Shown here: one piece after another, positions 1 to 64,000 of the stretch
Numbering within the stretch: the first letter of the stretch is position 1
How the letters are laid out: each line of letters begins with the position of its first letter
Source of the DNA: Methanobacteriaceae archaeon
GTDB taxonomy: Bacteria; Cyanobacteriota; Vampirovibrionia; Gastranaerophilales; Gastranaerophilaceae
Reading direction: 5' to 3'
Length of the DNA stretch: 64,000 nt
Assembly (NCBI GenBank): GCA_963602355.1
Contig: CAVCIU010000002.1
Span: 28,223 to 92,222 of the forward strand
Notes under the pieces: generated by a model
Seen by the model: only the letters and a program-made list of their open reading frames with translations
Database searches by the model: none
Told to the model about the DNA's origin: nothing
Translations under genes and position numbers: made by a program

Positions 1-106
1 GCAAATTATTAAAAGAAGGTGAAAAATTCACCCCTTGCATGCAATCAATACAAGTTTGTGATATATTAAACCTAATAGCCGAGAAGAATTTGTTATAGGT
101 AGAATA

Positions 107-1234
107 GTGGAAAAATATAGAAGTTTTTATAAAAGAATATTAATTACAGTAATTTGCATTTTGGTTATTGTTTCAGTCTTTAATGTAATTATTGATCCCT
201 ACGTAGTGTTTCATACACCAGCAACAAAAATATCAAATTTAAAGCCTGAAGCTAAACGTCAAGAAAGAATGACAAAAATTACAGAATTCAAACTTGATAG
301 AAGAAAAATTGATACCGTTTTTATCGGGACATCAAGAATTGATTGGATTATAGACAAAGATTATTTTCATAAGGTTACAGGAAAAAATGCTACGAACCTA
401 GGAATTGTTGGTATGAACTTTGAAGAATACGCAACTTTTCCAAAAACGGTTATTGAAATTCACCCTGAAATTAAAAATATTTACTTGGGTCTAGATTTTT
501 ATATATTCAATAAAAATGTTATAGATAACCAAAAGCACGAAGGTTTTAATAAAAATCCTCGACTTACAACAAGTGAATTAGCAACTGTTTTGTTTGCAAG
601 TGATACAACTGTCTCTAGTTTTATCACAATATCTAAAAATCTTCACTGCAAAGATTTTATAAAAATGTATAGACACGATGGATTAATTTATATGTTTGAC
701 AATCCATTAACACGCTTCGTTTTTGAACACGTTGTCAGTGATTATATTGCTAGATTTAAAAACTATGAAATAGATACTACAACTTATGATAAGTTAAGAG
801 AGTTAGATTTATATTGCAAGAAAAAAGGTGTAAAACTTCATATATTCCATACAGAAGGACACACAATTGATTTAGCCACTATTTATATTGGTGGATATTG
901 GGATATTTACACTCAATGGAAAAAAGACTTAACAAATGTTTCAGATATATATGATTTCCATTACATAAACAAATATAGTACAGAAAAATTAAAACCAAGA
1001 ATGGAATATTTTTATGACATTGCACATGGAACACCAAAAACAGGAAATCTTATGATAGATAAAATGATTTTAAATAAAGGTGATTACGGTAGATTAAATA
1101 CAAAAGACAATATTGAAGCATTAACTGCTCAAGATACTAAAGATTTAAAAAATTGGCTTAAAGCCAATCCTGATTGGGTAAAAACTATAAATAAAATCAA
1201 AAAAGATGAGGAGGCAAAACAAGATGCTATTTAA
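107..1234 (+). CDS. membrane-anchored hypothetical protein, probable accessory partner of the downstream MBOAT O-acyltransferase
   Basis: 375-aa ORF (GTG start) with a single N-terminal TM helix (ILITVICILVIVSVFNVII). Its 3' end overlaps the MBOAT gene start, as seen for AlgJ/DltD-type partners. No nameable catalytic motif. Confidence 0.5.
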   Translation: MEKYRSFYKRILITVICILVIVSVFNVIIDPYVVFHTPATKISNLKPEAKRQERMTKITEFKLDRRKIDTVFIGTSRIDWIIDKDYFHKVTGKNATNLGIVGMNFEEYATFPKTVIEIHPEIKNIYLGLDFYIFNKNVIDNQKHEGFNKNPRLTTSELATVLFASDTTVSSFITISKNLHCKDFIKMYRHDGLIYMFDNPLTRFVFEHVVSDYIARFKNYEIDTTTYDKLRELDLYCKKKGVKLHIFHTEGHTIDLATIYIGGYWDIYTQWKKDLTNVSDIYDFHYINKYSTEKLKPRMEYFYDIAHGTPKTGNLMIDKMILNKGDYGRLNTKDNIEALTAQDTKDLKNWLKANPDWVKTINKIKKDEEAKQDAI

Positions 1235-2642
1235 CTCTATTGAATTTTTGTTTATATTTTTACCAATAGTCTTTTTTGTATATTTCTTTTTAAACAAAAA
1301 AAGACTTGTTAATCTTGCAACAGGGTGGCTTGTTATCGCATCACTTTATTTTTACGCATATTGGAAGATTGAGTATTTGCCAATTATTTTATGCTCAATG
1401 ATTTTTAACTATACAATCGGTGCTACACTTTCAAAAGGCGAAAACCTGAAAATCAATAAAAAAGCACTTATGATTTTTGGGGTAGTAGTTAATTTAGGAG
1501 CATTATTTTATTACAAATACTTTGACTTTGTACTTTATAATTTGAATAAAGTTTTTCACGGCGACTTCAATTATATGCACGTAGTTTTGCCATTGGCAAT
1601 AAGCTTCTTTACTTTCCAACAGATTGCCTATCTTGTTGATAGCTATCACGGAGAGACTAAAGAATATGATTTTTTAACTTATGCTTTGTTTGTAACGTTT
1701 TTCCCTCAATTAATTGCGGGGCCTATTGTTCATCACGGCGAAATGATGCCACAATTTGCGAGATTGAGAAATAGAATTATTAATCCTAAAAATATTTCTA
1801 TTGGCTTGTTTTTACTTGCAGTTGGCTTGATGAAGAAAGTTTTATTAGCAGATTTCTTCTCACCATTTGTTGCTCAAACATTTGACGTTATACCACATCT
1901 AACTTGTTTTGAAGCTTGGTGCGGAGCTTTGTCATATACATTCCAATTATATTTTGATTTTTCTGGATATTGCGATATGGCATTAGGGATTGGCTATATG
2001 TTTAATATTGTTTTACCTCAAAACTTCAATTCGCCATACAAAGCTACAAACCCTCAAGAATTTTGGCGCAGATGGCATATGACTTTATCAAGATGGTTAA
2101 GAGATTACGTTTATTTTCCACTTGGCGGAAGCAGATGTTCTACACTAAAAACTTATAGAAACTTGTTTACGACTTTCTTCTTGTGCGGAATTTGGCACGG
2201 AGCAAACTGGACTTTCGTTATTTGGGGAGCTATTCATGGTGTGGCTATTTGTATTCATAGATTTTTCAAAAAATTCGAATGGAAATTCAACCCTTATATC
2301 GCAACTTTGACTATGTTTGCGTTTTTGAATGTTACGTGGGTAATTTTTAGAGCAACAACTATCCATAGAGCGATTGATATTTATAAATCAATGTTTGGAT
2401 TTTACGGTTTTGCACCAATTGAAATTAACAAATTAAGATTTGCCTTTGAAAACGGCGATTTAAAATTGAGCTTTTTCTTGGTAATTCCTGCTATAATTAT
2501 TGTATTCTGTTTACCAAATTCAATAGAACTTGCTAAAAAATTCAAACCTAATTGGGTATATGGAATAGCAACATTCGTAATGTTATTAGCTTCAGTTCTA
2601 ACAATAAATAGAGTTTCAGAATTTTTATATTTCCAATTTTAG
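1224..2642 (+). CDS. MBOAT-family membrane O-acyltransferase (AlgI/DltB-like)
   Basis: Polytopic protein with FQQIAYLVD and WRRWHMTLSRWLRDYVYFPLGG (MBOAT His block). Preferred start is ATG 1224 (MLFNSIEF), 9 nt after GAGGAGG; the ORF-track start is 1206. Confidence 0.9.
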   Translation: MLFNSIEFLFIFLPIVFFVYFFLNKKRLVNLATGWLVIASLYFYAYWKIEYLPIILCSMIFNYTIGATLSKGENLKINKKALMIFGVVVNLGALFYYKYFDFVLYNLNKVFHGDFNYMHVVLPLAISFFTFQQIAYLVDSYHGETKEYDFLTYALFVTFFPQLIAGPIVHHGEMMPQFARLRNRIINPKNISIGLFLLAVGLMKKVLLADFFSPFVAQTFDVIPHLTCFEAWCGALSYTFQLYFDFSGYCDMALGIGYMFNIVLPQNFNSPYKATNPQEFWRRWHMTLSRWLRDYVYFPLGGSRCSTLKTYRNLFTTFFLCGIWHGANWTFVIWGAIHGVAICIHRFFKKFEWKFNPYIATLTMFAFLNVTWVIFRATTIHRAIDIYKSMFGFYGFAPIEINKLRFAFENGDLKLSFFLVIPAIIIVFCLPNSIELAKKFKPNWVYGIATFVMLLASVLTINRVSEFLYFQF

Positions 2643-2654
2643 AGGAGAAAATTA

Positions 2655-3686
2655 ATGAAAAAAGTTTTGATAATTAGATTGAGCGCATTGGGCGATGTAA
2701 TTTTCACAATACCACTTGCAAATACTTTGAAAGATAATGGCTACGAAGTTTCATGGCTTGTTTCTGAAAAAGGTTATCAACTTTTGAAAGACAATCCTTG
2801 CGTTGATAATGTTATTTTTGTACCTTTGGAAAAATGGAAAAAGAATAAAAATAAACTTCAAAATTTTAAAGAATATATTGACGTTATCAAAAAATTGAGA
2901 GCTGAAAAATTTGATATAGCAATTGATAACCAAATGCTTTGGAAAAGCTTCAGATTTATGAAATTCTGTGGTGCAAAACGTAGAATTATAGCTAGAGATG
3001 CAAGAGAATTGTCTTTTTTAGGAGGAAATGAAATTATTCCACCAATCAAAGAGGGTTATAAATTACACGTTATAAAAACTTATTTAAAATATGCACAATA
3101 TTTAGGCTTAAATACTGATAAAATCAAAGTTACACTTCCTCCTGTAAAAGAAGAAGTTAATAATAAAGTTGATGAATTATTGAAGGATTTGGATAATTCT
3201 AAAAAGACTGTTATTGTTGCACCTGCAACTACTTGGAAAGATAAACACTGGGAAAAAGATAATTTTCAAAAAGTTGTTGAAAATTTGAAAGATAGAGTTA
3301 ATCTTGTTTTTACAGGTATGGCACAAGATAATGATTTAATCGAATATATTTCAAAAGGTGTTGGCATAAACCTTAGCGGTAAAACAAATCTTGAGGAATT
3401 GAGAGCAGTTTTTGAAAGAGGGGACTTGTTGATTTCATTGGATAGCGGAAGCACACACCTTGCGTGGGCAACACAAAAACCAAAAATCCTTTCAATTTTT
3501 TGCGCAACACCTAAAAGTTTTTACGCACCATTGGGCGATGAAGATAAATATGTTGCAATGCAAAGTGAAGGTTGCAAACCTTGCCATAAAAGAAAATGTC
3601 CACTAAAATCAAACAAAAACAAATGCACCCTTTCACCAAGAGTTGAAGATGTTTTAGAAAACGTGTATAAATTATTAAATATTTAG
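2655..3686 (+). CDS. ADP-heptose:LPS heptosyltransferase (GT9, RfaC/RfaF-like)
   Basis: N-terminus MKKVLIIRLSALGDVIFTIPLANTLK and overall GT9 layout; SD GAGGAG upstream. Confidence 0.85.
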   Translation: MKKVLIIRLSALGDVIFTIPLANTLKDNGYEVSWLVSEKGYQLLKDNPCVDNVIFVPLEKWKKNKNKLQNFKEYIDVIKKLRAEKFDIAIDNQMLWKSFRFMKFCGAKRRIIARDARELSFLGGNEIIPPIKEGYKLHVIKTYLKYAQYLGLNTDKIKVTLPPVKEEVNNKVDELLKDLDNSKKTVIVAPATTWKDKHWEKDNFQKVVENLKDRVNLVFTGMAQDNDLIEYISKGVGINLSGKTNLEELRAVFERGDLLISLDSGSTHLAWATQKPKILSIFCATPKSFYAPLGDEDKYVAMQSEGCKPCHKRKCPLKSNKNKCTLSPRVEDVLENVYKLLNI

Positions 3687-3700
3687 ATTATAATAATTTT

Positions 3701-5449
3701 ATGGAAAATAATAGACCAAAAATTTCAATAGTTTCACCCGTTTATAATGTGGAAAAATTTTTAGCAAGATGCCTTGATTCTCTTGTTAATCAAACATTGA
3801 GTGATATTGAAATAATTCTGGTTGATGATAAAAGTACAGATAACTCATTAAAAATTTGCCGAGAATACGAACAAAAAGATAATCGTATCAAAGTCCTTGA
3901 ACTAGAAGGTTTTTTAGGAGTTTCTGCAGCACGTAACGCAGGCTTAAAAATTGCGACAGGGGAATTTATTGGTTTCGTTGATTCTGATGATTATATTGAT
4001 TTAGATTTTTATGAAAAACTATATAATTCAGCTATCAAAAACGATGCAGATATTGCTTATTCAAGCATTATTAGAAAATATCCAAACAAAGAAAAATTTA
4101 GACTAAAAATCGATGAAGAAAAAATTTCTGTTGAAGATGCTGATAAATTTTTCAGTTGCAAAGTCGTTGAAATGCCAAGTATTTGGAACAAAATCTACAG
4201 AAAAACATATTTCGACAGAGTTGGTCTAGATTTTGTTGAAGGAATGTACTACGAAGACAAACTTTTTGTCGCAAAAGCTGTTCATTTTGCAAACAAAGTT
4301 GTAGCTGTTCCTGAAATCAACTACTATTACATGGTAAACCCTGTTTCTATCGTAAGACGTAAACAAGATAAACAACTTGTTGCAGACAAAATCAAAGCAA
4401 AACGTGATACACTATATTTCGCAAAAGCTGAAAATATCAAGCTTCCAGATGGATATTTTACTGCGATGAAAAAAGAATTAAAAATCGGGAAACTTCCTAT
4501 TTACACAATAAATGAAAGTTTAAAATCAGAAACACATTTGTTATTCGGAATTTTACCAGTATACAAGAAAAAAACTTACGATAATGCTGTATTTATAAAT
4601 ATGAAAGGTCGCCAAGCAAATCAGATGTTTGAATGGGCTTTTGGTAAAGCATTCGCAAAAAAAACAGGTTATGACGTTATTTTTGACGACTCTGAAGAAA
4701 CTTTCAAACTAAAATGTTTTGAACTTTCTAATTATATTCAAACTATCGAAAAACCTTTGTACAAAAGAATTTTAAAGAAAATAGTATTCATTAGAAAATT
4801 GAGAAATAAGCTAGTAAAAATTAAAAACACAAGACCTGAATACGTTCAAAAAGATTTTTCATCTTACGAAGAAAATCTATTTGAAATCAAGCCTCCCGCA
4901 TACATTGACGGCTATTTTCAATCATATAAATATTTCGCAGATGTTATTGAAGATTTGAGAAAAGATTTTAAATTAACTTTTAAAATGAATTCTAAAAACA
5001 AAAAAATGCTTGAACAAATAAAATCTGGAACGTCTGTTTCTATGCACTTTAGACGTGGAGATTACCTAAAAGCAAAAAATCAAAAAATCTACGGTTCTTG
5101 CAGTATGGAATATTACCAAAACGCAATGAACTTAATGAAAGAAAAGATTGGCGAAGATTTTACACTATTCATTTTCTCTGATGATCCAAAATGGGTTAAA
5201 GAAAACGCAAATTTTGGCTGTAAAACAGTTGTCGTTGATATAAATTCAGGTAAACATGGTTGGTTTGACCTTGAACTGATGAAGAATTGTAACCACAATA
5301 TCATTGCAAATAGTAGCTTTTCTTGGTGGGGCGCATTTTTGAACGAAACACCTAACAAAGTTGTTATTGCACCAGAATATTGGCAAGCAAATTTCAAATC
5401 AAATAATGATATTATCCCTGATAATTGGTATATTCTGGAGAATAAATAA
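3701..5449 (+). CDS. bifunctional glycosyltransferase: N-terminal GT2 fused to C-terminal GT11 alpha-1,2-fucosyltransferase
   Basis: GT2 block ISIVSPVYNVEKFLARCLDSLVNQT..VDDKSTDNS..VDSDD. GT11 blocks SMHFRRGDY, IFSDDPKW, IIANSSFSWWGAFLN. Confidence 0.85.
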   Translation: MENNRPKISIVSPVYNVEKFLARCLDSLVNQTLSDIEIILVDDKSTDNSLKICREYEQKDNRIKVLELEGFLGVSAARNAGLKIATGEFIGFVDSDDYIDLDFYEKLYNSAIKNDADIAYSSIIRKYPNKEKFRLKIDEEKISVEDADKFFSCKVVEMPSIWNKIYRKTYFDRVGLDFVEGMYYEDKLFVAKAVHFANKVVAVPEINYYYMVNPVSIVRRKQDKQLVADKIKAKRDTLYFAKAENIKLPDGYFTAMKKELKIGKLPIYTINESLKSETHLLFGILPVYKKKTYDNAVFINMKGRQANQMFEWAFGKAFAKKTGYDVIFDDSEETFKLKCFELSNYIQTIEKPLYKRILKKIVFIRKLRNKLVKIKNTRPEYVQKDFSSYEENLFEIKPPAYIDGYFQSYKYFADVIEDLRKDFKLTFKMNSKNKKMLEQIKSGTSVSMHFRRGDYLKAKNQKIYGSCSMEYYQNAMNLMKEKIGEDFTLFIFSDDPKWVKENANFGCKTVVVDINSGKHGWFDLELMKNCNHNIIANSSFSWWGAFLNETPNKVVIAPEYWQANFKSNNDIIPDNWYILENK

Positions 5450-6244
5450 ATGGATTATGAAATAATTTCACTAGGGTGGAACTGTCAGCCAAGAACTTAT
5501 TTGACAAGATACGAACTTATACCAGACAAAAAGCACGGTCGTAAAAGTATGGTTTTTGACCTTACAATCCACCATACAAAAGGTTTGATAGAAGTTCTAA
5601 AATCAAATTTTGCGGATTATTTTGAGAATATTGAATATGGATTTTATGAACCTTTTAGATTAAATTATTGGCAAAACAAAAAATATGACATTGTTTTCAA
5701 CCACGATAGCGCTTTCAAAAAAAATGATTTTGATAAGTTAAAATCACGTTATCAACCTCGTATTGAAAACTTTAAAGAAGTTATGAACTCTGATAAATAC
5801 TTGTTTTTCGTTCACAATCTTGATGAAAACGCAGGTATTGATGAAGTAAAAGAATTGTATCAAGTTTTAAAAAGTTTGAGAGGCGAAAAACCTTTTAAAT
5901 TAATAATTTGGTCAACTTTCAAAAATCTTGAAAATGATTTAGAAAATGTTTCAATTTATTCAAAACTTCACCCTTTTGAAGATTTTGCAGATTGGTTCAA
6001 ACCAGAATGTCAAACAAAAACGTCAAAAGAATGGGAAAAAAGTTTGTGTAATTTTGTAAAAAGTGAAATTGAAAAAAAATTTGAAGTAAAAACTTTCAAA
6101 ACATCTATTCAAGATAAATTAAAAGAAAAAATCAAACCTATTCTTAAAAATATTTTCACAATAACAAACGACGTTGAACTAAACGCAAAAATCCTTGTTA
6201 TACTAGGAATAAAAATCAAGCTAAAAGAATTGAAGGAAAAATAA
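5450..6244 (+). CDS. DUF1796-like (papain-like fold) protein typical of glycan loci
   Basis: N-terminus YEIISLGWNCQPRTYL resembles the DUF1796 ISLGxxC signature. Start abuts the previous stop (TAAATG). Confidence 0.45.
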   Translation: MDYEIISLGWNCQPRTYLTRYELIPDKKHGRKSMVFDLTIHHTKGLIEVLKSNFADYFENIEYGFYEPFRLNYWQNKKYDIVFNHDSAFKKNDFDKLKSRYQPRIENFKEVMNSDKYLFFVHNLDENAGIDEVKELYQVLKSLRGEKPFKLIIWSTFKNLENDLENVSIYSKLHPFEDFADWFKPECQTKTSKEWEKSLCNFVKSEIEKKFEVKTFKTSIQDKLKEKIKPILKNIFTITNDVELNAKILVILGIKIKLKELKEK

Positions 6245-7218
6245 TGGCAACTATTTATAATGAAAAATTTAATGAAGATATAGTAAAACTTTTTACTTTT
6301 TGGATACCTTCAAAAACTCTACGTCATCAAATCAGAGGTAAACTTTGTTATGTGCCATTAGCAAATAGTTACAATGGCAAAATCATCAATAGAGGTGAAC
6401 CATCTCAACAAGTGGTTATAGACGAATTAAGAAAAGATAAACCTTCTTTGATTTGCAGATTTGGAAGTAACGAATATTTCACCGTTTACGAATGGCTAAA
6501 GAAACATAAATTTTCTAAAAGCCAAAAGAAAACAATGGGATTAGGTGTAGGCTTTTTCCCAACAACTGATGAATATATGAAAAGATTTGCGCTAGAAAGC
6601 TTGGAAATCGCAAAAGACATAGATGTTTTAGCAGTTTGGAATTTAAAAGAAGAAGAAAAATTCTGTCAAAAATATGTTAATCCAGACGTTGAATTCATAA
6701 CAATAGAAGACACTTGTCCGATTGATTCTCTCAACCCTTGGTCAGCAGAATTAAAAGGTAAAAAAGTTCTAGTAATTCACCCTTATGTTGAAACAATTAA
6801 GGAACAATTTAAAAAACGTGATTTATTATTCAAAAACGAAAATATTTTACCAGAATTTGAATTAAAAACTATAAAAGCAGTTCAAAGCATAGCTGATGAA
6901 AAAGCTGATTTACCATACAAAGACTGGTTTGAAGCCTTAGATAGTATGAAAAAACAAATCGATAATACTGATTTTGATATAGCAATCATTGGTGCGGGTG
7001 CTTACGGAATGTTTTTAGCACATTATTGCAAAACTCTTGGCAAAAAAGCAATCCACATGGGCGGTTACACTCAATTATTATTTGGAATTCTAGGTAAACG
7101 TTGGGAAACACATTTTCCAGAAATCTTTAAATACGCAAACCTTGAACATTGGACTCGCCCACAAGACAAAGAAAAACCAAAAGGCTTTGAAAAGGTTGAA
7201 GGAGGTTGTTATTGGTAA
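6244..7218 (+). CDS. putative GT-D type glycosyltransferase (DUF1792-like)
   Basis: SLICRFGSNEYF resembles the RFGDGEF motif of DUF1792. Rossmann-like IAIIGAGAYGMFLAHY. Start overlaps the previous stop by 1 nt. Confidence 0.45.
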   Translation: MATIYNEKFNEDIVKLFTFWIPSKTLRHQIRGKLCYVPLANSYNGKIINRGEPSQQVVIDELRKDKPSLICRFGSNEYFTVYEWLKKHKFSKSQKKTMGLGVGFFPTTDEYMKRFALESLEIAKDIDVLAVWNLKEEEKFCQKYVNPDVEFITIEDTCPIDSLNPWSAELKGKKVLVIHPYVETIKEQFKKRDLLFKNENILPEFELKTIKAVQSIADEKADLPYKDWFEALDSMKKQIDNTDFDIAIIGAGAYGMFLAHYCKTLGKKAIHMGGYTQLLFGILGKRWETHFPEIFKYANLEHWTRPQDKEKPKGFEKVEGGCYW

Positions 7219-8351
7219 TTAAGATGCCAATGAGACATCAAGTTTGCCATTTCATCAATTAGTTTAAATACTTTTTGCATATAAAAATCACTGTTTCTAC
7301 TGTATGCAAAATCTTTATGTGAATTCAACCATTCATCATTTCTTTGGTATGTCAAAATCTTTTCTGCCAAATCCTCTGGTTTCATAGGATCAAAAAATAC
7401 TGCTCTATCTCCCAATTGGTCAATATGACCTTGAAGGTTTGAAATAAACACAGGACAACCCACTGCCATAGCCTCTAAAGGTGGAATATTATCAGGTCCC
7501 AAAAGTGAAGCATAAGTTAATCCAAAAGCATTTTTATATAATGAAATAAGTTCATCTCTCGTTACAAAGCCTGCAAAGATAACGTTATTTTCTAAATCCA
7601 ATTTCTTTACTTGAGCCTTGATATAATCCATATTTCCCTGATTTGAACCAGTAAACACAAGTTTTAAATTTGAACCTTTATCTTTTAAAAGTTTTAGTGT
7701 TTGTACTAACATGTAGTGATTTTTATGCGCCCAAAATTGTGCTGGATAGTAAATATAGCCGTTCTTTTCAAGGTTATATCTTTCTAAAATTCTATCATCA
7801 CCCTTCAAACTGAAAACGTCCATTGGTGTAGGCATTTCAATAATTTCAACCTTATTTGACGAAATATTATAATAAGTACAAATATCATTTTTGCCGTCGT
7901 TTGTACCTATCACAATCTTTGAAGCTCTTGGAAGTGCATTATTATACATCTCCTCTCTTTTATAGAATTGTTTTTTTCTAGAAACCTCAGGAAAATACGG
8001 TGCAACTCTATGACCTAAGTCCCAAACTGTGAATACATAAGGTTTTTCACATGGTGCAAATTTTGGTGTGCAATAATATACAAAATCAATTTTATCTCTT
8101 TCCACAAGTCTAGAAAAAATATTTTTCTTTATGCAAGGGATAAAATAAAAGCCTTTAGCTTCTTTTCTAAGATTGATAAATTTAACTCTATCAGTGCTTT
8201 CAAAAGCATTTCCGCCTTTTGAATCATAATAAACATAGATTTCATGTTCTGTTGTATATTTAAGTAAAGACTCAATAAAATTTACCTCAAATGTATGTCC
8301 ACCACCGTGTGTAGCTCTTTGAACTTTACCTAAATAAAAACCTACTCTCAT
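7209..8351 (-). CDS. glycosyltransferase family 4 (GT-B)
   Basis: C-terminal GT4 signature ..LTYASLLGPDNIPPLEAMAVGCPVFISN.. The 3' end overlaps the convergent gene by 10 nt. Confidence 0.85.
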   Translation of the reverse strand: MRVGFYLGKVQRATHGGGHTFEVNFIESLLKYTTEHEIYVYYDSKGGNAFESTDRVKFINLRKEAKGFYFIPCIKKNIFSRLVERDKIDFVYYCTPKFAPCEKPYVFTVWDLGHRVAPYFPEVSRKKQFYKREEMYNNALPRASKIVIGTNDGKNDICTYYNISSNKVEIIEMPTPMDVFSLKGDDRILERYNLEKNGYIYYPAQFWAHKNHYMLVQTLKLLKDKGSNLKLVFTGSNQGNMDYIKAQVKKLDLENNVIFAGFVTRDELISLYKNAFGLTYASLLGPDNIPPLEAMAVGCPVFISNLQGHIDQLGDRAVFFDPMKPEDLAEKILTYQRNDEWLNSHKDFAYSRNSDFYMQKVFKLIDEMANLMSHWHLNYQ

Positions 8352-9475
8352 TATTTAAAATCCTTTATTAATTTACAAATATATTTAATATCATCTTCTG
8401 TCAAACTGCTTGCAGAAGGTAAATAGAAACCATTTTTAGTTAAATTATCAGTTACAGGATATTCACCACTTCCGTCGCAACCATAATCTAGCAAGCATTT
8501 TTGCTTGTGCATGCCAGTAAATAACAATCTTGTATCAACATTGTTTTCCTTTAAATGAGCTATCAATTCCTCTTTTGTATGACCGTATTTTTCAGGGTCT
8601 AAAAGAATTGTATTCATCCAGCAAACATTCACTGAATTTTCTTCATCTTTTTGGAAAGTTATACCTTCGACATCTTTCAAAAATTCTTTATAAAGATTAT
8701 GATTTTTAATTCTCATTTCCTTGTATTCGTCAGCCTTTTCAACTTGTGCAAGACCGATTGCAGCATGAATATTACTCATACGATAATTAAAACCAATATC
8801 GTTATGTTCATAAATACGAGGTGCATTGATTGGGAAACTCATATTTTTCAAATAACGACATGTGTCATAATACTTTTCATCTTTCATTACAACCATACCA
8901 CCCTCACCTGTTGTAAGGTTCTTGTTTGCAAAGAAAGAGAATGAAGCTATATTAGAGAAACTTCCAACTTTTTTGCCGTCATAAGTTGCACCATGAGCTT
9001 CTGCTGCATCTTCTATGATAAACAAATTATGTTTTTTAGCAATTCTTTCAATTTCTTTCATATTGCAAGGATTACCAAAAATGTGAACCGGCATAATAGC
9101 CTTTGTTTTATCAGTAATTTTTTCTTCTATCTTAGTAACATCAATATTCCAAGTATCCTTGTCGCAATCCACAAAAACAGGTTTTGCGCCAGTATAACAA
9201 ACCGAATAAGCGCTTGCAATCATAGTAAAATCAGGAAGAATAACTTCATCACCTTTGCCAATACCTAAAGCAGATAAAGCTAAATGTAAAGATACTGTAC
9301 CATTACAAACAGCCACACCATAATTACAGTCGCAATATTTTACAAAGCCTTCTTCAAATGCTTTTACGTATTTACCAGAAGATGAAATCCAACCTGTTTC
9401 CATACAATCTGCAACATATTTTTTCTCATTACCGTTAAGATACGGTTCACATACTGGAATAAACGAATGTGTCAT
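8351..9475 (-). CDS. DegT/DnrJ/EryC1/StrS-family PLP-dependent sugar aminotransferase
   Basis: Typical N-terminus (IPVCEPYLNGNEKKYV), DAAEAHGA and SFSFFANKNLTTGEGG (PLP-Lys block). Confidence 0.9.
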   Translation of the reverse strand: MTHSFIPVCEPYLNGNEKKYVADCMETGWISSSGKYVKAFEEGFVKYCDCNYGVAVCNGTVSLHLALSALGIGKGDEVILPDFTMIASAYSVCYTGAKPVFVDCDKDTWNIDVTKIEEKITDKTKAIMPVHIFGNPCNMKEIERIAKKHNLFIIEDAAEAHGATYDGKKVGSFSNIASFSFFANKNLTTGEGGMVVMKDEKYYDTCRYLKNMSFPINAPRIYEHNDIGFNYRMSNIHAAIGLAQVEKADEYKEMRIKNHNLYKEFLKDVEGITFQKDEENSVNVCWMNTILLDPEKYGHTKEELIAHLKENNVDTRLLFTGMHKQKCLLDYGCDGSGEYPVTDNLTKNGFYLPSASSLTEDDIKYICKLIKDFK

Positions 9476-9951
9476 TATACTAACTTAACCTCTTTACTGT
9501 CTACACCTGCAAAACGAACTTTATCTTGTTCACCAAGATATGGTCCTTGTTTAATTTCAACCATTTCAACTTCTTCTAAACATTCAAAACCGTGTCCTCC
9601 AAATGCTAAAAGAATTATATCGCCTTGATTTACAATATGACTTTCAATATATGTTTGGTCATCTTCATAAAAATCTACTCTCAATTTACCTTTCCTAATA
9701 ACCAAAACTTCTTTTGTATAAGAAACTTCTCTTGGTACGACATTATGAGTATGAGCATCGATTCTCTTACCTTTTGGGTGTTTCATATAAGCAAGTTGTT
9801 GCGAAAAATCGTTTGGAGTAAAAAACTCAACACCGTCTTTTGAATAATCATTACTAATAATTATCGCTAAAATCTTTCCGTTATGTTCAATTTGTTTGAT
9901 ATTATCCATTTTAATTCCTTTTTCATTATTATAATATAAATATTTTTTCAT
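9475..9951 (-). CDS. cupin-fold sugar-nucleotide modifying protein (FdtA/WxcM- or WbuC-like)
   Basis: Cupin His cluster (DAHTHNV) and beta-rich core, translationally coupled to the aminotransferase. Alternative start ATG 9909 (MDNIKQ) with an AAAGGAA SD is plausible. Confidence 0.55.
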   Translation of the reverse strand: MKKYLYYNNEKGIKMDNIKQIEHNGKILAIIISNDYSKDGVEFFTPNDFSQQLAYMKHPKGKRIDAHTHNVVPREVSYTKEVLVIRKGKLRVDFYEDDQTYIESHIVNQGDIILLAFGGHGFECLEEVEMVEIKQGPYLGEQDKVRFAGVDSKEVKLV

Positions 9952-9965
9952 GATAAAATAAAAGT

Positions 9966-10646
9966 ATGAGCTTATTTGAATTTAGAAAAGAAAACAGAAG
10001 ATTATTTTTAAAAATTTTCGGAATAAAGATGAATTTTGTATTACCTTTTGGCGGGAATAACCGAATTATAATCGTCGACAAAAAAGGTAAAGAACACAGA
10101 GTACCATTCATCTGGGGTATAAAAACACATTTTCACGGGGCGAATGCTGTACTAAAAGTTTACAGTCCTATGCCACGATTTGTAAATTGTGATTTTACTT
10201 TTGATGATGAATCAGTAATCGAAATCGGTTCTTCTGATGACTACATTAGAAAAATGAAAGTTATGACAGAAGCTAAAGGTTCTAAACTAATAATTGGCAA
10301 AAACTTTGGATTAAATGATGGATTTTTCCTATTCCATAAAAAAGAAAATAACAAAATTGAAATAGGAAATGACACAAAGGCAAGATTTTTAACAGTTAGA
10401 ACTTGTGATGGACATATAATTAGAGACTTAGAAACAAACGAAATCATAAACCCAGACGGAGATATAAAAATAGGTAACAATGTTTGGATAACAGGCTTTA
10501 ACACTATACTTAAAAATGTAGTTATCCCAGATTATACAATAATTGCAAACAACGCGGTTGTAACAAAAGCCTTTGAAGAGCCATACACAGTAATAGGTGG
10601 CTTACCTGCAAAAGTCGTTAAGCGCGGAGTTAAATGGGAATTTTAA
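9966..10646 (+). CDS. left-handed beta-helix (hexapeptide) acetyltransferase
   Basis: C-terminal hexapeptide repeats IGNNVWITGFNTILKNVVIPDYTIIANNAVV..IGGLPAKVVK. Start uncertain (ATG 10029 is also possible). Confidence 0.7.
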   Translation: MSLFEFRKENRRLFLKIFGIKMNFVLPFGGNNRIIIVDKKGKEHRVPFIWGIKTHFHGANAVLKVYSPMPRFVNCDFTFDDESVIEIGSSDDYIRKMKVMTEAKGSKLIIGKNFGLNDGFFLFHKKENNKIEIGNDTKARFLTVRTCDGHIIRDLETNEIINPDGDIKIGNNVWITGFNTILKNVVIPDYTIIANNAVVTKAFEEPYTVIGGLPAKVVKRGVKWEF

Positions 10647-10696
10647 AAAAATTGTGATAACATAAAATATATAAATATAACTCAAGGAGAAATTTA

Positions 10697-11785
10697 ATGA
10701 AAAAAGCTTTAATAACAGGTATAACAGGTCAAGACGGTTCATATTTAGCAGAACTTCTTTTAGATAAAGGTTATGAAGTTCACGGTATCAAAAGACGTGC
10801 TTCATCATTCAATACTTCAAGAATTGACCATCTATACCAAGATATTCACAATAAAGATGCTAGATTAATCTTGCATTACGGCGATTTGTCAGATTCTTCA
10901 AACTTAACAAAATTAGTTCACGACATTGAACCTGATGAAATCTACAATTTAGCAGCACAATCACACGTAAAAGTATCTTGGGATTGCCCAGAATACACAG
11001 CTGATTGTGATGCTTTAGGCACTTTAAGACTTTTAGAAGCAATTAGAATGAATAAACTTGAAAACAAAACAAAATTCTATCAAGCTTCAACATCAGAATT
11101 ATTCGGTTTAATCCAAGAACCAATTCAAAAAGAAACAACACCATTCTATCCTCGTTCACCATATGCAGTTGCAAAACTTTATGCTTACTGGATTTGCGTA
11201 AACTACAGAGAAAGTTTTGGTATTTTTGCTTCAAACGGTATCTTGTTTAACCACGAATCACCAAGAAGAGGTGAAACATTTGTAACTCGTAAGATTACAA
11301 TGGCAGCAACAAAAATCAAAGTAGGTTTACAAGATAAATTATACTTAGGTAATCTTGATTCTAAAAGAGACTGGGGTCATGCAAAAGATTACGTAGAAGG
11401 TATGTGGAGAATTTTACAACAAGACCACCCAGACAATTACGTGCTTGCAACAGGTGTAACAACTTCAATCAGAGATTTCTGCCGTATGGCATTTGCAAGA
11501 CTTGGTATCGAACTTGAATTCGTAGGTACAGGTGTTGACGAAAAAGGTATCGACAAAGCAACTGGTAAAACACTTATTGAAGTTGACCCACGTTACTTTA
11601 GACCTGCAGAAGTTGATTTACTTTTAGGCGACAGCACAAAAGCGAGAAACGAATTAGGCTGGAAACCAACTTATGATTTACAAGCACTTGTAAACGAAAT
11701 GGTTGATTCAGACTTAGAATTGGCTAAAAAAGAAAAGACTTTAAGAGAACACGGATACCAAATCCTTGTTCCACAAGAAGTGTAA
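10697..11785 (+). CDS. gmd: GDP-mannose 4,6-dehydratase
   Basis: [46 protein letters not shown]: canonical Gmd blocks. Confidence 0.95.
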
Positions 11786-11832
11786 AATAGTGAACAGAGA
11801 TTGCACAGGCGGAACAGAACTGAGGCAAAAAG

Positions 11833-12885
11833 ATGATTGAAAAAGATGCAAAAATATTTTTAACAGGACATAGAGGACTTGTTGGTAGCGCTATTTATAG
11901 AAGACTTCAAAAAGAAGGTTTCACAAACATTATCACAAGAACACACTCAGAACTTGATTTATGCAATCAACAAGCTGTAGACGAATTCTTTGCAAAAGAA
12001 AAACCTGAATATGTAATTCTTGCGGCAGCTAAAGTTGGCGGAATTATGGCGAACTCTAAATATCCTGCAGAATTCATTTACCAAAATCTTATGATTGGTA
12101 CAAATATTGTTCATTCATCTTATAAACACGGTGTTAAAAAACTTTTAAATCTTGGCTCATCTTGTATTTATCCAAGAATGGCACCACAACCAATAAAGGA
12201 AGATTGCCTTTTAACATCAGAACTTGAAAAGACAAATGAGGCTTATGCTTTAGCAAAAATTTCTATAATTAAATTATGCAGATATTATAACCAACAATAT
12301 GGCACAAACTTTATTTCTGCAATGCCTACAAACCAATACGGTATTGGCGATAACTTCAATATGGAAACAGCACACTTGTTACCAATGATTTTAAGAAGAT
12401 TTCATTTGGCAAAATTATTGAGAAATAATGATTTTGAAGCTATCAAAAAAGATGTACACAGATACAAATTAGGTTGGGGCTTGGACGAAAAAGTTACTGA
12501 TGATAATTTGGAAGAAATTTTAAATGAACTTGGCGCTTATAGAGACAAGGTTGTACTATGGGGCGACGGCTCTGTTTATCGTGAAATGATGTGTTCAGAC
12601 GATCTTGCCGATGCGTGCGTTTATTTGTTAATGAATAAAGATTATGACGAAGTTGGCGAACTTGTAAACATTACAAAGGGCGATGATATTCAATTAAAAG
12701 ATTTATTTGAAATTGTTAAACGTGTTGTAGGTTTTGAAGGTGAAATTGTTTATGACAAATCAAAACCAAACGGAACACCACGAAAAATGATGGACGCAAC
12801 ACATATCAGAGAACTTGGTTGGGAACCAAAGATTGATTTAGAACAAGGTATCAGAGATTTTTATAATTGGTATATTAGTGAATAG
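11833..12885 (+). CDS. fcl: GDP-L-fucose synthase (GDP-4-keto-6-deoxymannose 3,5-epimerase/4-reductase)
   Basis: IFLTGHRGLVGSAI, AAAKVGGI, GSSCIYP, YALAKI; immediately follows gmd. Confidence 0.93.
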   Translation: MIEKDAKIFLTGHRGLVGSAIYRRLQKEGFTNIITRTHSELDLCNQQAVDEFFAKEKPEYVILAAAKVGGIMANSKYPAEFIYQNLMIGTNIVHSSYKHGVKKLLNLGSSCIYPRMAPQPIKEDCLLTSELEKTNEAYALAKISIIKLCRYYNQQYGTNFISAMPTNQYGIGDNFNMETAHLLPMILRRFHLAKLLRNNDFEAIKKDVHRYKLGWGLDEKVTDDNLEEILNELGAYRDKVVLWGDGSVYREMMCSDDLADACVYLLMNKDYDEVGELVNITKGDDIQLKDLFEIVKRVVGFEGEIVYDKSKPNGTPRKMMDATHIRELGWEPKIDLEQGIRDFYNWYISE

Positions 12886-12889
12886 AATA

Positions 12890-12926
12890 CCCCTCGCCAC
12901 ATTTGCGTTAGCAAATTGGGGAGAGG
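12890..12926. repeat. REP-like imperfect palindrome, copy 1
   Basis: cccctcgCCACATTTGCGTTAgCAAATTgGgGAGagg; the second copy is at 16021-16057. Confidence 0.8.
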
Positions 12927-13050
12927 AGAAATTTTTAGTTGAAAGCTTTGCTTGAAACTTTAAAATTTCGGTGAGGGCTTTGGATTGCTTCGCATTCGCT
13001 CGCAATGACAAATTACTACTCACAATTCACAAACTACTATTTACTACTTG

Positions 13051-13059
13051 TGCTATAAT
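13051..13059 (+). promoter_or_regulatory. extended -10 box TGCTATAAT, 6 nt upstream of ATG 13066
   Basis: Read directly. No SD precedes the ATG, suggesting a leaderless or very short-leader mRNA. Confidence 0.35.
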
Positions 13060-13065
13060 CATCGT

Positions 13066-14442
13066 ATGGAAAAAGTTAAAAAGATTTTACAAAAAATACC
13101 TTATATATTATTGGGATTGATTTTTATTCTTGGAATTTATTTAAGAACAAAAGTTTATTTAACTAATCAATCTTTTTGGCATGATGAATGCGCACTTGCG
13201 TGGAACATATTAAATAAAAATTATTTAGAACTTTTCCAACCAATGCGATTTTTGCAAGTTGCACCACCAATGTTTTTAATTTATACAAAAATAATTATTG
13301 GATATTTTGGCAAATCTGAACTTGTTTTTAGAATTGTACCATTTGTATCAAGCTTGCTTGCAATGGTGATGTTTTATTTTTTGAGTAAGACCTTGCTTTA
13401 TAGTAAAAAGTCTGTACTTTGCGCATCATTGCTTTTTGCAATAAGTTTTCCATTATATTATTACGCAGGAGAATTTAAACCATATAGCACAGATGTTTTA
13501 TTCTGTATATTTACTATATATATATATCAATATTTGAATAAAGAAAATTTGTTTTTGTATTCACTACTGTTGTCAGCTTTCATTTGGTTTTCGTTCCCGA
13601 CAATGTTTTTGATTGGCGCTATTGCATTGCTTATCGGATTTAGCAGAAATTATACAGGAATAGAAAAACTAAAACTGTTTGTACCACTTTCCGTAAGTGG
13701 AGGATTATTTTATTATTACTATTTTCAAAAAGTTTTTAATATGCAAAAAACAGGTATGATGAACTATTGGAATAGTGAGTTTATTAATCTTGATAACTGG
13801 TTAAATATTTTTCAAAATGCAAATAGCTTTATTTTTTCACCAGAATATATTCTTGCAATATTAATGGTTGTCGGTTTGATAATTTATTTTTACCAAAGAA
13901 GTAGATTTGCTTTATTTTCAGTGGTTACATTAGTTTTAGTTATCGTTGCATCGGCATTTCATGTTTATCCATTTTATGAAAGAATGATATTATTTTTAAT
14001 ACCATTTGCTATTTTATTAGCCTCAAAAGCTACTGATATCAGACATTTTACAAGTTATATTTTACTTTCGGTATTTTTGTATGGTGCGTATCCGCAACTT
14101 GAAAACACTTATAAAAACATTGTTAAAAACAATTTTTATAAAAATAATTCTACACCACGAGAAATGGCATTATATTTAAAAACTAATATTAAAAATAATG
14201 ATATTGTATACGTAAATCAAGATTCAAATAGCGATTATTTGTACTATAAACAAATTTACGGAATAAATAATCAAGAAATAATTAATAACCCTAATATGCT
14301 AAAAAAGGGCGAACATGTATGGTTTTTCTTGCCAAATAATGCAAAAGAAACTTTTGAAAAACACGTAAAAGGCAAATATAACATTTACTACCACAACGTA
14401 AAAGCAAATAGTGGCTTGCTTTACGGAATTAAAGTAAAATAG
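13066..14442 (+). CDS. polytopic GT-C type membrane glycosyltransferase (ArnT/PMT_2-like)
   Basis: Many TM helices with a first-loop FWHDECALAWN (DE motif). Preferred start is ATG 13066; the ORF-track TTG 13048 lies inside a TGCTATAAT extended -10 box. Confidence 0.6.
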   Translation: MEKVKKILQKIPYILLGLIFILGIYLRTKVYLTNQSFWHDECALAWNILNKNYLELFQPMRFLQVAPPMFLIYTKIIIGYFGKSELVFRIVPFVSSLLAMVMFYFLSKTLLYSKKSVLCASLLFAISFPLYYYAGEFKPYSTDVLFCIFTIYIYQYLNKENLFLYSLLLSAFIWFSFPTMFLIGAIALLIGFSRNYTGIEKLKLFVPLSVSGGLFYYYYFQKVFNMQKTGMMNYWNSEFINLDNWLNIFQNANSFIFSPEYILAILMVVGLIIYFYQRSRFALFSVVTLVLVIVASAFHVYPFYERMILFLIPFAILLASKATDIRHFTSYILLSVFLYGAYPQLENTYKNIVKNNFYKNNSTPREMALYLKTNIKNNDIVYVNQDSNSDYLYYKQIYGINNQEIINNPNMLKKGEHVWFFLPNNAKETFEKHVKGKYNIYYHNVKANSGLLYGIKVK

Positions 14443-14582
14443 AAATTCAAAAATATCAAAAATTTAATAAAAAATAAAAATCTCCTCCATACGTATGATG
14501 TCATGGTGAAAAATATCCAATATACTAAATCTGTTAATAAAAAAAATATCAGACGTATTATAAAAGGATAGGGAAAGAGGAA

Positions 14583-15791
14583 ATGGCAATTACTGTAAAT
14601 ACCAATATTCCATCATTGGTAGCACAAAAATGTTTAAACAACGCATCAACAAAGATGAACACAGCAATGGAACGTTTGTCTACAGGTTTGAGAATTAACT
14701 CAGCAAAAGATGATGCAGCAGGTTCAGCAGTAGCAACAAAATTGGACTACAAAATCAGTTCATTATCAGTTGCACAAGATAATGCACAAATGGGCACATC
14801 AATGTTACAAACAACAGAAGGTACATTAGATGTTATTCAATCAAATATGCAACGTATCAGAGACTTAACTGAACAAGCAGCCAACGGTACTTACGGTGAA
14901 GATGCTATGACAGCTGTAAAATCAGAAGTAGCAGCTCGTTTAAAGGAAATCACTCGTATGTCAAATACAGCTGAGTTCAACGGCAAAAAAGTATTAGACG
15001 GAAGTTGCGGTGATATTAACCTTCAAGTTGGTATTGAAAGTAACGATGACAGTATCATTAAACTAGATTCAGCAATTTTCTCATCAACTGCAGCAACAAA
15101 ATTGCTTGATATTGATGATACAAATCACGAATATAATTTTAATGTAAAAGCAGATATTTTTAAATATGAAACAAAAGCAGCAGGTGCAGACCCAGTTGCA
15201 GACCCCGCAGAATACAAATATTATGCGAAAGTAAATAACGATTATATTGAAGTTACTCCTGCAGATGATACGGATTTATCAAAAGGTTGCACAATTGAGT
15301 TCCAAGATGCTGATACAAGCAAAAACTACACCGGAGCAACATTTGCAGATGCTGATACGCTTGCAGAGTTAAAAAACCCAGCATCTACAAAAGTAACAAA
15401 AGAAACTGGCATTGAAGTATCAATGGAAGACGGTATTGCACTTGATTCTTCTTCAACAGAAAAAGAAAATGCAGTAATTGATGATATGTTAAGTTGGGTA
15501 TACGCAAGTGATGCTTTTGCTCAAAAATTCTTAGACAATATCGACTCAGCGATTTCAGAAGTTACAGCAAGAAAAACTGAACTTGGTGCAGCAATGCAAA
15601 GAGTCAATTCAGCAGTTGAAGTAGCACAAACAATGCAAACAAACTTAACTGATGCTGTATCATTAATCAAAGATGCTGATATCGCAGAAGAATCATCAAA
15701 TTACGTAAAAAACCAAATCTTACAACAATCAGCTGCAAGCTTGTTAGCAACAGCTAACCAAACTCCGCAAATCGCATTGCAATTGATTTAG
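14583..15791 (+). CDS. fliC: flagellin
   Basis: Conserved N-terminal block (MERLSTGLRINSAKDDAAG) and C-terminal block (LQQSAASLLATANQTPQIALQLI) around a variable centre. Confidence 0.95.
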   Translation: MAITVNTNIPSLVAQKCLNNASTKMNTAMERLSTGLRINSAKDDAAGSAVATKLDYKISSLSVAQDNAQMGTSMLQTTEGTLDVIQSNMQRIRDLTEQAANGTYGEDAMTAVKSEVAARLKEITRMSNTAEFNGKKVLDGSCGDINLQVGIESNDDSIIKLDSAIFSSTAATKLLDIDDTNHEYNFNVKADIFKYETKAAGADPVADPAEYKYYAKVNNDYIEVTPADDTDLSKGCTIEFQDADTSKNYTGATFADADTLAELKNPASTKVTKETGIEVSMEDGIALDSSSTEKENAVIDDMLSWVYASDAFAQKFLDNIDSAISEVTARKTELGAAMQRVNSAVEVAQTMQTNLTDAVSLIKDADIAEESSNYVKNQILQQSAASLLATANQTPQIALQLI

Positions 15792-15890
15792 TCGGATTTT
15801 CGACTCTGCCGAGTAAACGATTGAGTATCGTTTACGAGAGGACAGCCGTGTGAGCCATAAAATATACTCCCGCGACAACCCGAATAATCC
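15791..15890. repeat. GC-rich intergenic repeat module, copy 1
   Basis: Shares cggattttcg, gccgtgtgagcMata and actcccgcgacaacccgaaYaatcc with 19181-19270. Confidence 0.75.
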
Positions 15891-15914
15891 GAAACAAGTA
15901 AAACAAATAATTAA

Positions 15915-15946
15915 CAGAGGCGCTGGGCATAAGCCCAGCGCCTCTG
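15915..15946 (+). terminator. perfect 14-bp GC-rich hairpin downstream of flagellin (probable terminator)
   Basis: cagaggcgctgggc-ataa-gcccagcgcctctg followed by TGTTG. Confidence 0.5.
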
Positions 15947-15981
15947 TGTTGATAATTAAAAATATAAGTGAACACTCACCC

Positions 15982-16011
15982 GTACCCTCTCCCAGTATTG
16001 GGAGAGGGTAC
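15982..16011. repeat. perfect 13-bp hairpin
   Basis: gtaccctctccca-gtat-tgggagagggtac. Confidence 0.8.
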
Positions 16012-16020
16012 AAAAACAAA

Positions 16021-16057
16021 ACCTCACCACATTTGCGTTAACAAATTAGAGAGAAAG
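16021..16057. repeat. REP-like element, copy 2 (degenerate)
   Basis: acctcaCCACATTTGCGTTAaCAAATTaGaGAGaaag. Confidence 0.75.
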
Positions 16058-16103
16058 ATTTTTGCACGAATTTATGAATACCTAAAAAATCGGCTCCCGC
16101 ATT

Positions 16104-16445
16104 TTACCATTTCTTAAAAACAAAAAACACAGCCAAAATCACCAATAAAAATCCGACGATGTAGTTCCATTTCAATCCTTCCTTCAAATATGTTACTGAA
16201 AAGATTGAAAAAACAATCAATGTAATAACTTCTTGCATAGTCTTCAATTGTGCCGCATCATAAACCTGATGTCCAATTCTATTCGCTGGAACTTGGAAAC
16301 AGTATTCAAAAAACGCGATGCCCCAACTTACTAGTATAACTATCCAAAGCACAGTACTCTTATGTTTTAAATGTCCATACCACGCAAATGTCATAAATAC
16401 ATTCGATATTGTTAATAGTATTATTGGTGCGAAAAACTTTATCAT
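16104..16445 (-). CDS. small DMT-superfamily membrane protein (DUF486)
   Basis: 113 aa, four TM helices, N-terminus ILLTISNVFMTFAWYGHLK typical of DUF486. Confidence 0.75.
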   Translation of the reverse strand: MIKFFAPIILLTISNVFMTFAWYGHLKHKSTVLWIVILVSWGIAFFEYCFQVPANRIGHQVYDAAQLKTMQEVITLIVFSIFSVTYLKEGLKWNYIVGFLLVILAVFFVFKKW

Positions 16446-16525
16446 AATACATTTATTGTAGTTAAAACAGGTTTTTATGCAATGTTATTTTAATTATCAT
16501 ATTAAGTAGAACTTAAAAAAACTTA

Positions 16526-16546
16526 ATCTAGTATTGAATACTAGAT
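16526..16546. promoter_or_regulatory. perfect 9-bp inverted repeat, candidate operator upstream of the TolC-like gene
   Basis: atctagtat-tga-atactagat, 50 nt upstream of ATG 16596. Confidence 0.4.
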
Positions 16547-16595
16547 ATGTTTCAAATACACTTGTAATGTTAAAATCGGAAGAGGTAGGAAAAAG

Positions 16596-19022
16596 ATGAA
16601 AAGAATTACAGCACTAGTATTGTTACTAGCAATGGCTATAAGCAATATTAATTTAGCAGTTTTAGCTGCTCCTCAAGGACAAACACTATTAAGTGCATCT
16701 AAAAGCAAACCCGTAACCTACAACAAAAACGCAAGAACTCTAGTTTACGCATTTGTTTTTGACGGTCCTTCAGACAAAAATAATCAAGTAATGGAACAAT
16801 TCAAAAAAGCCATTACTGTATCAACAGCTCCAGAATACAGAGCAAGTTTTCCAAAAGAAAACGTATTTGTAGGTAACTGGACAGAAGCTGGTGCTAAACA
16901 AGCAGCAGCAAAAGCTATGAAATCAAACGCAACAATGGTTGTTTCATTAGGTTGGTTTGTTTCTAATGCTTTAAACTCAACTCCAAACAAAAACAAATTT
17001 GTTTTAACAATTGACCAATACGGTTTAAGAGATTTTGGTGATAATTTCTTCAACCCTGTTCAACAAAATATCAAAGGTGCAAACCTATTCTACAAATTAG
17101 TTCCTTTCAAAAAAGGTGTTGTTCTTATGAACGAAAACTTCTACAGAACTAAAAAAGACTGGAACGCATACTTAAAGAAAAAATTACCAACAATGAATTT
17201 AACAGTTGTACCTGTTAACAATAACGTTGACCCAATTATTGCAAAATTAGACAACTACGATGCAGTAATCGTTACACCATTATTCAACGTTTCAACAGAA
17301 AAAAGAAAAGCATTATACAACGCAATCAATGCTAAAAAAATTCCTTCATATTCAACATTAGGTAAAGAAGACGTTGAAATGGGTATCTTAATGGGTACTG
17401 GTGCTTATGACTTAGACAGAAAAGTTTCAGAAGCAACGTCATTCAATATCAAATCTGTACTTGCTGGTAAAACTCCAAAACCACAAAAAGTACAATTCTA
17501 CGAAGATGAATTATTATACATCAATAAAGACACAGCTGATGATTTAGGATATCAACCACACTTGAGAGTTCTATACACAGCAGAAGTTATTTCTCACAGA
17601 AAACCAAATGTTTTAACTATGTCTGATGTATTCAACAAAGTTGCAGAAAGCAACCTTGATATCGAAAGAAAGAAATTATTAGTTAAAGCAGCAAGAAGAA
17701 GCGCAGTTGCAGCTGCATTGAGATATTTACCAACAGCTCAAGTAACTCTTGGTTACCAATCATACAATGACGGTTATGCAGAAAGTGCTAAATTATTGTA
17801 TCCTAAAGAAACTGGTGTATTCAAAATCGGTATGGAACAAATCATTTATTCACCAGCATTGGTTACAAATATTATCTTGAAAAAGAAAAGCTTAAACTTC
17901 TCTAAACACGAACAATTCTTAACAGAACAAAACATTGGTATTAACGTAGCTATGTTATACATGGACACATTAATCCTTGAAAATAAAATCAAAGTTCAAA
18001 AAGATTATGTAAAAGAATGTCGTGAAGCATTAGCAATGGCAAGAGTAAGAGAAAAAATGGGCTATTGCGGTCAAGAAGAAGCTCTACGTTGGGCAACTGA
18101 ATTAAACAAACACGAACAAGAACTTCTTGATATGGCATCAGCTTTGAGAAACACAAAAGTTCAAATGAGCAAAATCATGTATCAAGATCAATCAAAAGAT
18201 TTTGAACTTGCTCCAATCAAAGCAACTGATAAAACATTCTTTACAAGCGAAATCAATGTAATCAACCACTTAGGTACAGAACAAAACCTAGAAACATTTA
18301 TCAAAATGTTAGTTGATGAATCATACAAAGTTTCTCCAGAGTTAGCTAAATTAAGAACAGCTCAACAAATGAAGAAAACTGAAATGGCTATGTACATTCA
18401 AAAATTCGTACTTCCAGATGCTAAAATGGAATTGACTTATACAACACTTCCTGGTAGACATTATTCAAGTGATTTACCGACTTTAAACTTAATGCCAGGT
18501 GTTATAAAACCAATCCCATTAAGTGATTACTTAGGGCACGCAAACAAAGATAACGTGTACTTCGGTATCTTCGCACAATGGAAACCAATTGAAGGTGGTA
18601 CAAAATTCGCTGAAATCGCAAGAACAAAAGCTGAATTAAACGAACTTCAAAGATACGAAGACGAAGTAAAAACTCAACTTGAAGAAGAAATCAGAATGAT
18701 TGTAAACAGAGCTTTAGCTGGATATTTCAGCATCGACAAAAACTACAAAGCAATGTTTGCAGCACAAGAAAATTACCAAAAAGTTAAAGCTCAATACTTA
18801 GCTGGTAAAATTCCTGTATCACAATTGACTGATTCACAAGCTGTATATCTTGAAGCAAAAGAAAAAGCGATGAACTCTCAATATGTGTTCTTCAAAGAAG
18901 TAGTTTGGGTACAAAGAGGTATCTGTGCAGTTGATTGGGAAAAAGCTCCACAACAAGCACACGAATTTATCAAAAAACTTAGAAGCACATTATCTTATCA
19001 AGAAGATATAACACTTCTATAA
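16596..19022 (+). CDS. outer-membrane efflux (TolC/OEP-like) protein with a large N-terminal periplasmic-binding-protein-like extension
   Basis: Sec signal (LLLAMAISNINLAVLAAP). C-terminal half has OEP-type helical repeats (LTMSDVFNKVAESNLDIERKKL.., YLAGKIPVSQLTDSQ). The N-terminal ~330 aa looks like an alpha/beta SBP fold; that part is uncertain. Confidence 0.6.
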   Translation: MKRITALVLLLAMAISNINLAVLAAPQGQTLLSASKSKPVTYNKNARTLVYAFVFDGPSDKNNQVMEQFKKAITVSTAPEYRASFPKENVFVGNWTEAGAKQAAAKAMKSNATMVVSLGWFVSNALNSTPNKNKFVLTIDQYGLRDFGDNFFNPVQQNIKGANLFYKLVPFKKGVVLMNENFYRTKKDWNAYLKKKLPTMNLTVVPVNNNVDPIIAKLDNYDAVIVTPLFNVSTEKRKALYNAINAKKIPSYSTLGKEDVEMGILMGTGAYDLDRKVSEATSFNIKSVLAGKTPKPQKVQFYEDELLYINKDTADDLGYQPHLRVLYTAEVISHRKPNVLTMSDVFNKVAESNLDIERKKLLVKAARRSAVAAALRYLPTAQVTLGYQSYNDGYAESAKLLYPKETGVFKIGMEQIIYSPALVTNIILKKKSLNFSKHEQFLTEQNIGINVAMLYMDTLILENKIKVQKDYVKECREALAMARVREKMGYCGQEEALRWATELNKHEQELLDMASALRNTKVQMSKIMYQDQSKDFELAPIKATDKTFFTSEINVINHLGTEQNLETFIKMLVDESYKVSPELAKLRTAQQMKKTEMAMYIQKFVLPDAKMELTYTTLPGRHYSSDLPTLNLMPGVIKPIPLSDYLGHANKDNVYFGIFAQWKPIEGGTKFAEIARTKAELNELQRYEDEVKTQLEEEIRMIVNRALAGYFSIDKNYKAMFAAQENYQKVKAQYLAGKIPVSQLTDSQAVYLEAKEKAMNSQYVFFKEVVWVQRGICAVDWEKAPQQAHEFIKKLRSTLSYQEDITLL

Positions 19023-19065
19023 TTACAAAGTAACTTCTTTCATAAATTAGCTTATCGCTAATATA

Positions 19066-19100
19066 AACGGGCGAGGATAAAATCCTCGCCCGTTCTTTTA
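19066..19100 (+). terminator. rho-independent terminator of the TolC-like gene
   Basis: aacgggcgagga-taaaa-tcctcgcccgtt followed by CTTTT. Confidence 0.8.
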
Positions 19101-19113
19101 ATTGTGCAAGCTG

Positions 19114-19160
19114 GTGTTGTTGGTGTTGTCTTTGCGTAGCAAAGACAAGCAGAACAACAC
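19114..19160. repeat. long interrupted hairpin (8 bp + 10 bp)
   Basis: gtgttgttggtgttgtctttgc-gta-gcaaagacaagcagaacaacac. Confidence 0.75.
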
Positions 19161-19180
19161 GACGAAACCGCCGTTGCGTA

Positions 19181-19270
19181 GCGGATTTTCGGTAGGGCGC
19201 CGTGTGAGCATAGCGAACCCAGCCCGTAAGGTGGAGCGGGACGTTACTCCCGCGACAACCCGAACAATCC
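19181..19270. repeat. GC-rich intergenic repeat module, copy 2
   Basis: Same three blocks as 15791-15890, with an extra gcggga-cgttac-tcccgc hairpin inserted. Confidence 0.75.
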
Positions 19271-19382
19271 AAGATAGCGGAGCAATCTTTGATTGCACAG
19301 GCAGAAACTTAATCTAGCATCTACTAACTTTTCACAATTTTTGACACTTGCACACCATAAAAAAATACGTTATAATAAGAGT

Positions 19383-19483
19383 AACAAGTGGCTATTAGCG
19401 AAAGCTAATATTTTACACCACTTAGTTTACAAAACTAGAGCTAGCGCTACGACGGCAATCATAAACGCTAGCTTTTCTTGTTT
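19383..19483 (+). ncRNA. candidate small RNA convergent with and overlapping a small hydrophobic ORF (possible type I antitoxin)
   Basis: TTGCAC-N17-TATAAT (19348-19376). 5' hairpin with GAAA tetraloop (tattagc-GAAA-gctaata). GC stem agctagcg/cgctagct followed by TTTCTTGTTT. Boundaries are approximate. Confidence 0.3.
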
Positions 19484-19537
19484 ATAGAAAAGCGCTATCA
19501 TAAAATATATGACGGCTAGCGTTTTGAATGTTGCCAT
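19427..19537 (-). CDS. candidate 36-aa two-helix hydrophobic peptide (possible type I toxin)
   Basis: AAAGGGGTGA SD 6 nt before ATG; translation MATFKTLAVIYFMIALFYKQEKLAFMIAVVALALVL. Not in the ORF track (too short). Confidence 0.3.
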   Translation of the reverse strand: MATFKTLAVIYFMIALFYKQEKLAFMIAVVALALVL

Positions 19538-19774
19538 AAGCATCACCCCTTTCTTGACGTAAGCAACGTCATTTTAAAGAAATGAGTGGTGTCCACTTGT
19601 TACCTTTAATTCTAAATGTGCAATATATTTATTATATATATTTATATTTTTAATTCTATACTTCAAATGTATCATTTTTAATTGTAAACTTATGTGTTAA
19701 ATTCTAACTTTTATAATTGATATTTATTTTCCTTCGGTAAAAAATGTGTATATGAATTATGGGAGTTTATGTAG

Positions 19775-20191
19775 ATGACAGTTATTACAGAAAAATTTAA
19801 CATTAACACACAAGGTTTTACTGATATCGTTGATATCACAAAGAATGTTCAAAATTATGTGTACAAACATTCTATCAAAGATGCGTTAGTAGTGGCTTAT
19901 GTTGGCGGAAGTACAGCATCTTTAACAACAATCGAATTTGAACCTGGTTTGTTAACAGATTTACCCGCAGCTTTAGACAGAATTGCCCCAATGAACATTG
20001 AATATGCTCACGATGAAACTTGGAACGACGGCAACGGTTATGCTCACGTTCGTGCTTCTATCATTGGCAACTCAATTTCTATTCCTTTAATCGAAGGTGC
20101 TCTTCAATTAGGAACTTATCAACAAGTTGTTTTAATCGACTTTGATAACAAAGCTAGAACAAGAACTGTTTACTTACAAATTATTTCTTAG
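19775..20191 (+). CDS. yjbQ: YjbQ/UPF0047 family protein (secondary thiamine-phosphate synthase)
   Basis: 138 aa with INTQGFTDIVDIT.., GGSTASLTTIE, HVRASIIGNS typical of UPF0047. Confidence 0.85.
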   Translation: MTVITEKFNINTQGFTDIVDITKNVQNYVYKHSIKDALVVAYVGGSTASLTTIEFEPGLLTDLPAALDRIAPMNIEYAHDETWNDGNGYAHVRASIIGNSISIPLIEGALQLGTYQQVVLIDFDNKARTRTVYLQIIS

Positions 20192-22415
20192 GTCTTATCA
20201 TTGTAAGTAAAATGCAAGGTGGATTACATGTTTCCATAACATCATAATCCGCTGTTACAAAGAAGAACTCTAACATTTCGCCATGTTTAACTTCAATGGT
20301 GTCAAAAGGTATGCTTATATCAATAACGTTATCATAAGATATTTTGATATTTTCAGAATCTTTTTCTTTCCACAAGTTTTCCGGCAATGCTTCTATAAAT
20401 TGCAAAGGTCTTAAAAGTCCGCTTGAGAATGTTAGTCTAATTTCGTTGTGGAATTTTTCTTTAAACAATGTAGGAATATTATCACCTTTAACAAGAGGTC
20501 TTACAGGAGACAAATCTTGATCTATATCACAATTTCTCATATACAGATAAATTTGTTGAGTCATTTGTGAGTTATTTTCTCTTGTTTCGTGGTTAAGAAT
20601 AAATCTCAAATACAAATATTCTTCGTCAAAACCAAATCGAACCTTTTCAAATAAGTGAATGTCATCGTCATTTTTAGCCAAGATATCGATAAAGCCTGCA
20701 TTCAACCATTCATCATCAATCTTGTTTTGGCTATCCATAACAGGAACGGCTGTATCATATTGTTCAGCAGAACTTACTATCAAAGATGTTTGCAATGATG
20801 TTGGAACTTCCAAGCCTAAAATTCTATAAACATTTTTCAAATGTTCTCTAAACAAGTAGTCGAAAATATGGTCTTGTCCTGAATTATTAGGTTCACCATA
20901 CCACCAGAACCAGTCTGAACTTTCAGAAATAAACATTTCTCTTCTTGCTTTTTCAAGGTTTGGATTATCTGGGTTTTCATTTTCAAACTTTGTAAAATCA
21001 TCATGAACATATTTCAAATATGTCCACGCTAAGTCTTTTGTAGGTTCACCAATCCAAAGTTGGAAGTTTCTATTTATCCAAGAACCTGAATAAATTTTTG
21101 GCAAATCTTTTTTGTTTTCATCAGATTTAATATAATCAGAAATCAAAACAGTTTCTAAAGAGTCATCTTTTTCTAACAATGAATACAATTCATTCAAAAA
21201 ATCTTTACCATCTGAATCATAATTTTCCCAACAGTTTTCACCATCACAAGCAATTGTAATCAAGTGATTATCATCAGGGGAAGTAAAGATTTTACTTTGG
21301 ATAACCTTCAATCTATCGTACAAATCGTTTGCAGCTTTATCAGCCTCAACGTGAGGATATTCAAAGTTAATCAAGTTTGGAATAGAGCTATCTCTAAAAA
21401 TTAAATCAATCTTAGAATTATTCTTTGTCTTGTATTCGTATGTTTTTAGCAAGTAATATGGATCTTCTAAATAACCTTTAAAATCTCTAACAAATTCAAA
21501 GTTAATAGAATTTGCTAAAATACCTTCGTCAGTAATAGTCCATTCAACACCCAATTCATTAAGCATATCAAGAGTTTTGGCACTCAAGCAATGTTCTGGA
21601 GGCCAAACACCTTTAGGTCTACGACCAAAAACTTCTTCCATTCTATCCAAAGCCATTTTCATTTGAAGCATTGCATCTTTAGCCATTTTCAAGTTTTGTG
21701 GCAAAGCTTCTGGATTAGGAATGTTTCTACTTGCACATTTTATATCAACTAAGATTGGCAAAATTGTATGGTAATAAGGACTTGTAGTAATTTCAATTCT
21801 GCCTTTTTCCATATATTCTTTGTATGTAGGAATAATCATTTTCATGATTTTTTTCATATAATCAAGAATTTCAATTCTATCCTCTAAAGTGAACCCTTTA
21901 CCCTTTGAAACCAATTGAGCCAAATCAGGGAACATTTCCGCATACATTGAATCAAACCACGCAATATTGAACCATGCCATAATATCGCCATATTCTTCAT
22001 CAGAAAAAGCTTCTATATCTGGATAATCCATTGCAACACGTTTTTCGTACAATTCATTATAATTAGGGTGATGCAGCACCATTGAATTGTAATTTACGTC
22101 AAAAAAGTTACTTAAAATAAAACGTTTATCATCATCTGTTAACTCATTTACTGGAGTTTTTGTCAATTTTGAATGAACATCTTCTGCACCGTTTTCTGCG
22201 TAATCCAAAATTGCATCAACCAAAACAGGTGATAAGTTAAAATTCAATTTTAACTTAGGAAATTTTTTCATTATCAACAACATATCAAGATAATCCTTCA
22301 CCGCATGAAGTCTTACCCAAGGCATAAGATAATCACCTTGCGTATTCAATTTGTAATACGGTTGGTGTAAGTGCCAATAAAATGCAATTGATAGTTTTTT
22401 ATTCTTTCCAAACAT
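20181..22415 (-). CDS. glycoside hydrolase family 57 (alpha-glucan-active) with C-terminal extension
   Basis: N-terminal SIAFYWHLHQPYY and GH57 blocks (ITTSPYYHTILP, WPPEHC, DGENCWE). Overlaps yjbQ by 11 nt, convergent. Confidence 0.85.
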   Translation of the reverse strand: MFGKNKKLSIAFYWHLHQPYYKLNTQGDYLMPWVRLHAVKDYLDMLLIMKKFPKLKLNFNLSPVLVDAILDYAENGAEDVHSKLTKTPVNELTDDDKRFILSNFFDVNYNSMVLHHPNYNELYEKRVAMDYPDIEAFSDEEYGDIMAWFNIAWFDSMYAEMFPDLAQLVSKGKGFTLEDRIEILDYMKKIMKMIIPTYKEYMEKGRIEITTSPYYHTILPILVDIKCASRNIPNPEALPQNLKMAKDAMLQMKMALDRMEEVFGRRPKGVWPPEHCLSAKTLDMLNELGVEWTITDEGILANSINFEFVRDFKGYLEDPYYLLKTYEYKTKNNSKIDLIFRDSSIPNLINFEYPHVEADKAANDLYDRLKVIQSKIFTSPDDNHLITIACDGENCWENYDSDGKDFLNELYSLLEKDDSLETVLISDYIKSDENKKDLPKIYSGSWINRNFQLWIGEPTKDLAWTYLKYVHDDFTKFENENPDNPNLEKARREMFISESSDWFWWYGEPNNSGQDHIFDYLFREHLKNVYRILGLEVPTSLQTSLIVSSAEQYDTAVPVMDSQNKIDDEWLNAGFIDILAKNDDDIHLFEKVRFGFDEEYLYLRFILNHETRENNSQMTQQIYLYMRNCDIDQDLSPVRPLVKGDNIPTLFKEKFHNEIRLTFSSGLLRPLQFIEALPENLWKEKDSENIKISYDNVIDISIPFDTIEVKHGEMLEFFFVTADYDVMETCNPPCILLTMIRPKK

Positions 22416-22461
22416 TACTTTAATTATACTTAAAAAAAAGAAAATATGATATACTGAATTT

Positions 22462-23523
22462 ATGAATATTTTATTTTTGACAGACCTTTATCCCTTATCA
22501 AAAGAAGACAACACTTCTTCTGCTCTAAAGGATTTTGTCGAAAATTTTAGGAACTTAGGACACAATGTTCAAGTTATTCGTCCAAATTTTTTATTAAATT
22601 CTTACATTAGAAAGAAAAAGTTTTTCAAAACAGGTTATTTCAACAATGCTTTCAACGCAAACTATATAACACCTTTTTGGTTTGACGTTAAGAAAAAAAT
22701 ACCTTATATCGAAAAATACGACATAATAGTTTCGCACATGCCGTCTGGAAGCATTTTTGCAGACAAATTCAAAGGTAAATTGATTTGCGGAGTTCATATA
22801 TCAGATTTAAAAGTTTTAACTGAACCAACTTACTCAATTTATTTTAAACAAAAACTTTTGAAATCTTTTAGGAGAGCTGAAAAACTTGTTTGTCGTTCTC
22901 CTCATATTGAAGAAAAACTTTTAAAAAGTTATCCCGAATTTAAAAACAAAACCATTGTCATAAATTCCGGAATAGATGAAAATTTGATTATCAAAAGAAA
23001 GCCAAATTTTGACGAAAAAGTAAAAGTTCTTTCTGTCGCAAATCTTATCAAGCGCAAAAATATCGACAAACTTATACATGCCTGCAAAAGTTTTGAAAAT
23101 ATTGAATTAACTATCATTGGCGACGGCGAAGAAAGAAAATCCTTAGAAAAAATAGGTAAAAATGTCGTTTTTAAAGGTCATTTAGGAAAAGAAAACGTTT
23201 TAGAAGAAATGCGAAATTCTGACATTTTTATACTCCCTTCTGTCAATGAAACATTAGGTCTAGTCTACCTTGAAGCATTAGCAAGTGGTTGTATTACAGT
23301 TGGAACAGTAAACGACGGAATTTCTGGAATAATTAAAGATGAAGAAAATGGTTTTTTAACAAAGCCAACAGTAAAAGATATCAAAAACACTTTAGAAAAG
23401 ATTATTTCATACAATAAAGAGAACCTAAACAAAATCGCAGAACAAGCTTATTTCACAATAAAAAACAACACGTCAAAAGCTTGCACACTAAAGTATATCC
23501 AAACAATAATAAATGCATTATAA
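22462..23523 (+). CDS. glycosyltransferase family 4
   Basis: GT4 C-terminal block IFILPSVNETLGLVYLEALASGCITVGT..GF. Confidence 0.85.
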   Translation: MNILFLTDLYPLSKEDNTSSALKDFVENFRNLGHNVQVIRPNFLLNSYIRKKKFFKTGYFNNAFNANYITPFWFDVKKKIPYIEKYDIIVSHMPSGSIFADKFKGKLICGVHISDLKVLTEPTYSIYFKQKLLKSFRRAEKLVCRSPHIEEKLLKSYPEFKNKTIVINSGIDENLIIKRKPNFDEKVKVLSVANLIKRKNIDKLIHACKSFENIELTIIGDGEERKSLEKIGKNVVFKGHLGKENVLEEMRNSDIFILPSVNETLGLVYLEALASGCITVGTVNDGISGIIKDEENGFLTKPTVKDIKNTLEKIISYNKENLNKIAEQAYFTIKNNTSKACTLKYIQTIINAL

Positions 23524-23531
23524 AACATGGC

Positions 23532-23559
23532 TTGAAAAAGTTTAAAAATAGGTTATAAT
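23532..23559 (+). promoter_or_regulatory. sigma-70-type promoter TTGAAA-N16-TATAAT driving an intergenic structured RNA
   Basis: TTGAAA at 23532-23537 and TATAAT at 23554-23559, directly after the GT4 stop codon. Confidence 0.5.
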
Positions 23560-23565
23560 GTAAAT

Positions 23566-23670
23566 ATAGGGGGTTGATTAAACCCTAAGAATTTAATCAA
23601 CCGTATCACACCCTATATGATTTCAGCAATAAAAGTTAGAAAAAGTCCTATTAGCCGTAGGGCTTTTTTT
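23566..23670 (+). ncRNA. candidate ~105-nt structured small RNA
   Basis: Nested helices: 8-bp atataggg/ccctatat (23564-71 with 23611-18) and 11-bp ggttgattaaa/tttaatcaacc (23572-82 with 23592-602). Then hairpin agtcct..agggct plus T7 (23645-23670). Confidence 0.4.
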
Positions 23671-23684
23671 ATTACTTCCTTCAT
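23613..23684 (-). CDS. candidate 23-aa hydrophobic peptide antisense to the small RNA (speculative)
   Basis: AAAGGAGG SD 6 nt before ATG; MKEVIKKALRLIGLFLTFIAEII. Caveat: a two-way terminator-like hairpin lies inside the ORF. Confidence 0.2.
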   Translation of the reverse strand: MKEVIKKALRLIGLFLTFIAEII

Positions 23685-23777
23685 ATTTTGCCTCCTTTCT
23701 GCCCCTCATTATCACATTATAAGGGTGTTGTGGCGATTGGAGGTGTGGGGCGAGCCCTATATTTAATTTTCAAAGTT

Positions 23778-24722
23778 CTATCTTTTCAAATTTAATTTAT
23801 TGAAAATTTCATCAAATTTATTGTGAACTTTTTCAAAAGCTTCGATAATAATAGGGTCAAATTGCTTTGTGCTAGAGCCTTTAATGATTTCTACACTCTT
23901 TTCGTGAGAGAAGTTTTCTTTATAAACTCTTGTTTCTCTTAAAGCATCATAAACGTCGCAAAGTGCAACAATTCTAGCACTCAATGGAATTTCTTCACCA
24001 GCTTTTTGGTTTGGATAACCGGTACCATCATATCTTTCGTGGTGAGATAATACGATATCTTTAGCCATTTGAATAAATGGTGTATTTTTTAGTTTTTCTA
24101 ACATCTTATAACCCAAAGAAGAGTGTTTTTTAACGTTAGAAAATTCTTCTTCTGTCAGTTTAGCAGGTTTTTGCAAAATCTTGTCAGAAATTTGAGTTTT
24201 ACCGATATCGTGCAAAATACTTGCCAATTCTAAATTTTTAATAAACTCATCATCAATTTTTAAGTGTTTATTATTTTCTTTTAATTCTGTTGCCAATGTT
24301 CTTGCATAAGCTTTCATTCTTTCTAAATGCTTGTAAGAACCATTGTCTTTTACTTGTACATGTCTGAATGATGATAAAATATCTTCTAAAGTTTTTTCTT
24401 TATTCAAAGCTTCATCAACTTTTTTTCTAATAACATCAGCACTTGCAGGAAGAATTATGTAATCTTTAATTCCTTCTGAATAAAATCTTACAACTTCATC
24501 AACACTAGGGTTTGTAGTCATTACAACAACTTTTTTCTCTGACAAGTTTTCGCATTCTTTTTCAAACTTGTTTGATAAAAGAATTAAATCCACATCAGAA
24601 TTCAACTTTGAAGAAATTTCTTCAGCAGAAGATAAAGTTTTTATCTCATATCCGTCTAAAGAAAGTATCATACTGAAAATTTTTAAATTTGTTTCGTTGT
24701 CGTCGACTATTAAAAGTTTCAT
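23778..24722 (-). CDS. response-regulator-like protein with HD-GYP (RpfG-type) phosphodiesterase domain
   Basis: N-terminal REC-like fold (LLIVDDNE). HD-GYP blocks ILHDIGK and HHERYDGTGYP. The REC lacks the acceptor Asp (DLILLS). Confidence 0.9.
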   Translation of the reverse strand: MKLLIVDDNETNLKIFSMILSLDGYEIKTLSSAEEISSKLNSDVDLILLSNKFEKECENLSEKKVVVMTTNPSVDEVVRFYSEGIKDYIILPASADVIRKKVDEALNKEKTLEDILSSFRHVQVKDNGSYKHLERMKAYARTLATELKENNKHLKIDDEFIKNLELASILHDIGKTQISDKILQKPAKLTEEEFSNVKKHSSLGYKMLEKLKNTPFIQMAKDIVLSHHERYDGTGYPNQKAGEEIPLSARIVALCDVYDALRETRVYKENFSHEKSVEIIKGSSTKQFDPIIIEAFEKVHNKFDEIFNKLNLKR

Positions 24723-24787
24723 AAAACTCCTTTTGTGTGATAAGATAATACTATCATAATTTACAGTTTAATACAAATGAGGTAAAA

Positions 24788-25066
24788 ATGGACGAAGATA
24801 GAATTATCGTAACAGTATCAGGAACTGACAAAGTGGGTATTGTTGCAAAAGTTACAACAGTTTTAGCAAAATATGAAGTTAATATCGAAGATATGAAACA
24901 AACACTTATGCAAGGTCATTTTGTTATGTTTCTTTTAGGCAATATCGGTTCATCAAGCTATTCTTTTAAAGAAATTAAAAATGCAATGATTGAACTTGGA
25001 AACGAAATGGAAATGGAAATCTGGGTTCAAAGAAAAGGCATCTTTGATAGAATGCACTTGGTATAA
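24788..25066 (+). CDS. ACT-domain protein (UPF0237 family)
   Basis: 92 aa; IITVSGTDKVGIVAKVTTVLAKYEVNIEDM is a typical ACT start. Confidence 0.85.
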   Translation: MDEDRIIVTVSGTDKVGIVAKVTTVLAKYEVNIEDMKQTLMQGHFVMFLLGNIGSSSYSFKEIKNAMIELGNEMEMEIWVQRKGIFDRMHLV

Positions 25067-25082
25067 AAAATTAAATAAAAAA

Positions 25083-25150
25083 AGAGGCGAAGCCTTCGGC
25101 TTCGCCTCTACAAGAAAGAGGGCTGAGCTAATGCTCAGCCCTCTTTCTTT
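25083..25150. terminator. tandem GC hairpins acting as a bidirectional terminator between convergent genes
   Basis: agaggcgaagc-cttcg-gcttcgcctct preceded by an A-run, then aagaaagagggctgagc-taat-gctcagccctctttctt. Confidence 0.7.
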
Positions 25151-25156
25151 ATAATT

Positions 25157-26305
25157 CTATTTCATAGCTTCAATAGCAGCTTTTACACCTGAACCAAGTT
25201 CAAAGTTATAACCTAGTTTGTATAATACAGCTTCTAGAGATGCGATTGCTGTTAAAACATCTCTATCAGATACGAAGCCTAAAGTACCCATTCTAAAGAT
25301 TTTATCTTTCAAGTCGTTTTGACCATTTGCAACAACGATGTCGTAATCATTTTTCAAACCACTTCTGATATCTGGAACAGATACACCTTCTGGAGGTAAG
25401 ATTGAAGTAATTGAGTAGCTTACTTTGTTATCGTCTTCTACAAATAATTTTAAACCAATAGCTCTAATTGCTGCTCGAAGTGCAAGAGCATGTTTTTTGT
25501 GTCTTGCAAAGATATTTTGAATACCTTCTTCTTTAATCATTTCGATTGCAGCTTTTAATGCAAAGATTAAGTTTACTGCTGCAGTATAAGGTGTTGTATT
25601 ACCTCTTACAGCTTTTCTATGAGCAGCCCAGTCAAAATAGAAGCTTGGGTGTTTGCATTGTTCATAAACTGCATAAGCTTTATCAGATGCAGCTAAGAAT
25701 GCTAATCCGGGAGGAATCATAAAACCTTTTTGAGAACCTGAAACTAAAACATCAATGCCCCATTCGTCCATTTTAACGTCCATTGCAGAAACAGATGTTA
25801 CACCATCAACTACTGATAATGCGCCGTGTTCTTGAACTAATTTGCACAATGCTTGAATATCGTTTTTAGCACCAGTTGAAGTTTCTGAGTGAGTCATTGT
25901 AACGATTTTAATTTCTTTGTTTGTATCGGCATCTAGAACTGCTTTCAATTCTTCTGGGCTAACTGTTTCGCCATAAGCTTTTTCAATAGTTTGAACATTA
26001 GCACCTAAAGATTTAGCAATTTTTGCCCATCTGTTACCAAAGTTACCAATTACAAGAGAAAGAACTTTGTCGCCTTCATTTACAAGATTTGATAAAGCTG
26101 CTTCCATTGCGCCAGTACCGCTTGATGCATAAATAAATACGTCATTCTTTGTTTGAAAAATTTCTTTCAAACCTTCATAACAATATTTCAAAATAGCTTC
26201 AAATTCGCCACTTCTATGTCCAATTGGGTGTTTTGCCATAGCCAACAACACTGTTTCTGGAACAGGTGTAGGACCAGGAATCATCAAAAATAATTTATCT
26301 TTCAT
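25157..26305 (-). CDS. class V aminotransferase (alanine-glyoxylate / serine-pyruvate aminotransferase family)
   Basis: LMIPGPTPVPE.. N-terminus and SGSQKGFMIPPGLAF (PLP-Lys block). Confidence 0.9.
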   Translation of the reverse strand: MKDKLFLMIPGPTPVPETVLLAMAKHPIGHRSGEFEAILKYCYEGLKEIFQTKNDVFIYASSGTGAMEAALSNLVNEGDKVLSLVIGNFGNRWAKIAKSLGANVQTIEKAYGETVSPEELKAVLDADTNKEIKIVTMTHSETSTGAKNDIQALCKLVQEHGALSVVDGVTSVSAMDVKMDEWGIDVLVSGSQKGFMIPPGLAFLAASDKAYAVYEQCKHPSFYFDWAAHRKAVRGNTTPYTAAVNLIFALKAAIEMIKEEGIQNIFARHKKHALALRAAIRAIGLKLFVEDDNKVSYSITSILPPEGVSVPDIRSGLKNDYDIVVANGQNDLKDKIFRMGTLGFVSDRDVLTAIASLEAVLYKLGYNFELGSGVKAAIEAMK

Positions 26306-26381
26306 AAAAATCTCCTTAAATAAACGTCCGTTTTATATATCTATTTTTGCATAAAAATAAAATTTTGAGTATAATACATTT

Positions 26382-27638
26382 ATGCTTATATATTACTTTT
26401 TATCAATCATATTTTTCACAATCATAATTTTACCAGCATATCTTATCGCTGGTCTATTCAGACACGATTTAATTACAAGATTAATGGGCTTTTTAAAAAT
26501 CTATAAATTACCTGTAATAGAAGGTAAAACAATAATGTTCCACGGTGTTTCAGTTGGTGAAATTATTGCGATTGAAGATTTAGTTAAACGTGCACACGTT
26601 GAATTACCAGACCACAAAATCATTGTTACAGCAGGAACAAACACTGGTAAAGAACTTGCAGAAAACAAATTTAAAGATATTGCAGAACAAGTTTTATATT
26701 TTCCGCCAGATTTTCCACCGTTTATTAATTCTTTCCTAAAGAAAACTCACCCAGATGCAGTTATTATTGCGGAAACTGAAATTTGGCCAAACTTTTCATA
26801 TATGGTAAGCAGAAAAAATATTCCATTGTTCATCATTAATGGTAGAATTTCTGACCACTCATTCAAGTACTATAAACATATGTCTCTTTTCTTTGGGGCA
26901 ATTTTTGATAAAACATATACAAAAATTCTTACTCAATCAGAAATGGATAGACAAAAATTTATCAAAATGGGTGCAAGTCCCGAAACTTGCGAAGTTATGG
27001 GCAACTTGAAATTTGATATTGAAGGTAAAATTCCAGAAGAAACACTAATAGAAAAAGGCAATAGCAGAATTATGATTGCCGGAAGTACTCACAAAGGCGA
27101 AGACGAGATTGTTTTACAAGCCTTTGATAAGGTACATAAAAAACACCCTAATTTTAAATTGTTATTAGCTCCAAGACACTTGACTCGCTTAGACGAAGTT
27201 ACTGCATTGGTTGAAAAAACAGGTTATAAGTACGATTATTATTCAAAAAATACAAACTTTGAAAATTGCGACATTATAATCCTTGATGTAATTGGTAAAC
27301 TTGCAAAGCTTTACTATTTCTGCGATATAGCATTTTTAGGTGGAAGCTTTAACAAAACAGGCGGACACAACCCACTTGAAGCATCAATTTATAACAAGCC
27401 AGTAATTTCAGGTCCAACAATCTCTAACTTTAGAGGCATTTATTCAGCATTGACAACTTTCAATGCGGGTAAAGTTGTTAAAACTCCAGAAGAATTTGAG
27501 GCTGAAATTTTCGAATTATTAGAAGATAATGAATATTACAATAGAGTTTGCCAAAATTGCCAAAAAGCTTTTGAACAAAATCGTGGTGCAATAGATTTTG
27601 TAATAAACAAAATTAAAAACGAAAATGGGGGGGGGTAG
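26382..27638 (+). CDS. waaA: 3-deoxy-D-manno-octulosonic acid (Kdo) transferase
   Basis: FHGVSVGE, ETEIWPN, GGSF..GGHNPLEA: canonical WaaA/KdtA blocks. Confidence 0.9.
   Translation: MLIYYFLSIIFFTIIILPAYLIAGLFRHDLITRLMGFLKIYKLPVIEGKTIMFHGVSVGEIIAIEDLVKRAHVELPDHKIIVTAGTNTGKELAENKFKDIAEQVLYFPPDFPPFINSFLKKTHPDAVIIAETEIWPNFSYMVSRKNIPLFIINGRISDHSFKYYKHMSLFFGAIFDKTYTKILTQSEMDRQKFIKMGASPETCEVMGNLKFDIEGKIPEETLIEKGNSRIMIAGSTHKGEDEIVLQAFDKVHKKHPNFKLLLAPRHLTRLDEVTALVEKTGYKYDYYSKNTNFENCDIIILDVIGKLAKLYYFCDIAFLGGSFNKTGGHNPLEASIYNKPVISGPTISNFRGIYSALTTFNAGKVVKTPEEFEAEIFELLEDNEYYNRVCQNCQKAFEQNRGAIDFVINKIKNENGGG
27627..27635. repeat. G9 homopolymer at the last codons of waaA
   Basis: ggggggggg read directly; encodes the terminal GGG residues just before TAG. 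Confidence 0.9.
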
Positions 27639-27675
27639 TAACCCGCATAAATAAAGGGTTCTAGCCGTTTTAACT

Positions 27676-28743
27676 CTAATAATATAATTCATTTGGAATA
27701 CAATAAAGAAAACTTTCGATTTTCTTTTCGTCATAGTATCCAACTTTGTAAGTATAATTGCGTAAAATATTTTTCAAGAATAGCATTATTTCTGTATAAT
27801 CTCTCGCTGGCATTTCAAAAATTCTAAATGCAAGTTGAGGTCTATCTTTTTTGATTGTTCTAACACAACCCTTCAACACACTCAATTCTAGAGCATCAAT
27901 ATCAAATTTTATAAAATCGATTTTTCTTTTATTAATTGCCCTAAAAATATCCAATGTTGTTGTCTTCAAACCTTTTCTCAAGAAGACTTTTGCATTTTCG
28001 CAATCCCACAAAATTCGTCCAACCATTTCAACTTTTTCTGAGAATTGAATAATTTTATAGAACGTAAGCTCTTTAGCTTTTCGTGGGAGAATAAGTCCAT
28101 TTGAAACATAATCGTGCAAAGCATCAAAACAATAAATTTTTTCGACACCTTTTATTTCATTTTGAAAAACCATGCTATTGTATCCATTATTTTCCCCAGT
28201 ATCTACAATAGTTTTAATCTTATTTTTCATCAAAAATTCAGTATATTCATTATTTTTAAGGCTTGGCTTGTGCTCTTCAATATAGCGATAGTAATAGTTT
28301 TTATCCTGCAAAAGCGATGAAATAAAGATAACCTCAAAACGTTCTCTATCCTCATCTTCTTCAAACATCTCCTTCAAATCTTCAAAATGAAGATATCCTA
28401 AAGTTTGCAAATCCTTTTCTGAAACTTCTACAAAATTAATATTAGATTTTGCAAAAAGTTGCGTCATAGCATGAAAATTGTCTCTTTTTGCAATAATAAT
28501 GCAATCAACTTTGTCTTTTTCTTTTATAAAAGTTTTAAAATCAATAATTTTAATTCCGTCTTGGTATTGCTTTTCGCCAACTTGATATTCAACAAAAAAA
28601 GCTATCTTTACATCTTTTCTTTTTTCATAAATATATTTTTTTATTTCCAATGCTTCTTTAGACGTACCATAAATTGCAATTGTATCACGTCTTTTTACAT
28701 TTGAAAGTATGTTGTATAGTGTAAAATCAAACTTTTTGAACAT
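27676..28743 (-). CDS. FkbM-family methyltransferase with N-terminal extra domain
   Basis: IVDTGENNGYNS and KIDFIKFDIDALELSVLKG resemble the FkbM (TIGR01444) blocks. Confidence 0.65.
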   Translation of the reverse strand: MFKKFDFTLYNILSNVKRRDTIAIYGTSKEALEIKKYIYEKRKDVKIAFFVEYQVGEKQYQDGIKIIDFKTFIKEKDKVDCIIIAKRDNFHAMTQLFAKSNINFVEVSEKDLQTLGYLHFEDLKEMFEEDEDRERFEVIFISSLLQDKNYYYRYIEEHKPSLKNNEYTEFLMKNKIKTIVDTGENNGYNSMVFQNEIKGVEKIYCFDALHDYVSNGLILPRKAKELTFYKIIQFSEKVEMVGRILWDCENAKVFLRKGLKTTTLDIFRAINKRKIDFIKFDIDALELSVLKGCVRTIKKDRPQLAFRIFEMPARDYTEIMLFLKNILRNYTYKVGYYDEKKIESFLYCIPNELYY

Positions 28744-29429
28744 CAGAAATTTTCCAAAATATTTTTTACAACATTCAAATCTTCTGGTGTTGTAATTTTA
28801 ATATTATTTTCGCTACCTTCTACAATAAATATTTTATCCAAATTATATTTCACGACCAATCCACAATCATCAGTAAAACTAGCAGAAGAATCTTCTAGAG
28901 CAAGTTTATGAGCTTTTTTAATCAATTCAGACTTAAAAGATTGAGGAGTCTGAACTCTTCTTAAAAATGTTCTATTTGGAATTTGAGTAATAAAACCATT
29001 TTCATCAACTTGAATAATCGTATCAGAAGATTTTATCGCAGTTCCAACGGCATTGTAAGTTTCAAGAGCCTCAATATTTCTATCAATAATATCTCTATCA
29101 ACAAACGGTCTAACCGCATCATGGATTAAGACATTAACGCCGTCCTCAACCTCGCTTGTACCAATAAAAGAACTTTCAACCCTTGTTTTACCACCATTTA
29201 AAAGTTTAGAAACTTTTTTATAATTATTTTTCTTTAAAATTTCTTCTGCCAAATCTCTAAACTTTGGATTTGTAACAAGAATAATTTCGTCGATTTTCTC
29301 GTGATTTTCAAAAGCCTCAATTGAGTACTCCAAAATTGTTTTACCATTTAATTCGTAAAACTGTTTAGGAATATTATGTCCAAAGCGTTCCCCACTTCCA
29401 GATGCAAGAATTAAAGCGACATTTTTCAT
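28743..29429 (-). CDS. ispD: IspD-family cytidylyltransferase (2-C-methyl-D-erythritol 4-phosphate cytidylyltransferase; a TarI-like role is not excluded)
   Basis: ALILASGSGERFG..PKQF, GGKTR, HDAVRPF, RVQTPQSF. Confidence 0.8.
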   Translation of the reverse strand: MKNVALILASGSGERFGHNIPKQFYELNGKTILEYSIEAFENHEKIDEIILVTNPKFRDLAEEILKKNNYKKVSKLLNGGKTRVESSFIGTSEVEDGVNVLIHDAVRPFVDRDIIDRNIEALETYNAVGTAIKSSDTIIQVDENGFITQIPNRTFLRRVQTPQSFKSELIKKAHKLALEDSSASFTDDCGLVVKYNLDKIFIVEGSENNIKITTPEDLNVVKNILENF

Positions 29430-30083
29430 CTATTTCAAAAACTCCACTTCACCTGATTCTAAATGATAATAAGCAGGAACAATCTTCAAACCTTTATTCT
29501 GTACGTAATCTTTTAATAAACCATCTTTTTCAGTCAATTTATCAGCATTGATAACAGCATTGTTTTTGATAACATTTGTAAGCTTGCAACCGCATTGGTG
29601 TTCTTTTTCATACTGTTTCAAAGCTGGTTTAATTGATTTAATCAAACTATTAATATATTTTGTTTCATCAACATTGTTAACAGTAGCAGTTACAGCGCCA
29701 CAATCTTCGTGTCCCATAACGATAACAAGTTTTACACCTAAATGCACTACTGCATATTCAACACTACCGATAACGTGGTCGTCTAAAACATTTCCGGCAT
29801 TTCTTATTTCAAAAATATCGCCCAAACCTTGATCAAAAATAATTTCAGCAGGAACTCTTGAATCCGAACAAGTCAAGATAGCAACGAATGGGTGTTGCCC
29901 CTTTACTAGAGCATCTCTTGAACTCTTTGTTTGATGAGGGTGGTTCAAGTGCATTGTTCTAAAATGTTCATTACCTGTCTTTAAAATCTTCATTGCTTCA
30001 TCAGCAGAAAGATTTTGAACTTCGTGCGCAAAAACACTGTTTGCAAACAACAAACAAATTAATGTTAATATTATCTTTTTCAT
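29430..30083 (-). CDS. beta-class carbonic anhydrase with Sec signal peptide
   Basis: CSDSRVPAEIIFDQGLGDIFEIRNAGN and GHEDCGAV zinc-ligand blocks; signal MKKIILTLICLLFANSVFA. Confidence 0.9.
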   Translation of the reverse strand: MKKIILTLICLLFANSVFAHEVQNLSADEAMKILKTGNEHFRTMHLNHPHQTKSSRDALVKGQHPFVAILTCSDSRVPAEIIFDQGLGDIFEIRNAGNVLDDHVIGSVEYAVVHLGVKLVIVMGHEDCGAVTATVNNVDETKYINSLIKSIKPALKQYEKEHQCGCKLTNVIKNNAVINADKLTEKDGLLKDYVQNKGLKIVPAYYHLESGEVEFLK

Positions 30084-30132
30084 AATTCTACCCCTTTGTC
30101 AGTAATATATTTATATCACTAACAAAAAAGTT

Positions 30133-30936
30133 TTACCAATATGATTGATAATCAAACATTACATTAATAATGTTACCGTTATAATATTCAGCTCTACCCC
30201 AGCTATTGCCTTTTTTCAATCTCAAAATTGTATTATTAACCTTTGAAATATAGTCATATTGAGGAGACAAAACAGTTCTACCGTTATAATCAATAATACC
30301 GTATTTACTACTACTATTTTGAGCACCAGTAGGATTTGGAATATTAGAATCACCACCAGTTGCGCCACCAGAAACTCTAACTCTTAACAAATAATTATTG
30401 ATTTTATCAACAGAGATATACTGTTCACTAGCAATAACATTACCTTTATAATCCATCAAACCAACATTTCCAGAAGACGTAGTTGTAGTATTTGGTAAAG
30501 ATGAACCAACTGAACTAAATTTTAAAAGTCTATCATCTATTTTTTCAAGATATGAATATGAAATAGGTAAAATTACACTTCCAGAAAATGTCATTAAACC
30601 GTATTTATTATCTTGTTTAACCTTGATAACACCATATTTCAAACTCTTGATTTCTTGATATTCGAACGGCAAAAGTCCTCTACCATAACCGTCTATCAAA
30701 CCATATTTTCCGTCATTCATTGCGATAAATAAGTTTGAATTAATTTCGCTCAAATAATCATATTCTTGAGTCGAAACTCTTGTACCATTCGAATTTACGA
30801 GATAATAAGTCGTAACCATTTTATCTTTTTCAGTAGAATATGACATATAACCAGTTCTTTTTCTAACTTGAGCAGAAAAAGCCGTTGTATTAACCAATAA
30901 AAAACATATTAATAATAAAAGAAATTTTTTCTTCAT
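30133..30936 (-). CDS. secreted WG-repeat (KWG) protein
   Basis: Signal peptide; repeats GKYGLIDGYGRGLLPFEY, NKYGLMTFSGSVILP, SKYGIIDYNGRTVLSPQY. Confidence 0.75.
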   Translation of the reverse strand: MKKKFLLLLICFLLVNTTAFSAQVRKRTGYMSYSTEKDKMVTTYYLVNSNGTRVSTQEYDYLSEINSNLFIAMNDGKYGLIDGYGRGLLPFEYQEIKSLKYGVIKVKQDNKYGLMTFSGSVILPISYSYLEKIDDRLLKFSSVGSSLPNTTTTSSGNVGLMDYKGNVIASEQYISVDKINNYLLRVRVSGGATGGDSNIPNPTGAQNSSSKYGIIDYNGRTVLSPQYDYISKVNNTILRLKKGNSWGRAEYYNGNIINVMFDYQSYW

Positions 30937-30950
30937 TTTCTAACACTTTC

Positions 30951-31616
30951 TTATTTTTTTTGAACAATTGAAACCAAAGCTAAATCGGCAATTTTCAAAT
31001 CAGCCCACTTTGGTAATTTTTCGGCAACATGAACCTTAATTGGTGTACCAACTAATAAATCTGTCATATCAACTTTACCCATAAGCAATCTATATTTGTT
31101 ACCGTCAATCATTACTTTGTGAGGAATTTTGTGTAAAGTTGTCGCAAATATAGGTTCAAATTTTTCACCACGTTTTAATTTTGCAACAGGAATTTCTTTT
31201 CCTTCATTCAAGAAATACCAAGTTTTGTCTTTTTTACCAAAAAACAAATAATCGGCATCTTCTGAACCCAATTGAATACGTACAATTGCAACATCTTTGT
31301 AAATTGGTTTTACAACAGGTTTTCCTAAATAAGTAAGAATGCCCCATTGATTTTTGCCAGTACTAACTTTTACAAAATTGTCGTCAATGTTAAGCATTTT
31401 GACATATCTTGGAGCAACGACAGGATAAGAAAAAGAATTTCTTATACCATATAATTTATCACACTTAACTATCTGTGCACCTTGATTTAATTCAGATTCA
31501 ACAGTATAAACAGGCTTACATACAGTTATTTTCTTAACTTTTGGAGCACGAGCTTCAGAAGACTGAACTAAAACCGTACATAATACTAACATTGTTATAA
31601 AAAGTTTTTTTATCAT
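30951..31616 (-). CDS. secreted protein with degenerate WG-type repeats
   Basis: Signal peptide; DKLYGIRNSFSYPVVAPRY, NQWGILTYLGKPVVKPIY. Confidence 0.55.
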   Translation of the reverse strand: MIKKLFITMLVLCTVLVQSSEARAPKVKKITVCKPVYTVESELNQGAQIVKCDKLYGIRNSFSYPVVAPRYVKMLNIDDNFVKVSTGKNQWGILTYLGKPVVKPIYKDVAIVRIQLGSEDADYLFFGKKDKTWYFLNEGKEIPVAKLKRGEKFEPIFATTLHKIPHKVMIDGNKYRLLMGKVDMTDLLVGTPIKVHVAEKLPKWADLKIADLALVSIVQKK

Positions 31617-31628
31617 TATTTATCCTCT

Positions 31629-32651
31629 TTATTCTACTTTTGGAAGTCTTGCATCTTCTGCTTCTTTTTCTTTATCAGCGAAGTCTTCAGCTCTCCAGCC
31701 TTCTTTTAAAATATCTGATAGAGAAGAATAAACTGGTTGCGTAATTTGTTTGCCAGAAAAATCTACTATCGCCCATTTATCATAACGCTTAACTCCAATT
31801 AAAAAATCATTCACCCTTTGTATTGATAAACAATTTGGTTCAACAATTACGTTACCTTGATTTGATAAAAGTCCGAATTTGTCAAATTTTCTAACCTTTA
31901 CAGCAGTTTGAGAAAATCTATAAACCCTATCATATTTTGGTTCGACAATCGTTTTTGTTGGTAAATAAGCAAATCCGTATTTTTCACCATTTTTTAATTC
32001 GTACAAACTTGAATCAATTCTTCTGATTTTGTCATATTTTACAGGAACAACTTCTTGTGCATTATTGTTTAATAATCCGTGTTTTGAGCCTATTCTTGCA
32101 TCTAAAATCGCATCAATATTGCTGTTCAACTTATAAATACGATCATATTTTGGAGTAAGAGCAGGTTGACCTGTGTATGTTATCAAACCGCATTTTCCAC
32201 CTTGCATAATGCCAAGATACTTGTTGTTAACCTTGTACAAATATTCGTATTGTATAGGAATAATAGTTTTTCCTGCGTAATCTAAAACACCATATTTTCT
32301 GTTTTGTACAGCACCCAAACGATTATCATATAGATAATACAAGAAATCATATTTGAAAGGCACTTTTACATTATTATCAAAATCTATAAAACCGTATTTG
32401 CCATTCTTGGAAACTAATGCACCTTCATCTTTTACAAATTTCATTGAATCATATTGAGGTTGAATAACGTGTTTTTCTTCTGTAGCATCATAAACACCAT
32501 ATTTACCATTGATTTTAGAAATCTGATAACTCGCAAACTGTTTGTTACCATTTTCAACTTTTGTTTTTGCAGGATCTTTGTATTCGGTTGCACAAAAAGC
32601 ATTCAAACCTATTAATAAAGCACAAATCAATAAAAATGTACGTTTTATCAT
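31629..32651 (-). CDS. secreted WG-repeat (KWG) protein
   Basis: Signal peptide; at least 7 repeats such as GKYGVYD, GKYGFIDFDNN, RKYGVLDYAGK, GKCGLITYTG, SKHGLLNNN, EKYGFAY. Confidence 0.8.
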   Translation of the reverse strand: MIKRTFLLICALLIGLNAFCATEYKDPAKTKVENGNKQFASYQISKINGKYGVYDATEEKHVIQPQYDSMKFVKDEGALVSKNGKYGFIDFDNNVKVPFKYDFLYYLYDNRLGAVQNRKYGVLDYAGKTIIPIQYEYLYKVNNKYLGIMQGGKCGLITYTGQPALTPKYDRIYKLNSNIDAILDARIGSKHGLLNNNAQEVVPVKYDKIRRIDSSLYELKNGEKYGFAYLPTKTIVEPKYDRVYRFSQTAVKVRKFDKFGLLSNQGNVIVEPNCLSIQRVNDFLIGVKRYDKWAIVDFSGKQITQPVYSSLSDILKEGWRAEDFADKEKEAEDARLPKVE

Positions 32652-33001
32652 AAAACACCTTCTATAGAATAAATTTCATTTAATCTTTCTTTATTGTTTA
32701 TGTATAGATAACCAATCAAAACCTCAAATGCAGTAGCTTGACGGTAATCTGTTTGAATTGCACGACGAGAAATTGGCACCTGCAAATTTCTTGCTCTTCT
32801 AACCAAATCTAACTCCTCTTCGCTCAAATGAGGCTCAATTAGTCTTAGCAAATTCGATTGATATGTCGCATTAACTTTGCTTGTCGTAAGTTTATGCAAC
32901 TCTTTTGTATTCTGTGTTTGATAAATTGTTTGTTCTCTGATTTTCAATTCCCAAACCGCATCACCTAAATGTGCGTAATTTCTTAAATGCAATTCTTCCA
33001 T
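32648..33001 (-). CDS. mrnC: Mini-ribonuclease 3
   Basis: 117 aa; YAHLGDAVWELKIRE RNase III-like signature and ATAFEVLIGYLY. Confidence 0.85.
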   Translation of the reverse strand: MEELHLRNYAHLGDAVWELKIREQTIYQTQNTKELHKLTTSKVNATYQSNLLRLIEPHLSEEELDLVRRARNLQVPISRRAIQTDYRQATAFEVLIGYLYINNKERLNEIYSIEGVL

Positions 33002-33068
33002 TGTATAATTTTATCACATTTTTTAGATTTAGCTTGAATTGTTAAAAAATTTATTAGATAATTCTCTT

Positions 33069-33515
33069 ATGAAAAGATTTATTTTAACAACATTAGTTTT
33101 ATTATTCACAACAGGCTTTGCGTTTGCAGAAAGCTTTGATTCAGATTTGTATTTGTACTGCCACAACACAGGGTCAGATAAATATAAATACGAAGTTTTG
33201 ATGAAACAAGCTCTTATTGTTAATGACTTACAATTAAGCAAAGAGCAAAAGAAAGAATTGGAAGTTGTTTTCAACAAATATGCTGAAGATTATGCACAAT
33301 TAGCAGGAAGCATAGAAGAAAATAAAAATATTTATAAACAAATGAAAAAAGATAAAACTTCTTTCAAAACAAAATCTGACCAAAGAAAAAAAATCAGAGA
33401 TTTGAATAGAGAAGTGAAAAAAGTACAAAAAGCATTAATTAAAGAAACAAAAAAATCACTTACTCATAAACAAAGAAGCAAATATAATACACTTGTTAAA
33501 AGTTTGTTCAATTAA
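33069..33515 (+). CDS. periplasmic LTXXQ-motif protein (Spy/CpxP-like)
   Basis: Signal peptide from ATG 33069 (MKRFILTTLVLLFTTGFAFA). LSKEQKKEL and LTHKQRSKY motifs; helical and Lys-rich. Confidence 0.5.
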   Translation: MKRFILTTLVLLFTTGFAFAESFDSDLYLYCHNTGSDKYKYEVLMKQALIVNDLQLSKEQKKELEVVFNKYAEDYAQLAGSIEENKNIYKQMKKDKTSFKTKSDQRKKIRDLNREVKKVQKALIKETKKSLTHKQRSKYNTLVKSLFN

Positions 33516-33568
33516 TAAAAAAAAAGAAAGAGGCGAAAGTTGAAAACTTTCGCCTCTTTCTTTTTTTA
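33516..33568. terminator. bidirectional rho-independent terminator
   Basis: A-run, then aaagaaagaggcgaaagt-tgaaa-actttcgcctctttcttt, then T-run, between convergent genes. Confidence 0.8.
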
Positions 33569-33577
33569 AAATACTTT

Positions 33578-34201
33578 TTAGAACTTAACTAATTTCAAAC
33601 CTTTTTTCTCAAGTTCTTTTTTCTTTTCAGCTTCTGCATCAGGAAGTTCGTAACATTTAATACAACGAGCTTCATATGTTTCATCTCCGCCAATCATAAT
33701 TAATGGAGAATTTTTGTCAGCAGGTTTACCATTGATAAGTCTTTGAGTTCTAGTTGCGTGGTCAGAACCGCATTTCATACATACAGCATGAAGTTTATCA
33801 ACTTGAGTTGCAATACACATCAATTGAGGCATAGAACCAAATGTATCACCTTTAAAATCAAGATCTAAACCAGTACCGATAACCTTTTTACCTTCATTCA
33901 TCAATTGAGTAATAACTCTAACGATGTTTTCATCAAAGAATTGAAGCTCGTCGATTGCAACAATCTCATCTTCTGGTTTTACAACACTAAGAATATTTAT
34001 AGCGTGTTTAACCTTTACAGCTTCTAAAAATAAGCCATTACGAGATTCAATATAATCACCTTTTGTTCTTGTATCTACGTCAGGTGAAATAACTTTAACC
34101 CTTTTTTTCGCTATTATACATCTTCTAATTCGTCTAAGTAATTCTTCAGTTTTACCGCAACTCATGGGTCCGGTAATCAATTCGAAACAATAACCTTGCA
34201 T
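33578..34201 (-). CDS. tdk: thymidine kinase
   Basis: GPMSCGKTEELL P-loop, DELQFF, C-terminal zinc-ribbon cysteines (CMKCG..CIKC). Start ATG 34201 follows a GAAGGGG SD; the ORF-track start is 34279. Confidence 0.92.
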   Translation of the reverse strand: MQGYCFELITGPMSCGKTEELLRRIRRCIIAKKRVKVISPDVDTRTKGDYIESRNGLFLEAVKVKHAINILSVVKPEDEIVAIDELQFFDENIVRVITQLMNEGKKVIGTGLDLDFKGDTFGSMPQLMCIATQVDKLHAVCMKCGSDHATRTQRLINGKPADKNSPLIMIGGDETYEARCIKCYELPDAEAEKKKELEKKGLKLVKF

Positions 34202-34500
34202 CGATACCCCTTCTAACTTCCCTATGTCATTTGCATGACTTGTATACAAAATTATATACCTCATAAAATTCTCATGCAAGAAAGATATTAACTTTATTAA
34301 GTAAAAAAATTTTACGCAAAATAAAACCGACTATCATTAAACAGTCGGCAATTAAACCACGTATTAGAAGAGAGGAATTAGAAATTCTGTGAATTTTAAT
34401 TCACACTATATATATTCCACTGTTCTAAAGTTTTATAACGATTTTTAGAAAAAATTTCAAAATCTGTTACAAATGTTAATAAAAATAAGTATAAATAGTT

Positions 34501-34527
34501 TAAAAGCCCGATAAAATCGGGCTTTTA
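34501..34527 (-). terminator. rho-independent terminator of the 123-aa gene
   Basis: aaaagcccgat-aaa-atcgggctttt immediately after the stop codon. Confidence 0.7.
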
Positions 34528-34528
34528 A

Positions 34529-34900
34529 TTATAGAAATTTTTGAGTGTCATTATACATTGCCGCCGCTAAATCCGAATTATTGGCAACATCTGGGTAATC
34601 TTTTCTAAATTCATCAATATCAAAATTACCTAAATATGAACGCAAACGAGAAATTATATCATCATATCCTTCATATTTTTTGATTAAGTTTTCAATGTAT
34701 GTTTTTACATAATTTTCTATTTTGTAATCTGCTAATACAGAAGTTGAAGAAGAATCAAATTCATCTGTTTTTTTAGATTCTTTTGCTTTTTGTTCTTTTT
34801 CAGCCTTAGCTATTTTAGCTTCTTTTTCTAATTGTTTTTCTATTGCTTTTATCTCTTTTGGAGACATATTTGACGTATCAATTTTATCAATTTTTGCCAT
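34529..34900 (-). CDS. hypothetical Lys/Glu-rich protein
   Basis: 123-aa ORF with AAAGGAG SD, charged helical N-half (EKQLEKEAKIAKAEKEQKAKE) and its own terminator. Confidence 0.6.
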   Translation of the reverse strand: MAKIDKIDTSNMSPKEIKAIEKQLEKEAKIAKAEKEQKAKESKKTDEFDSSSTSVLADYKIENYVKTYIENLIKKYEGYDDIISRLRSYLGNFDIDEFRKDYPDVANNSDLAAAMYNDTQKFL

Positions 34901-35026
34901 AATTCAACTCCTTTACTACTACTATTTATGTTCCACATGTTTTAAAAAGTTTCTCGAAAAAGTAATCATTTGTTACATTTTTTTGATATAATTTTATTTG
35001 TAAAAATAAGAAAAAAGGACATATCG

Positions 35027-36250
35027 ATGGTAGAAATAAAAAAAGAATTTTTAGAACAAGCAGAAAAAATTGGTAGAAGTTGTGAAATCCTTCCAGGTGG
35101 TGTTGAAGAATTGGCTCAAAAACTTCAATACGCAAAGGAAAACAACAAACCTTTAAGAATAAAATTAGGTATGGATCCAACAAGACCAGACCTTCACTTG
35201 GGTCATACAGTTGTAATGAGAAAACTAAAAGAATTCCAAAAACTTGGACACAAAATTGTTTTAATCATTGGTGGTGCAACTGCTATGATTGGCGACCCTT
35301 CTGGTAAATCAGAAACTCGTCCAGCTTTAACAAAAGAACAAGTTGAAGTTAATGCTAAAACTTACTTTGAACAAATTTCAAAGGTTCTTGATGTTTCAGA
35401 TATCGAAGTTGTAAACAATGCTGATTGGTTACACAAAATGAATTTCACAGAACTTTTACAACTTGCAAGCAAAGTTACAGTTGCTCAAATGATGACAAGA
35501 GACGACTTTGCAAAAAGATATGCTGAAGGTAGACCAATTTCTATTCACGAATTCTTCTACCCATTAATGCAAGCTTATGACTCAGTTGAAATTGATGCAG
35601 ATATTGAATTTGGTGGCACAGACCAAAGATTTAACACTCTTCTTGGTCGTGATATCCAAACAGCTTATGGCAAAAAATACCCTCAAATGGTTATGCTTTT
35701 ACCATTAATCGAAGGTACAGACGGTGTGGTTAAAATGAGTAAATCATACCCAGAACACTGTATTTCATTGACAGACAGTGCTAACGATATGTTTGGTAAA
35801 ATTATGAGTATTCCAGATAACTTAATCGTTAAATACTTTGAATTATTAACAGATGTTGAAAATTCAGAAGTTACAAGAGTTTACGACGCATTAGCAAACG
35901 GAACAGAAAACCCTCGTAATTTAAAACTTGAATTAGCACACGTTATCACTGAACAATATCACGGCAAAGAAATGGCTGATAAAGCTCAAGAAGCTTTCAT
36001 TAATGTTGTTTCAAACAAAGGTTTACCAGAAGATATTCCAGAACACAAAGTAACTGAAGCTAAAAACATTTTAGATTTATTACTTGAATTAAACTTTGTA
36101 CAAAGCAAAGGTGAAGCTAAAAGATTAATTCAAGGTGGCGGTGTAAAAATAAACGGCGAAAAAATTTCTGATATGACATTAATGGTTGAAGGTTCTGACG
36201 ACACAATCCTTCAAGCTGGTAAAAGAAAATACGCTAAATTAGTAAAATAG
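35027..36250 (+). CDS. tyrS: tyrosine-tRNA ligase
   Basis: HLGH (DLHLGHTV) and KMSKS motifs, plus a C-terminal S4-like domain (KGEAKRLIQGGGVKING). Start is ATG 35027. Confidence 0.95.
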   Translation: MVEIKKEFLEQAEKIGRSCEILPGGVEELAQKLQYAKENNKPLRIKLGMDPTRPDLHLGHTVVMRKLKEFQKLGHKIVLIIGGATAMIGDPSGKSETRPALTKEQVEVNAKTYFEQISKVLDVSDIEVVNNADWLHKMNFTELLQLASKVTVAQMMTRDDFAKRYAEGRPISIHEFFYPLMQAYDSVEIDADIEFGGTDQRFNTLLGRDIQTAYGKKYPQMVMLLPLIEGTDGVVKMSKSYPEHCISLTDSANDMFGKIMSIPDNLIVKYFELLTDVENSEVTRVYDALANGTENPRNLKLELAHVITEQYHGKEMADKAQEAFINVVSNKGLPEDIPEHKVTEAKNILDLLLELNFVQSKGEAKRLIQGGGVKINGEKISDMTLMVEGSDDTILQAGKRKYAKLVK

Positions 36251-36261
36251 GAAACACTAAA

Positions 36262-37155
36262 ATGAAAGTATACGAAAATGTTTTAGAACTAATCGGAAAA
36301 ACTCCGTTAGTGAAATATTCTGATAATTTATTTTTAAAATTAGAATTTCTAAATCCTTCACACTCAATAAAAGACCGTGCATCTTTGTATATGTTGAAAG
36401 AAGCTGAAAAACAAGGTTTAATCAACAAAGACACAGTTATTATTGAACCGACTAGCGGAAACACTGGTATCGGGCTTGCGATGTGCTGTGCAGTTATGGG
36501 ATTGAGAATTATAATTGTAATGCCAGAAAGTATGTCTCTTGAACGCAGAAAACTTATTCAAGGTTATGGTGCAGAACTTGTTTTGACACCAAAAGAAGAA
36601 GGTATGCAAGGTGCAGTTAACAAAGCAGAAGAATTAAAGAAAGAATATCCAAATTCCTTCATACCAATGCAATTTGCAAACCCTGCAAACCCACTTGCAC
36701 ACATTGAAACAACTTCAAAAGAAATCTTTGAAGACACAGACGGTAAAGTTGATATTTTTGTAGCAGGCATAGGTACAGGCGGAACTGCAATCGGTATGGC
36801 AAAAGGTTTAAAAGCCTTAAAGCCAGAGGTTAAAGTTTATGGACTTGAACCAGTAGAAAGCCCTCTTTTGACAGAAGGTCATGCCGGAAGCCACAAAATT
36901 CAAGGTATCGGCGCAAACTTTGAACCAGAAATTTTGAAACAGGGTGTACTTGACGGTATCGTAACTGCAAAAGGTGATGATGCAATAAAAATGGCAAAAG
37001 AAGTTGCAAAAACAAAAGGTATCCTTTGCGGAATTTCTTCTGGTGCTAACATTCTTGCAGGTAAAAAATTAGCTGAAGAAAACCCAGATAAACTTGTTGT
37101 TACAGTAGTTTGCGACTTTGGCGAAAGATATTTATCAACAGAATTATTTGATTAA
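36262..37155 (+). CDS. cysK: cysteine synthase A (O-acetylserine sulfhydrylase)
   Basis: [12 protein letters not shown]-Lys block, [19 protein letters not shown]. Confidence 0.95.
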
Positions 37156-37171
37156 TAAAAAGGCGAAAATA

Positions 37172-37846
37172 ATGTTAGATAGAGCAATACATCATATTAA
37201 AGACGATATTAAAACAATTTATGACAAAGACCCCGCAGCAAGAAATATTCTTGAAGTAATATTTTGTTATCCAGGGTTGCACGCATTGTTAATGCACAGA
37301 CTTTCTCATAAATTATATAAATGGAAAATCCCTTTTATTCCTAGATATATCTCATTTATTATGAGAATTTTAACAGGAATAGAAATTCACCCAGGGGCAA
37401 CAATTGGTGATAGATTTTTTATTGACCACGGCGAAGGGGTTGTTATTGGTGAAACAACAATTATCGGTGATGATGTACTAATTTATCAACAAGTAACTCT
37501 TGGCGGAACTGGTAAAGATATAGGCAAAAGACACCCTACTATCGGTAATGGTGTAATTGTCGGTGCGGGTGCTAAAGTTTTGGGTAACATAACAATTGGT
37601 GATAACAGTAGAATCGGAGCTGGCTCAGTTGTAGTAGACAATGTTCCAGAACACGCAACAGTTGTGGGTATTCCAGGAAAAGTTGTTATACAAAAAGTTC
37701 CAGACGAAAACGGAACACTTATGCACAACAGAATTCCAGACCCTGTTATGTGCAAAATTAATAGATTAACTTATGAAGTAAAAGAATTACAAGAAAAATT
37801 GGGTATTGAGACTGGATACAAGCCAAATCCTAATTGCGAAAACTAA
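37172..37846 (+). CDS. cysE: serine O-acetyltransferase
   Basis: [40 protein letters not shown] hexapeptide region. Start is ATG 37172; the ORF-track start is 37118. Confidence 0.92.
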
Positions 37847-37857
37847 GGACATAAATA

Positions 37858-38826
37858 ATGAAAGCAATCGTATTTGATAACGAATTAAAGCTAGATAACA
37901 ACTACACAAAACCAACACCGCAAAAAGGCGAAGCTCTAATAAGAGTAACTTTGGCAGGTATTTGTAATACAGATTACGAAATCACAAAAGGTTATATGGG
38001 ATATGTCGGAGTACTTGGACACGAATTTGTCGGAGTCGTAGAAGATGTTAACTCTGATGACAAATCACTTGTAGGTAAAAGAGTTGTAGCTGAAATTAGT
38101 TACGGTTGCCATAAACCAGATTGTGAATGGTGTAATCAAGGCTTGGTAAGACATTGCCCTGATAGACACACAATCGGTATTTGGAGAAAAGACGGTTGTT
38201 TTGCAGAATACATAACACTTCCAACAGAAATTTTGTTTGAAGTTCCTGACAATGTTTCAGACGAACAAGTCGTTTTTGTAGAACCTCTTGCTGCAGCTTG
38301 CGAAATAGTTGAACAACTTCACATTCAACCTATACAAAAAGTTTTAGTACAAGGCGACGGCAAATTAGGCTTAACAATAGCTTTAGCCCTAAATGCTTAC
38401 AATTATGACGTAACACTTGTCGGCAGACACGAAAACAAACTTGTTGTTGCTAAAAATCAAGGTGTTAAAACAATTCTATCAAAAGATTTAAAAGTTGAAC
38501 CAGTTTGGGACGTTGTAGTTGAAGCGACAGGCTCAATCGACGGATTTGAAAACGCAATGGCTTTAACTAAACCTCGTGGAACTTTAGTTTTAAAAAGTAC
38601 AGTTGCCGGTAGCAAAGAAATCAACCTTGCGCCAATTGTAATTAACGAAATCACTGTTCTAGGTTCTCGTTGCGGTCAATTCAAGCCAGCACTTAGACTT
38701 TTAGAAAATCAAAGAATAGATTTTAAACCTATGATTTCTGAAATTTACAACGTTGATAACGCAATTGAAGCTTTTGACAGAAACAAATCCAAAGATTCAA
38801 TAAAAGTTTTAATAAAATTTGATTAA
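37858..38826 (+). CDS. zinc-dependent medium-chain alcohol dehydrogenase family protein
   Basis: GICNTDYE, GHEFVG, structural-zinc Cys cluster (CHKPDCEWCNQGLVRHC), GDGKLG nucleotide loop. Confidence 0.85.
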   Translation: MKAIVFDNELKLDNNYTKPTPQKGEALIRVTLAGICNTDYEITKGYMGYVGVLGHEFVGVVEDVNSDDKSLVGKRVVAEISYGCHKPDCEWCNQGLVRHCPDRHTIGIWRKDGCFAEYITLPTEILFEVPDNVSDEQVVFVEPLAAACEIVEQLHIQPIQKVLVQGDGKLGLTIALALNAYNYDVTLVGRHENKLVVAKNQGVKTILSKDLKVEPVWDVVVEATGSIDGFENAMALTKPRGTLVLKSTVAGSKEINLAPIVINEITVLGSRCGQFKPALRLLENQRIDFKPMISEIYNVDNAIEAFDRNKSKDSIKVLIKFD

Positions 38827-38853
38827 TAATTATATTTAACCTAAAATAAGCAT

Positions 38854-39975
38854 ATGGGATTAATAGACAAATTAAAGAACATTTCTATTTTAGATAAATA
38901 CCTATTAAAACAAATCATTGAAGTATTTGTTATGGGTGTTTGTATCTTTACGTCTATTATCTTCGCATCAGATACATTCATTACATTGATTAAACAAATT
39001 TCTGAATACGGTATTCCGTTTAATATAGCACTTACAATGATTATCTTAAACTTACCTGCTGTATTTGTTATGACAATCCCTATGGGTATCTTACTTTCAA
39101 CAGTAATGACCTTAAACAGATTATCATTAGCTTCAGAAATCACAGTAATGAGATCTTGCGGTATTGGGTTAAACAGAATTGCAAAACCTATATTTATATT
39201 CTCAATAGTTATGGCACTATTAAGCTTTTACGTAAACGAAACAGTTGTTCCGGCAACAACAAAAGCTTCTAAAAACCTTGCTATTTGGGCATTAGGTCAA
39301 AAGAACATTCCAAATGGAAAACAAAATTTCACCTTCAAAGAATTAAATGATGATTGGGGCATAAAAAGACTTTTCTACGTAGGGTTTGCAGAAAATAAAG
39401 TTTTATACAATATAACAGTTTTAGATTTATCAAAAGAAGATACATTACAAGTTTTACAAGCAAGAACTGGTGCTACATCAACAGAGGGGTGGAATTTTGA
39501 TAAAGGTGCAATTTATACAATCACAGATAAAGGTGATTTATTAAATACAACCTTCTTTGAAAACTCTGTAGCACAATTCGGTGTTGACTTGTCTAAAGAA
39601 ATGGACAAAAACTTAGGTCAAGAAAGAAACTTCTTGCAACTTGTAAAATACTTGGCAACGACAGATATTAAAGACGAAAACTTAAAGCGAAGTTTAGAAA
39701 TTCAATTGTTTGAAAAAATCGCAATGCCTATAACAACTATCGTATTTGTACTAATCGGTGTTCCTCTAGCTATTACTCCACCTAGAGTTAGATATAATAG
39801 AGGTTTCTTATTTAGTATTATGATTTTATTCTTATACTATGTATTAAGAGCTTTATCTGTATCATTTGCCGAATCAGGTACTATTTCTGGATTCTTAGGC
39901 GCATGGCTACCAAACTTTGTACTTACCCTTCTTGGAGTTTGGTTATATTACAAAAAAGTATTTACTATTGAATAA
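38854..39975 (+). CDS. LptF/LptG-family LPS export permease
   Basis: ILDKYLLKQIIEVF N-terminus and six-TM layout with a periplasmic beta-jellyroll insert. Confidence 0.85.
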   Translation: MGLIDKLKNISILDKYLLKQIIEVFVMGVCIFTSIIFASDTFITLIKQISEYGIPFNIALTMIILNLPAVFVMTIPMGILLSTVMTLNRLSLASEITVMRSCGIGLNRIAKPIFIFSIVMALLSFYVNETVVPATTKASKNLAIWALGQKNIPNGKQNFTFKELNDDWGIKRLFYVGFAENKVLYNITVLDLSKEDTLQVLQARTGATSTEGWNFDKGAIYTITDKGDLLNTTFFENSVAQFGVDLSKEMDKNLGQERNFLQLVKYLATTDIKDENLKRSLEIQLFEKIAMPITTIVFVLIGVPLAITPPRVRYNRGFLFSIMILFLYYVLRALSVSFAESGTISGFLGAWLPNFVLTLLGVWLYYKKVFTIE

Positions 39976-40059
39976 CAAAAAAGACAATACAAAAGTATTG
40001 CCTCAAAAAACTTTAAGGGAAATAGTTATAAAATTTTGGGAAATAAATAAATCTTTTTA

Positions 40060-40368
40060 TTACATGTGCATTTCGAACTTACGTGCTGTTTTTGGTTCAG
40101 CTGCATTTAAAATGCTTGATGTCATAATGCTTTCATGTTCAATGCTTTTAATTTGTTTTGATACTTTGCCACTGAATACATCATCATTTGTAGCTAAGTA
40201 TGATTGAATTGCATTTAAGTTGCCAGCTACAGAAGCTTTAACAGATGCAGAAATTTTTTCTAAAGTTGTTTCAGGAACACGAACATTCAAGCCAAATGGT
40301 TTATAAGAAGTTAAACCTTTGTTCTTGAATAAATCGTTATTGAAAATATTGTTTGTTGTTGTTGCCAT
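40060..40368 (-). CDS. hypothetical 102-aa protein behind a sigma-28-type promoter
   Basis: ORF with AAGGAA SD. TAAATATA-N12-GCCGATAT lies 32-59 nt upstream. No family recognised. Confidence 0.6.
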   Translation of the reverse strand: MATTTNNIFNNDLFKNKGLTSYKPFGLNVRVPETTLEKISASVKASVAGNLNAIQSYLATNDDVFSGKVSKQIKSIEHESIMTSSILNAAEPKTARKFEMHM

Positions 40369-40399
40369 TTTTAATATTTCCTTATCCCTTACAAATTAT

Positions 40400-40427
40400 A
40401 TATCGGCACATCTACATGATATATTTA
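40400..40427 (-). promoter_or_regulatory. sigma-28 (FliA)-type promoter
   Basis: On the minus strand: TAAATATA (40427-40420), 12 nt, GCCGATAT (40407-40400). Consensus is TAAA-N15/16-GCCGATA[AT]. Confidence 0.55.
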
Positions 40428-40486
40428 ATGATTTAGGGGAATTTTCATAAAAAGTTTACATTTATTTACAAAAAAAATCAAGAGGT

Positions 40487-42109
40487 TTATTTCTTCTCAA
40501 AAATATAAGCTCTGAAATTATCATTTGAAAAGGCTTTTGGGAAATATTCATCTTTTATAAAATTACAAACATCGAAACCATAATCTAAACATATACTCTT
40601 AAAGTAGTAGCTACCTGTTGGAATATTATGCAAAATTATGAACTTTGGTATATCATTTTTCAAATTTTTGATTAGCCTGTCTTCGCCAAATGTTTCTACA
40701 TATAAAGGTAAATATGAGTTGTAATAGTCATCACTTCTTCTGTTTGTTAGATAGTTAAAGAACAAACCTTCAGGCAAAATTAAAATTTTGTCATGCTCAT
40801 TTGTCTTCTCATTTATAAATTTAATTATATTGTCTGAAGTTTCGCCATAAACTTTTTCAACATAATATGTTCCTTTTTCAGTTTTTACTGGGAACGAATA
40901 ATATTTTCTTTCACTTAGATTGAAATGAAAGAAGAATATTGATAACAATACCAAATATATAGTTACGTACTTTTGATAATCCTTTTTTACAAAATTTATC
41001 AAGGCAATTAATAACATTGGAATAAAATATACACCATACGAATTTAACCCTGCTGACCAAAAGACTTTTAAAGAACACAAGAGAACAGAAAAGTTTAAAA
41101 TTTTTAACTCGAATGATAAATTTTTGTAGAATATACAAGTAAAAATAAACAATAATAAAGGTAAAAATACAAAGGTTTCTAAACCGGCAACATTAAAAAC
41201 TATAATAACCGCTAAACCACACAGAAGTACTGATAATACCTTATTTTTAGAAAAAGTTCTTATACCATAATAAATTAAAAGCAATGGAGTTAAAGTAATT
41301 AAAAAGTTTTTAATTAAAATACCCAAAGTTTGTTTTTTAAAAACTAGACCTGAAATTGTGTAAAAGTAATTCAATGTAACAGTTTGAGACATTGCATAAA
41401 TATCTTTTAAATTATTAATAAAATCATGAATCGATAAACCTTGATAAAACAAATATCCAAAAGTTATACAAGGTGCAATCGCAAAAGATATTACTGCAAA
41501 TAGAATTTGTTTGATAGGAATTTTATTTTTGAAAATTAAATAGATAAAAATCAAACAATATGGAATAAATTCATATTTATTAGAAATCGCTAAACCTGCA
41601 AAAAATGTACTTAAAGCTAACAGAGTTGAAGTATTTTTTCTAACATATAAAATCAAAAAATATAAAGAAATAAGACAGGCCAGCAAGCCATAAATCATTG
41701 CAAATGCATAAGGGAAGCTGTAATTAAATATATAAAAAGAAAAACACCCTAATACAATTGCTAGAGCAGTAATTGAAGTTGATAAAAATTTATCAAAAAA
41801 CAATCTCGAAAATAAGAATACAAAACTAATTATACAAGTTGCCGTAAAAACTCCAGAAATAAATAAAATATTTAGATTAAACCCAAAAATTTTAAACAAA
41901 AATGCATTGTACAAATATGCAAAAGGACCATAAATATTAAACAAATCTTTGTATAAAACAGCGCCTTCTAAAATTCTTTTTGGATAATAAACTTCTCTAC
42001 CGCAATCAATTATAATATTTCCTTGATGAGCATAGGATAGTCCAAAAACCAATATTAGCAAAAAAAATAATGGTAAAACATATTTAAGATTTGAATAAAA
42101 ATTTTTCAT
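40487..42109 (-). CDS. polytopic membrane protein, GT-C-like (possible glycosyltransferase)
   Basis: 540 aa, at least 12 TM helices, first loop IIDCGREVYYPKRILEG, soluble C-terminal domain. Confidence 0.45.
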   Translation of the reverse strand: MKNFYSNLKYVLPLFFLLILVFGLSYAHQGNIIIDCGREVYYPKRILEGAVLYKDLFNIYGPFAYLYNAFLFKIFGFNLNILFISGVFTATCIISFVFLFSRLFFDKFLSTSITALAIVLGCFSFYIFNYSFPYAFAMIYGLLACLISLYFLILYVRKNTSTLLALSTFFAGLAISNKYEFIPYCLIFIYLIFKNKIPIKQILFAVISFAIAPCITFGYLFYQGLSIHDFINNLKDIYAMSQTVTLNYFYTISGLVFKKQTLGILIKNFLITLTPLLLIYYGIRTFSKNKVLSVLLCGLAVIIVFNVAGLETFVFLPLLLFIFTCIFYKNLSFELKILNFSVLLCSLKVFWSAGLNSYGVYFIPMLLIALINFVKKDYQKYVTIYLVLLSIFFFHFNLSERKYYSFPVKTEKGTYYVEKVYGETSDNIIKFINEKTNEHDKILILPEGLFFNYLTNRRSDDYYNSYLPLYVETFGEDRLIKNLKNDIPKFIILHNIPTGSYYFKSICLDYGFDVCNFIKDEYFPKAFSNDNFRAYIFEKK

Positions 42110-42201
42110 ATATTAATAGAATTTAACAAAAAGGATTAAAAAAGGCAATTAATTCTAAAAAAAATACTTTATAAAAGAGTGTAGTTTAGGAGTAAGGTTA
42201 A

Positions 42202-42585
42202 ATGCAAGATTTAAGTTATTTAGCAACAGGTGGTGTTTTAAATTTTGACCCAAATGCATACTTAAATTCACCAGTAATTGGTACACCAAATCCTTATGGA
42301 CAAATTGGTTTGTTACCTAGTGGTACAAAATTGCAAAACCAACCTGCTAAAGACGGTTTTGTTTCTAAAAACAAAGAAACAATCAAAAAAGTTGCAGCTG
42401 GAGTAATTTTAACAGGCTTAGCAGCTTTCGGTATCTACAAATGCAAAAATGGAGCTTCAAAATTAACAGAAGCATTATCTAACACAAAGGCTGATGTTGC
42501 TAAAGGCGCTAGTGAAGCTCTTAGCAATGGCAAAGACTTTTTAAGCAAATGCGTAGATAAAGTAACAAAATTTTTCAAAAAATAA
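42202..42585 (+). CDS. hypothetical single-pass membrane protein carrying the shared leader-like motif
   Basis: 127 aa, SD AGGAG, motif LQNQPAKDGFVSKNKE followed by a TM helix (VAAGVILTGLAAFGIY). Confidence 0.6.
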   Translation: MQDLSYLATGGVLNFDPNAYLNSPVIGTPNPYGQIGLLPSGTKLQNQPAKDGFVSKNKETIKKVAAGVILTGLAAFGIYKCKNGASKLTEALSNTKADVAKGASEALSNGKDFLSKCVDKVTKFFKK

Positions 42586-42624
42586 TTAAAATTTAACCAA
42601 ATAACTAAACCAAAAACCAATCTT

Positions 42625-42657
42625 AGAGGTATTATTTTATAATACCTCTTTTATTTT
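42625..42657. terminator. hairpin terminator between convergent genes
   Basis: agaggtattat-ttt-ataatacctct followed by TTTATTTT. Confidence 0.65.
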
Positions 42658-43030
42658 AATCTTTTTTTATATTTATGTATTTGTTAAGTGTTTCGACAAA
42701 GCCATGAATGCCACTTTTATCCTTTAAACTTATGTCAGAATAATAATGGGCATAGTTTTCTAAAATATTTGAAGGTAAATCTGCACCTGTCGCAAGAGTG
42801 TTTGCAATAAATTCAAGATAATCATCTTGTTCATCTCTGTACAACAAATCTCTTCGTCTCAAGTCTTCATCAGCCTCTCTATGCACAAGAGCATGATACG
42901 CAGCTTGAATAGATTTATCAGTATGATAATCTTCTGGAAAATGCAAAATTGCTTCCCTTGAAGAAAGTTTATCTGTTAAAACCTTAATAATTAAACGACT
43001 AACGAAAGCTCTGTCTTCTTGAAGAGACAT
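42656..43030 (-). CDS. hypothetical acidic protein co-transcribed with dut
   Basis: 124-aa ORF starting 3 nt after the dut stop; no motif recognised. Confidence 0.6.
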   Translation of the reverse strand: MSLQEDRAFVSRLIIKVLTDKLSSREAILHFPEDYHTDKSIQAAYHALVHREADEDLRRRDLLYRDEQDDYLEFIANTLATGADLPSNILENYAHYYSDISLKDKSGIHGFVETLNKYINIKKD

Positions 43031-43032
43031 GA

Positions 43033-43470
43033 CTAAGCCTTTCCAGTTGAACCAAAACCACCTTCACCACGAGCAGTATCAGATAGTTCTGTTACAACTT
43101 CAATTTCTGCTTGTTCGTATCTAGCAATAACCATTTGCGCAATTCTTTCATTTGGTTGAATTGTATATTCTTCATTTGAAAGATTTACAATAGGGATTAA
43201 AAGTTCGCCACGATAGTCTTCATCAATTGTACCAACACAGTTGATTAAAGTTATACCGTGTTTAATTGATAAACCTGAACGTGGTCTAACTTGAGCTTCA
43301 TAACCGTGTTCAAGTTCAATTTTTAAACCTGTTGGAATAAGTTTACGTTCAAGAGGTTTTAATACAATTGGCTCAGAAATTGCAGCGCACAAATCCATGC
43401 CAGAAGCACCAGCTGTTTTATATTCTGGTAAAATTTCGTTATGTGGTAATCTTTCTATCTTTAATTTCAT
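43033..43470 (-). CDS. dut: dUTP diphosphatase
   Basis: AGASGMDL, RPRSGL, GTIDEDYRGE, RGEGGFGSTG. Start is ATG 43470 (MKLKIERL); the ORF-track start is 43488. Confidence 0.93.
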   Translation of the reverse strand: MKLKIERLPHNEILPEYKTAGASGMDLCAAISEPIVLKPLERKLIPTGLKIELEHGYEAQVRPRSGLSIKHGITLINCVGTIDEDYRGELLIPIVNLSNEEYTIQPNERIAQMVIARYEQAEIEVVTELSDTARGEGGFGSTGKA

Positions 43471-43500
43471 AACTTTATTGTACCACAAGGATAGAAGATT

Positions 43501-45096
43501 TTACTCTTCTTCGTGAAAAATTATTGTGTCGCCGAGTTGAAGAATAGTATCACCATTTGGAACGAAAGAATTATTTTTTCTTTTCACAAGCGCTATTAAG
43601 AAATTTTCTGGATAATCAATATCTCGTATTTTTTTATTCAGCCAATCGTGGTTAGAATCTATATATGTTTCATATAGAATAATTTCGTTATCCAACTCTT
43701 TAACAGTTGTACCTACAACGACTTCATCACCTGCTTCAATTACGGTTCCACCTTTTGGTAGAATTCTTTTAACATCACGCTGAATATATAAAATTAACGC
43801 ACCTTCTTCAAGGTTCATATCTTTAACCATTGCATTGCACCAAAGATGAGATTCGTTTACAGTGAATTTATTTAGAGCAATTGAAGCCTCTTGTTGATAA
43901 TCGTTAAATGTCTTTCTAACATCAGCAAATTTATCAATCATATCGTGTCTTTTAGCAATTAGAGGTAACAGCGAACCTTGAATTGCAACAGATAAAAACG
44001 AAACTACAAATACGATATGAAATAAATCATATTTGAGAGAATCACTCTGAGCAACAACTAAAAGCGCAAATACAATTGAGGCAGCACCTCTTAAACCAGC
44101 CCATGACATAAAATATAATTGATTAAATTTTGCTTTAAACGGTAACATTATTATCCCTAATGCTAATGGTCTTGCGACAAAAGATAAGAAAATTGTTATT
44201 AATAAAGCAGGAATAATAATTTCTGGAACCTTGTGAGGGAACGATAAAAACCCGATTAAAAAGAAGATTAAAACTTGGCATAATGCAGTTATACCATCAA
44301 AAAAGTGAATCATTCTAATCTTATTTTTAATACGACTATTACCAATAATAATACCCGCAATATAAACGCTTAAATATCCATTTCCGCCAATAAGTTCAGG
44401 AACAGCAAACGCAGCTAAAGCAGTTGCAACAATAAAGATAGAATCTGTACCTTCTACCAAAATTCTTGTTTTTCTAAAAATATAAACTGCAAAAAGCGCA
44501 ATTAAAACACCTAACGAAATTCCATAGAATAATTGCTTAAATAACATTGGAGTAATTGTAGAGATTTCGCCACCTTTTAACAAAACAAGCCCTAACATCG
44601 TTAACATATATGCAAAAGGGTCGTTGCTACCACTTTCCATTTCAAGAATTGGAGCAGTATTGTATTTTAGATTAAGACTCTTTGAGCGCAATATTGAAAA
44701 TACTGATGCAGCATCGGTTGAACTAATAATTGCACCAATCAAAAAGCTTTCCGCAAAAGACATTTTTATTGCATAAAAGCAAAAAAGTGCACAAAATAAA
44801 GCCGTGAAAATTGTACCAAATGAAGATAACAAAATAGCTTGTAGTGTTACTTTTTTATTTTCAGGTTTTTTAGTACAAAATCCGCCATAAAAAATTATAA
44901 ATATTAACCCAATAGAGCAAAGTTTTGAGGTTAAATCATAATCATCAAAATGAAGTTTAAAAATCCCATCACAACCAAATAACATTCCTAAAAACATAAA
45001 GAAAACAAGGACAGGAAGCCCTATTTTACTAGAAAATTTATTAGTTAATATACACGAAAATATTACTATTGCTGTAAAAAGAATTATCGAGACCAT
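43501..45096 (-). CDS. K+(Na+)/H+ antiporter of the CPA1 NhaP2/CvrA type with C-terminal TrkA-C domains
   Basis: Cation/H+ exchanger core (ESGSNDPFAY, WAGLRGAASIV) plus two C-terminal RCK_C-like segments. Confidence 0.88.
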   Translation of the reverse strand: MVSIILFTAIVIFSCILTNKFSSKIGLPVLVFFMFLGMLFGCDGIFKLHFDDYDLTSKLCSIGLIFIIFYGGFCTKKPENKKVTLQAILLSSFGTIFTALFCALFCFYAIKMSFAESFLIGAIISSTDAASVFSILRSKSLNLKYNTAPILEMESGSNDPFAYMLTMLGLVLLKGGEISTITPMLFKQLFYGISLGVLIALFAVYIFRKTRILVEGTDSIFIVATALAAFAVPELIGGNGYLSVYIAGIIIGNSRIKNKIRMIHFFDGITALCQVLIFFLIGFLSFPHKVPEIIIPALLITIFLSFVARPLALGIIMLPFKAKFNQLYFMSWAGLRGAASIVFALLVVAQSDSLKYDLFHIVFVVSFLSVAIQGSLLPLIAKRHDMIDKFADVRKTFNDYQQEASIALNKFTVNESHLWCNAMVKDMNLEEGALILYIQRDVKRILPKGGTVIEAGDEVVVGTTVKELDNEIILYETYIDSNHDWLNKKIRDIDYPENFLIALVKRKNNSFVPNGDTILQLGDTIIFHEEE

Positions 45097-45160
45097 GAAA
45101 ACCTCCGTTTTACAAGGGTAACATATAATTCAAATTCTGGCAAGAGAGATTATATAAAGT

Positions 45161-45195
45161 AAAGAGGCGGATTGAAAATTTCAATCCGCCTCTTT
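45161..45195 (-). terminator. terminator of the 88-aa gene
   Basis: aaagaggcggattga-aaatt-tcaatccgcctcttt. Confidence 0.65.
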
Positions 45196-45211
45196 AAAAA
45201 CTTTTTTCTAA

Positions 45212-45478
45212 TTAAGCAAATGTATCAAAACCTTCTGCTTTTTTAGTTTTTGCTCTGTGATTTTTTTCAAAAGCATCTGCCATTTGGATTAGCATTTTAT
45301 TTTGTAATTGTTGCATACTCATTTGCTTGTCCATTCTGTGAAGAGATTCCATGTTAGAATTTGGACCAATAGCACTAATTGCATTAATTCTAGCTTGGTT
45401 ACCCATCATCATATTATATTGTGCATCGTGTCTCATTGCTGTTGCTTGCATTAGACCTAATGTATTAATTAATGACAT
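45212..45478 (-). CDS. hypothetical 88-aa helical protein, mini-paralog of the 396-aa protein at 61038-62228
   Basis: Shares N-terminal GL..NQAR..R.HD elements and the extreme C-terminal AEGFDTFA (versus AERGFSLFG). Has its own SD and terminator. Confidence 0.6.
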   Translation of the reverse strand: MSLINTLGLMQATAMRHDAQYNMMMGNQARINAISAIGPNSNMESLHRMDKQMSMQQLQNKMLIQMADAFEKNHRAKTKKAEGFDTFA

Positions 45479-45648
45479 TCTTACCTACTTTCCACAAACA
45501 TTATAACTTATAAATATCAATTTGTGAAGTGGTATAAATAGCTTATTTTAATAAATCATTACAATTAAATTATTTTACTTTTTATGTTATCATCATTACA
45601 TTATGAGCAAACTTTATAACTAATATCATAAATAAAAAGGATAAAAAT

Positions 45649-46677
45649 ATGTTTGAAAATTTCTTTAAAAATTATATCTCAGCAAAAAATATAGTATTTC
45701 TAATACTTTCAATATTATTCATAATATTCATTTTCAAAAATTCTGATATAGCGATAATGTTTTTTGCATCATACGTTCTAGCGTGTTCACTTAACCCGTT
45801 TGTAAACACACTTGTAGAAAAGAAAAAAATACACAGAAACATTGCAGCAGCAATTGTTTTGGGTTGTGGATTATTAATCGTATTTTTATTCTTAATACCA
45901 ACAATAATTATGGCAGGTAGTGAAGTTAAAACTTTTGCAACTTCTTTCCCTAGATATATAGGAAACTTTGACGAGTTCTTACAAAATTTACCATTTTTCA
46001 ATTTAAGTCTTAAAGATGTAGAAATAACATCAGTTCTTTCTTCACTTTCGGAATCATCTCAAGCAATATTAAACAACGTTATGGATATGGGTAAAGAAAT
46101 AAGCTCTGCATTTATTTACTTGGTAATTTCAATAATGGTAATCTACTATTTCATGGCAGATAAGGACATTATCAAAGAAACATATCTAAAATCTTTCCCA
46201 ACACAAATGAGAAAGAAAGCTAAAAATATAATAGACATTATTTCTCAAAAAGTTGGTGGTTATATCTTCGCTCAACTAGTAACAATTGCAAGTGTAGGGA
46301 TTGTAATGGCAGTCGGCTTATCAATCATGAGAATTGATTACGCATTATTATTAGCCTTAATCACAACAGTCTTAGATTTAATCCCTGTTGTAGGGCCAAC
46401 AATTGCACTTATAATTTGTATAATCGCAACATCACAAGCAGGTGTTGGCGCAGTAGTTACAGTTTTGGTTGTATTTGCAATAGCTCAACTTGTCGAAAAC
46501 AATTTTGTTAGACCTTTCGTATTCGGTAAATTCTTAAACCTTCACCCATTATTAATTTATTTATTCTTATTTATAATGGCAAAATATGCTGGCATCGTCG
46601 GTGTTGTATTTGCACCAGCCGTTGCAGCTACAGTTTGTGTTTTATACGAAGAACTTTACATGAAAAACTTGAACTAA
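45649..46677 (+). CDS. AI-2E family transporter (PerM/YhhT-like)
   Basis: Eight-TM layout with LDLIPVVGPTIA and ENNFVRPFVFG blocks. Confidence 0.88.
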   Translation: MFENFFKNYISAKNIVFLILSILFIIFIFKNSDIAIMFFASYVLACSLNPFVNTLVEKKKIHRNIAAAIVLGCGLLIVFLFLIPTIIMAGSEVKTFATSFPRYIGNFDEFLQNLPFFNLSLKDVEITSVLSSLSESSQAILNNVMDMGKEISSAFIYLVISIMVIYYFMADKDIIKETYLKSFPTQMRKKAKNIIDIISQKVGGYIFAQLVTIASVGIVMAVGLSIMRIDYALLLALITTVLDLIPVVGPTIALIICIIATSQAGVGAVVTVLVVFAIAQLVENNFVRPFVFGKFLNLHPLLIYLFLFIMAKYAGIVGVVFAPAVAATVCVLYEELYMKNLN

Positions 46678-46680
46678 AAG

Positions 46681-47034
46681 CTATTTTTTCTTTTTAGCTT
46701 TTTTAGCCTCGTCCTCGACTTTGTTGATATGATTAGCAACGTCTTCTACTGTCATACCCATAGCTTTGTCATAATCTAATTTATAACCTTTTAAAAGCTT
46801 TTTCATTTCGTCAGTAGAGATATTTCCGTCGCCGTTCAAATCTAACTTTTGCATTGCCTTATCAGATAAATCTTTTGTAACAAGAGGTTTTGCAAATATT
46901 GAAACGGAACCTTTTGCCAAACTATTAAACTCTTCTTTATTAATACCTTTGCCGTCTTTATCATACTTATTTATAAGTTCTGAGACGGTCATTTTCAAAG
47001 TTTTATTATTTATAAAAGAAGAGTATTTTACCAT
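46681..47034 (-). CDS. EF-hand pair calcium-binding protein
   Basis: YDKDGKGINKEEF and LDLNGDGNISTDEMKKLL Ca-binding loops. Confidence 0.7.
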   Translation of the reverse strand: MVKYSSFINNKTLKMTVSELINKYDKDGKGINKEEFNSLAKGSVSIFAKPLVTKDLSDKAMQKLDLNGDGNISTDEMKKLLKGYKLDYDKAMGMTVEDVANHINKVEDEAKKAKKKK

Positions 47035-47123
47035 GTTTAATCCTTAATTACCTATATAATATTAAAAAATTCAAAAATTAAAAAAAATTGTGTAAAAAAA
47101 ATATCTTTGTAACATAAATAAAC

Positions 47124-47157
47124 AAAAAGAGAGATGAAATTATCACCTCTCTTTTTA
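47124..47157 (-). terminator. probable terminator of the 1369-aa gene
   Basis: aaaaagagag-atgaaattatcac-ctctcttttt, 16 nt after the stop. Confidence 0.5.
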
Positions 47158-47172
47158 ATGAATTTATAGTTC

Positions 47173-50100
47173 TTAGCCTAATCTGCTTGCCATATTATTT
47201 GCGTAAGAATTAATATAGTTAATTAAGCTATCAACTTTTTGCATATACAATTTTTGGTCATGTTGTTCTTTTGTATGACCCTTCAAATTCAAACCAGAAA
47301 CTAAATCTGATTTATTTTGAACATATTCAGCAACTTGCCATAAATTTTCCATGTTTATTGCGTTCTTCATAGCATCAAGTCTACCGAAATTTTTCATTTC
47401 TAAATTCATTACTCTGTCATTTTGACCTAAGTGATCAATCATTTGTAATGTGTTATCTGTACCGCAATTAGCTTGTGCATTTTCAATGAATGAAGAGAAA
47501 CCTTCATCTGTTGATAAATCATGTTCTTTACCAGTTGCAGAATCCCATTCTTTTGGAGTTTTGATTTTAGCTAAATCTTTGCCAACTTCATGCATATGAC
47601 CGTTTGAAGCTTCGCTCATCATAGTTACGGCTGTATCAAATTTAGCCAATTCGTAGCAACCTTTAACCATATAGCCTTCGTATACTTTAGCCATTTGTTG
47701 TTTTGCTGGGTCTTCTGATTTTGATAATCTCAAGAATTCTTTTAGAACTTCTTTTGGATTATTCAAAACGTGATATTGATTGAAGCTATTTTCAAATTCT
47801 TTGTAAGATTTTTCAACATTTTTACCTTTGATTGCACTTGATAAGTAGTCATTTAATTTTTTAGTAACAACTTGTCTGTGTTGAGGTTCAATGTTTGCTT
47901 CGATAAATGTTTTCTTACCTGAAGCAATATCAGCCAATTGGTTTTTCTTAGCTAAAGCAATTTGTTCTTTAGTTAAACCTTGAGTGTCCATTTTGCCATC
48001 TTCCATCATTTTCAATTGGTTAACAACATCAACACCTTGTTTCAATTTATTAGAAAATCTTTGTGCTAATTCAGTTGTTTCTTCTTTTGTAGCCAATTGG
48101 CAATCTGGATAAGCTGCTCTTACACCATATTGCTTGAACATTTTACTTTTCATTTCCTTAATTTGTTTAGAAGCATTTAAATTATCCCAATCACGTTGCA
48201 ACATAAAATATGCTTCTTCAAAAGAATCACCTTTTTCAGTAAATTTGATGTTGTCTTGGATTGCGTCCATAAACATTGCATTTTTCAACATATTGTTTGG
48301 TTTTGCCTCTAAACCTTTGATTTGTCTTACAACTTCAAATGGAGTAATTTCTTTTAAGCTCAATTCTTCTGCTGTAGAATTATTAATCATTTCCATAGCT
48401 TTATCATTTGGCATTGCTTTAATTTCATCGAATTTAGCCATAAATTCTTTGTTATCTTTAGGGTCAAATTTTGTATCAATGAAATGTTTCAATACGTTGA
48501 AGTTTTCGTTATCCATACTATCAATGTTTTTATCAGTTACAGGAAGTTGTGTAGCTTTCGCAATTGCTTTAAACGCATCATCTTTAGTAAATGACATTTT
48601 TTGTGCAATATCATTCAAGTAACCTTGAGTACGTTTATGAGCTTTAGAAACATCTGCTTCTGAATTGATATTTTCTAAGTCTTTCATAACTTCTGTTTCA
48701 ATAATAGCTTTTGTTTCACCAGCATTTTCAGCTCTCTTCATAACTTTATCTAAGTCTTCTGCTGAAACCTTATTTAAAGTTTGTAGAACATTTGCAATGC
48801 TACTCATTTTGATTTGAGGACCAACAAATGCGTTTTGAACTAAGCTTTGAGCAGTAGAAGTTGTATCATTGTTAGCTGTTGGTAAAATACCATCAAAGAA
48901 CATTTTTAATGGTTCGCCTTTAACGTTACCTGGTTTATATTTAAAGTCTTCTACAAGAACACCATTTTGCCATGCAGAGTTTGTGATGTAACCGTCTTCA
49001 CCACCACGACCGCATTGGTAATCTGTTCTTAACAAGCCTTTTGAATCTAACCAAGTTTTCTTGTGTTCGCAAGCACCCCAAGTGTTATCGTGCATGATTG
49101 CATCTTTGATTTCAACTTTGCCAGTTTTAGGATCTTTAACCATTAATGGTGCAACATCAGCGATGTATTGTGCGTGTCCACCACGTTCATTATGGTAAAC
49201 TGATGTACCAGAAATACCAGAGTGTTTGCCGTGTTTAATTCTTTCTGCAGTTTTTTCAACACTTTCTTCTGCGTAGAATGGTTTACCAGTCATTTGTTCA
49301 AGAATTCTGATTTCTTGAGGTGTGCATAAACCAGATGAACCTTCTGAAACCCAGAATGAACCTTTTTCAGCACCGATTTTCTTAGCTTGTTCATTCAATG
49401 GTTTTTCAAGTTCTTTTTCTTTTGCAGATTTTTCTCTTGAAACTTCAGAATACATTTTATTCAAGTTTTTGCCAACTTTATCCAATGCTGATTTTTCTGC
49501 ATCAGTCATTTCGTATAAGTTTGGCATATCAAGTTTTTCGCCTTTAACTTCTGCTTTTTCTACAACAGCTGCATATTTAGCAATCTTGTTGTATTTATCT
49601 TGCATACTTCTTAAAATTGGTTCTGAAACAACTTTGCCTTCTTGTTCGTATTTTTTCATAACATCAGCTTTTGTTGCATCTTTACCTAAACCATATTTTT
49701 TAGCTTCGCTTGCAAGATTTTCTGGAATATCAAGCTTCATATCTTGAGCAGAACGATACATTGCAGCAGCTTCGTATAATGGTTTATAAAGTTTTTTCAT
49801 TTTAGCTTCTGGAGATTTTGGCATAACCTCTTTGTTCATAGCTTCAGTTGTTTCTGTTGAAAGTTCGTACATATTGAAGATATTTTCCATTCTTTTATCA
49901 ATATCTTCTTGTTTTACGTTTGGATTTTCAGCTTTAATGAAGTTTGCCATTTTTTGTTTCTTCATTGATTGTTCTTCGTAATCAAAGAAATGCAAATCAT
50001 CTGATTGTTTGCCTTTTACTTCACCCATTTTTAAGAAATGGTTAACAACTTTTGTCATTTCTTCATCAGATTTTTCTGGCATTAAAGCTTTTAATTCATT

Positions 50101-51282
50101 TGTCAAAGATTTATTAGCTTTTACAACTGTTTGAGCATTAAATCTTGCATTTTGTCTTTGTTCAACAGCTTCTTTTTCTCTTTTTTGAATACCGTTTTTA
50201 GCTGTTTTAATTGACTCTTCAGCTTTTGTTAAAGCTCTCAAGTGATATTGATGAGGAACTAATTTTGGATCATCTAAATCTCTCATCAAGTGAGAATCGT
50301 GGAATGTATCAAAGTATTTTTTATCAAATGCTGAGAAGTGAGTACTTTGAGTTTTACCGTCGCCAGAATTACCAGCGATGTTCATCCATTGCAAAGCTGA
50401 TGCGTCAAGAATTCTATAACCTTTGTCATCTGCGTAATCAAAATCTACAGGAGTTTTTTGAACAGAAACCTTTTTACCAGTTCCTAATTCAGTTGGGTCA
50501 TAAACCTTCATTGTAGGCTTGTTGCTCAACTCTTCCATAATCATATTTACGTATTTGTCTTTGTATTCATAAGCCATAACTTTTCTTGATGTAGAAATAG
50601 CAGCACACATACCGTGATGTCTTTGGTCTGTTGTTTTGATTGTTGGTTTATCATCTTCTGCTGTTTTTACAACAAGGTCGTTTAACAATTCACCCAAAAC
50701 TTGAGGTTTTTTGTCTTTTAATTGAGCATTAATTTTGTATTCTGGGCTCATCATTTTATTTAATTTTTCAAGACAAGATTTCTTTTCTTCTGTTGTAATT
50801 TCTGTTGAAATAACAAAATAATCTAGATTTTTAGAAATATTTTTAACAGCATCAATTTTAGAATTGTTCATAGCTTGAGGCAAGCCTTTTGTTTGCATCA
50901 ATTTATTTCTCAAATCTAAAACAGCTTTTTCATCTTTTGTCATTTCTTTTTTGTCAACAAAAGTAGCTTTAAATTGTTCTTGTAATTGTGCTTTATTAGG
51001 AGAATCAGTATTTGCTAAAGCTTTTGCAGTAGCTTCTTGCAATTTACCTTTCCAATTGTTATTAGATTTTTTATCATCTAAATCAAAGCTTGTACCATAT
51101 CTTAAACCTTGAGCAACGTTCATTAAGAATTTGATATTTTCTTCAGAAGAATCTTCCGACAGTTTATCAATAGCATTATTGATATTACGTTGATTGTTTA
51201 GAGTAAGTGCATCACCCTTTTGTTTCAACTGTTCTACTGTGTTTTTGTCTTCTCTTTTACCTAAAAATGAAACGTTAAACAT
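47173..51282 (-). CDS. giant (1369-aa) protein with split papain-like (C1/C1B-like) cysteine peptidase signature
   Basis: DQRHHGMCAAIS (Gln at -6 from Cys; Cys codon 50605-50607). GGHAQYIADV (His codon 49174-49176). IMHDNTWG (Asn codon 49084-49086). SD AGGAG, no signal peptide, TTAACA-N17-TATAAT upstream. Confidence 0.55.
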   Translation of the reverse strand: MFNVSFLGKREDKNTVEQLKQKGDALTLNNQRNINNAIDKLSEDSSEENIKFLMNVAQGLRYGTSFDLDDKKSNNNWKGKLQEATAKALANTDSPNKAQLQEQFKATFVDKKEMTKDEKAVLDLRNKLMQTKGLPQAMNNSKIDAVKNISKNLDYFVISTEITTEEKKSCLEKLNKMMSPEYKINAQLKDKKPQVLGELLNDLVVKTAEDDKPTIKTTDQRHHGMCAAISTSRKVMAYEYKDKYVNMIMEELSNKPTMKVYDPTELGTGKKVSVQKTPVDFDYADDKGYRILDASALQWMNIAGNSGDGKTQSTHFSAFDKKYFDTFHDSHLMRDLDDPKLVPHQYHLRALTKAEESIKTAKNGIQKREKEAVEQRQNARFNAQTVVKANKSLTNELKALMPEKSDEEMTKVVNHFLKMGEVKGKQSDDLHFFDYEEQSMKKQKMANFIKAENPNVKQEDIDKRMENIFNMYELSTETTEAMNKEVMPKSPEAKMKKLYKPLYEAAAMYRSAQDMKLDIPENLASEAKKYGLGKDATKADVMKKYEQEGKVVSEPILRSMQDKYNKIAKYAAVVEKAEVKGEKLDMPNLYEMTDAEKSALDKVGKNLNKMYSEVSREKSAKEKELEKPLNEQAKKIGAEKGSFWVSEGSSGLCTPQEIRILEQMTGKPFYAEESVEKTAERIKHGKHSGISGTSVYHNERGGHAQYIADVAPLMVKDPKTGKVEIKDAIMHDNTWGACEHKKTWLDSKGLLRTDYQCGRGGEDGYITNSAWQNGVLVEDFKYKPGNVKGEPLKMFFDGILPTANNDTTSTAQSLVQNAFVGPQIKMSSIANVLQTLNKVSAEDLDKVMKRAENAGETKAIIETEVMKDLENINSEADVSKAHKRTQGYLNDIAQKMSFTKDDAFKAIAKATQLPVTDKNIDSMDNENFNVLKHFIDTKFDPKDNKEFMAKFDEIKAMPNDKAMEMINNSTAEELSLKEITPFEVVRQIKGLEAKPNNMLKNAMFMDAIQDNIKFTEKGDSFEEAYFMLQRDWDNLNASKQIKEMKSKMFKQYGVRAAYPDCQLATKEETTELAQRFSNKLKQGVDVVNQLKMMEDGKMDTQGLTKEQIALAKKNQLADIASGKKTFIEANIEPQHRQVVTKKLNDYLSSAIKGKNVEKSYKEFENSFNQYHVLNNPKEVLKEFLRLSKSEDPAKQQMAKVYEGYMVKGCYELAKFDTAVTMMSEASNGHMHEVGKDLAKIKTPKEWDSATGKEHDLSTDEGFSSFIENAQANCGTDNTLQMIDHLGQNDRVMNLEMKNFGRLDAMKNAINMENLWQVAEYVQNKSDLVSGLNLKGHTKEQHDQKLYMQKVDSLINYINSYANNMASRLG

Positions 51283-51411
51283 ATATTCTCCTAACCTACT
51301 ATATTTCTTGTTTTTATTATACTACGGCATGGCTGAATTGTTAATAAAAAAATACCCGTTTTTCATATCTTTTAATATAATTTTACAACCTACTACCATT
51401 GTAATTTTTTA

Positions 51412-52953
51412 TTATGCGTTTGTTAATTTTTCACTCAAAAATGCAATTGTTTTTGGAAAATGTTGTTGCAAATATTGAGCTCTCATTGCAAGCGCATAAT
51501 TAGCTTTATAAGTATTTAAAATTGCATTTGTTTCTGCAATTGTTTCTTTTCTTCCTCTATCCTTTTGACCTTTTACAGCTTCGTTTGCAATAAAGTAATC
51601 AATGTGGCTTCTTTGAGCTTCTGGATATTCTTTCAAGAAGTTTTTCTTTTCTTGTTCATAAACTTTTTTAAATTCTTTACTATTAGAAATCTCATCTTTT
51701 ATTTCTAATTTAAAATCTTGACCAAGACTTGAAGGTCTTTTGCTTGAATCAATAGCATGTCCAAGTTCGTGTAAAAATACTGCTGGATTGTCACTAACTG
51801 TCAATCTGCTTGAAGTTAAACAATCATCGCTGAACATATCCATATCAGTTGAACATTTTGATTGAAAATCATTATAAACAGCTTCTACACTATCAACCTT
51901 GTTAGCAAAATTCATCAATTCATCACCGGAAATAGATTTTAGCATATTAATTACAGCGCCTTTTTCTTGTCCAAAAATCTTGTTTTCAAATTCTAGTGAA
52001 GCTTTTTTATCAGTGTTTCTTTCAGAAATATTTAAACCATTTTTATTTAATGAAATATCAAAAGTTTTACCATTTCTTGTTGAAACAAAATTGTTTTCAT
52101 CAATTTTTTCAAAAGTTTGTTTTTGATTCATCAAAACTTTTCCGTTAACATCAGTAATCTTGTAATCAATTATTCTGTTACCGTTTTTATCATCTTGATA
52201 TAGATATTGAGTTCTTGTCATATCAGAAGAACGCATATCCTTTTTAATTGTTGTAACACCTGTTTTTTCATCATAAGTTGCTTTTGCTAAAGTTCTTGTT
52301 TTTCCATTTGGGAATTCGTATTTAACGTTATAAAAATTTGCAACTGGAGAAAGTTCAGAAATTTCTTTTCTTACAAGTCTACCTTGTTTATCTTTTTTAG
52401 TTTTCACTTCAGATAAAACGACATTAAAACATGTTTTAGAATCCCAGTCAGCAACGATTTCAGAAGTTAAATTGTTTCTATAATCTTCTGATTTAATTTC
52501 TACAAAAGCTGCAGCATTATAGTTATCAGTCATTTTCGGTGTAGAATAACGTGTAACTTTTGAAACTTCTTTTGCTAAAATTTTTCCATTTCTATCAACA
52601 GTTATAGAAGTACCTTCTTTTTCACCTTCTTTTGCTGTGATAACAACTGTTTCATTATCATCAAACTCATTTGCTTTGCATTGCAAAACTTTAGTTTTAT
52701 CAGTTTTGATAGACTGACCCAGTTCGATAATTTTATCAATATTCCAATCGCTTCTTATTAAATATTGTTTGCTATCATTGTCAAAGCCTGCATTATTAAG
52801 TTTATCTTGATTTTCGATTGTAAAATTATTTGGAGTTGTTTTTTCAAAAACATCTCTAGTCAAACCCATTATCGGATTTGACGCAACTTTATTTTGAACT
52901 TTATTAACTGGTTTTATTCCAGTAAAATTTATATTACTAAAATTTATATTCAC
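51412..52953 (-). CDS. zinc metallopeptidase, anthrax-LF / Pro-Pro-endopeptidase-like (M34-type) catalytic domain, with shared N-terminal leader
   Basis: LHELGHAID (HELGH at 51757-51771), downstream ETIAETNA Glu, C-terminal QYLQQHFPK. GTG start with AGGTG SD. Paralog of 57639-59126. Confidence 0.6.
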   Translation of the reverse strand: MNINFSNINFTGIKPVNKVQNKVASNPIMGLTRDVFEKTTPNNFTIENQDKLNNAGFDNDSKQYLIRSDWNIDKIIELGQSIKTDKTKVLQCKANEFDDNETVVITAKEGEKEGTSITVDRNGKILAKEVSKVTRYSTPKMTDNYNAAAFVEIKSEDYRNNLTSEIVADWDSKTCFNVVLSEVKTKKDKQGRLVRKEISELSPVANFYNVKYEFPNGKTRTLAKATYDEKTGVTTIKKDMRSSDMTRTQYLYQDDKNGNRIIDYKITDVNGKVLMNQKQTFEKIDENNFVSTRNGKTFDISLNKNGLNISERNTDKKASLEFENKIFGQEKGAVINMLKSISGDELMNFANKVDSVEAVYNDFQSKCSTDMDMFSDDCLTSSRLTVSDNPAVFLHELGHAIDSSKRPSSLGQDFKLEIKDEISNSKEFKKVYEQEKKNFLKEYPEAQRSHIDYFIANEAVKGQKDRGRKETIAETNAILNTYKANYALAMRAQYLQQHFPKTIAFLSEKLTNA

Positions 52954-53029
52954 GTTGCCTACACCTATACGTCTTTAAAAACATGAATATAAAAGAAATT
53001 GCCCTATATCAAAATTTCATTAAAAAATA

Positions 53030-53749
53030 TTACTGATTTTCGATTTCTTTTGTCCATTTATCTTTGCCCCAAAGTTCAAGATAAATTTTTGGTGCATTTT
53101 CATCTAACTTATTCAACGCATTTTCAATTTGTAATAAAATTTCTTTTTCTTGTTCTGGAGTCGCATCTTTTGGAACGTAAATTGGTTCAGAATAACAATT
53201 CGCAATTTTTACAATACCCACAGGGAATTGTAATTTATCCCAAGTTGGAAGTTTAATCATATGTTTTGAAGGTGAATACCAATTCATAGGAATAATTGGT
53301 GCGCCTGTGTGTTTAGCCAATGCAATAATACCTTTTTTAGCCTTCTTTGCTGGTCCATTTGGACCGTCAACCATAACAGCAACGTTTTCGCCTCTTTCCA
53401 AAGCTTCCATCATTTCAATTGTAGAACTTACTCCACCTTTATCAAGGATAGCTCTGTTTTGAGAACCTCTAATTGTTTTAAAACCAAAATATTTTGCACC
53501 TGCATCAATGATTTCACCGTCCATTGAACGACTAATCAAAACATTTGTATTTTTTCTATTTTTCAACCCGAAAATACTACATTGATGAGCATGCCATAAT
53601 GCGTATATTGCAGGTTCATCATCTTGATAATTATGCAATCTAAACCATGACATGTGTCTTTGTATTGAAAATAAAAGAACAATAAATTTTCTTAGTATAA
53701 ATGCTATTATCTTTTCATCTAGTGTTAATTCTTGTTTTATTAATTTCAT
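53030..53749 (-). CDS. DUF374 / lysophospholipid-acyltransferase-like protein
   Basis: ALWHAHQ, ISRSMDGEII, RGSQNR, MVDGPNGPAKKAKKG typical of DUF374. Confidence 0.75.
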   Translation of the reverse strand: MKLIKQELTLDEKIIAFILRKFIVLLFSIQRHMSWFRLHNYQDDEPAIYALWHAHQCSIFGLKNRKNTNVLISRSMDGEIIDAGAKYFGFKTIRGSQNRAILDKGGVSSTIEMMEALERGENVAVMVDGPNGPAKKAKKGIIALAKHTGAPIIPMNWYSPSKHMIKLPTWDKLQFPVGIVKIANCYSEPIYVPKDATPEQEKEILLQIENALNKLDENAPKIYLELWGKDKWTKEIENQ

Positions 53750-53790
53750 ATTTTGAACAATCCTTATATTTTTTAAAATTATTATACCCT

Positions 53791-53826
53791 AAAAAAAGGG
53801 TAAAATCCGTAGACTTTACCCTTTTA
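53791..53826 (-). terminator. rho-independent terminator
   Basis: A7-gggtaaa-atccgtagac-tttaccc-TTTT. Confidence 0.65.
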
Positions 53827-53846
53827 AAAATATTTTAAAGTTCAAA

Positions 53847-54659
53847 CTATTCTTGTGATTTATTTCCAATGATATCTAGAGCTTCTAATTTTATTGATTT
53901 TGCAACAATAAATGCTTCTGTCAACATAAAATAATAAGCTACTAATGAAACTAAAATTGAACTAATAAAGAATAAGATTGGATTTTTTAAAACAACTGTA
54001 CTTGACAAAAATCCTACTAACATAATTGCTACAAAGAACAAGCACATAAACAATGCAACACCTTTTAAGTATTGTTTTTTATCCAACATAAAGATTTTTG
54101 TTGCCATCATATATCTAAAATAAGTTAGTAAATTAGATTTGTATGCGAACATAAAATTGAAGATTGGGAAATAGAATAAAAATACAAATACTACTAATGC
54201 AATCAATGCAATTGTAACATAGAACATAATTTGGTTAGAAAATGCTAATGCAACGATTATACTTGCTGTTAAGAATAAAGATGCAACAAGTACAAAAAGT
54301 ACATAGATAAAACCAAACGCAACTGCAACCTTCAAACCTTTTGTAAAATTACATTTTAAACTCATTTCTGGTAAAGTAAATTCATTTTCTTGACTAGAAA
54401 GAGATTTAACCAACGACAAAATATAACCGTTTGGAATAAACATTAAAACCAAAGAAACAAAAGCTAATAAGATATATACCCAGTTCCAGATAGGATCGTG
54501 CATTGAATCTTGCCAATGAGAATTTAAAACGGGCATAAATTCTTGAAGTACAGTTGCAAAATTAGATACTAAAGTTGATGCCAAGATAAACAAAAAGAAA
54601 ATATATGTTTTCTTAATAACGTTTGTATCTTTAAACATGTAATAAAAAGCTTGTTTCAT
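53847..54659 (-). CDS. polytopic membrane protein (DUF4013-like)
   Basis: Start ATG 54659 (MKQAFYYMFKD) follows a GAGGAG SD; 6-7 TM helices. Confidence 0.55.
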   Translation of the reverse strand: MKQAFYYMFKDTNVIKKTYIFFLFILASTLVSNFATVLQEFMPVLNSHWQDSMHDPIWNWVYILLAFVSLVLMFIPNGYILSLVKSLSSQENEFTLPEMSLKCNFTKGLKVAVAFGFIYVLFVLVASLFLTASIIVALAFSNQIMFYVTIALIALVVFVFLFYFPIFNFMFAYKSNLLTYFRYMMATKIFMLDKKQYLKGVALFMCLFFVAIMLVGFLSSTVVLKNPILFFISSILVSLVAYYFMLTEAFIVAKSIKLEALDIIGNKSQE

Positions 54660-54770
54660 GATATCTCTCCTCAAAGAATAATTTACAGAAAAATTATAGC
54701 AATTTCCATTAGCCAACGCAATAATTATTAACTATTGTGATAATATAAAAATAAAAAGTAGGATTTGAAA

Positions 54771-55319
54771 ATGAATAGATGTTCTTGGGTTAATATGAAA
54801 AACCCATTGTATGTAAAATATCACGATGAGGAATGGGGAGTTCCGACGCATGACGACAAGACTTTGTACGAATTATTAATTCTCGAAAGTTTTCAAGCAG
54901 GTCTTTCGTGGGAATGCGTTTTAAACAAACGTGAAAATTTTAGAAAAGCTTTTGATAATTTTGATATTGATAAAGTTTCAAATTATGATGAAACAAAAAT
55001 CAACGAACTTCTTCAAAACACAGGCATTATCAGAAACAAATTAAAAATTAATGCAAGTATAAATAACAGCAAAATCTTTAAAGAAATACAAAAAGAATTT
55101 GGCTCATTTGATAAATACATTTGGAGTTTTACAGACGGAAAAATTGTTATTGAAAGTTTTGAAAAAAGAACATTTTCTCCACTCTCTGACAAAATTTCAA
55201 AAGACCTAAAAAAGAGAGGTATGAAATTTGTCGGCACAACAATTATTTATTCCTATTTGCAAGCAATTGGAATAATCAACGGACATTCTGAAAATTGCAA
55301 TAAATTCAAGTCAAATTAG
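54771..55319 (+). CDS. tag: DNA-3-methyladenine glycosylase I
   Basis: MNRCSWV..YHDEEWGVP..LFELLILESFQAGLSW: canonical Tag blocks. Confidence 0.92.
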   Translation: MNRCSWVNMKNPLYVKYHDEEWGVPTHDDKTLYELLILESFQAGLSWECVLNKRENFRKAFDNFDIDKVSNYDETKINELLQNTGIIRNKLKINASINNSKIFKEIQKEFGSFDKYIWSFTDGKIVIESFEKRTFSPLSDKISKDLKKRGMKFVGTTIIYSYLQAIGIINGHSENCNKFKSN

Positions 55320-56923
55320 ACACTCTTAAAGAATTTTTCTGCTGCAGAATAATCTAAATTTCTCATATAATCTTTAGAAACTTTTTCTTGATATTGACCA
55401 TTATAGAACATGAACTTGTATTCCAAGAATGCTTCAACTGCAATATCTTTTTCAGACATTTCTGGGTGTTCTTTTTTCATTTTATCAATAAACTTCATAT
55501 AATCTTTATCAATAACCACCGTTTTCATACCATTTGGACCGGGAGCATCTACTTGTTTAGAATAATCAGGGTCGTTCTTGCTTGCTTCTTTATACAATTT
55601 ATATTCCATATAGAAGGTTACAACCTCTTGTTGAAGAGGAGGCATTTTATCGTCTAAAAGAGCATGCGTTAGCTCGTGAGTTACAACTGATGCAATTTCA
55701 GGTTTTGAAATCGATTCTGTATCAACAGTAATCATATTACCGATATGAGTTCCGACAGCATCTCTACGTTTGCTATCATACAAACATTGGTCTTTCAAAA
55801 TATTTGCATAATCTTTTTGTAAATCTTCTGGAAGATGTTTCATATTTTCTAGCATATAAACACCACTATCAAGTATCTTATGTATAGCTTGTTTATCTTG
55901 AGTTGTTATCTTTTTATTTTTTGTATTTTCGCCAATTGCTTTGTCATAACCGACCATATCAAGCTCGTTCATTGCATTTAAAAATTCTGCTAGACCAACA
56001 GCATTGCCAGCTTTGTCAGTAGAATGACCAGAGGCTGAGAAGTAACCTTTTTCTTTGTTATCTAGTTTACCGTCGCCATTCAAGTCAAAAATTTCATAAC
56101 CTTTTTTAACATTGCCGGCTTCATCAACAATATCTTTGAACGCAATTTTTTCACTATTTTTAAATTGAGTTTTTATCTCATCAGAAATTATACTATTTCC
56201 TTTTTCATCTTTTAACTCTGATTTTTCTAACTTTTCACGATTAGCTGCCAATAATTCAGCTTTCGTTTTATCGTAAGCTTTTTGTTTATCTTCTTTTGAA
56301 ATAACTCCGTCAGCTTTTTCAGAATCTTTGTCTAATTGATTTAAGTATTTATCAAGGTGGTTAATTTTTGAAGAAATGCCTATACCACTTTTTGATTGAT
56401 ATTCCTTTTCAACAGTGTCGATTTTACCGTCTTCATTAAGGTCAAAAATTTCCATACCTTTTTTGACTTTACCGTCTACATCTGCAATTTTTTTAGATAC
56501 ATCACTACGTTCAAAACCAAAGACCTCCTTTAGTTCTGGAGTCATAATCATTTTACCAGACTCATCTTTATAATTTGAGACACGATTTAAAACTTTTTCA
56601 TCAGCAGTCGGATTTAGTTTGAACATTTTATCAATGAATTTCACTAAATCTTGTTGAGTAATTTCTTTTTTCTTAACTTTTTCATCTTGTAAAAAGATAT
56701 TAATATCATTTTGAGTAATGGTACCCTTTGTACCTTGCTCTTTATCAAGCATATTTATGGAAACTATTTTAGAGTCTGATTTTTCAAACTTGTTATAAGC
56801 ATTATTTGTCAGATAATCAAACAAGAATTGTTCTTTTTTATCTTCTTTAAAATCAGCTTTCTTGATAGAAAAATTTCTGTTTTTGATATTAAATTTAATT
56901 TCTTCGTTATTAATTTCAGACAT
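55316..56923 (-). CDS. HExxH metallopeptidase-like protein with two internal repeats, each carrying an EF-hand/dockerin-like Ca loop
   Basis: VTHELTHALLDD (HELTH at 55664-55678). Duplicated ..KKGMEIFDLNEDGKIDTVEKEY.. and ..KKGYEIFDLNGDGKLDNKEKGY.. No signal peptide. Confidence 0.6.
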   Translation of the reverse strand: MSEINNEEIKFNIKNRNFSIKKADFKEDKKEQFLFDYLTNNAYNKFEKSDSKIVSINMLDKEQGTKGTITQNDINIFLQDEKVKKKEITQQDLVKFIDKMFKLNPTADEKVLNRVSNYKDESGKMIMTPELKEVFGFERSDVSKKIADVDGKVKKGMEIFDLNEDGKIDTVEKEYQSKSGIGISSKINHLDKYLNQLDKDSEKADGVISKEDKQKAYDKTKAELLAANREKLEKSELKDEKGNSIISDEIKTQFKNSEKIAFKDIVDEAGNVKKGYEIFDLNGDGKLDNKEKGYFSASGHSTDKAGNAVGLAEFLNAMNELDMVGYDKAIGENTKNKKITTQDKQAIHKILDSGVYMLENMKHLPEDLQKDYANILKDQCLYDSKRRDAVGTHIGNMITVDTESISKPEIASVVTHELTHALLDDKMPPLQQEVVTFYMEYKLYKEASKNDPDYSKQVDAPGPNGMKTVVIDKDYMKFIDKMKKEHPEMSEKDIAVEAFLEYKFMFYNGQYQEKVSKDYMRNLDYSAAEKFFKSV

Positions 56924-57040
56924 AGTTATCCCACCTTGCCCATGTAAAAACAGCTAAAGCTAAAAAATTTACTAATTTCAGAATAAATTTTAACAATTTT
57001 TAGTATTTGAATTAAAATAATAACAATAGGAGAAATAAAA

Positions 57041-57550
57041 ATGAAAGTTTTAAGCAAACAAAAAAATTCAAGAATGTGCTTTATATGCGGAATGGATAAC
57101 CCACAAGGCTTTAAATCACAATTTTATAATATGGAAGACGGAAGTGTAATTGCACCAGTAAGATACAAAGATGTACACCAAAGCTTTCCGCAAAGAGTTC
57201 ACGGTGGATTAATTGCAACAATGCTAGACGAACTTGCATGTAGAGCTTATTGGGTAAACGGTGATTACACATTGGGTGTTACAACATCAATGGAATTAAA
57301 ATATAGAAAACCTGTGCCATATGATGTTGATTTGTTAGCTCAAGGTTATGTGATTTACGACAAATCAAGAATGTTTAAAACTAAATCAAAAATTATTGAT
57401 AAAGACGGAACCGTTTTTGCAGAATCAATAACAACTTATTTAAAATTACCAGTTGAAAAGATTGCACAAAACGTAGATGTACATGAAGAAATGCCATATT
57501 TGATTGAAGACGGCATTACAGAAATCGATTACGTTTCAACAATGGATTAA
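57041..57550 (+). CDS. PaaI/hotdog-fold thioesterase
   Basis: CFICGMDNPQG.., HGGLIATMLDE typical of PaaI-family thioesterases. Confidence 0.8.
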   Translation: MKVLSKQKNSRMCFICGMDNPQGFKSQFYNMEDGSVIAPVRYKDVHQSFPQRVHGGLIATMLDELACRAYWVNGDYTLGVTTSMELKYRKPVPYDVDLLAQGYVIYDKSRMFKTKSKIIDKDGTVFAESITTYLKLPVEKIAQNVDVHEEMPYLIEDGITEIDYVSTMD

Positions 57551-57638
57551 TATATTAAAGATTGTAAAAATCATGCTCTAATCAAGCAATAATCATGGTT
57601 TATCTACCTTAACTATGGCATAAGGTAGTGTATTAAAT

Positions 57639-59126
57639 ATGTTAATTAATTCTGTAAACACAGTCTCAAAAACAGTATCTAAGCCGTTAAACAAGGTTGT
57701 CCCTCAACCTCGAATGATAAATGGCTTGGCTAAAGATACTTTCCAAAAAAGCACTACTGTTACAAACCCAAAAAGAATGATGCCTCCAAATACTAGTATA
57801 AAAGGCATATTTGATTTGTCATACTCAACTCTTAGACCTGAAAATAAGGCAAAAGTTGATGAAGCAAAAGAAAGATTGAAAAAACAATACGGCAATGAAA
57901 TCATTGATTTAACTTTTGAAGCCGATAAATATTCACCAAACAATGAATACTGCTTAAAAGCTACATTAGGAATATCAGAAAGCCATTCTGAATTTTATGA
58001 TAATGATATAAATAAAATTGGTGAAGAAGATGTAAGCTATTATGCCAAAAATGGTGAAGTGTATATAATTACTAAGAATACAGATTATAGAAATAATACA
58101 ACTACTAAAGTTAGAAAACAATTTGATAATAATGGCAAAAAAGTTGTAACAGACGAAGTTAGAATTGTAAGAGATAAAAATAATAATATTGTCAGAAAAG
58201 AAATGATGACTCATTCTGACATAACAGGTGCTTTTGACCAAAAATACGTTTACCCAGACGGAACAGAAAAAGTAATTTCTCAAACAAAGAAATTCAAAAA
58301 GTTTGACGGAATGGAATGTGTTCATAAAGATATGACATCAATTGACGGAACAAGAACACAATACAAACTTGAACAAGATAACAAAGGCAATAAACTTTTA
58401 GAATACAAAATTACCGATAAAGACGGTAAAGTTTTGATGAATTTAAACAAAACTATGGAAAGAGTTTCTGATAACAAAGTTATCTCTTCTAATGGTGATA
58501 AAGTTTATGAAATGACTTTTGAGCCAAAACAAATAACAATTCAAGAAAGAGGAAAAGAAGCAACAGTTATACCAATTAAAAAAGGCTTTTTCTCAAGAAA
58601 AGGTTTAAAAATTACTGGCGAAAAGAAAGAAATGGCTGAGTTGTTGCAAAAATTGCCAGCCGAGCAATTAAAAGTATTATCAAAAACAGTAAAGACTTTA
58701 AACGGTACAAACAATACAAAAGAATGCAATATGCAACCTTTGTCAAAAACCGTTAACACAATAAACGAAGTCTTTTCTGCATTACACGAAATCGGACACG
58801 CAGTAGATTATAAAAAATCAAGCTTGTTCTTGCCTGATTTTACAACAATTTCAAGAGATGATGATTTAAAAAGAATTTATTCAGAAGAAAAAGATAATTT
58901 TGATAAAGCATATCCAAATGCTCAAAGAGAGCACCTTGATTACTTTATCGACCAAAAAGAACACTACTCTGGAAAATGGGGTGGTTTACAAGAATTAGTT
59001 GCAGAAACAAACGCACTAAGAGATTCTTACACAACAGAAGAGGCTTTAGCCGTTCGTGTACAATACTTGCAACAACATTTTCCAAAATCAATAGCATATA
59101 TAAATAATATGTTAGAAAAACAATAG
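57639..59126 (+). CDS. zinc metallopeptidase, M34-type (anthrax-LF/PPEP-like) domain, with shared N-terminal leader; paralog of 51412-52953
   Basis: LHEIGHAVD (HEIGH at 58785-58799), LVAETNAL, QYLQQHFPK. Shared strings with the paralog: DYRNN, TRTQY, YKITD, GKVLMN. Confidence 0.6.
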   Translation: MLINSVNTVSKTVSKPLNKVVPQPRMINGLAKDTFQKSTTVTNPKRMMPPNTSIKGIFDLSYSTLRPENKAKVDEAKERLKKQYGNEIIDLTFEADKYSPNNEYCLKATLGISESHSEFYDNDINKIGEEDVSYYAKNGEVYIITKNTDYRNNTTTKVRKQFDNNGKKVVTDEVRIVRDKNNNIVRKEMMTHSDITGAFDQKYVYPDGTEKVISQTKKFKKFDGMECVHKDMTSIDGTRTQYKLEQDNKGNKLLEYKITDKDGKVLMNLNKTMERVSDNKVISSNGDKVYEMTFEPKQITIQERGKEATVIPIKKGFFSRKGLKITGEKKEMAELLQKLPAEQLKVLSKTVKTLNGTNNTKECNMQPLSKTVNTINEVFSALHEIGHAVDYKKSSLFLPDFTTISRDDDLKRIYSEEKDNFDKAYPNAQREHLDYFIDQKEHYSGKWGGLQELVAETNALRDSYTTEEALAVRVQYLQQHFPKSIAYINNMLEKQ

Positions 59127-59178
59127 AACTATCACTCAACAAAAAAATACACTAGCTATCAAACAAAAGGAGAAATAT

Positions 59179-59589
59179 ATGAAAATTATGCAAATGGCGA
59201 ATAGAGCCGTATCACAGCAACAAAGAACAAAAGTTCAAGTTCAACAAAGAGTAACAAACCCAATGTTCATTGTACCAAAGATGAAATTACAAGGTCCTGA
59301 AAAGGATATGTTTGTAAAATCAGCACAAAAACCTCAAGAAACAAAGAAAAAAGAAGAATACACTAACGAAGATGCAATGGCATTAATGAGAGAAGAATTA
59401 AAAGACGCAATGCCAGAAGAAGAATTAAATACATTTATGGAAAACCTTGACGGTATGTGCAAATATTTGAACATTGAACCAAAAGATTTACCAATCAATG
59501 AAGAGCACCCTGGAAATTTAACAGAAGACCAAAGAAAACAAGTTTTCTACTTGTTAAAGGTTGATTCATTGTCTCCAGTTACAAAATAA
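59179..59589 (+). CDS. hypothetical acidic 136-aa protein with shared N-terminal leader
   Basis: SD AAGGAG. Leader MKIMQMANRAVSQQQRTKVQVQQRVTNP...PEKDMFVKS, then an acidic helical part. Confidence 0.6.
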   Translation: MKIMQMANRAVSQQQRTKVQVQQRVTNPMFIVPKMKLQGPEKDMFVKSAQKPQETKKKEEYTNEDAMALMREELKDAMPEEELNTFMENLDGMCKYLNIEPKDLPINEEHPGNLTEDQRKQVFYLLKVDSLSPVTK

Positions 59590-59648
59590 CAGCATATAAA
59601 TATATATAGTCTTTTTAATTCAAATTAATATAAGGAAGTAGGAATATA

Positions 59649-60395
59649 ATGAAAATAAATAGTGTTGCTCCACAATTTTATACTAGTCAAATGACTAGTA
59701 TCACTAGCAAAAATATCACTCCAGTGTCAGCGCCTCAAACCCAAAACAAGAACGTAACTTCACCAATTAAAAAAGATGCGTTATCACACTTGGCATATTT
59801 AGGTATTCAAAGCCTTCCTTATACTGCAAACGTAACTTTTAAGGGCGACCCTAATAAACAAAAGAAAGGCTATGTACAGGTTTATACAGGCGACGGCAAA
59901 GGTAAAACAACAGCCGCGATGGGACTTTCATTGAGAGCTTTAGGACAAGGTAAAAAAGTTAATATCACAATGTTTACCAAAGGCGGAGATAATTACGGTG
60001 AAATCAAAGCCTTTAATAAACTTCAACCAGATATTAGAAAAAATTTAACTATAAACCAAGCAGGGCTTGATAGAATTGTTTATACATCAAACGAGACTGA
60101 AGAAGATAGAAAAATCATGAGACAAGGTTGGGAAAATGCTAAGAAGGTTATTAATAGTGGTGAAGCAGACCTTGTTGTACTTGACGAAATCAATATTGCA
60201 GTAGATTTGAACATTATTGATGAAAAAGATGTTTTAGAAACTATTAAGAATAAACCCGAAAACGTTGAAATTGTAATGACAGGCAGAAATGCACACAAGA
60301 GCATTATGGAAGCTGCAGATTTAGTATCAAACATTCAAGCCGTGAAACACTACTATGATGCTGGTGTTATGGCAAGAGAAGGTATCGAATACTAG
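59649..60395 (+). CDS. cobO: cob(I)yrinic acid a,c-diamide adenosyltransferase (CobO/BtuR type) with ~70-aa N-terminal leader extension
   Basis: VYTGDGKGKTTAAMG P-loop, LVVLDEIN, MTGRNA, VKHYYDAGVMAREGIEY. The N-terminus carries the shared leader. Confidence 0.85.
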   Translation: MKINSVAPQFYTSQMTSITSKNITPVSAPQTQNKNVTSPIKKDALSHLAYLGIQSLPYTANVTFKGDPNKQKKGYVQVYTGDGKGKTTAAMGLSLRALGQGKKVNITMFTKGGDNYGEIKAFNKLQPDIRKNLTINQAGLDRIVYTSNETEEDRKIMRQGWENAKKVINSGEADLVVLDEINIAVDLNIIDEKDVLETIKNKPENVEIVMTGRNAHKSIMEAADLVSNIQAVKHYYDAGVMAREGIEY

Positions 60396-60470
60396 CCATT
60401 TGACTAGTATATTTTTAAGAACTAGACTTTTGACTATTAGCCATGTGGCTAATAGTCATTTGACTAGTAT
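60393..60470. repeat. direct repeats flanking a perfect 13-bp inverted repeat
   Basis: tag[CT]CATTTGACTAGTAT at 60393-60410 and 60453-60470. tgactattagcca-tg-tggctaatagtca at 60431-60458. Confidence 0.8.
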
Positions 60471-60485
60471 GTGAAAATTTTACCC

Positions 60486-60977
60486 CTAATAATCAAGTAT
60501 TTTAACCTTCATGCCACTTTGAAGGTTATAATTTGAATAATCTGGAATGTAATATGGAGTTTGAATTGGAGGAGTAAAGCCAGTAGGCATGCCTCTAAAG
60601 TTATTATAAAAACGTTTTCTTAAACTATTATGATATGGTGAATAACATTGTTGATTATTTTCTCTCATTGCACGTTTTAGCGCTCTGTATCGAGAATATT
60701 CATCACCAGACTGCACAGCACCAAAAGTTGCCTCTTCCATTCTACTTAGACGTTGAGAAGGTGTTTCTGATGAAAAGTTATTGTATAACATTTTTCTTTC
60801 TAAGTTGTTAAATGCTCTTTGAGAATACATGCCCTTTGGCTTGTATATTTTTGGATAAGTTTGGTAATACGTAGGATTAGGGATATATTCTGTAGTTGAG
60901 AAGGAGTAATCGCAAAATCCTACGTTACCTAACAACAAAAAGAAAAATAAAAATGATAGTAAAAAAATATTCTTCAT
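60486..60977 (-). CDS. secreted Tyr/Asn/Pro-rich hypothetical protein
   Basis: Sec signal (MKNIFLLSFLFFFLLLGNVGFC) and an LERKMLYNNFSSETPSQRLSRMEEATFG repeat-like element. Confidence 0.65.
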   Translation of the reverse strand: MKNIFLLSFLFFFLLLGNVGFCDYSFSTTEYIPNPTYYQTYPKIYKPKGMYSQRAFNNLERKMLYNNFSSETPSQRLSRMEEATFGAVQSGDEYSRYRALKRAMRENNQQCYSPYHNSLRKRFYNNFRGMPTGFTPPIQTPYYIPDYSNYNLQSGMKVKILDY

Positions 60978-61037
60978 ATAAAGATTTATACGAAGAATAT
61001 TTTTATTTTTTAATTAGACACTTAGTGAATTTTTGTA

Positions 61038-62228
61038 TTAACCGAATAATGAGAAACCTCTTTCAGCATTTTCTGAAATTAATGATTTCATTGATTCATA
61101 TTCTGTGCAAGCTGCTGAGTATTCAGTTTCTGCTTGTTTTTGTCTTAAATCAAGACCTTTTTCTTTGATTGTCATTTTACCAGTTTCAGCATCATAGTAG
61201 TTTTGAGCAGCTTGTCTTGCAGCATCTCTTCTTGAATAATCGATTGTTTGAATTGTTGAAGTTTCAGTCCAAGTTTCTGTATCAGTTGTACCTTCAGTAG
61301 CAGCTGTGCCTGCGTTATAAGTAGCAACATCACTTAATGAAAGTTGTTGACCATCTTTTGAAAGAATGATTGAACCGTTGATGATTGATTCTTTTAATAA
61401 TTCTGAGTCAGTTTTGCATCTATCTAATAAAGAAGATGAACCTGTTGATTGTGCTGGAGTTGAAGAAGGAGTTTCTTCATAGTAACCGTAAGCTGGATCA
61501 CCGACTTTAGAAGCATCTGGAGTAGCATCAGCTTTACCCATAGAACCAAGAATTTCTTCTAATTTGCTTTGGCTGAAAGCAACTCTAGTGTTGTAGCTAG
61601 AAGTATCAGCTGTTGAAGATTGAGCAAACATTTTAGCTAATCTGTTAGCGCTATAATATTTACCATATTGGCATTCTTGTTCGCCTTCTGGTTGGAAGCC
61701 TGTTAAAGCTTTGTAAGTTGTTTCAGTAGTACTTTTTGTACCATCTGCGTTCCAACCTGTAGCACCAGGATTTTGTGTATCGATTAAGCCTTTGTCGCCT
61801 AATAATTTAACTAATTCAGCAACTGTTTGAGGCATTTGCCAAGCATCGCCACCAGTTGTGTACCATTTCCAAACTTTTTCAGTTGAGTTTGCGTTTGAAT
61901 TTGATACTGCATTTTTTTCTTTAATTTCATAACCAGCATTTCTCAAGTTGTTGTAATCTAAAGAAATGTTGAAGTTCCAGCCACCAGCTGTACCAGCAGT
62001 ACCAGCTGTATTGTATGTTCTAGAACCGTTTGTTGTATTTGTAGTTGTAATATAGTCAGGACCAATGTTATTAGCTTCGTTTAACATATTATTATATTTA
62101 ATAGATATGTTATTAGACATAGCAGTTAAAAGAATTTTTTCATTTGTACAACGCATAGAAGTTAACTCAAGATCATGCATTCTTGATTGTAGAGTTAAAA
62201 GTCTTGCTTGATTTGCTGCTAAACCCAT
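61038..62228 (-). CDS. sigma-28-dependent 396-aa protein with flagellin-like architecture (helical conserved termini, Thr/Ser/Gly/Asn-rich centre)
   Basis: ATG 62228 (MGLAANQARLLTLQSR) follows AGGAAAGGAAAA. The GTG 62261 of the ORF track lies upstream of the predicted transcription start. No signal peptide. Confidence 0.7.
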   Translation of the reverse strand: MGLAANQARLLTLQSRMHDLELTSMRCTNEKILLTAMSNNISIKYNNMLNEANNIGPDYITTTNTTNGSRTYNTAGTAGTAGGWNFNISLDYNNLRNAGYEIKEKNAVSNSNANSTEKVWKWYTTGGDAWQMPQTVAELVKLLGDKGLIDTQNPGATGWNADGTKSTTETTYKALTGFQPEGEQECQYGKYYSANRLAKMFAQSSTADTSSYNTRVAFSQSKLEEILGSMGKADATPDASKVGDPAYGYYEETPSSTPAQSTGSSSLLDRCKTDSELLKESIINGSIILSKDGQQLSLSDVATYNAGTAATEGTTDTETWTETSTIQTIDYSRRDAARQAAQNYYDAETGKMTIKEKGLDLRQKQAETEYSAACTEYESMKSLISENAERGFSLFG

Positions 62229-62251
62229 TACATTTTTCCTTTCCTTTCTAC

Positions 62252-62279
62252 TTATCGGCACACTTGAAGAAAACCTTTA
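62252..62279 (-). promoter_or_regulatory. sigma-28 (FliA)-type promoter
   Basis: On the minus strand: TAAAGGTT (62279-62272), 12 nt, GCCGATAA (62259-62252). Near-identical to the enterobacterial TAAAGTTT-N11-GCCGATAA consensus. Confidence 0.65.
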
Positions 62280-62514
62280 ATGTTAAAATCGCTCAAAACC
62301 ATGCCATGATTGCGTTTTACATGATTTTTTCTTTGATTTTACTGGGTTTCAGACCCTAAAATTTAATTGTAACAGATTGTAAACATTGTATTTTTACGTT
62401 ACATTTCTTAATAAACACGAATAAAAAATCTAAAATAAAACTTCATGAATTTGCCAACTCAAAAAAAAATATTTTATAATTAAATAAATTAATTTAAGGT
62501 AGGAGATTTGGGAT

Positions 62515-63750
62515 ATGGAATTAGATATTATAAAAGCAGTAGACCCAGAAGTCGAAGCATATATTGAAGAAGAATTAAAAAGACAAGAAGATACAATTGA
62601 ACTTATCGCTAGTGAAAACATCACTTCAAAAGCCGTTATGGCAGCCTGTGGATCTGTTTTAACTAACAAATACGCAGAAGGTAAACCTCACAAACGTTAT
62701 TACAACGGTTGCGAAGTTGTTGATAAAATTGAAGAACTTGCTCAACAAAGAGCTTGCAAATTGTTCAATATGGCGCATGCAAATGTTCAACCACATTCAG
62801 GCGCTCAAGCAAATATGGCAGTATTCTTCGCATTACTAAAACACGGCGATACAATTCTTGGTATGGACTTATCAAACGGTGGGCATTTGTCTCACGGTTG
62901 CCCTGTAAACTTTTCAGGCACATACTTTGATGCAAAAAGTTATGGTGTAGACGAATACGGTAACATTGATTACGAAGACGTTAGAAAAAAAGCTCACGAA
63001 TACAAACCAAAATTAATCATTTGTGGTGCATCTAATTATTCTAAAATTATTGATTTCAAAAAATTCAGAGAAATTGCAGACGAAGTTGGCGCATACTTAA
63101 TGGCAGACATTGCTCACATTGCAGGTCTTGTAGCAGCAGGAATTCACCCATCTCCAGCAGGTTATGCTCAAATCGTTACAACTACAACTCACAAAACCCT
63201 AAGAGGTCCTCGTGGCGGTATCATCATGTGCGACGAAGATTTAGCTTTAGCAATTGATAAAGCTGTTTTTCCTGGAATTCAAGGTGGACCTTTAGAACAC
63301 ATTATTGCAGGTAAAGCAGTTGCTCTACTTGAAGCTTCTAAACCAGAATTCAAAGCTTATGCAGAACAAATCGTTAAAAACGCAAAAGCACTTGCAGACA
63401 CATTAATGGAAGAAGGCATGGATATCGTTGGCGGAGGCACAGAAAACCACTTAATGACATTAGACCTTAGAAAATTAAACAAAACTGGTAAAGACATGAC
63501 AAATGTACTTGAAACAGTAGGTATCACAGCTAACAAAAACACTGTTCCAAACGACCCTCAAAGTCCATTCGTAACAAGTGGTATCAGATTAGGTACTCCA
63601 GCCGTTACAACTAGAGGTTTCAAAGAAGACGACATGAGAGAAGTTGCAAAAATTATTGCATCTGCAATATATTCGTCAGATAATGAAGAAGGATTAAACA
63701 ATCTTAAAGCTCGTTCTTTAAAATTGTTAGCTAAATATCCATTATACTAG
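62515..63750 (+). CDS. glyA: serine hydroxymethyltransferase
   Basis: [40 protein letters not shown] (PLP-Lys). Confidence 0.97.
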
Positions 63751-63772
63751 ACTTTATATAAGGAGAATAATT

Positions 63773-64000
63773 ATTTTAATCAAGTTATCACAAGCACAAA
63801 TCATTGGTGCAGTTATATCATATATATTAGGTGTATTCATCGTTCCGTCAGTTATCGCTTTCTCAAAAAAAGAAGGCTTAGTTGACGTTCCAAACGAAAG
63901 AAAAATACACAAAGTGCCAATCTCAAGACTTGGTGGTGTAGCAATTTGGTCTAGCACAATGCTTACATTCCTATTATTAGTATTCTTGAGTTATTATCCA
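63773..64000 (+). CDS. WecA/TagO-like polyprenyl-phosphate sugar-1-phosphate transferase (MraY-superfamily, GT4), 5' part only
   Basis: LVDVPNERKIHKVPISRLGGVAIW motif; the frame is open to the window end. SD AAGGAG at 63760-63765, but no ATG/GTG/TTG in frame after it, so the start (ATT 63773?) is uncertain. Confidence 0.65.
   Translation, partial: MLIKLSQAQIIGAVISYILGVFIVPSVIAFSKKEGLVDVPNERKIHKVPISRLGGVAIWSSTMLTFLLLVFLSYYP

Follow-up and report, generated by a model that had tools for sequence, protein, structure and literature searches.

We observed that unrelated proteins encoded in a 64 000-nt stretch of DNA (hereafter the window) share an N-terminal leader that is non-Sec, conserved and modular; its putative role is that of a signal for sorting or processing, of a kind not described before. 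The module is disordered, lineage-specific and ~10–70 residues long, and comprises a start M-x-[IV]-[NQS]-x-x-[IV], an optional [ST]-N-P-[IV]-K, an element D-[TS]-F-[EQ]-K with its Asp at residue 30 or later, and N-[VI]-x-F-x-[GA], whose narrower form N[VI][STAN]F.[GA] we refer to as the strict motif. The genes for a 513-aa, a 495-aa and a 136-aa protein and for CobO carry the module in the window, and a 1369-aa gene carries it in reduced form. The open reading frames and translations of the first-pass annotation were recovered in place, and the 136-aa, CobO, 127-aa and 1369-aa genes each have a Shine–Dalgarno site upstream of their annotated start. The source lineage is Gastranaerophilales (Melainabacteria), an uncultured gut relative of cyanobacteria. 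The features considered are:

42334..42369, + strand: segment Q-N-Q-P-A-K-D-G-F-V-S-K of a 127-aa membrane protein, D-x-F only
51256..51282, - strand: tag N-V-S-F-L-G (MFNVSFLGK) of the 1369-aa orphan, strict motif
51412..52833, - strand: zincin body of the 513-aa protein (HELGHAID), from the ORF and from domain and paralog comparisons
52834..52953, - strand: leader of the 513-aa paralog, residues 1–40 (MNINFSNINFTG), with S-N-P-I-M and R-D-V-F-E-K
57639..57809, + strand: leader of the 495-aa zincin, residues 1–57 (MLINSV...), from pLDDT, the invariant D33 and the codon pattern
57810..59126, + strand: folded part of the 495-aa protein (helix, long antiparallel beta region, helical HExxH domain), pLDDT >90
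59179..59331, + strand: leader of the 136-aa protein, residues 1–51 (MKIMQMA..., T-N-P-M-F, K-D-M-F-V-K-S)
59332..59589, + strand: acidic and helical C-terminal part of the 136-aa protein, conserved partner gene of tagged CobO
59649..59861, + strand: N-terminal extension of CobO, residues 1–71, from homolog conservation and a profile match
59862..60395, + strand: CobA/CobO/BtuR ATP:corrinoid adenosyltransferase domain (Pfam PF02572, E 2.9e-62)

Both the 513-aa and the 495-aa protein are members of a large family in Melainabacteria/Gastranaerophilales whose HExxH domain is anthrax-LF-like and whose loci include large paralog arrays. AlphaFold gives pLDDT <50 over residues 1–57 of the 495-aa protein, which predicts a disordered leader, as the first-pass annotation expected; within it K-D-T-F-Q-K occupies residues 32–37, T-N-P 42–44 and S-I-K-G 53–56, and the beta region (residues 88–327) and HExxH domain (residues 329–494, HEIGHAVD) follow. 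Among PDB sequences, only the core of anthrax lethal factor matched this protein meaningfully (E 0.0064), and Foldseek returned weak OspA/Rhs-like matches to the fold and nothing else. The 513-aa leader matched leader HMMs at 4e-7 and 4e-11 and is retained in the ortholog at locus L002. As the two proteins are paralogs (E 6e-64, 32% identity), their likeness reflects shared ancestry, and the earlier claim of a common leader on unrelated proteins holds for the 136-aa protein and CobO but not for this pair. Among 76 zincin-family sequences D33 is invariant and F35 is kept in >90%, level with H383, E384 and H387. The order of the motifs differs among subfamilies: the strict motif lies at residues 5–10, upstream of an invariant D-T-F-E-K, in the 580–640-aa zincins and downstream of D-T-F in the 495-like zincins, which speaks against one linear signal and is more in keeping with docking motifs that act independently.

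Pfam and NCBIfam searches with the 136-aa protein gave no match. Its leader can be aligned with the zincin leaders, and 37 homologs retain MK[IL]..[IV]AF.A, [ST]NP[IV]K and [KR]D[VMT]F[EV]K[ST]. The gene adjoins tagged CobO in the window and at loci L010, L022 and L085. CobO itself scores 173.5 bits against TIGR00708 (cut-off 167.75), and its extension, which contains MKINSV..., V-T-S-P-I-K-K-D-A-L-S-H and A-N-V-T-F-K-G and is predicted to be disordered over residues 1–43, is kept in ~40 homolog clusters (62–94% identity); other Gastranaerophilales CobO proteins, of 187–193 aa, are without it. A three-gene operon had been proposed for positions 57639–60395. Here the 136–CobO pair is conserved, but the zincin gene is missing there or inverted in close relatives. 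The tag of the 1369-aa protein is identical across the close relatives sampled. Doubtful as a member is the 127-aa protein, also put forward as a carrier: Q-P-x-x-D-x-F is kept in 6 orthologs, but nothing else is, and the profile misses it. Weaker echoes suggested in a 535-aa HExxH protein (KKADFKEDKK) and a 102-aa sigma-28 gene product (NNDLFKNKG) were unsupported by our checks.

A mixed leader profile, trained on 136-family and zincin leaders and on zero CobO sequences, matched exactly four proteins among 251 window ORFs (the next ORF had E = 1): the training-set members (136-aa, 1e-19; 513-aa, 4e-11), CobO over residues 1–42 (E 1.8e-4) and the 495-aa protein (E 3.6e-3). A profile of zincin leaders only misses the 136-aa, CobO and 127-aa proteins (E 2–11), and the resemblance is therefore one of short motifs and not of one alignable domain. 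When 1.84 billion proteins were searched by profile, 5 matches were obtained, 2 of them in the 136 family. The motifs are restricted to N-termini. All 4 occurrences of [ST][NS]P[IVMF] in the 20 015 residues of the window fall in the first 70 residues of a protein (4/4). In the sample behind the enrichment statistics, which was gathered around zincin genes, 15 copies of N[VI][STAN]F.[GA] lie within the first 80 residues and 0 among 234 575 internal residues from non-family proteins; the second motif of the first-pass annotation, N-[VI]-x-F-x-G, is strongly N-terminal. At least two of three motifs were found in 39/1309 N-terminal versus 6/3264 internal windows, the corresponding counts for all three being 15 versus 0, and a start M.[IV][NQS] is present in 70% of family genes versus 2.3% of other genes.

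The leader lacks a hydrophobic core, the median Kyte–Doolittle 12-residue maximum being 0.73 compared to 2.6–2.9 for the Sec signals of the window, which bears out the proposal that it is not a Sec, Tat or lipoprotein signal and extends this to prepilin signals. Like all of these the tag is N-terminal and present on many unrelated proteins, but it has no hydrophobic core, twin arginine, lipobox cysteine or G-F-T-L-x-E; the same genomes do encode other proteins with ordinary Sec signals or with prepilin signals. Residues 2–30 are enriched in Q, P, N, T, S, V and K and depleted in L (0.46x), E (0.45x), D (0.23x) and C (0.07x), and disorder was predicted in both leaders tested (495-aa and CobO). 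The conservation among orthologs and the N-terminal enrichment on which the first-pass annotation had staked its proposal were both observed, the module being kept by orthologs down to ~35% identity and the motifs being held in three families across 35–60%. Ortholog differences by codon position 1/2/3 are 25/5/47, a pattern indicating that the leader is translated, and the objection that translation starts at an internal Met fails accordingly. Synonymous codons vary inside the motifs, and the constraint thus acts on the protein. Spacing is constrained as well: tag positions 3 and 6 hold small hydrophobic residues, and in 105/107 leaders the Asp is found at residue 30–43, with a minimum of 30.

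The same tags occur in related genomes on an M29 aminopeptidase, PepT, two amidohydrolases (Amidohydro_2), a DHH phosphoesterase and further orphan proteins; a GH13-like giant of 1358 aa, unrelated to the 1369-aa protein, is tagged too. N-V-S-F-x-G is often located exactly where the folded domain begins. The strict motif stands 7–8 residues before GY[IV]QVYTG in CobO, abuts the domain start in the amidohydrolases (NIAFNG-R-IIDSHTH and PISFKG-YD-IIDGHTH) and is found at or just before the conserved domain in the DHH protein and the 495-like zincins. In PepT the D-T-F is part of the enzyme's own N-terminal helix.

We tentatively favor the reading, at a probability of about 0.35, that the tag is a Sec-independent sorting or export signal read from the N-terminus, and the likeliest route would be the flagellar type III apparatus or a derivative of it, since early flagellar type III subunits work by a docking-then-gate scheme. 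In the rod and hook subunits of Salmonella the gate-recognition motif is set back by 30 or more residues from the N-terminus and has to be separated from the hydrophobic N-terminal signal by no fewer than 24–26 residues (PMC8983047). Like these early subunits (Bryant et al. 2022, PMC8983047) the tag is N-terminal, unstructured and presumably uncleaved, with small hydrophobic residues within the first 6, a Phe-centred motif at least 30 residues in and a minimum separation of the two parts of ~24–26 residues. Gastranaerophilales reportedly retain flhB and fliI even without a full flagellar gene set (preprint, bioRxiv 10.64898/2026.04.24.720558). A flagellin is encoded in the window and the lineage is flagellated; in one relative flgB-flgC-fliE are followed 141 nt on by a tagged zincin gene on the same strand. 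The mostly extracellular-looking cargo (LF-like HExxH domain, OspA/Rhs-like beta region, large paralog arrays) favors export. On the other hand, CobO, a cytoplasmic-type enzyme, needs ATP, other bacteria keep their DHH/NrnA-like, PepT and M29 enzymes in the cytoplasm, and the position of N-V-S-F-x-G at the folded-domain border is that expected of a cleavage site, all of which weakens this reading. The flagellar route in particular is weakened by the difference between D-[TS]-F-[EQ]-K and the gate-recognition motif F-x-x-x-hydrophobic; in the leaders, S, T, Y or K usually stands four residues after F. Furthermore, the tag carriers are enzymes, whereas early flagellar cargo consists of axial proteins, and unlike flagellar subunits the tagged genes show neither flagellar regulation nor consistent flagellar linkage. 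No sigma-28 -10 element was found upstream of tagged genes, those cited earlier as a flagellar link lying only upstream of other genes, and flagellar genes occur within 10 kb in just 2/~87 tagged loci. FlgM shares with the tag an M-K-I-N start and a polar, disordered N-terminal half, but its C-terminal part is unrelated to those of the tagged proteins and Pfam FlgM matches no leader or protein. The flagellar idea of the first-pass annotation thus gains an argument in the spacing layout of early substrates, but regulation, consistent linkage and the likeness to FlgM do not bear it out.

Non-flagellar proteins exported by the flagellar apparatus include Cia, FlaC and Fed of Campylobacter and YplA of Yersinia, which resemble the tagged proteins in being enzymes or effectors of flagellated hosts with N-terminal signals and no Sec signal. 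To our knowledge, the sequence of type III signals is normally not conserved and no conserved motif exists in the export signals of these proteins, in contrast to the tag, whose motifs are nearly invariant and common to many families; this difference also counts against the flagellar route. Pdp1 and Pnf, payloads of the extracellular contractile injection system PVC, carry a transferable, disordered N-terminal packaging region of ~50 residues (PMC10097599, PMC11495950); likewise a disordered N-terminal region on unrelated proteins, it differs from the tag in that PVC payload genes adjoin the PVC operon, whereas no injection-system genes were seen near tagged genes, and the sequences are unrelated.

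The location of the strict motif at or just before the conserved domain start in CobO, the amidohydrolases, the DHH protein and the 495-like subfamily would suit a cleavable N-terminal pro-sequence, from which a site-specific protease would remove 8–70 residues by cutting N-[VI]-x-F-x-[GA] before the [GA], and which would keep the hydrolases and CobO inactive or unassembled until processed. Cytoplasmic cargo poses no difficulty here. In Firmicutes, ribosomal protein L27 and phage capsid proteins have extensions that Prp cuts off (PMC9405229), and the short tags (8–22 residues, N-aliphatic-polar-F-x-small) are like its motif MLxx(D/N)LQ(F/L)F'A(S/H)KK with extensions of 9–15 residues (PMC9405229). 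The L27 and phage 80alpha extensions are similarly short, sit on unrelated proteins and end in this pattern before the mature part, but the P1 Phe of Prp substrates is unconserved in the tag, where P1 is highly variable, and D-x-F has no counterpart in the Prp motif. Neither a Prp nor an L27 gene was found in the sampled DNA. Alternatively, the LF-like zincins themselves might cut near [ST]-N-P. They resemble lethal factor, and lethal factor cuts disordered N-termini; AlphaFold, however, places the leader out of contact with the zincin catalytic domain. Moreover, given the opposite motif order in the two zincin subfamilies, cleavage at the strict motif would take D-T-F off one group and leave it on the other. 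We regard a pro-sequence as unlikely.

Less likely still, in our estimate, is that multivalent short docking motifs recruit diverse enzymes to one intracellular partner, whether a scaffold, a protein compartment (for example an encapsulin or a microcompartment) or the machinery that loads a contractile injection particle. The flexible motif order within a disordered region, the ATP-dependent and housekeeping enzymes among the cargo and the short cargo-loading peptides of encapsulins and microcompartments agree with this, as does the conserved pairing of the 136-aa and CobO genes, both tagged, which suggests the same destination. Against it, Pfam-annotated neighbours, where listed, include no shell, sheath, tube or Pvc15-like genes (the window being scanned in part), and zincin-family members were not found in viral contigs. 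Simple docking needs neither anchoring at residue 1 nor a 30-residue lower bound, and one compartment for giant orphans, LF-like zincins and CobO is hard to explain. Finally, the leader might be a zincin-family-specific segment with no shared function, the likeness of 136 and CobO arising from local duplication or recombination, low complexity and A-rich codons after the start. The limits of the zincin-only profile, the 5 database matches, the zincin-centred sample and the PepT helix all speak for this, and since the 136-aa and CobO genes adjoin, either leader could have been copied from its neighbour. We nevertheless consider it improbable: the Asp and Phe equal the catalytic residues in conservation, the motifs persist across 35–60% identity in three families, the start is strongly enriched in family genes, synonymous variation points to selection on the protein, and the strict motif (15 N-terminal, 0 internal) occurs in at least four unrelated non-family enzymes.

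Should export through a flagellar type III apparatus apply, D-x-F would serve as a docking motif that holds the unfolded protein at a cytoplasmic receptor, and the translocation gate would then be engaged by small hydrophobic residues at the very start of the protein, which are separated from D-x-F by at least ~26 residues. In this way the bacterium may release in one step a whole set of hydrolases, namely LF-like zincins, aminopeptidases, amidohydrolases and an amylase-like giant.

The 495-aa and 513-aa proteins, both HExxH zincins, were found to be paralogs along their entire length (32% identity, E 6e-64). The first-pass annotation had proposed a common non-Sec leader on otherwise unrelated proteins; for these two the word unrelated fails, and the likeness of their leaders is inherited because the proteins are paralogous throughout. 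The ORF coordinates and translations on which the proposal was built were reproduced when we re-derived them from the window. The zincin family is large, with 285 clusters in a protein search and 253 confirmed relatives in species-representative genomes, some MAGs contain at least eight copies, and arrays of five in tandem occur. In one related locus (L008, 10001-18978) five tandem paralogs occur, one of which a frameshift divides into ORFs of 537 and 73 aa; all have leaders of the type MEINK...GLKEDTF.K, and two prepilin-type (FTLAE) genes lie just upstream. Two small membrane proteins also recur beside the zincins.

Membrane proteins recurring beside zincin genes
About 175 aa, N-terminal TM helix and Met/Asp/Lys-rich tail: 22 loci (L004 11763-12284, L009 10878-11405 and 20 others)
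About 140 aa, duplicated C-D-G-G-G-L-T-A motifs and C-terminal TM helix: 20 loci (L009 11517-11924 and 19 others)

An AlphaFold model of the zincin, with 76 family members as input, reached a mean pLDDT of 88. Residues 1-57 are disordered in this model (pLDDT < 50), which agrees with the disorder expected of the leader, and are followed by a helix, a long antiparallel beta region and a C-terminal helical HExxH domain. The only structural matches of the beta region were weak ones to OspA-like sheets and Rhs/teneurin shells. For the HExxH domain the anthrax lethal factor core was the sole sequence relative among solved structures (E 0.0064), and the Pfam family ATLF scored below its cut-off (18.3 versus 27.4 bits). 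H383, E384, H387 and E456 are invariant in an alignment of 76 sequences; HExxH plus a downstream Glu, together with a profile match, defines peptidase family M34 (anthrax lethal factor/Pro-Pro endopeptidase), of which the two proteins are candidate members. Pfam and NCBIfam scans of whole proteins and leaders assigned no family to the zincins or to the 136-aa protein.

We then consider the leader itself, a stretch with an M-x-[IV]-[NQS] start and the motifs [ST]-N-P-[IV]-K, D-[TS]-F-[EQ]-K and N-[VI]-x-F-x-[GA], which we call the tag. Nearly all zincin leaders begin with M-x-[IV]-[NQS]-x-[VI] and contain D-[TS]-F-[EQT]-[KR]. In the 76-sequence alignment D33 is invariant and the Phe is kept in more than 90%, a level of conservation equal to that of the catalytic H383, E384 and H387. 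The Asp of D-x-F falls at residue 30-43 in 105 of the 107 distinct leaders (minimum 30, median 33), and 95 of the 107 start with M-x(1-3)-[IVL]-x-x-[IVLF]. Between close orthologs, the first 40 codons differ 25, 5 and 47 times at codon positions 1, 2 and 3, with 34 synonymous and 27 non-synonymous codon changes. From this codon-position pattern and the synonymous excess it follows that the leader is translated and under purifying selection, which speaks against translation starting at internal Met codons. Both motifs show free variation among synonymous codons, which places the constraint on the protein; a regulatory site at the RNA level in the 5' coding region was thereby ruled out. We set aside an aspartate-switch propeptide, with the invariant Asp docking in the zincin active site, in view of the pLDDT below 50 for residues 1-57 and of the presence of the motif on non-peptidases.

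A leader profile built from zincins only recovered the 495-aa and 513-aa proteins and left CobO (the tagged 248-aa adenosyltransferase), the 136-aa protein and the 127-aa membrane protein at noise level; the shared element therefore consists of short motifs with variable spacing and is not one domain. The 136-aa family (37 homologs) keeps MK[IL]..[IV]-A-F-x-A, [ST]-N-P-[IV]-K and [KR]-D-[VMT]-F-[EV]-K-[ST], and some members have exactly K-D-T-F-E-K-S, as in the zincins. The 248-aa protein matches PF02572 over residues 72-248 (E 2.9e-62) and TIGR00708 with a score of 173.5 (cut-off 167.75), and contains the P-loop GDGKGKT, whose G..GKGKT core is invariant in the alignment. By sequence it is a bona fide CobA/CobO adenosyltransferase with a 71-residue N-terminal extension. 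This extension is kept in about 40 homolog clusters (62-94% identity) with the motifs MK[IV]N[SN][IV], N-[VI]-[TS]-S-P-[IF]-K-x-D-A-L-[ST]-H and N-V-T-F-[KR]-G, while other Gastranaerophilales CobO proteins (187-193 aa) are without it; it is predicted to be disordered except for a low-confidence helix at K-K-D-A-L-S-H-L-A-Y-L. Orthologs in all three families thus preserve the leader. The annotated starts of the 136-aa, CobO, 127-aa and 1369-aa genes each have a good Shine-Dalgarno site in front of them.

In a joint alignment of 136-family and zincin leaders the motifs line up. The profile made from it, containing zero CobO sequences, was run on the 251 ORFs of the window and matched only the 136-aa and 513-aa proteins (both in the training set), residues 1-42 of CobO (E 1.8e-4) and the 495-aa protein (E 3.6e-3); the next ORF had E = 1. 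These are exactly the four main carriers that had been named from the sequence alone. The 127-aa membrane protein is a doubtful carrier: Q-P-x-x-D-x-F is kept in six orthologs, but the profile misses it. Two weaker echoes did not stand, as K-K-A-D-F-K in the 535-aa HExxH protein does not fit D-x-F and N-N-D-L-F-K in the 102-aa protein is not kept in the ortholog. A search of 1.84 billion representative proteins with a 45-position leader profile gave five matches at E <= 0.001 (two 136-family members and three repetitive proteins) and was uninformative, a library this large being too much for so short a profile.

The 535-aa protein (55316-56923, minus strand) has two EF-hand/dockerin-like loops, DLNEDGKID and DLNGDGKLD, with Pfam EF-hand_5 just below its cut-off, and a 117-aa neighbour (46681-47034, minus strand) also resembles EF-hand proteins. 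Such calcium-binding modules are a typical feature of extracellular proteins.

Proteins of several other families bear the tag as well. The list includes a GH13-like protein unrelated to the 1369-aa MFNVSFLGK protein of the window.

Further carriers of the N-terminal tag
M29 aminopeptidase: MNINPVNIV...APNFKG...GLKADTVQISKS; Pfam match
PepT: MKVNAINSYKPVNFGQ...; NCBIfam E 7e-140 from residue 30
Amidohydro_2 protein 1: NIAFNG-R-IIDSHTH; related genomes
Amidohydro_2 protein 2: MNLAISPIK...PISFKG-YD-IIDGHTH; related genomes
DHH phosphoesterase: MLSINQRMANVSFKAN; related genomes
GH13-like 1358-aa protein: MRVNLNLLNPVKAVSFKG
Several small orphans: same N-terminal motifs; related loci

Most carriers are hydrolases, and the 136-aa, CobO, M29 and PepT leaders have small hydrophobic residues at the N-terminal start, as the zincins do. 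In PepT the D-T-F is part of the protein's own first helix, which cautions against over-reading single motifs. The M29 aminopeptidase of L002, the 88% relative (14867-16645, minus strand; 592 aa), has a 55-residue tag followed by an apparent partial duplication of the M29 N-terminal segment, for which Pfam reports two stretches.

Motif statistics were taken from 1.39 Mb of related DNA in 87 loci. At least two of the three motifs were found in 39 of 1309 N-terminal 80-residue windows and in 6 of 3264 internal ones; because these loci were collected around zincin genes they do not sample genomes at random, a bias that leaves the internal-position control unaffected. All three motifs occurred together in 15 N-terminal windows and in no internal window. 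The second motif that had been pointed out, in its strict form N[VI][STAN]F.[GA], was confined to N-termini in non-family proteins of this sample (15 cases versus 0 in 234,575 internal residues). A start of the type M.[IV][NQS] was seen in 70% of family genes versus 2.3% of others.

MAG labels of window-protein homologs are almost only Candidatus Melainabacteria, Gastranaerophilales and Gastranaerophilaceae, from human, rumen and other guts. Contigs with the zincin family were also found under the MAG names Muribaculaceae, Alistipes senegalensis, Eubacteriales and Anaerovoracaceae (L027, L042, L043, L045, L046, L057, L062, L066, L067, L070, L075, L080 and L082); as the family is Melainabacteria-specific, these foreign labels are probably due to binning contamination. 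Taken together, the tag is a real, lineage-specific, motif-coded N-terminal module.

The window itself has a G+C content of 30% and codes for flagellin, LptF/G, LPS and sugar enzymes, ordinary Sec-signal proteins and many orphans. Two segments within it may be an undescribed structured RNA; Rfam gave no family at threshold for them, and sub-threshold matches lay only on the terminator hairpin.

Segments that may form a structured RNA
19100-19300: G+C-rich island of about 200 nt, just past the terminator of the 808-aa gene
19370-19610: second segment with long-range complementary ends, GTAACAAGTGG...CCACTTGTTAC

In the window the 495-aa, 136-aa and CobO genes follow one another with spacers of 52 and 59 nt and no terminator-like site between them, which fits the proposed three-gene operon, but relatives do not keep the arrangement. 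In the 88% relative nrdG and nrdD come after the zincin; in L022 the 136-aa and CobO genes are inverted relative to the zincin; and L085 has nrdD-nrdG-136-CobO with no adjacent zincin. The conserved unit is the 136-CobO pair and not the zincin-136-CobO triplet.

Adjacent 136-CobO pair, both members tagged
Window 59179-60395; also in L010, L022 and L085

No cobalamin biosynthesis or transport genes were found near the pair at these four sites.

In residues 2-30 of the leaders Q (3.2x), P (2.9x), N, V, K and T are enriched and L, E, D and C depleted (Cys 0.07x background, Arg 0.58x). Across 196 leader-bearing proteins (not deduplicated), the most hydrophobic 12-residue window within the first 60 residues had a median Kyte-Doolittle value of 0.73 and reached at most 1.57, versus 2.6-2.9 for two Sec signals of the window. 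In a Sec signal a basic n-region is followed by a hydrophobic h-region some 10-15 residues long; the leaders have no h-region, and this signal type was rejected. The Tat signal (S-R-R-x-F-L-K plus h-region) fails for the lack of RR in the listed leaders, the depletion of Arg and the missing h-region, and the lipoprotein signal, with its lipobox L-x-x-C, for the near absence of Cys. Type IV prepilin signals consist of G↓F-T-L-[IL]-E and a transmembrane helix; the motif is missing in the leaders, and genuine FTLAE N-termini occur on other proteins of the related loci. Hydropathy and composition thus confirm that the leader is neither Sec, Tat nor lipoprotein. The suggested resemblance to FlgM was not borne out, as PF04316, the profile of the sigma-28-binding C-terminal helices, matched neither six leaders at E <= 10 nor ten proteins at E <= 0.1; no signal-type family, and indeed no family at all, matched the leaders in Pfam and NCBIfam scans.

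Any mechanism has to account for a strictly N-terminal position, disorder, a near-invariant D-x-F at residue 30 or beyond and many unrelated proteins. Judged by analogy, early flagellar type III subunits with their bipartite signal offer the closest working parallel: a Phe-centred motif must first dock on FlhB before small hydrophobic residues at positions 2-5 can open the gate (PMC8983047). In all Salmonella rod and hook subunits the docking motif lies at least 30 residues from the N-terminus, and a separation of at least 24-26 is needed (PMC8983047). The tag resembles this signal: its third and sixth residues are I or V, its Phe comes no earlier than residue 32, and its Asp is spaced alike. 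A D-x-F-type motif would then dock first, and the small N-terminal hydrophobics would subsequently engage the export gate. According to a preprint, the complete set of flagellar genes occurs in about one quarter of Gastranaerophilales genomes and the rest keep flhB, fliI and flgG, for which its authors propose a role in secretion (bioRxiv 10.64898/2026.04.24.720558). LF-like peptidases with Rhs/OspA-like beta regions and large paralog arrays look like secreted cargo. In L019 (8350-11518) flgB, flgC and fliE are followed after 141 nt, on the same strand, by a tagged 505-aa zincin, an arrangement unique among the roughly 87 loci. We therefore regard a Sec-independent export signal as possible, at a probability of roughly 0.35, and keep it that low because of a motif mismatch, no sigma-28 control, scarce linkage, cytoplasmic-type cargo and variable motif order. 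Unlike the flagellar gate-recognition motif F-x-x-x-hydrophobic, the tag has mostly S, T, Y, K, G or E at F+4. Flagellar genes lie within reach of tagged genes only in L019 and L036, and two of about 87 loci are an anecdote rather than an enrichment. CobO, DHH, PepT and M29 proteins are cytoplasmic enzymes elsewhere, which counts against export, as does the motif order differing between subfamilies. Sigma-28 promoters had been connected with the tagged genes, but no -10 element precedes any of these in the window: all copies of GCCGATA lie either inside genes or in front of the 102-aa and 396-aa genes.

Sigma-28-type -10 elements and the orphans behind them
40401-40407, minus strand: GCCGATA, TAAA about 15 nt upstream
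62253-62259, minus strand: GCCGATA, TAAA about 15 nt upstream
40060-40368: 102-aa gene, with orthologs in relatives
'407-aa' ORF: orthologs in relatives; real start probably the ATG at 62228 (MGLAANQARLL...)

Both products may be unrecognised flagellar-regulon proteins.

A cleavable pro-sequence, which we consider rather unlikely, would explain why N-V-S-F-x-[GA] lies directly at the edge of the folded domain, as it does in CobO, DHH, the amidohydrolases and the 495-like subfamily. The length and pattern of N-[VI]-x-F-x-[GA] match in part the motif at which Prp cleaves long L27, MLxx(D/N)LQ(F/L)F'A(S/H)KK (PMC9405229). In one zincin subfamily, however, the motif precedes D-T-F-E-K and so cannot be a simple leader-removal site there. 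The DNA sampled from the related loci contained no L27 or Prp locus. Recruitment to an intracellular partner or particle would fit the cytoplasmic-type cargo and the co-tagged 136-CobO pair, with a parallel in PVC payloads, whose N-terminal packaging domains are disordered (PMC10097599), and we hold it to be more improbable still. The sampled loci showed no particle genes, including encapsulin or microcompartment shell genes, and neither the Pfam-annotated neighbours at the loci listed nor the scanned window proteins included a sheath, tube, baseplate or Pvc15-type ATPase; the zincin family is absent from viral contigs, and a phage or injection-particle link was set aside as improbable on that ground. 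That the likeness stems from recombination and composition with no shared function is unlikely because the leader is too highly conserved.

The first-pass observation was thus largely right once the paralogy is corrected, and its reading as an export signal is plausible but unproven. N-terminal sorting or processing leaders are known as a kind; the sequence of this tag, its spread over cytoplasmic-type enzymes and its lineage are new, and no description of it was found in the literature we searched. Going beyond the export signal itself, we more hesitantly suggest a Gastranaerophilales sorting code, a motif-defined tag on many cytoplasmic-type hydrolases and lineage-specific toxin-like proteins that would be read by a dedicated machine, possibly the flagellar export core, retained even without the full flagellar gene set. 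If so, the tag would define the Gastranaerophilales secretome. The Gastranaerophilales, non-photosynthetic relatives of the cyanobacteria, are uncultured and widespread in the guts of humans and animals, and to our knowledge almost nothing is known of their interaction with their surroundings. With a sequence-defined tag that at least nine unrelated protein families have in common, this lineage becomes directly accessible: the tag predicts which proteins are handled together and offers residues to mutate (I3, V6, D33 and F35) as well as a spacer length to vary. If it serves as a pro-sequence or for recruitment, it would add a new example of coordinated hydrolase control. As an export signal it would explain why flagellar export genes are reportedly kept in genomes that do not encode all flagellar genes; a signal of the type III kind that can be recognised by a conserved motif would also be uncommon and of use in engineering.

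What the first reader, a model, noticed from the sequence alone, without database searches (positions are those of the whole stretch)
61038..62228. 396-aa protein with flagellin-like domain logic but no flagellin homology
Read from the translation. About 55 N-terminal residues are helix-prone (MGLAANQARLLTLQSRMHDLELTSMRCTNEKILLTAMSNNISIKYNNMLNEA). About 65 C-terminal residues are also helix-prone (..RRDAARQAAQNYYDAETGKMTIKEKGLDLRQKQAETEYSAACTEYESMKSLISENAERGFSLFG). They flank a central region rich in T/S/G/N/A (TTTNTTNGSRTYNTAGTAGTAGGWNF.., ..TYNAGTAATEGTTDTETWTETST..). This is the layout of axial and filament proteins: conserved coiled-coil termini and a surface-exposed variable core. However, the termini do not match the canonical flagellin encoded at 14583-15791. 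With no signal peptide and a sigma-28 promoter, it may be a new flagellar-exported filament, cap or sheath-type component, or a secreted adhesin.
Basis: partly seen in the sequence, partly recalled or inferred. Interest (0 to 1): 0.65.

Follow-up and report, generated by a model that had tools for sequence, protein, structure and literature searches.

The report
Sigma-28-driven flagellin-like orphan protein family
This gene belongs to a very large, unnamed protein family of gut Melainabacteria that is laid out and switched on like a flagellar filament protein but shows no detectable relationship to flagellin, so it may be a second, independent kind of flagellum-exported surface protein.

Summary
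AlphaFold predicts an N-terminal helix (2-53), a C-terminal helix (332-395) and a T/S/N/G/A-rich middle. There is no signal peptide or hydrophobic segment. A near-consensus FliA (sigma-28) promoter, TAAAGGTT-N12-GCCGATAA, ends 24 nt before the ATG.

Neither the protein nor the relatives scanned (46 for Pfam, 3 for PHROGs) match any Pfam or PHROGs family; the protein itself also has no significant match in NCBIfam or among PDB sequences. Profile-profile comparison with the lineage's own flagellins is negative, and Foldseek finds nothing significant.

The gene belongs to a large unannotated family: 3,474 clusters at 50% identity, 189-843 aa, seen almost only in Gastranaerophilales MAGs, with several paralogues per genome. 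The termini are conserved, and a variable insert sits at the tip of a long beta-ribbon. A sigma-28 motif precedes 76 of 90 family genes, against a 1.3% background. The target evolves much faster than its neighbours (dN/dS 0.47 versus 0.02-0.17).

Best reading (about 0.4): a late-flagellar-class protein exported by the flagellar type III apparatus, which assembles through its terminal helices and displays a variable tip. Export and assembly are inferred, not shown. Rivals are a secreted non-polymerising effector, a cytoplasmic coiled-coil protein, and a phage-derived part.

The parts
62252..62279 (-). FliA (sigma-28)-type promoter. The -35 box TAAAGGTT is at 62279-62272 and the -10 box GCCGATAA is at 62259-62252. 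The -10 box ends 24 nt before the ATG.
   Evidence: only match in the window, 0.03 expected; the same motif at the same distance in orthologues L004, L006 and L007; the motif precedes 76 of 90 family genes, against a 1.3% background.
62237..62247 (-). Shine-Dalgarno region AAAGGAAAGGA, 8 nt upstream of the ATG, in a leader of at most about 20 nt.
   Evidence: Read. GAAAGGA(A) precedes nearly all family genes.
61038..62228 (-). Coding sequence, 396 aa plus stop. It is a member of an unannotated Gastranaerophilales protein family.
   Evidence: No Pfam, NCBIfam, PHROGs or PDB sequence match.
62064..62228 (-). Residues 1-55: the conserved N-terminal amphipathic helix (MGLAANQARLLTLQSRMHDLEL...). 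M1, G2, Q7, A8, R9, L11, R16 and Y45 are invariant across paralogue classes.
   Evidence: invariant columns. (H2-53). (75% hydrophobic a/d positions in the best heptad register). (55-65% identity in distant members, no gaps).
61917..62063 (-). Residues 56-104: the outgoing arm of a long T/S/N-rich beta-ribbon, followed by the conserved 'YNxL..GYxI' element.
   Evidence: E58-73. (E58-81 in the 245-aa minimal member, pLDDT about 80-85)..
61434..61916 (-). Residues 105-265: the variable insert at the distal tip. It is absent from the 245-aa member P0021, expanded in the 546-aa orthologue P0029, and modelled with low confidence.
   Evidence: (pLDDT 36-74). (18-20% identity). (75% identity, dN 0.13 and 9 gapped columns here, against 94-98% identity and dN 0.006-0.041 in the other four segments, versus the 87%-identical orthologue).
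61239..61433 (-). Residues 266-330: the conserved small helix/strand element (LLDxxKTDSxxLxExIINGSI..KDGQQ.SLS) and the returning arm of the beta-ribbon (..WTETSTIQTIDYS).
   Evidence: E315-330; E157-179.
61041..61238 (-). Residues 331-396: the conserved C-terminal helix (..KQAETEYSAACTEYESMKSLISENAERGFSLFG).
   Evidence: H332-395; 50-59% identity in distant members, no gaps.
60956..61004 (-). Terminator-like element: a perfect 19-bp A+U-rich hairpin (61004-60963) followed by a U-run. Its 3' arm contains the AUG (60977) of the next ORF.
   Evidence: -18.9 kcal/mol, z = -5.4, and 0 of 200 shuffles fold as well. The G+C-based scan missed it.
60486..60977 (-). A 163-aa ORF with an N-terminal signal-peptide-like segment, conserved directly downstream of the target's orthologues. 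It may be a functional partner, but nothing has been shown.
   Evidence: it is present after orthologues L004, L083, L085, L006 and L007. It stays 59-61% identical where the target has fallen to 32-36%. No Pfam hit.

Best explanation
The gene is a stand-alone, monocistronic member of the FliA (sigma-28) regulon, the late flagellar class of genes.

It encodes a hairpin-shaped modular protein. The N- and C-terminal amphipathic helices pair up. A long two-stranded beta-ribbon leads away from them. A fast-evolving domain that tolerates insertions sits at the far tip.

Most likely the protein has no Sec signal because it leaves the cell through the flagellar type III export apparatus. Outside the cell it would assemble, with itself or its paralogues or onto the flagellar axial structure, through the conserved terminal helices. 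The variable tip would then face the environment.

In function this makes it an analogue of flagellin and the hook-associated proteins. It is not a detectable homologue of them.

Shown here: the gene, the promoter, the family, the conservation pattern, the fast evolution and the lack of homology.
Inferred: FliA dependence (from the motif and the presence of fliA in the lineage), export route, assembly and surface exposure.
For: - Promoter: unique in the window. It is conserved in orthologues. The motif precedes 76 of 90 family genes against a 1.3% background. With the strict motif, 60 of 93 hits in 2.7 Mb sit directly upstream of family genes.
- The consensus yTAAAGtTTt-N10-aTGCCG(T/A)nA matches the FliA/SigD consensus known from E. 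coli and B. subtilis (established knowledge).
- A FliA/WhiG sigma factor lies 1.9 kb from a family gene in L150 (TIGR02479, 228 bits, cutoff 189.6). FliS is present in L149.
- Some canonical flagellins of the same lineage carry the same motif (L099, L105, L108, L110).
- Architecture: H2-53, beta-ribbon, tip, H332-395. The 245-aa minimal member is modelled at pLDDT 83.8.
- The termini are conserved without gaps, while the tip varies. Family members range from 189 to 843 aa.
- No signal peptide or transmembrane segment, acidic pI, and a T/S/N/G/A-rich composition like the window's flagellin.
- dN/dS is 0.47, against 0.02-0.17 for five flanking genes at similar dS, as expected for an exposed antigen.
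- A free 23-residue two-stranded ribbon is unlikely to be stable in a monomer, which suggests an oligomer (inference).
- The best, though non-significant, Foldseek hits for both models are FliD and flagellins.
Against: - No sequence, profile or significant fold similarity to any axial flagellar protein.
- No flagellar gene is adjacent in any of the neighbourhoods examined, except fliA in L150/L036 and fliS/fliT 6 kb away in L149.
- The window already encodes a canonical flagellin, so the protein is not needed as the filament.
- There are conserved cysteines in the terminal helices. The window's own canonical flagellin also has three, so this is weak evidence.
- Sigma-28 regulons in other bacteria also include non-exported proteins such as chemoreceptors and autolysins (established knowledge).
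- Export and polymerisation are untested.
Confidence: 0.4

Rival explanations
1. The protein is a secreted, non-polymerising effector or adhesin. It would be exported through the flagellar type III apparatus, like C. jejuni FlaC/FspA/Cia proteins, or by another Sec-independent route. It would act as a soluble or cell-bound monomer or small oligomer, with the variable tip binding host or microbial ligands.
For: The evidence is the same as for the main reading: promoter, missing signal peptide, composition and fast evolution. Several paralogues with different tips per genome fit a repertoire of binders. The literature proposes that most Gastranaerophilales keep partial flagellar gene sets for secretion.
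Against: The termini are very strongly conserved without gaps across all paralogue classes, and there is an exposed long beta-ribbon. Both look more like assembly interfaces than an export signal alone.
Confidence: 0.2
2. The protein is a cytoplasmic or periplasm-facing coiled-coil structural protein that is merely co-regulated with motility, for example a motor, polar-landmark or chemotaxis accessory. The terminal helices would form a coiled-coil stalk inside the cell.
For: Sigma-28 regulons include non-exported proteins (established knowledge). The helices contain conserved cysteines. No flagellar structural gene or export chaperone is adjacent to the target.
Against: The T/S/N-rich tip tolerates insertions, and dN/dS is 0.47 against 0.02-0.17 for neighbours. 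Length ranges from 189 to 843 aa at one insertion point. Both features are unusual for intracellular scaffolds. No match to any known cytoplasmic family.
Confidence: 0.2
3. The family is phage-derived: a tail, collar or fibre-like part linked to a phage-like head-gene island (a satellite or gene-transfer-agent-like element). The terminal helices would anchor it to a particle and the variable tip would bind receptors.
For: The class-b paralogue lies about 400 nt downstream of a conserved block: capsid-like gene, adaptor-like gene, TerS, GNAT, SU10-like portal and TerL. This holds in at least 25 species loci and in 10 IMG/VR contigs. No tail genes are recognised in that block. Weak Foldseek hits include the phi29 collar-and-tail entry (6qz9_0A), the Andhra upper tail and the P68 portal-and-tail entry.
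Against: - The island is missing upstream of the class-b gene in L018, so it is an insertion next to the gene rather than part of it.
- The sigma-28 promoter sits after TerL and belongs to the family gene, and no such motif is conserved upstream of the head genes.
- The target and the other paralogue classes are not next to phage genes.
- No PHROGs hit.
- The Foldseek hits are not significant (E 0.13-1.4).
- A chain that folds back with its tip in the middle is not the usual fibre layout (inference).
Confidence: 0.1

Closest known systems
Bacterial flagellin (FliC/Hag; Pfam Flagellin_N PF00669 and Flagellin_C PF00700)
   Same: Conserved N- and C-terminal helices flank a hypervariable, indel-rich middle that is inserted at a hairpin tip. 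There is no signal peptide. The protein is acidic and T/S/N/A-rich. The gene stands alone behind a sigma-28 promoter, there are several paralogues per genome, and it evolves fast.
   Different: No Pfam match. hhalign probability against the lineage's own flagellins is below 1%. No significant fold match. The helices and tip are joined by a single long beta-ribbon rather than a four-helix D1 domain. The extreme N-terminus is MGLAAxQARLL, not MAxxINTN. A true flagellin is encoded in the same window.
Hook-associated and cap proteins FlgK, FlgL and FliD
   Same: These are late or sigma-28-linked axial proteins with terminal helices and beta-rich outer domains. FliD is the top Foldseek hit for both models, but not significantly (6sih_A, E 0.39; 9gnz_U, E 0.07).
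   Different: No sequence or profile match. TM-scores are about 0.2. The literature reports canonical junction and cap genes in fully flagellated Melainabacteria, so this family is an addition rather than their annotated counterpart.
Non-filament proteins secreted through the flagellum (C. jejuni FlaC, FspA, Cia proteins)
   Same: These proteins lack a Sec signal and depend on the flagellar export apparatus. FspA and the Fed genes are sigma-28 dependent. This comparison rests on established knowledge and was not tested here.
   Different: No homology. Those proteins do not form a large paralogous family with invariant paired termini.
Picovirinae tail and collar parts (phi29 6qz9_0A, Andhra 8egr_I, P68 6iac_B)
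   Same: Both combine alpha-helices with a long beta-hairpin (as recalled for the lower-collar protein; which part each chain is was not checked). They appear as weak Foldseek hits. One paralogue class also lies next to podovirus-like head genes.
   Different: E-values are 0.13-1.4 and probabilities are at most 0.07. There is no PHROGs match. As recalled (not checked here), the collar proteins carry no variable domain at the hairpin tip, and they are not sigma-28 genes.

Membership tests
Flagellin (FliC/Hag) | Match to Flagellin_N (PF00669) and Flagellin_C (PF00700) | tested here: not met
   Pfam at E up to 10 gives only a chance EAGR_box hit. None of the 47 family members hits either domain. 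The window's true flagellin hits both at 3.5e-38 and 4.3e-21.
Flagellin (FliC/Hag) | Remote profile-level homology of the terminal helices to D0/D1 | tested here: not met
   hhalign of A5, A4 and A3 against the 24-sequence flagellin alignment A6 gives probabilities of 0.1-0.6%. hmmsearch of the terminal profiles against PDB sequences finds no flagellar protein.
Flagellin (FliC/Hag) | D0/D1 fold (N/C coiled coil plus four-helix D1) | tested here: inconclusive
   Foldseek against PDB lists flagellins and FliD among the top hits, but E is at least 0.07 and TM about 0.1-0.3. The models show a two-helix pair plus a beta-ribbon, not a D1 bundle.
Flagellin (FliC/Hag) | Export by the flagellar type III apparatus and polymerisation into a filament | not testable with these tools
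   This needs fractionation, mutants or imaging.
FliA (sigma-28) regulon / late flagellar gene class | Promoter with -35 TAAAGTTT and -10 GCCGATAA at the right spacing, close upstream of the gene | tested here: met
   TAAAGGTT-N12-GCCGATAA at 62279-62252. It is conserved in orthologues and precedes 76 of 90 family genes.
FliA (sigma-28) regulon / late flagellar gene class | A FliA sigma factor is encoded in the lineage | tested here: met
   L150 7255-8079 (-) scores 228 bits on TIGR02479 FliA_WhiG, above the 189.6 cutoff. Homologues are present in L036 and L017. fliA was not seen within this 64-kb window itself.
FliA (sigma-28) regulon / late flagellar gene class | Transcription depends on FliA | not testable with these tools
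   This needs RNA-seq or 5'-end mapping, or a fliA mutant.
Rod/hook/HAP axial proteins (FlgB/C/E/G/K) | Flg_bb_rod N-terminal motif and Flg_bbr_C | tested here: not met
   No Pfam or NCBIfam hit.
Phage tail/collar proteins | Match to a phage protein family, or a significant fold match | tested here: not met
   PHROGs finds nothing for the target. Foldseek against BFVD gives a best E of 0.059. Tail and collar entries in PDB give E 0.13-1.4.
Intermediate-filament-like coiled-coil proteins (crescentin, FilP) | A central coiled-coil rod with variable head and tail | tested here: not met
   The layout is the reverse: the helices are at the two ends and the non-helical variable domain is in the middle.

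The most novel reading that the evidence does not exclude
The family could be a second, non-homologous solution to what flagellin and the hook-associated proteins do: a set of sigma-28-driven substrates of the flagellar type III apparatus that build an unrecognised appendage or coat. It could also be what the 'incomplete' flagellar gene sets export. About three quarters of Gastranaerophilales keep such sets, with the export gate, ATPase and rod but no flagellin, cap or junction genes. If so, lineages now called non-flagellated may carry a functional, so far unrecognised surface organelle.
Probability: 0.2. Interest if true: 0.9.

Novelty: new variant of a known kind. Interest (0 to 1): 0.7.

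Why it matters
Gastranaerophilales are widespread gut relatives of cyanobacteria. Their partial flagellar gene sets have been an open puzzle since 2013-2014.

This work finds a huge family with no name in any source checked and no matching paper in the searched library (3,474 clusters at 50% identity). Nearly every copy has a textbook FliA promoter, flagellin-like modular logic and a fast-evolving tip. That gives concrete candidates for what the flagellar export machinery handles besides flagellin.

If the proteins are surface-exposed, they are also likely antigens and phage or host contact points of a poorly understood human gut lineage. They would be an example of convergent evolution of the 'conserved termini, variable tip' design.

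The family also defines the lineage's FliA promoter consensus, which can be used to map the rest of the regulon.

Tried and rejected
Searches that found nothing:
- Pfam, NCBIfam and PHROGs scans of the target and family members.
- phmmer of the protein, and hmmsearch of N- and C-terminal family profiles, against PDB sequences. Only chance hits appeared: annexin, VAMP8.
- hhalign against a flagellin profile built from 24 Melainabacteria flagellins.
- Foldseek of the full model against PDB and BFVD, and of the better 245-aa model against PDB. Nothing scored below E 0.05.
- Rfam on the locus.
- Source names for ten family representatives: one cluster member is labelled 'hypothetical protein', the rest carry no name.
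- Literature searches for the N-terminal motif and for Melainabacteria flagellar secretion.

Checks on genomic context:
- Gene neighbourhoods of six family members from long contigs were searched for flagellar partners. They contain housekeeping genes only, apart from fliA (L150) and fliS/fliT (L149) a few kb away.
- The 724-aa gene just before fliS in L149 was checked as a possible family member in the fliD position. It is unrelated.
- tblastn for CsrA, FliS and the window's flagellin in the family loci found none.
- No family gene lies next to a canonical flagellin in 63 metagenome loci.

Readings considered and rejected:
- The 407-aa GTG start, because it overlaps the -10 box.
- The EAGR-box hit, which is not significant (E 0.14-0.29).
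- An intermediate-filament-like reading, because the layout is reversed.
Full report
**The gene**

window 61038-62228 (-) is an ORF of 396 aa that starts MGLAANQARLL. An in-frame GTG at 62261 would add 11 residues. It lies inside the -10 box of the promoter described below, and all homologues begin at MGL. ATG 62228 is therefore the start. It is preceded by AAAGGAAAGGA.

Downstream of the stop there is a perfect 19-bp A+U-rich hairpin followed by a U-run (61004-60956). It folds at -18.9 kcal/mol, z = -5.4. The gene is therefore probably transcribed on its own.

The window has 31% G+C. By its relatives it comes from a gut Melainabacterium of the order Gastranaerophilales.

**Checking the observation**

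AlphaFold2, run with a 47-sequence alignment, predicts helices 2-53 and 332-395 at pLDDT 83-93. Two long strands (58-73 and 315-330) lie next to the helices, and the middle is modelled poorly.

The middle is 50% T/S/N/G/A, against 28% for other ORFs of the window. No 19-residue stretch is hydrophobic (maximum 0.36). The pI is 4.8, close to the 4.4 of the window's flagellin.

The ORF at 14583-15791 is a true flagellin: Flagellin_N at 3.5e-38 and Flagellin_C at 4.3e-21. The target matches neither domain.

The sigma-28 promoter is real. TAAAGGTT-N12-GCCGATAA lies at 62279-62252 and is the only match in 64 kb, with 0.03 expected by chance.

**No known relatives**

- Pfam, NCBIfam and PHROGs give nothing, and none of 47 family members hits a Pfam family of known function.
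- phmmer against all PDB sequences gives only chance hits.
- Profiles of the conserved N-terminus and C-terminus, built from 33 diverse members, find no solved relative.
- I built a profile of 24 canonical flagellins from the window and related metagenome loci. hhalign against the family profiles gives probabilities of 0.1-0.6%.
- Foldseek with the full model gives a best E of 0.39 against PDB and 0.059 against viral models. With a much better model of a 245-aa member (pLDDT 83.8) the best E against PDB is 0.07. The weak PDB lists are led by FliD and contain flagellins. They also contain phi29, Andhra and P68 tail and collar entries, pore-toxin stems, IpaD and prefoldin. In short, they list anything with long helices or a long hairpin.

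'No flagellin homology' therefore stands at every level I could test.

**The family**

A word-indexed search found 53 relatives, all without a functional name (one NCBI record reads 'hypothetical protein'). An exhaustive profile search of 1.84 billion cluster representatives found 3,474 at E <= 1e-3 and 2,378 at E <= 1e-10. Nearly all match from residue 1 to the last residue.

A scan of one genome per GTDB species found at least 362 loci. The 80 best are almost all Melainabacteria or Gastranaerophilales MAGs, or MAGs with evidently wrong labels.

There are at least six or seven paralogue classes, told apart by their termini. Lengths range from 189 to 843 aa, and loci or MAGs with two classes recur. 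The 10 representatives looked up carry no informative source name (one cluster member is 'hypothetical protein'), and no paper in the library contains the N-terminal motif.

**Anatomy**

The 245-aa member P0021 shows the core at good confidence:
- helix 2-53;
- strand 58-81;
- a small alpha/beta tip, 84-155;
- strand 157-179;
- helix 181-244.

The chain runs out along a roughly 23-residue beta-ribbon and comes back, so both termini sit together at one end.

The target has about 150 extra residues at the tip (105-265). Its 546-aa orthologue at the same locus, between SHMT and a 163-aa ORF, has more still.

Conservation in distant members, measured against the window protein:

| Segment | Identity | Gaps |
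|---|---|---|
| N 1-55 | 55-65% | none |
| C 331-396 | 50-59% | none |
| Tip insert 105-265 | 18-20% | present |

M1, G2, Q7, A8, R9, L11, R16 and Y45 are invariant across classes.

**Evolutionary rate**

I compared the window with the orthologous locus L083.

| Gene | dN | dS | dN/dS |
|---|---|---|---|
| Target | 0.126 | 0.27 | 0.47 |
| SHMT | 0.006 | 0.204 | 0.03 |
| 4HBT thioesterase | 0.005 | 0.217 | 0.02 |
| CobO | 0.036 | 0.213 | 0.17 |
| Downstream 163-aa ORF | 0.023 | 0.268 | 0.09 |
| 495-aa ORF | 0.031 | 0.324 | 0.10 |

Against the 87%-identical orthologue L004, the tip insert is the least conserved segment (75% identity, dN 0.13, against 94-98% and dN 0.006-0.041 in the other four), and dS varies between segments (0.03-0.33), which suggests mosaicism. 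A locally very fast gene with an indel-rich tip is what surface antigens look like. This is an inference.

**Regulation, the strongest new evidence**

I examined 90 family genes with enough upstream sequence, from about 80 loci.
- 76 have TAAAG-N14-17-[CTA]CG[ATC]N[AT] between -150 and -30. The background is 1.3% per 120 nt.
- The motif usually ends 20-60 nt before the ATG.

With a stricter motif, 60 of the 93 matches in 2.7 Mb (both strands) sit directly in front of family genes. Three more precede family genes with slightly different start calls.

The consensus is yTAAAGtTTt-N10-aTGCCG(T/A)nA. That is the classical FliA/SigD promoter, TAAAGTTT-N11-GCCGATAA, as known from E. coli and B. subtilis (established knowledge).

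A bona fide FliA/WhiG sigma factor is encoded 1.9 kb from a family gene in L150 (TIGR02479, 228 bits against a cutoff of 189.6). FliS is present in L149.

Some canonical flagellins of the lineage have the same motif: TAAAGAAG-N11-CCCGATAA in L108 and L110, with variants of it in L099 and L105. Others, including the window's own flagellin, do not show it clearly.

Family promoters also share a TGT(A/T)ACA box 25-35 nt upstream of the -35 element, in 55 of 76 promoters against 2% background. Half of the leaders contain GT(T)ACTAA (38 of 76 against 0.4%). The target's own short leader lacks both elements.

**Genomic context**

The target lies between SHMT (divergent) and a conserved 163-aa signal-peptide ORF, followed by CobO and other housekeeping genes. 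Other paralogues are likewise scattered singly among housekeeping genes. There is no flagellar operon. Flagellin genes are also often stand-alone sigma-28 units.

**An unexpected complication**

The class-b paralogue (FLAITSRK...TMFST) lies about 400 nt downstream of a conserved phage-like block. The block holds a capsid-like gene, an SU10-adaptor-like gene, TerS, a GNAT gene, an SU10-like portal and TerL. This holds in at least 25 species loci and 10 IMG/VR contigs. TerL is 87-94% identical between most of these loci (77-80% in the two most divergent).

The block is absent upstream of the class-b gene in L018. The sigma-28 promoter lies after TerL and belongs to the family gene, and no such motif is conserved upstream of the head genes.

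I read this as an island inserted next to the gene. It still keeps a phage-related reading alive at about 0.1.

**Mechanism**

Shown:
- a real gene;
- a consensus FliA promoter, conserved across orthologues and nearly all paralogues;
- a hairpin-shaped modular protein with invariant paired termini and a variable tip;
- no Sec signal or transmembrane segment;
- fast evolution;
- no detectable homology to anything known.

Inferred: the protein is made late with the flagellar genes and leaves the cell through the flagellar type III apparatus, the only Sec-independent route tied to this regulon. It assembles through its terminal helices, with the tip outward. A 23-residue two-stranded ribbon is unlikely to stand alone, which points to lateral packing in an oligomer.

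I put this reading at about 0.4. The rivals are:
- a secreted but non-polymerising effector or adhesin, about 0.2;
- a cytoplasmic coiled-coil accessory of motility, about 0.2;
- a phage-derived part, about 0.1.

**Comparison with known systems**

The protein works like flagellin or the hook-associated proteins in layout, regulation and evolutionary pattern. It fails every membership test for them that I could run.

The literature adds a reason to care. About 25% of Gastranaerophilales genomes have complete flagellar gene sets. The rest keep export and rod genes such as flhB, fliI and flgG, which have been proposed to serve secretion. This family is an obvious candidate substrate, but I could not test co-occurrence genome by genome.

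**Verdict**

The gene is a new, very large orphan family in the late flagellar regulon of a gut lineage. I classify it as a new variant of a known kind, with about a 0.2 chance that it is something categorically new: a non-flagellin substrate or filament system of the flagellar export machine.

Noticed in passing
L026 1-8051 (also L012, L019, L021, L030, L038, L042, L047, L049, L058, L059, L073, L078, L081, and IMG/VR loci L153-L162): A conserved phage-like head-gene island lies about 400 nt upstream of the class-b family paralogue in at least 25 species. It holds a capsid-like gene, an SU10-adaptor-like gene, TerS, GNAT, an SU10-like portal, TerL and a small TM ORF. No recognisable tail genes were seen. 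TerL is 87-94% identical between most of these loci (77-80% in the two most divergent). The island is absent in L018. It could be a satellite, a capsid-forming island or a gene-transfer-agent-like element.
   Followed up: partly
Family promoters in L004-L085, 25-35 nt upstream of the -35 box: A TGT(A/T)ACA box, often doubled as in TGTAAACATTTGTTACAA, lies at a fixed distance upstream of the sigma-28 -35 element in 55 of 76 family promoters, against 2% background. It may be an activator site or UP-like element. It is not at that position in the target's own promoter.
   Followed up: partly
5' leaders of family genes (L012-L082) and of canonical flagellins (L099-L125): Family genes and canonical flagellins share leader motifs: GT(T)ACTAA(G/T), then a few bases, then GAAAGGA. 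They also share small hairpins with GGA in the loop, such as AUGUAAGGAAACACAU and ACAAGGACUUUGU. These resemble CsrA sites on flagellin mRNAs in other bacteria. No csrA gene was seen in the loci.
   Followed up: partly
window 40401-40427 (-) and ORF 40060-40368 (-): A second sigma-28-type promoter, TAAATATATCATGTAGATGTGCCGATAT, lies directly upstream of a 102-aa ORF. That ORF has no significant Pfam hit (only sub-threshold chance hits) and no NCBIfam hit. It may be another small member of the regulon.
   Followed up: partly
window 60486-60977 (-): A 163-aa Y/P/N-rich ORF with a signal-peptide-like start is conserved right after the target's orthologues, even where these are only 32-36% identical (it stays 59-61%). 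Its AUG sits in the 3' arm of the target's terminator hairpin.
   Followed up: partly
window 57639-59126 (+) and 51412-52953 (-); also L082 17546-19156 (-), L015, L085: Paralogous proteins of about 500 aa (31% identical) carry an HExxH motif and a weak anthrax-lethal-factor-like hit, with no obvious signal peptide. Similar genes recur near family genes in other loci.
   Followed up: no
window 14583-15791 (+) and 1-14442: The canonical flagellin has no clear sigma-28 motif upstream, unlike some flagellins of related genomes. It follows a 13-kb block of glycosyltransferase and sugar-nucleotide genes plus a PMT_2 protein, which could serve LPS or flagellin glycosylation.
   Followed up: partly
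L150 14080-14235 (-) (= L039), L036, L025, L050; L150 6926-7258 (+): A conserved 51-52-aa ORF (MIKK..LLRGARKRRS..) has a strict sigma-28 promoter in three lineages (L025, L036/L039, L050). Another copy in L150/L039 and L036 lies next to an SLH-domain gene. A 110-aa ORF beside fliA also carries the promoter. Neither has a family match.
   Followed up: partly
window 24943-24968 (-) and ORF 23778-24722 (-): A weaker sigma-28-like site, TAAAAGAATAGCTTGATGAACCGATA, lies about 220 nt upstream of a response-regulator/HD-GYP protein, possibly a c-di-GMP phosphodiesterase.
   Followed up: no

Follow-up and report, generated by a model that had tools for sequence, protein, structure and literature searches.

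A conserved sigma-28-type promoter in front of a 396-aa gene of a multi-copy family in gut Melainabacteria

In textbooks, a sigma-28 promoter marks a late flagellar gene. In the window, by which we mean the whole 64,000-nucleotide stretch analyzed here, a motif of this kind stands on the minus strand in front of a gene for a 396-aa protein beside glyA. Is it a functional promoter, which sigma factor would read it, and does it place the gene in the regulon of the flagellum?

Read directly from the letters, the motif runs TAAAGGTT, ttcttcaagtgt, GCCGATAA from 62279 down to 62252, with the exact coordinates and letters that the initial annotation had given for a sigma-28-type promoter. GCCGATAA is the sigma-28 -10 consensus, and that of the whole promoter is TAAA-N15/16-GCCGATAA. 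The site has TAAA-N16-GCCGATAA, which equals TAAAG-N15-GCCGATAA when counted after TAAAG and is one base longer than the N15 of E. coli and the enterobacteria. It thus combines a TAAA(G) -35 element, the -10 element GCCGATAA and a TAAA-to-GCCGATAA spacing of about 15 nt, and the -10 element ends 23 nt before the ATG at 62228. The features are as follows.

62295-62303, minus strand: upstream block CATGGTTTT, 16-24 nt 5' of the -35 element; CATG and TTT invariant in the alignment of related loci
62272-62279, minus strand: -35 element TAAAGGTT; TAAAG core invariant in 10/10 aligned upstream regions
62260-62271, minus strand: spacer ttcttcaagtgt, 12 nt between the octamers (16 nt after TAAA); variable columns between invariant boxes; contains GTG 62261
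62252-62259, minus strand: -10 element GCCGATAA; T.TG.CGA invariant, next T and A nearly invariant across orthologues
62243-62246, minus strand: predicted transcription start region, 6-9 nt past the -10 element, placed by the usual sigma-28 geometry
62235-62245, minus strand: leader AGGAAAGGAAA with two GGA motifs, the Shine-Dalgarno sequence; 11-mer invariant in 10/10 aligned regions
61038-62228, minus strand: coding sequence of the 396-aa protein, MG-x-x-A-x-Q-A-R family; N-terminal helix 2-53, C-terminal helix 332-393, variable beta-rich middle
60963-61004, minus strand: terminator-like hairpin, 19 AT-rich base pairs and a U-run; -21 kcal/mol, z-score -4.2
40400-40427, minus strand: second site of the window, TAAATATA-N12-GCCGATAT, 31 nt ahead of an unannotated 102-aa ORF

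The gene start agrees with this layout. ATG 62228, already favored by the initial annotation, is the start because all relatives share M1 and G2, and it is preceded by the Shine-Dalgarno-like AGGAAAGGAAA at 62245-62235. The longer frame from GTG 62261, which had been discarded, begins inside the promoter spacer, and GTG 62261 is therefore not a start codon. A minus-strand scan for sigma-70 promoters returned a single candidate, at 62555-62527 inside glyA about 300 nt upstream, a predicted element that might act as a second promoter of the gene. The CATGGTTTT block could serve as a UP-like element or bind a regulator. At other sites a CATG(N)TTTT string is found again, either about 20 nt 5' of the -35 element or within the spacer (TAAAGAAATCATGGTTTTGAGCCGATAA), the latter for example at C18:7105-7132 (contig C18) and at window positions 40400-40427. 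We also speculate that the AGGAAAGGAAA leader is a putative CsrA-type site; the genome has a csrA gene at C32:3422-3577.

Could the motif be a chance match, or a decayed and non-functional site? The genome is AT-rich and TAAA is frequent in it, and the spacer exceeds the enterobacterial consensus by one base. This explanation is effectively refuted by counts and conservation. The window has two matches to TAAA-N15/16-GCCGATAW, where 0.02 would be expected. In the whole genome (1.82 Mb scanned, 31.8% G+C), the matches number 0 at N13, 1 at N14, 6 at N15, 8 at N16, 3 at N17 and 2 at N18, so that the N16 of the studied site is at least as common as N15. When TAAAG is required, 5 (N15) and 7 (N16) matches are found versus 0-1 at any other spacing, and these 12 strict sites compare with 0 for the reversed-pattern control. 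The matches are also positioned like promoters, 12 of the 14 N15/N16 sites lying between genes, 23-57 nt ahead of an ORF that reads in the same direction, and one-mismatch variants add about 8 sites of the same kind. A position weight matrix (PWM) was trained on the sites that it scores, so only the strict-pattern counts are independent; its matches below about 19 bits are coding-region noise. The genome scan proposed by the initial annotation has thus returned matches that are non-random in spacing, in position and relative to the reversed control.

The surroundings of these sites show a further regularity. At 11 of 21 sites in the genome a GT[AT]AG(G) string starts exactly 7 nt after the -10 element, compared with a background of 1.6% per 16-nt window. 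Judged from their placement in the sequence, such strings could be conserved transcript 5' ends and candidate CsrA sites. A second GGA usually lies at the Shine-Dalgarno sequence. The studied promoter and that of its closest paralogue (C66) share the short AGGAAAGGAAA leader instead.

Conservation of the locus points the same way. Orthologues of the 396-aa protein, 32-87% identical to it, adjoin glyA in other metagenomic contigs and genomes, and both promoter boxes are invariant, with a drifting spacer, even in orthologues that are only 32-42% identical at the protein level. Across ten aligned upstream regions of orthologues or paralogues, TAAAG, T.TG.CGA, the leader AGGAAAGGAAA and the CATG..TTT block 16-24 nt 5' of the -35 element do not vary. 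Orientation, distance to a real gene start and purifying selection at the ten related loci are all as in a sigma-28 promoter. Downstream, the hairpin at 60963-61004 is kept in orthologues with changed arm sequences; a GC-biased terminator scan made no call there. The conserved promoter, leader, single gene and hairpin therefore define the unit as a promoter, a short leader, one gene and a hairpin. The 3' arm of the hairpin holds ATG 60977 of the next ORF (60486-60977, minus strand; 163 aa, with a signal-peptide-like N-terminus). This ORF is conserved at orthologous loci and its overlap with the hairpin is kept in relatives; the hairpin could couple termination to translation of the 163-aa ORF.

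We consider it likely that a functional FliA-type promoter drives the 396-aa gene. RNA polymerase with the FliA of this genome would recognize TAAAG as the -35 and GCCGATAA as the -10 element, and transcription from about 62245 would yield an mRNA with a short leader, probably monocistronic and extending from the 396-aa gene to the hairpin at 61004-60963.

Such a promoter calls for a cognate sigma factor, and the absence of fliA from the genome would have spoken against the initial annotation. The best FliA_WhiG matches sit at two contig ends, those of C80 and C54, whose sequences share an overlap of 55 nt. On TIGR02479 the joined FliA of 273 aa reaches 233.9 bits (cut-off 189.6), and on the FliA model NF005413 it reaches 219.2 bits (cut-off 201); its top NCBIfam match is NF004935 (WhiG), at a score below the cut-off of that model. 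The genome thus encodes a cognate FliA-family sigma factor, intact over C80 and C54. The assembly breaks inside two flagellar-related genes, fliA (C80/C54) and fliF2 (C65/C9), with overlaps of exactly 55 nt in both cases. Both genes are therefore intact, and an automated annotation of this MAG would give them as partial. FlgM (PF04316) was not found in the genome, and none of the small ORFs behind sigma-28-type sites could be called as FlgM.

Instead of FliA, a different alternative sigma factor might recognize the motif, such as the SigB/F/G-type protein at C34:713-1357, which is the next most similar one and the only other FliA-like sigma. Several sigma-70-family genes of the genome do give partial FliA_WhiG matches, and the motif is found at no canonical FliA target of this genome. 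Against this, TAAA-N15/16-GCCGATAA is the consensus of sigma-28 and does not resemble SigB/SigF-type promoters. Related lineages are informative here. We counted the strict motif and its reversed control in a class sample of 151 genomes, in which f1 denotes the GTDB family of the window. Motif exceeds control in four families with FliA (151:22 in f1, 62:10 in f4, 40:6 in f9 and 23:2 in f5), a co-occurrence that is supportive and not proof, as related genomes are not independent samples. Family f3 has neither FliA nor FlhA and shows no enrichment (47:34), although its genomes carry sub-threshold FliA_WhiG sigma factors (E about 1e-36). The exceptions are f7 (1:3) and f6 (10:8), which have FliA and one FlhA with no motif enrichment, and f8, which lacks FliA and yet reaches 6:1 on small numbers.

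Canonical flagellin promoters of sister families carry the same motif. In f4, the flagellin locus L135 has CTAAAGAATCTAGACCATATAGCCGATAT 64 nt upstream of the gene and the flagellins L132 and L133 have one-mismatch sigma-28 sites; f9 and one f1 genus have flagellin sites that are weaker or more distal. We assign the motif to FliA because of its similarity to the consensus, the flagellin promoters in sister lineages and the co-occurrence with FliA, the motif being missing from the flagellar genes of this genome. The flagellin promoters and the counts that track FliA are thus supportive of a FliA motif in this clade, and we regard reading by another sigma factor as very unlikely.

We then asked what the promoters precede. 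About 20 units of the genome share the promoter, and all of them encode unannotated proteins; six sites precede paralogues of the 396-aa protein and three precede a family of 53/54-aa ORFs. A Pfam search with the 396-aa protein, its neighbors and eight other products of the regulon returned no significant family. The 53/54-aa ORFs (MLRKIE[LM]P..N[IV]DNSVEF[IV]LRGAKKRRSMAMA.AR.LTNEQG...) are located at C9:36780-36940, C68 about 840-1000 and C44 about 10507-10670. Each copy stands behind a sigma-28-type site and has no family match, and one lies directly 3' of the flhA2-yidD operon.

The initial annotation had placed the 396-aa gene in the late flagellar regulon and expected other matches of the motif at known class 3 genes. 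Had this been so, the gene would belong to the late (class 3) regulon of the ordinary flagellum and might encode an accessory or secreted protein of the flagellin filament, as would fit the canonical flagellum gene set of this genome and the sigma-28 sites before flagellins in sister families. The scan gave a different result. None of 19 recognizable flagellar and chemotaxis genes tested in the genome (five flagellins, FlgK, FlgL, FliD, two MotA, one MotA/ExbB-type, MCP, FlgB/E/G, both FlhA, csrA and fliA) has a good sigma-28 site within 300 nt. In their upstream regions the highest PWM scores lie between -6.3 and 7.0 bits, versus at least 19.9 bits for true sites, except for the MCP gene, where a 16.5-bit site lies 229 nt away inside a long open frame. 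One-mismatch and PWM scans for sites before flagellar genes added nothing beyond unannotated genes or, under about 19 bits, noise in coding regions. The promoter is thus found before flagellin genes in f4, f9 and one f1 genus, and before none of the flagellin, hook-associated, motor and chemotaxis genes tested in the genome studied here.

The flagellin genes of this genome (window 14583-15791; C1 and C7) have upstream regions of their own kind, without a sigma-28 motif. Several share an upstream string close to [AC][TG]GTCAT[ATG]G[CT]GAA (for the window gene, in 14330-14582), and two also have CTCCTCCA further 5'. The shared string may be another promoter or a regulator site.

The genome holds two flagellar gene sets. 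Its FlhA paralogues score 862 bits (C17, in an operon with FlhB, FliR, FliQ and FliP) and 727 bits (C9). The canonical set comprises FlhA-A (C17:25967-28069) with FlhB/FliPQR, five flagellins, FliD, FliS and FlgK/L. The second set is encoded by an operon in the order FliE (PF02049, 1.6e-15), FliF (PF01514, 4.8e-37), a 343-aa protein, FliH (PF02108, 3.8e-27), FlhA2 (C9:37266-39368) and YidD; it spans C65 (where C65:4943-6883 also belongs to it) and C9 through the 55-nt overlap, and the same operon is present in the flagellin-less genome G024. Divergently adjacent to fliE2 is a 177-aa member of the 396-aa protein's family (C65:4094-4627) with its own sigma-28 site at C65:4682-4709, and another sigma-28 site, C9:36978-37005, follows the operon. 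The description of the 396-aa gene as far from other flagellar genes therefore holds only in part: the same window has a flagellin gene (14583-15791), and the second fliE-fliF-fliH-flhA operon is directly flanked by a paralogue that has this type of promoter. Two flhA entries are also present in the flagellar gene list of ACD20 in the study that described Melainabacteria as flagellated (Di Rienzi et al., 2013; PMC3787301).

We further followed the two sets through the window's own GTDB family, with 41 genera represented by one genome each. A high-scoring FlhA is found in 21 genera, exactly those with Flagellin_N, and nearly all 21 have FliS and FliD. In the remaining 20 genera, flagellin, FliS, FliD and FlhA-A were not found; these keep only the second FlhA and a protein of about 495 aa with the FlhA C-domain alone. 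A protein of this type in the genome studied here (C3:48402-49877, 491 aa) joins an unrelated N-terminal part to only the cytoplasmic C-domain of FlhA (FHIPEP 321-654, E = 1.9e-47), and nearly all 41 genomes have a counterpart. Across the class, families with flagellin carry two FlhA genes; f6, f7 and most genera of f1 carry one. None of the 32 other f1 genomes in the class sample has flagellin, and all keep FliA above cut-off, motif enrichment and 7-19 copies of the 396-aa protein's family; in two of the flagellin-less genomes (G103 and G107), 6 of 19 sites lie 35-55 nt before MG..A.QAR genes. The regulon is thus not lost together with the flagellum. As flagellin-less relatives keep the second FlhA, FliA, the motif and the family, and as the canonical genes of this genome lack the motif, the assignment to a late regulon of the ordinary flagellum lacks support in the form proposed, and we hold it to be improbable.

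What is the family that these promoters serve? The initial annotation had regarded the 396-aa gene as an orphan, and here it was mistaken: the protein has at least 12 paralogues in the genome, GTDB species representatives contain 476 family stretches confirmed by tblastn, and 907 of the 1.84 billion cluster representatives in public data belong to the family. Family members in other genomes carry the same promoter. Lengths range from 103 to 1029 aa, and matches always lie at the extreme N and C termini. A core member of 123 aa is encoded at C8:41107-41478. An AlphaFold2 model of the 396-aa protein (pLDDT 67) is confident only in two terminal helices, residues 2-53 and 332-393. A Foldseek search of this model against the PDB gave no match, and a profile of the family core (hmmsearch) retrieved only coiled-coil noise from PDB sequences. 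No homology to the N- and C-terminal flagellin domains (PF00669/PF00700) was found, an alignment of the family core with the flagellins and FlgL of the genome by hhalign giving a probability of 0.4%, and no Sec signal peptide is evident in the 396-aa sequence. The link to the promoter is not universal for the family, since distant members in f5 and f9 (G004, G017, G041 and G094) have no sigma-28 motif within 110 nt and no flagellar neighbors. Likewise, no sigma-28 site was found upstream of an 88-aa mini-paralogue at window positions 45212-45478. A full-text literature search gave no description of a FliA regulon or of the MG-x-x-A-x-Q-A-R family in these bacteria. Where the tools made no gene calls of their own, the longest ORF was simply taken as the gene.

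Distant lineages of the class share a conserved gene pair, in which at least one family member precedes a Gly/Ser-rich protein (about 284-320 aa) beginning with MSYKNDS or MAYKNDS. It is found at C3:30347-36626 of the genome studied here, at 8594-9947 of L119 (G004) and at 6524-7905 of L120 (G017). The MSYKNDS/MAYKNDS proteins have no Pfam match; the MSYKND partner on C3 is encoded at C3:31273-32127. After the pair on C3 comes a perfect E. coli-type site, TAAAGTTT-N11-GCCGATAA, at C3:31114-31140.

Returning to the FliA-type promoter, the putative FliA regulon of this lineage is uncoupled from the canonical filament genes and travels with FliA and FliE2-FliF2-FliH2-FlhA2. The regulon persists in relatives without ordinary flagellin and therefore may serve a second, undescribed flagellum-like machine. 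More specifically, and only tentatively, this apparatus of gut Melainabacteria (Gastranaerophilales) might consist of FliE2-FliF2-FliH2-FlhA2 with an FlgE/F/G-like protein, have the MG-x-x-A-x-Q-A-R helical-hairpin proteins expressed from FliA promoters as its exported or filament subunits, and form, with FliA, the promoters and the expanded family, a module that outlasted the canonical flagellum in many genera. Several observations speak against the family as the subunits of such an apparatus: f6 and f7 keep FlhA2 and FliA with no family match in a single-sequence search, distant family members have neither the promoter nor flagellar neighbors, and no cap, junction or chaperone genes are recognizable in the flagellin-less genomes.

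The sigma-28 marker is real here, yet it points at about 20 unannotated genes, none of them canonical flagellar, and in this clade it would be misleading to assign a gene to the flagellar regulon by its promoter alone. The module of FliA, promoters, second FlhA/FliF/FliH set and hypervariable multi-copy family survives without flagellin in common Melainabacteria of the human and animal gut. It offers a handle on the surface or extracellular products of uncultured gut bacteria, on the reuse of a flagellar regulator after loss of the flagellum, and on whether a non-flagellin filament or secretion substrate exists, which bears on host recognition. The host receptor TLR5 recognizes a segment of flagellin, and such non-flagellin proteins would lack this segment. 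If our tentative reading is true, the family would be an independent, non-flagellin route to a surface appendage or a secreted repertoire.

These promoters share with the class 3 promoters of sigma-28 (FliA in E. coli and Salmonella, SigD in Bacillus subtilis) the TAAAG and GCCGATAA elements, 15-16 nt after TAAA, a cognate fliA, a gene product with a flagellin-like domain layout and, in sister lineages, a position before true flagellins. They differ in that the sites of this genome stand only before unannotated genes, N16 is as common as N15, and FlgM was not detected. The family in turn resembles flagellin (PF00669 Flagellin_N, PF00700 Flagellin_C) in its conserved extreme-terminal helices, which are predicted to pair, its many paralogues, its sigma-28 promoters and its hypervariable central insert, which ranges from none (in a protein of 123 aa) to more than 900 aa. 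In contrast to this layout, the two have no sequence or profile similarity, the family termini being MGxxAxQAR ... TEY.SVKSLI....F..FG, and the MG-x-x-A-x-Q-A-R family was not found in the flagellated f4.

Dual flagellar systems are another point of comparison. One report (PMC11242183) describes polar and lateral flagella in Vibrio, Aeromonas and Plesiomonas with separate regulators, FliA and FliA-L. As in such systems, two paralogous FlhA and FliF sets are present per genome, and each can be lost independently across relatives; unlike them, a single fliA was found in the genome studied here, and its second set has no recognizable flagellin, FliD or FliS.

Sigma-28 orthologues can also control non-flagellar programs: WhiG controls sporulation in Streptomyces, and sigma-28 controls late genes in Chlamydia. 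The flagellin-less relatives of our bacterium resemble these cases in that a FliA/WhiG-family sigma factor and its consensus promoter are present in genomes without flagellin and would drive other genes. They differ from them in that they keep the FliE/FliF/FliH/FlhA set and in that the main targets are flagellin-like in layout.
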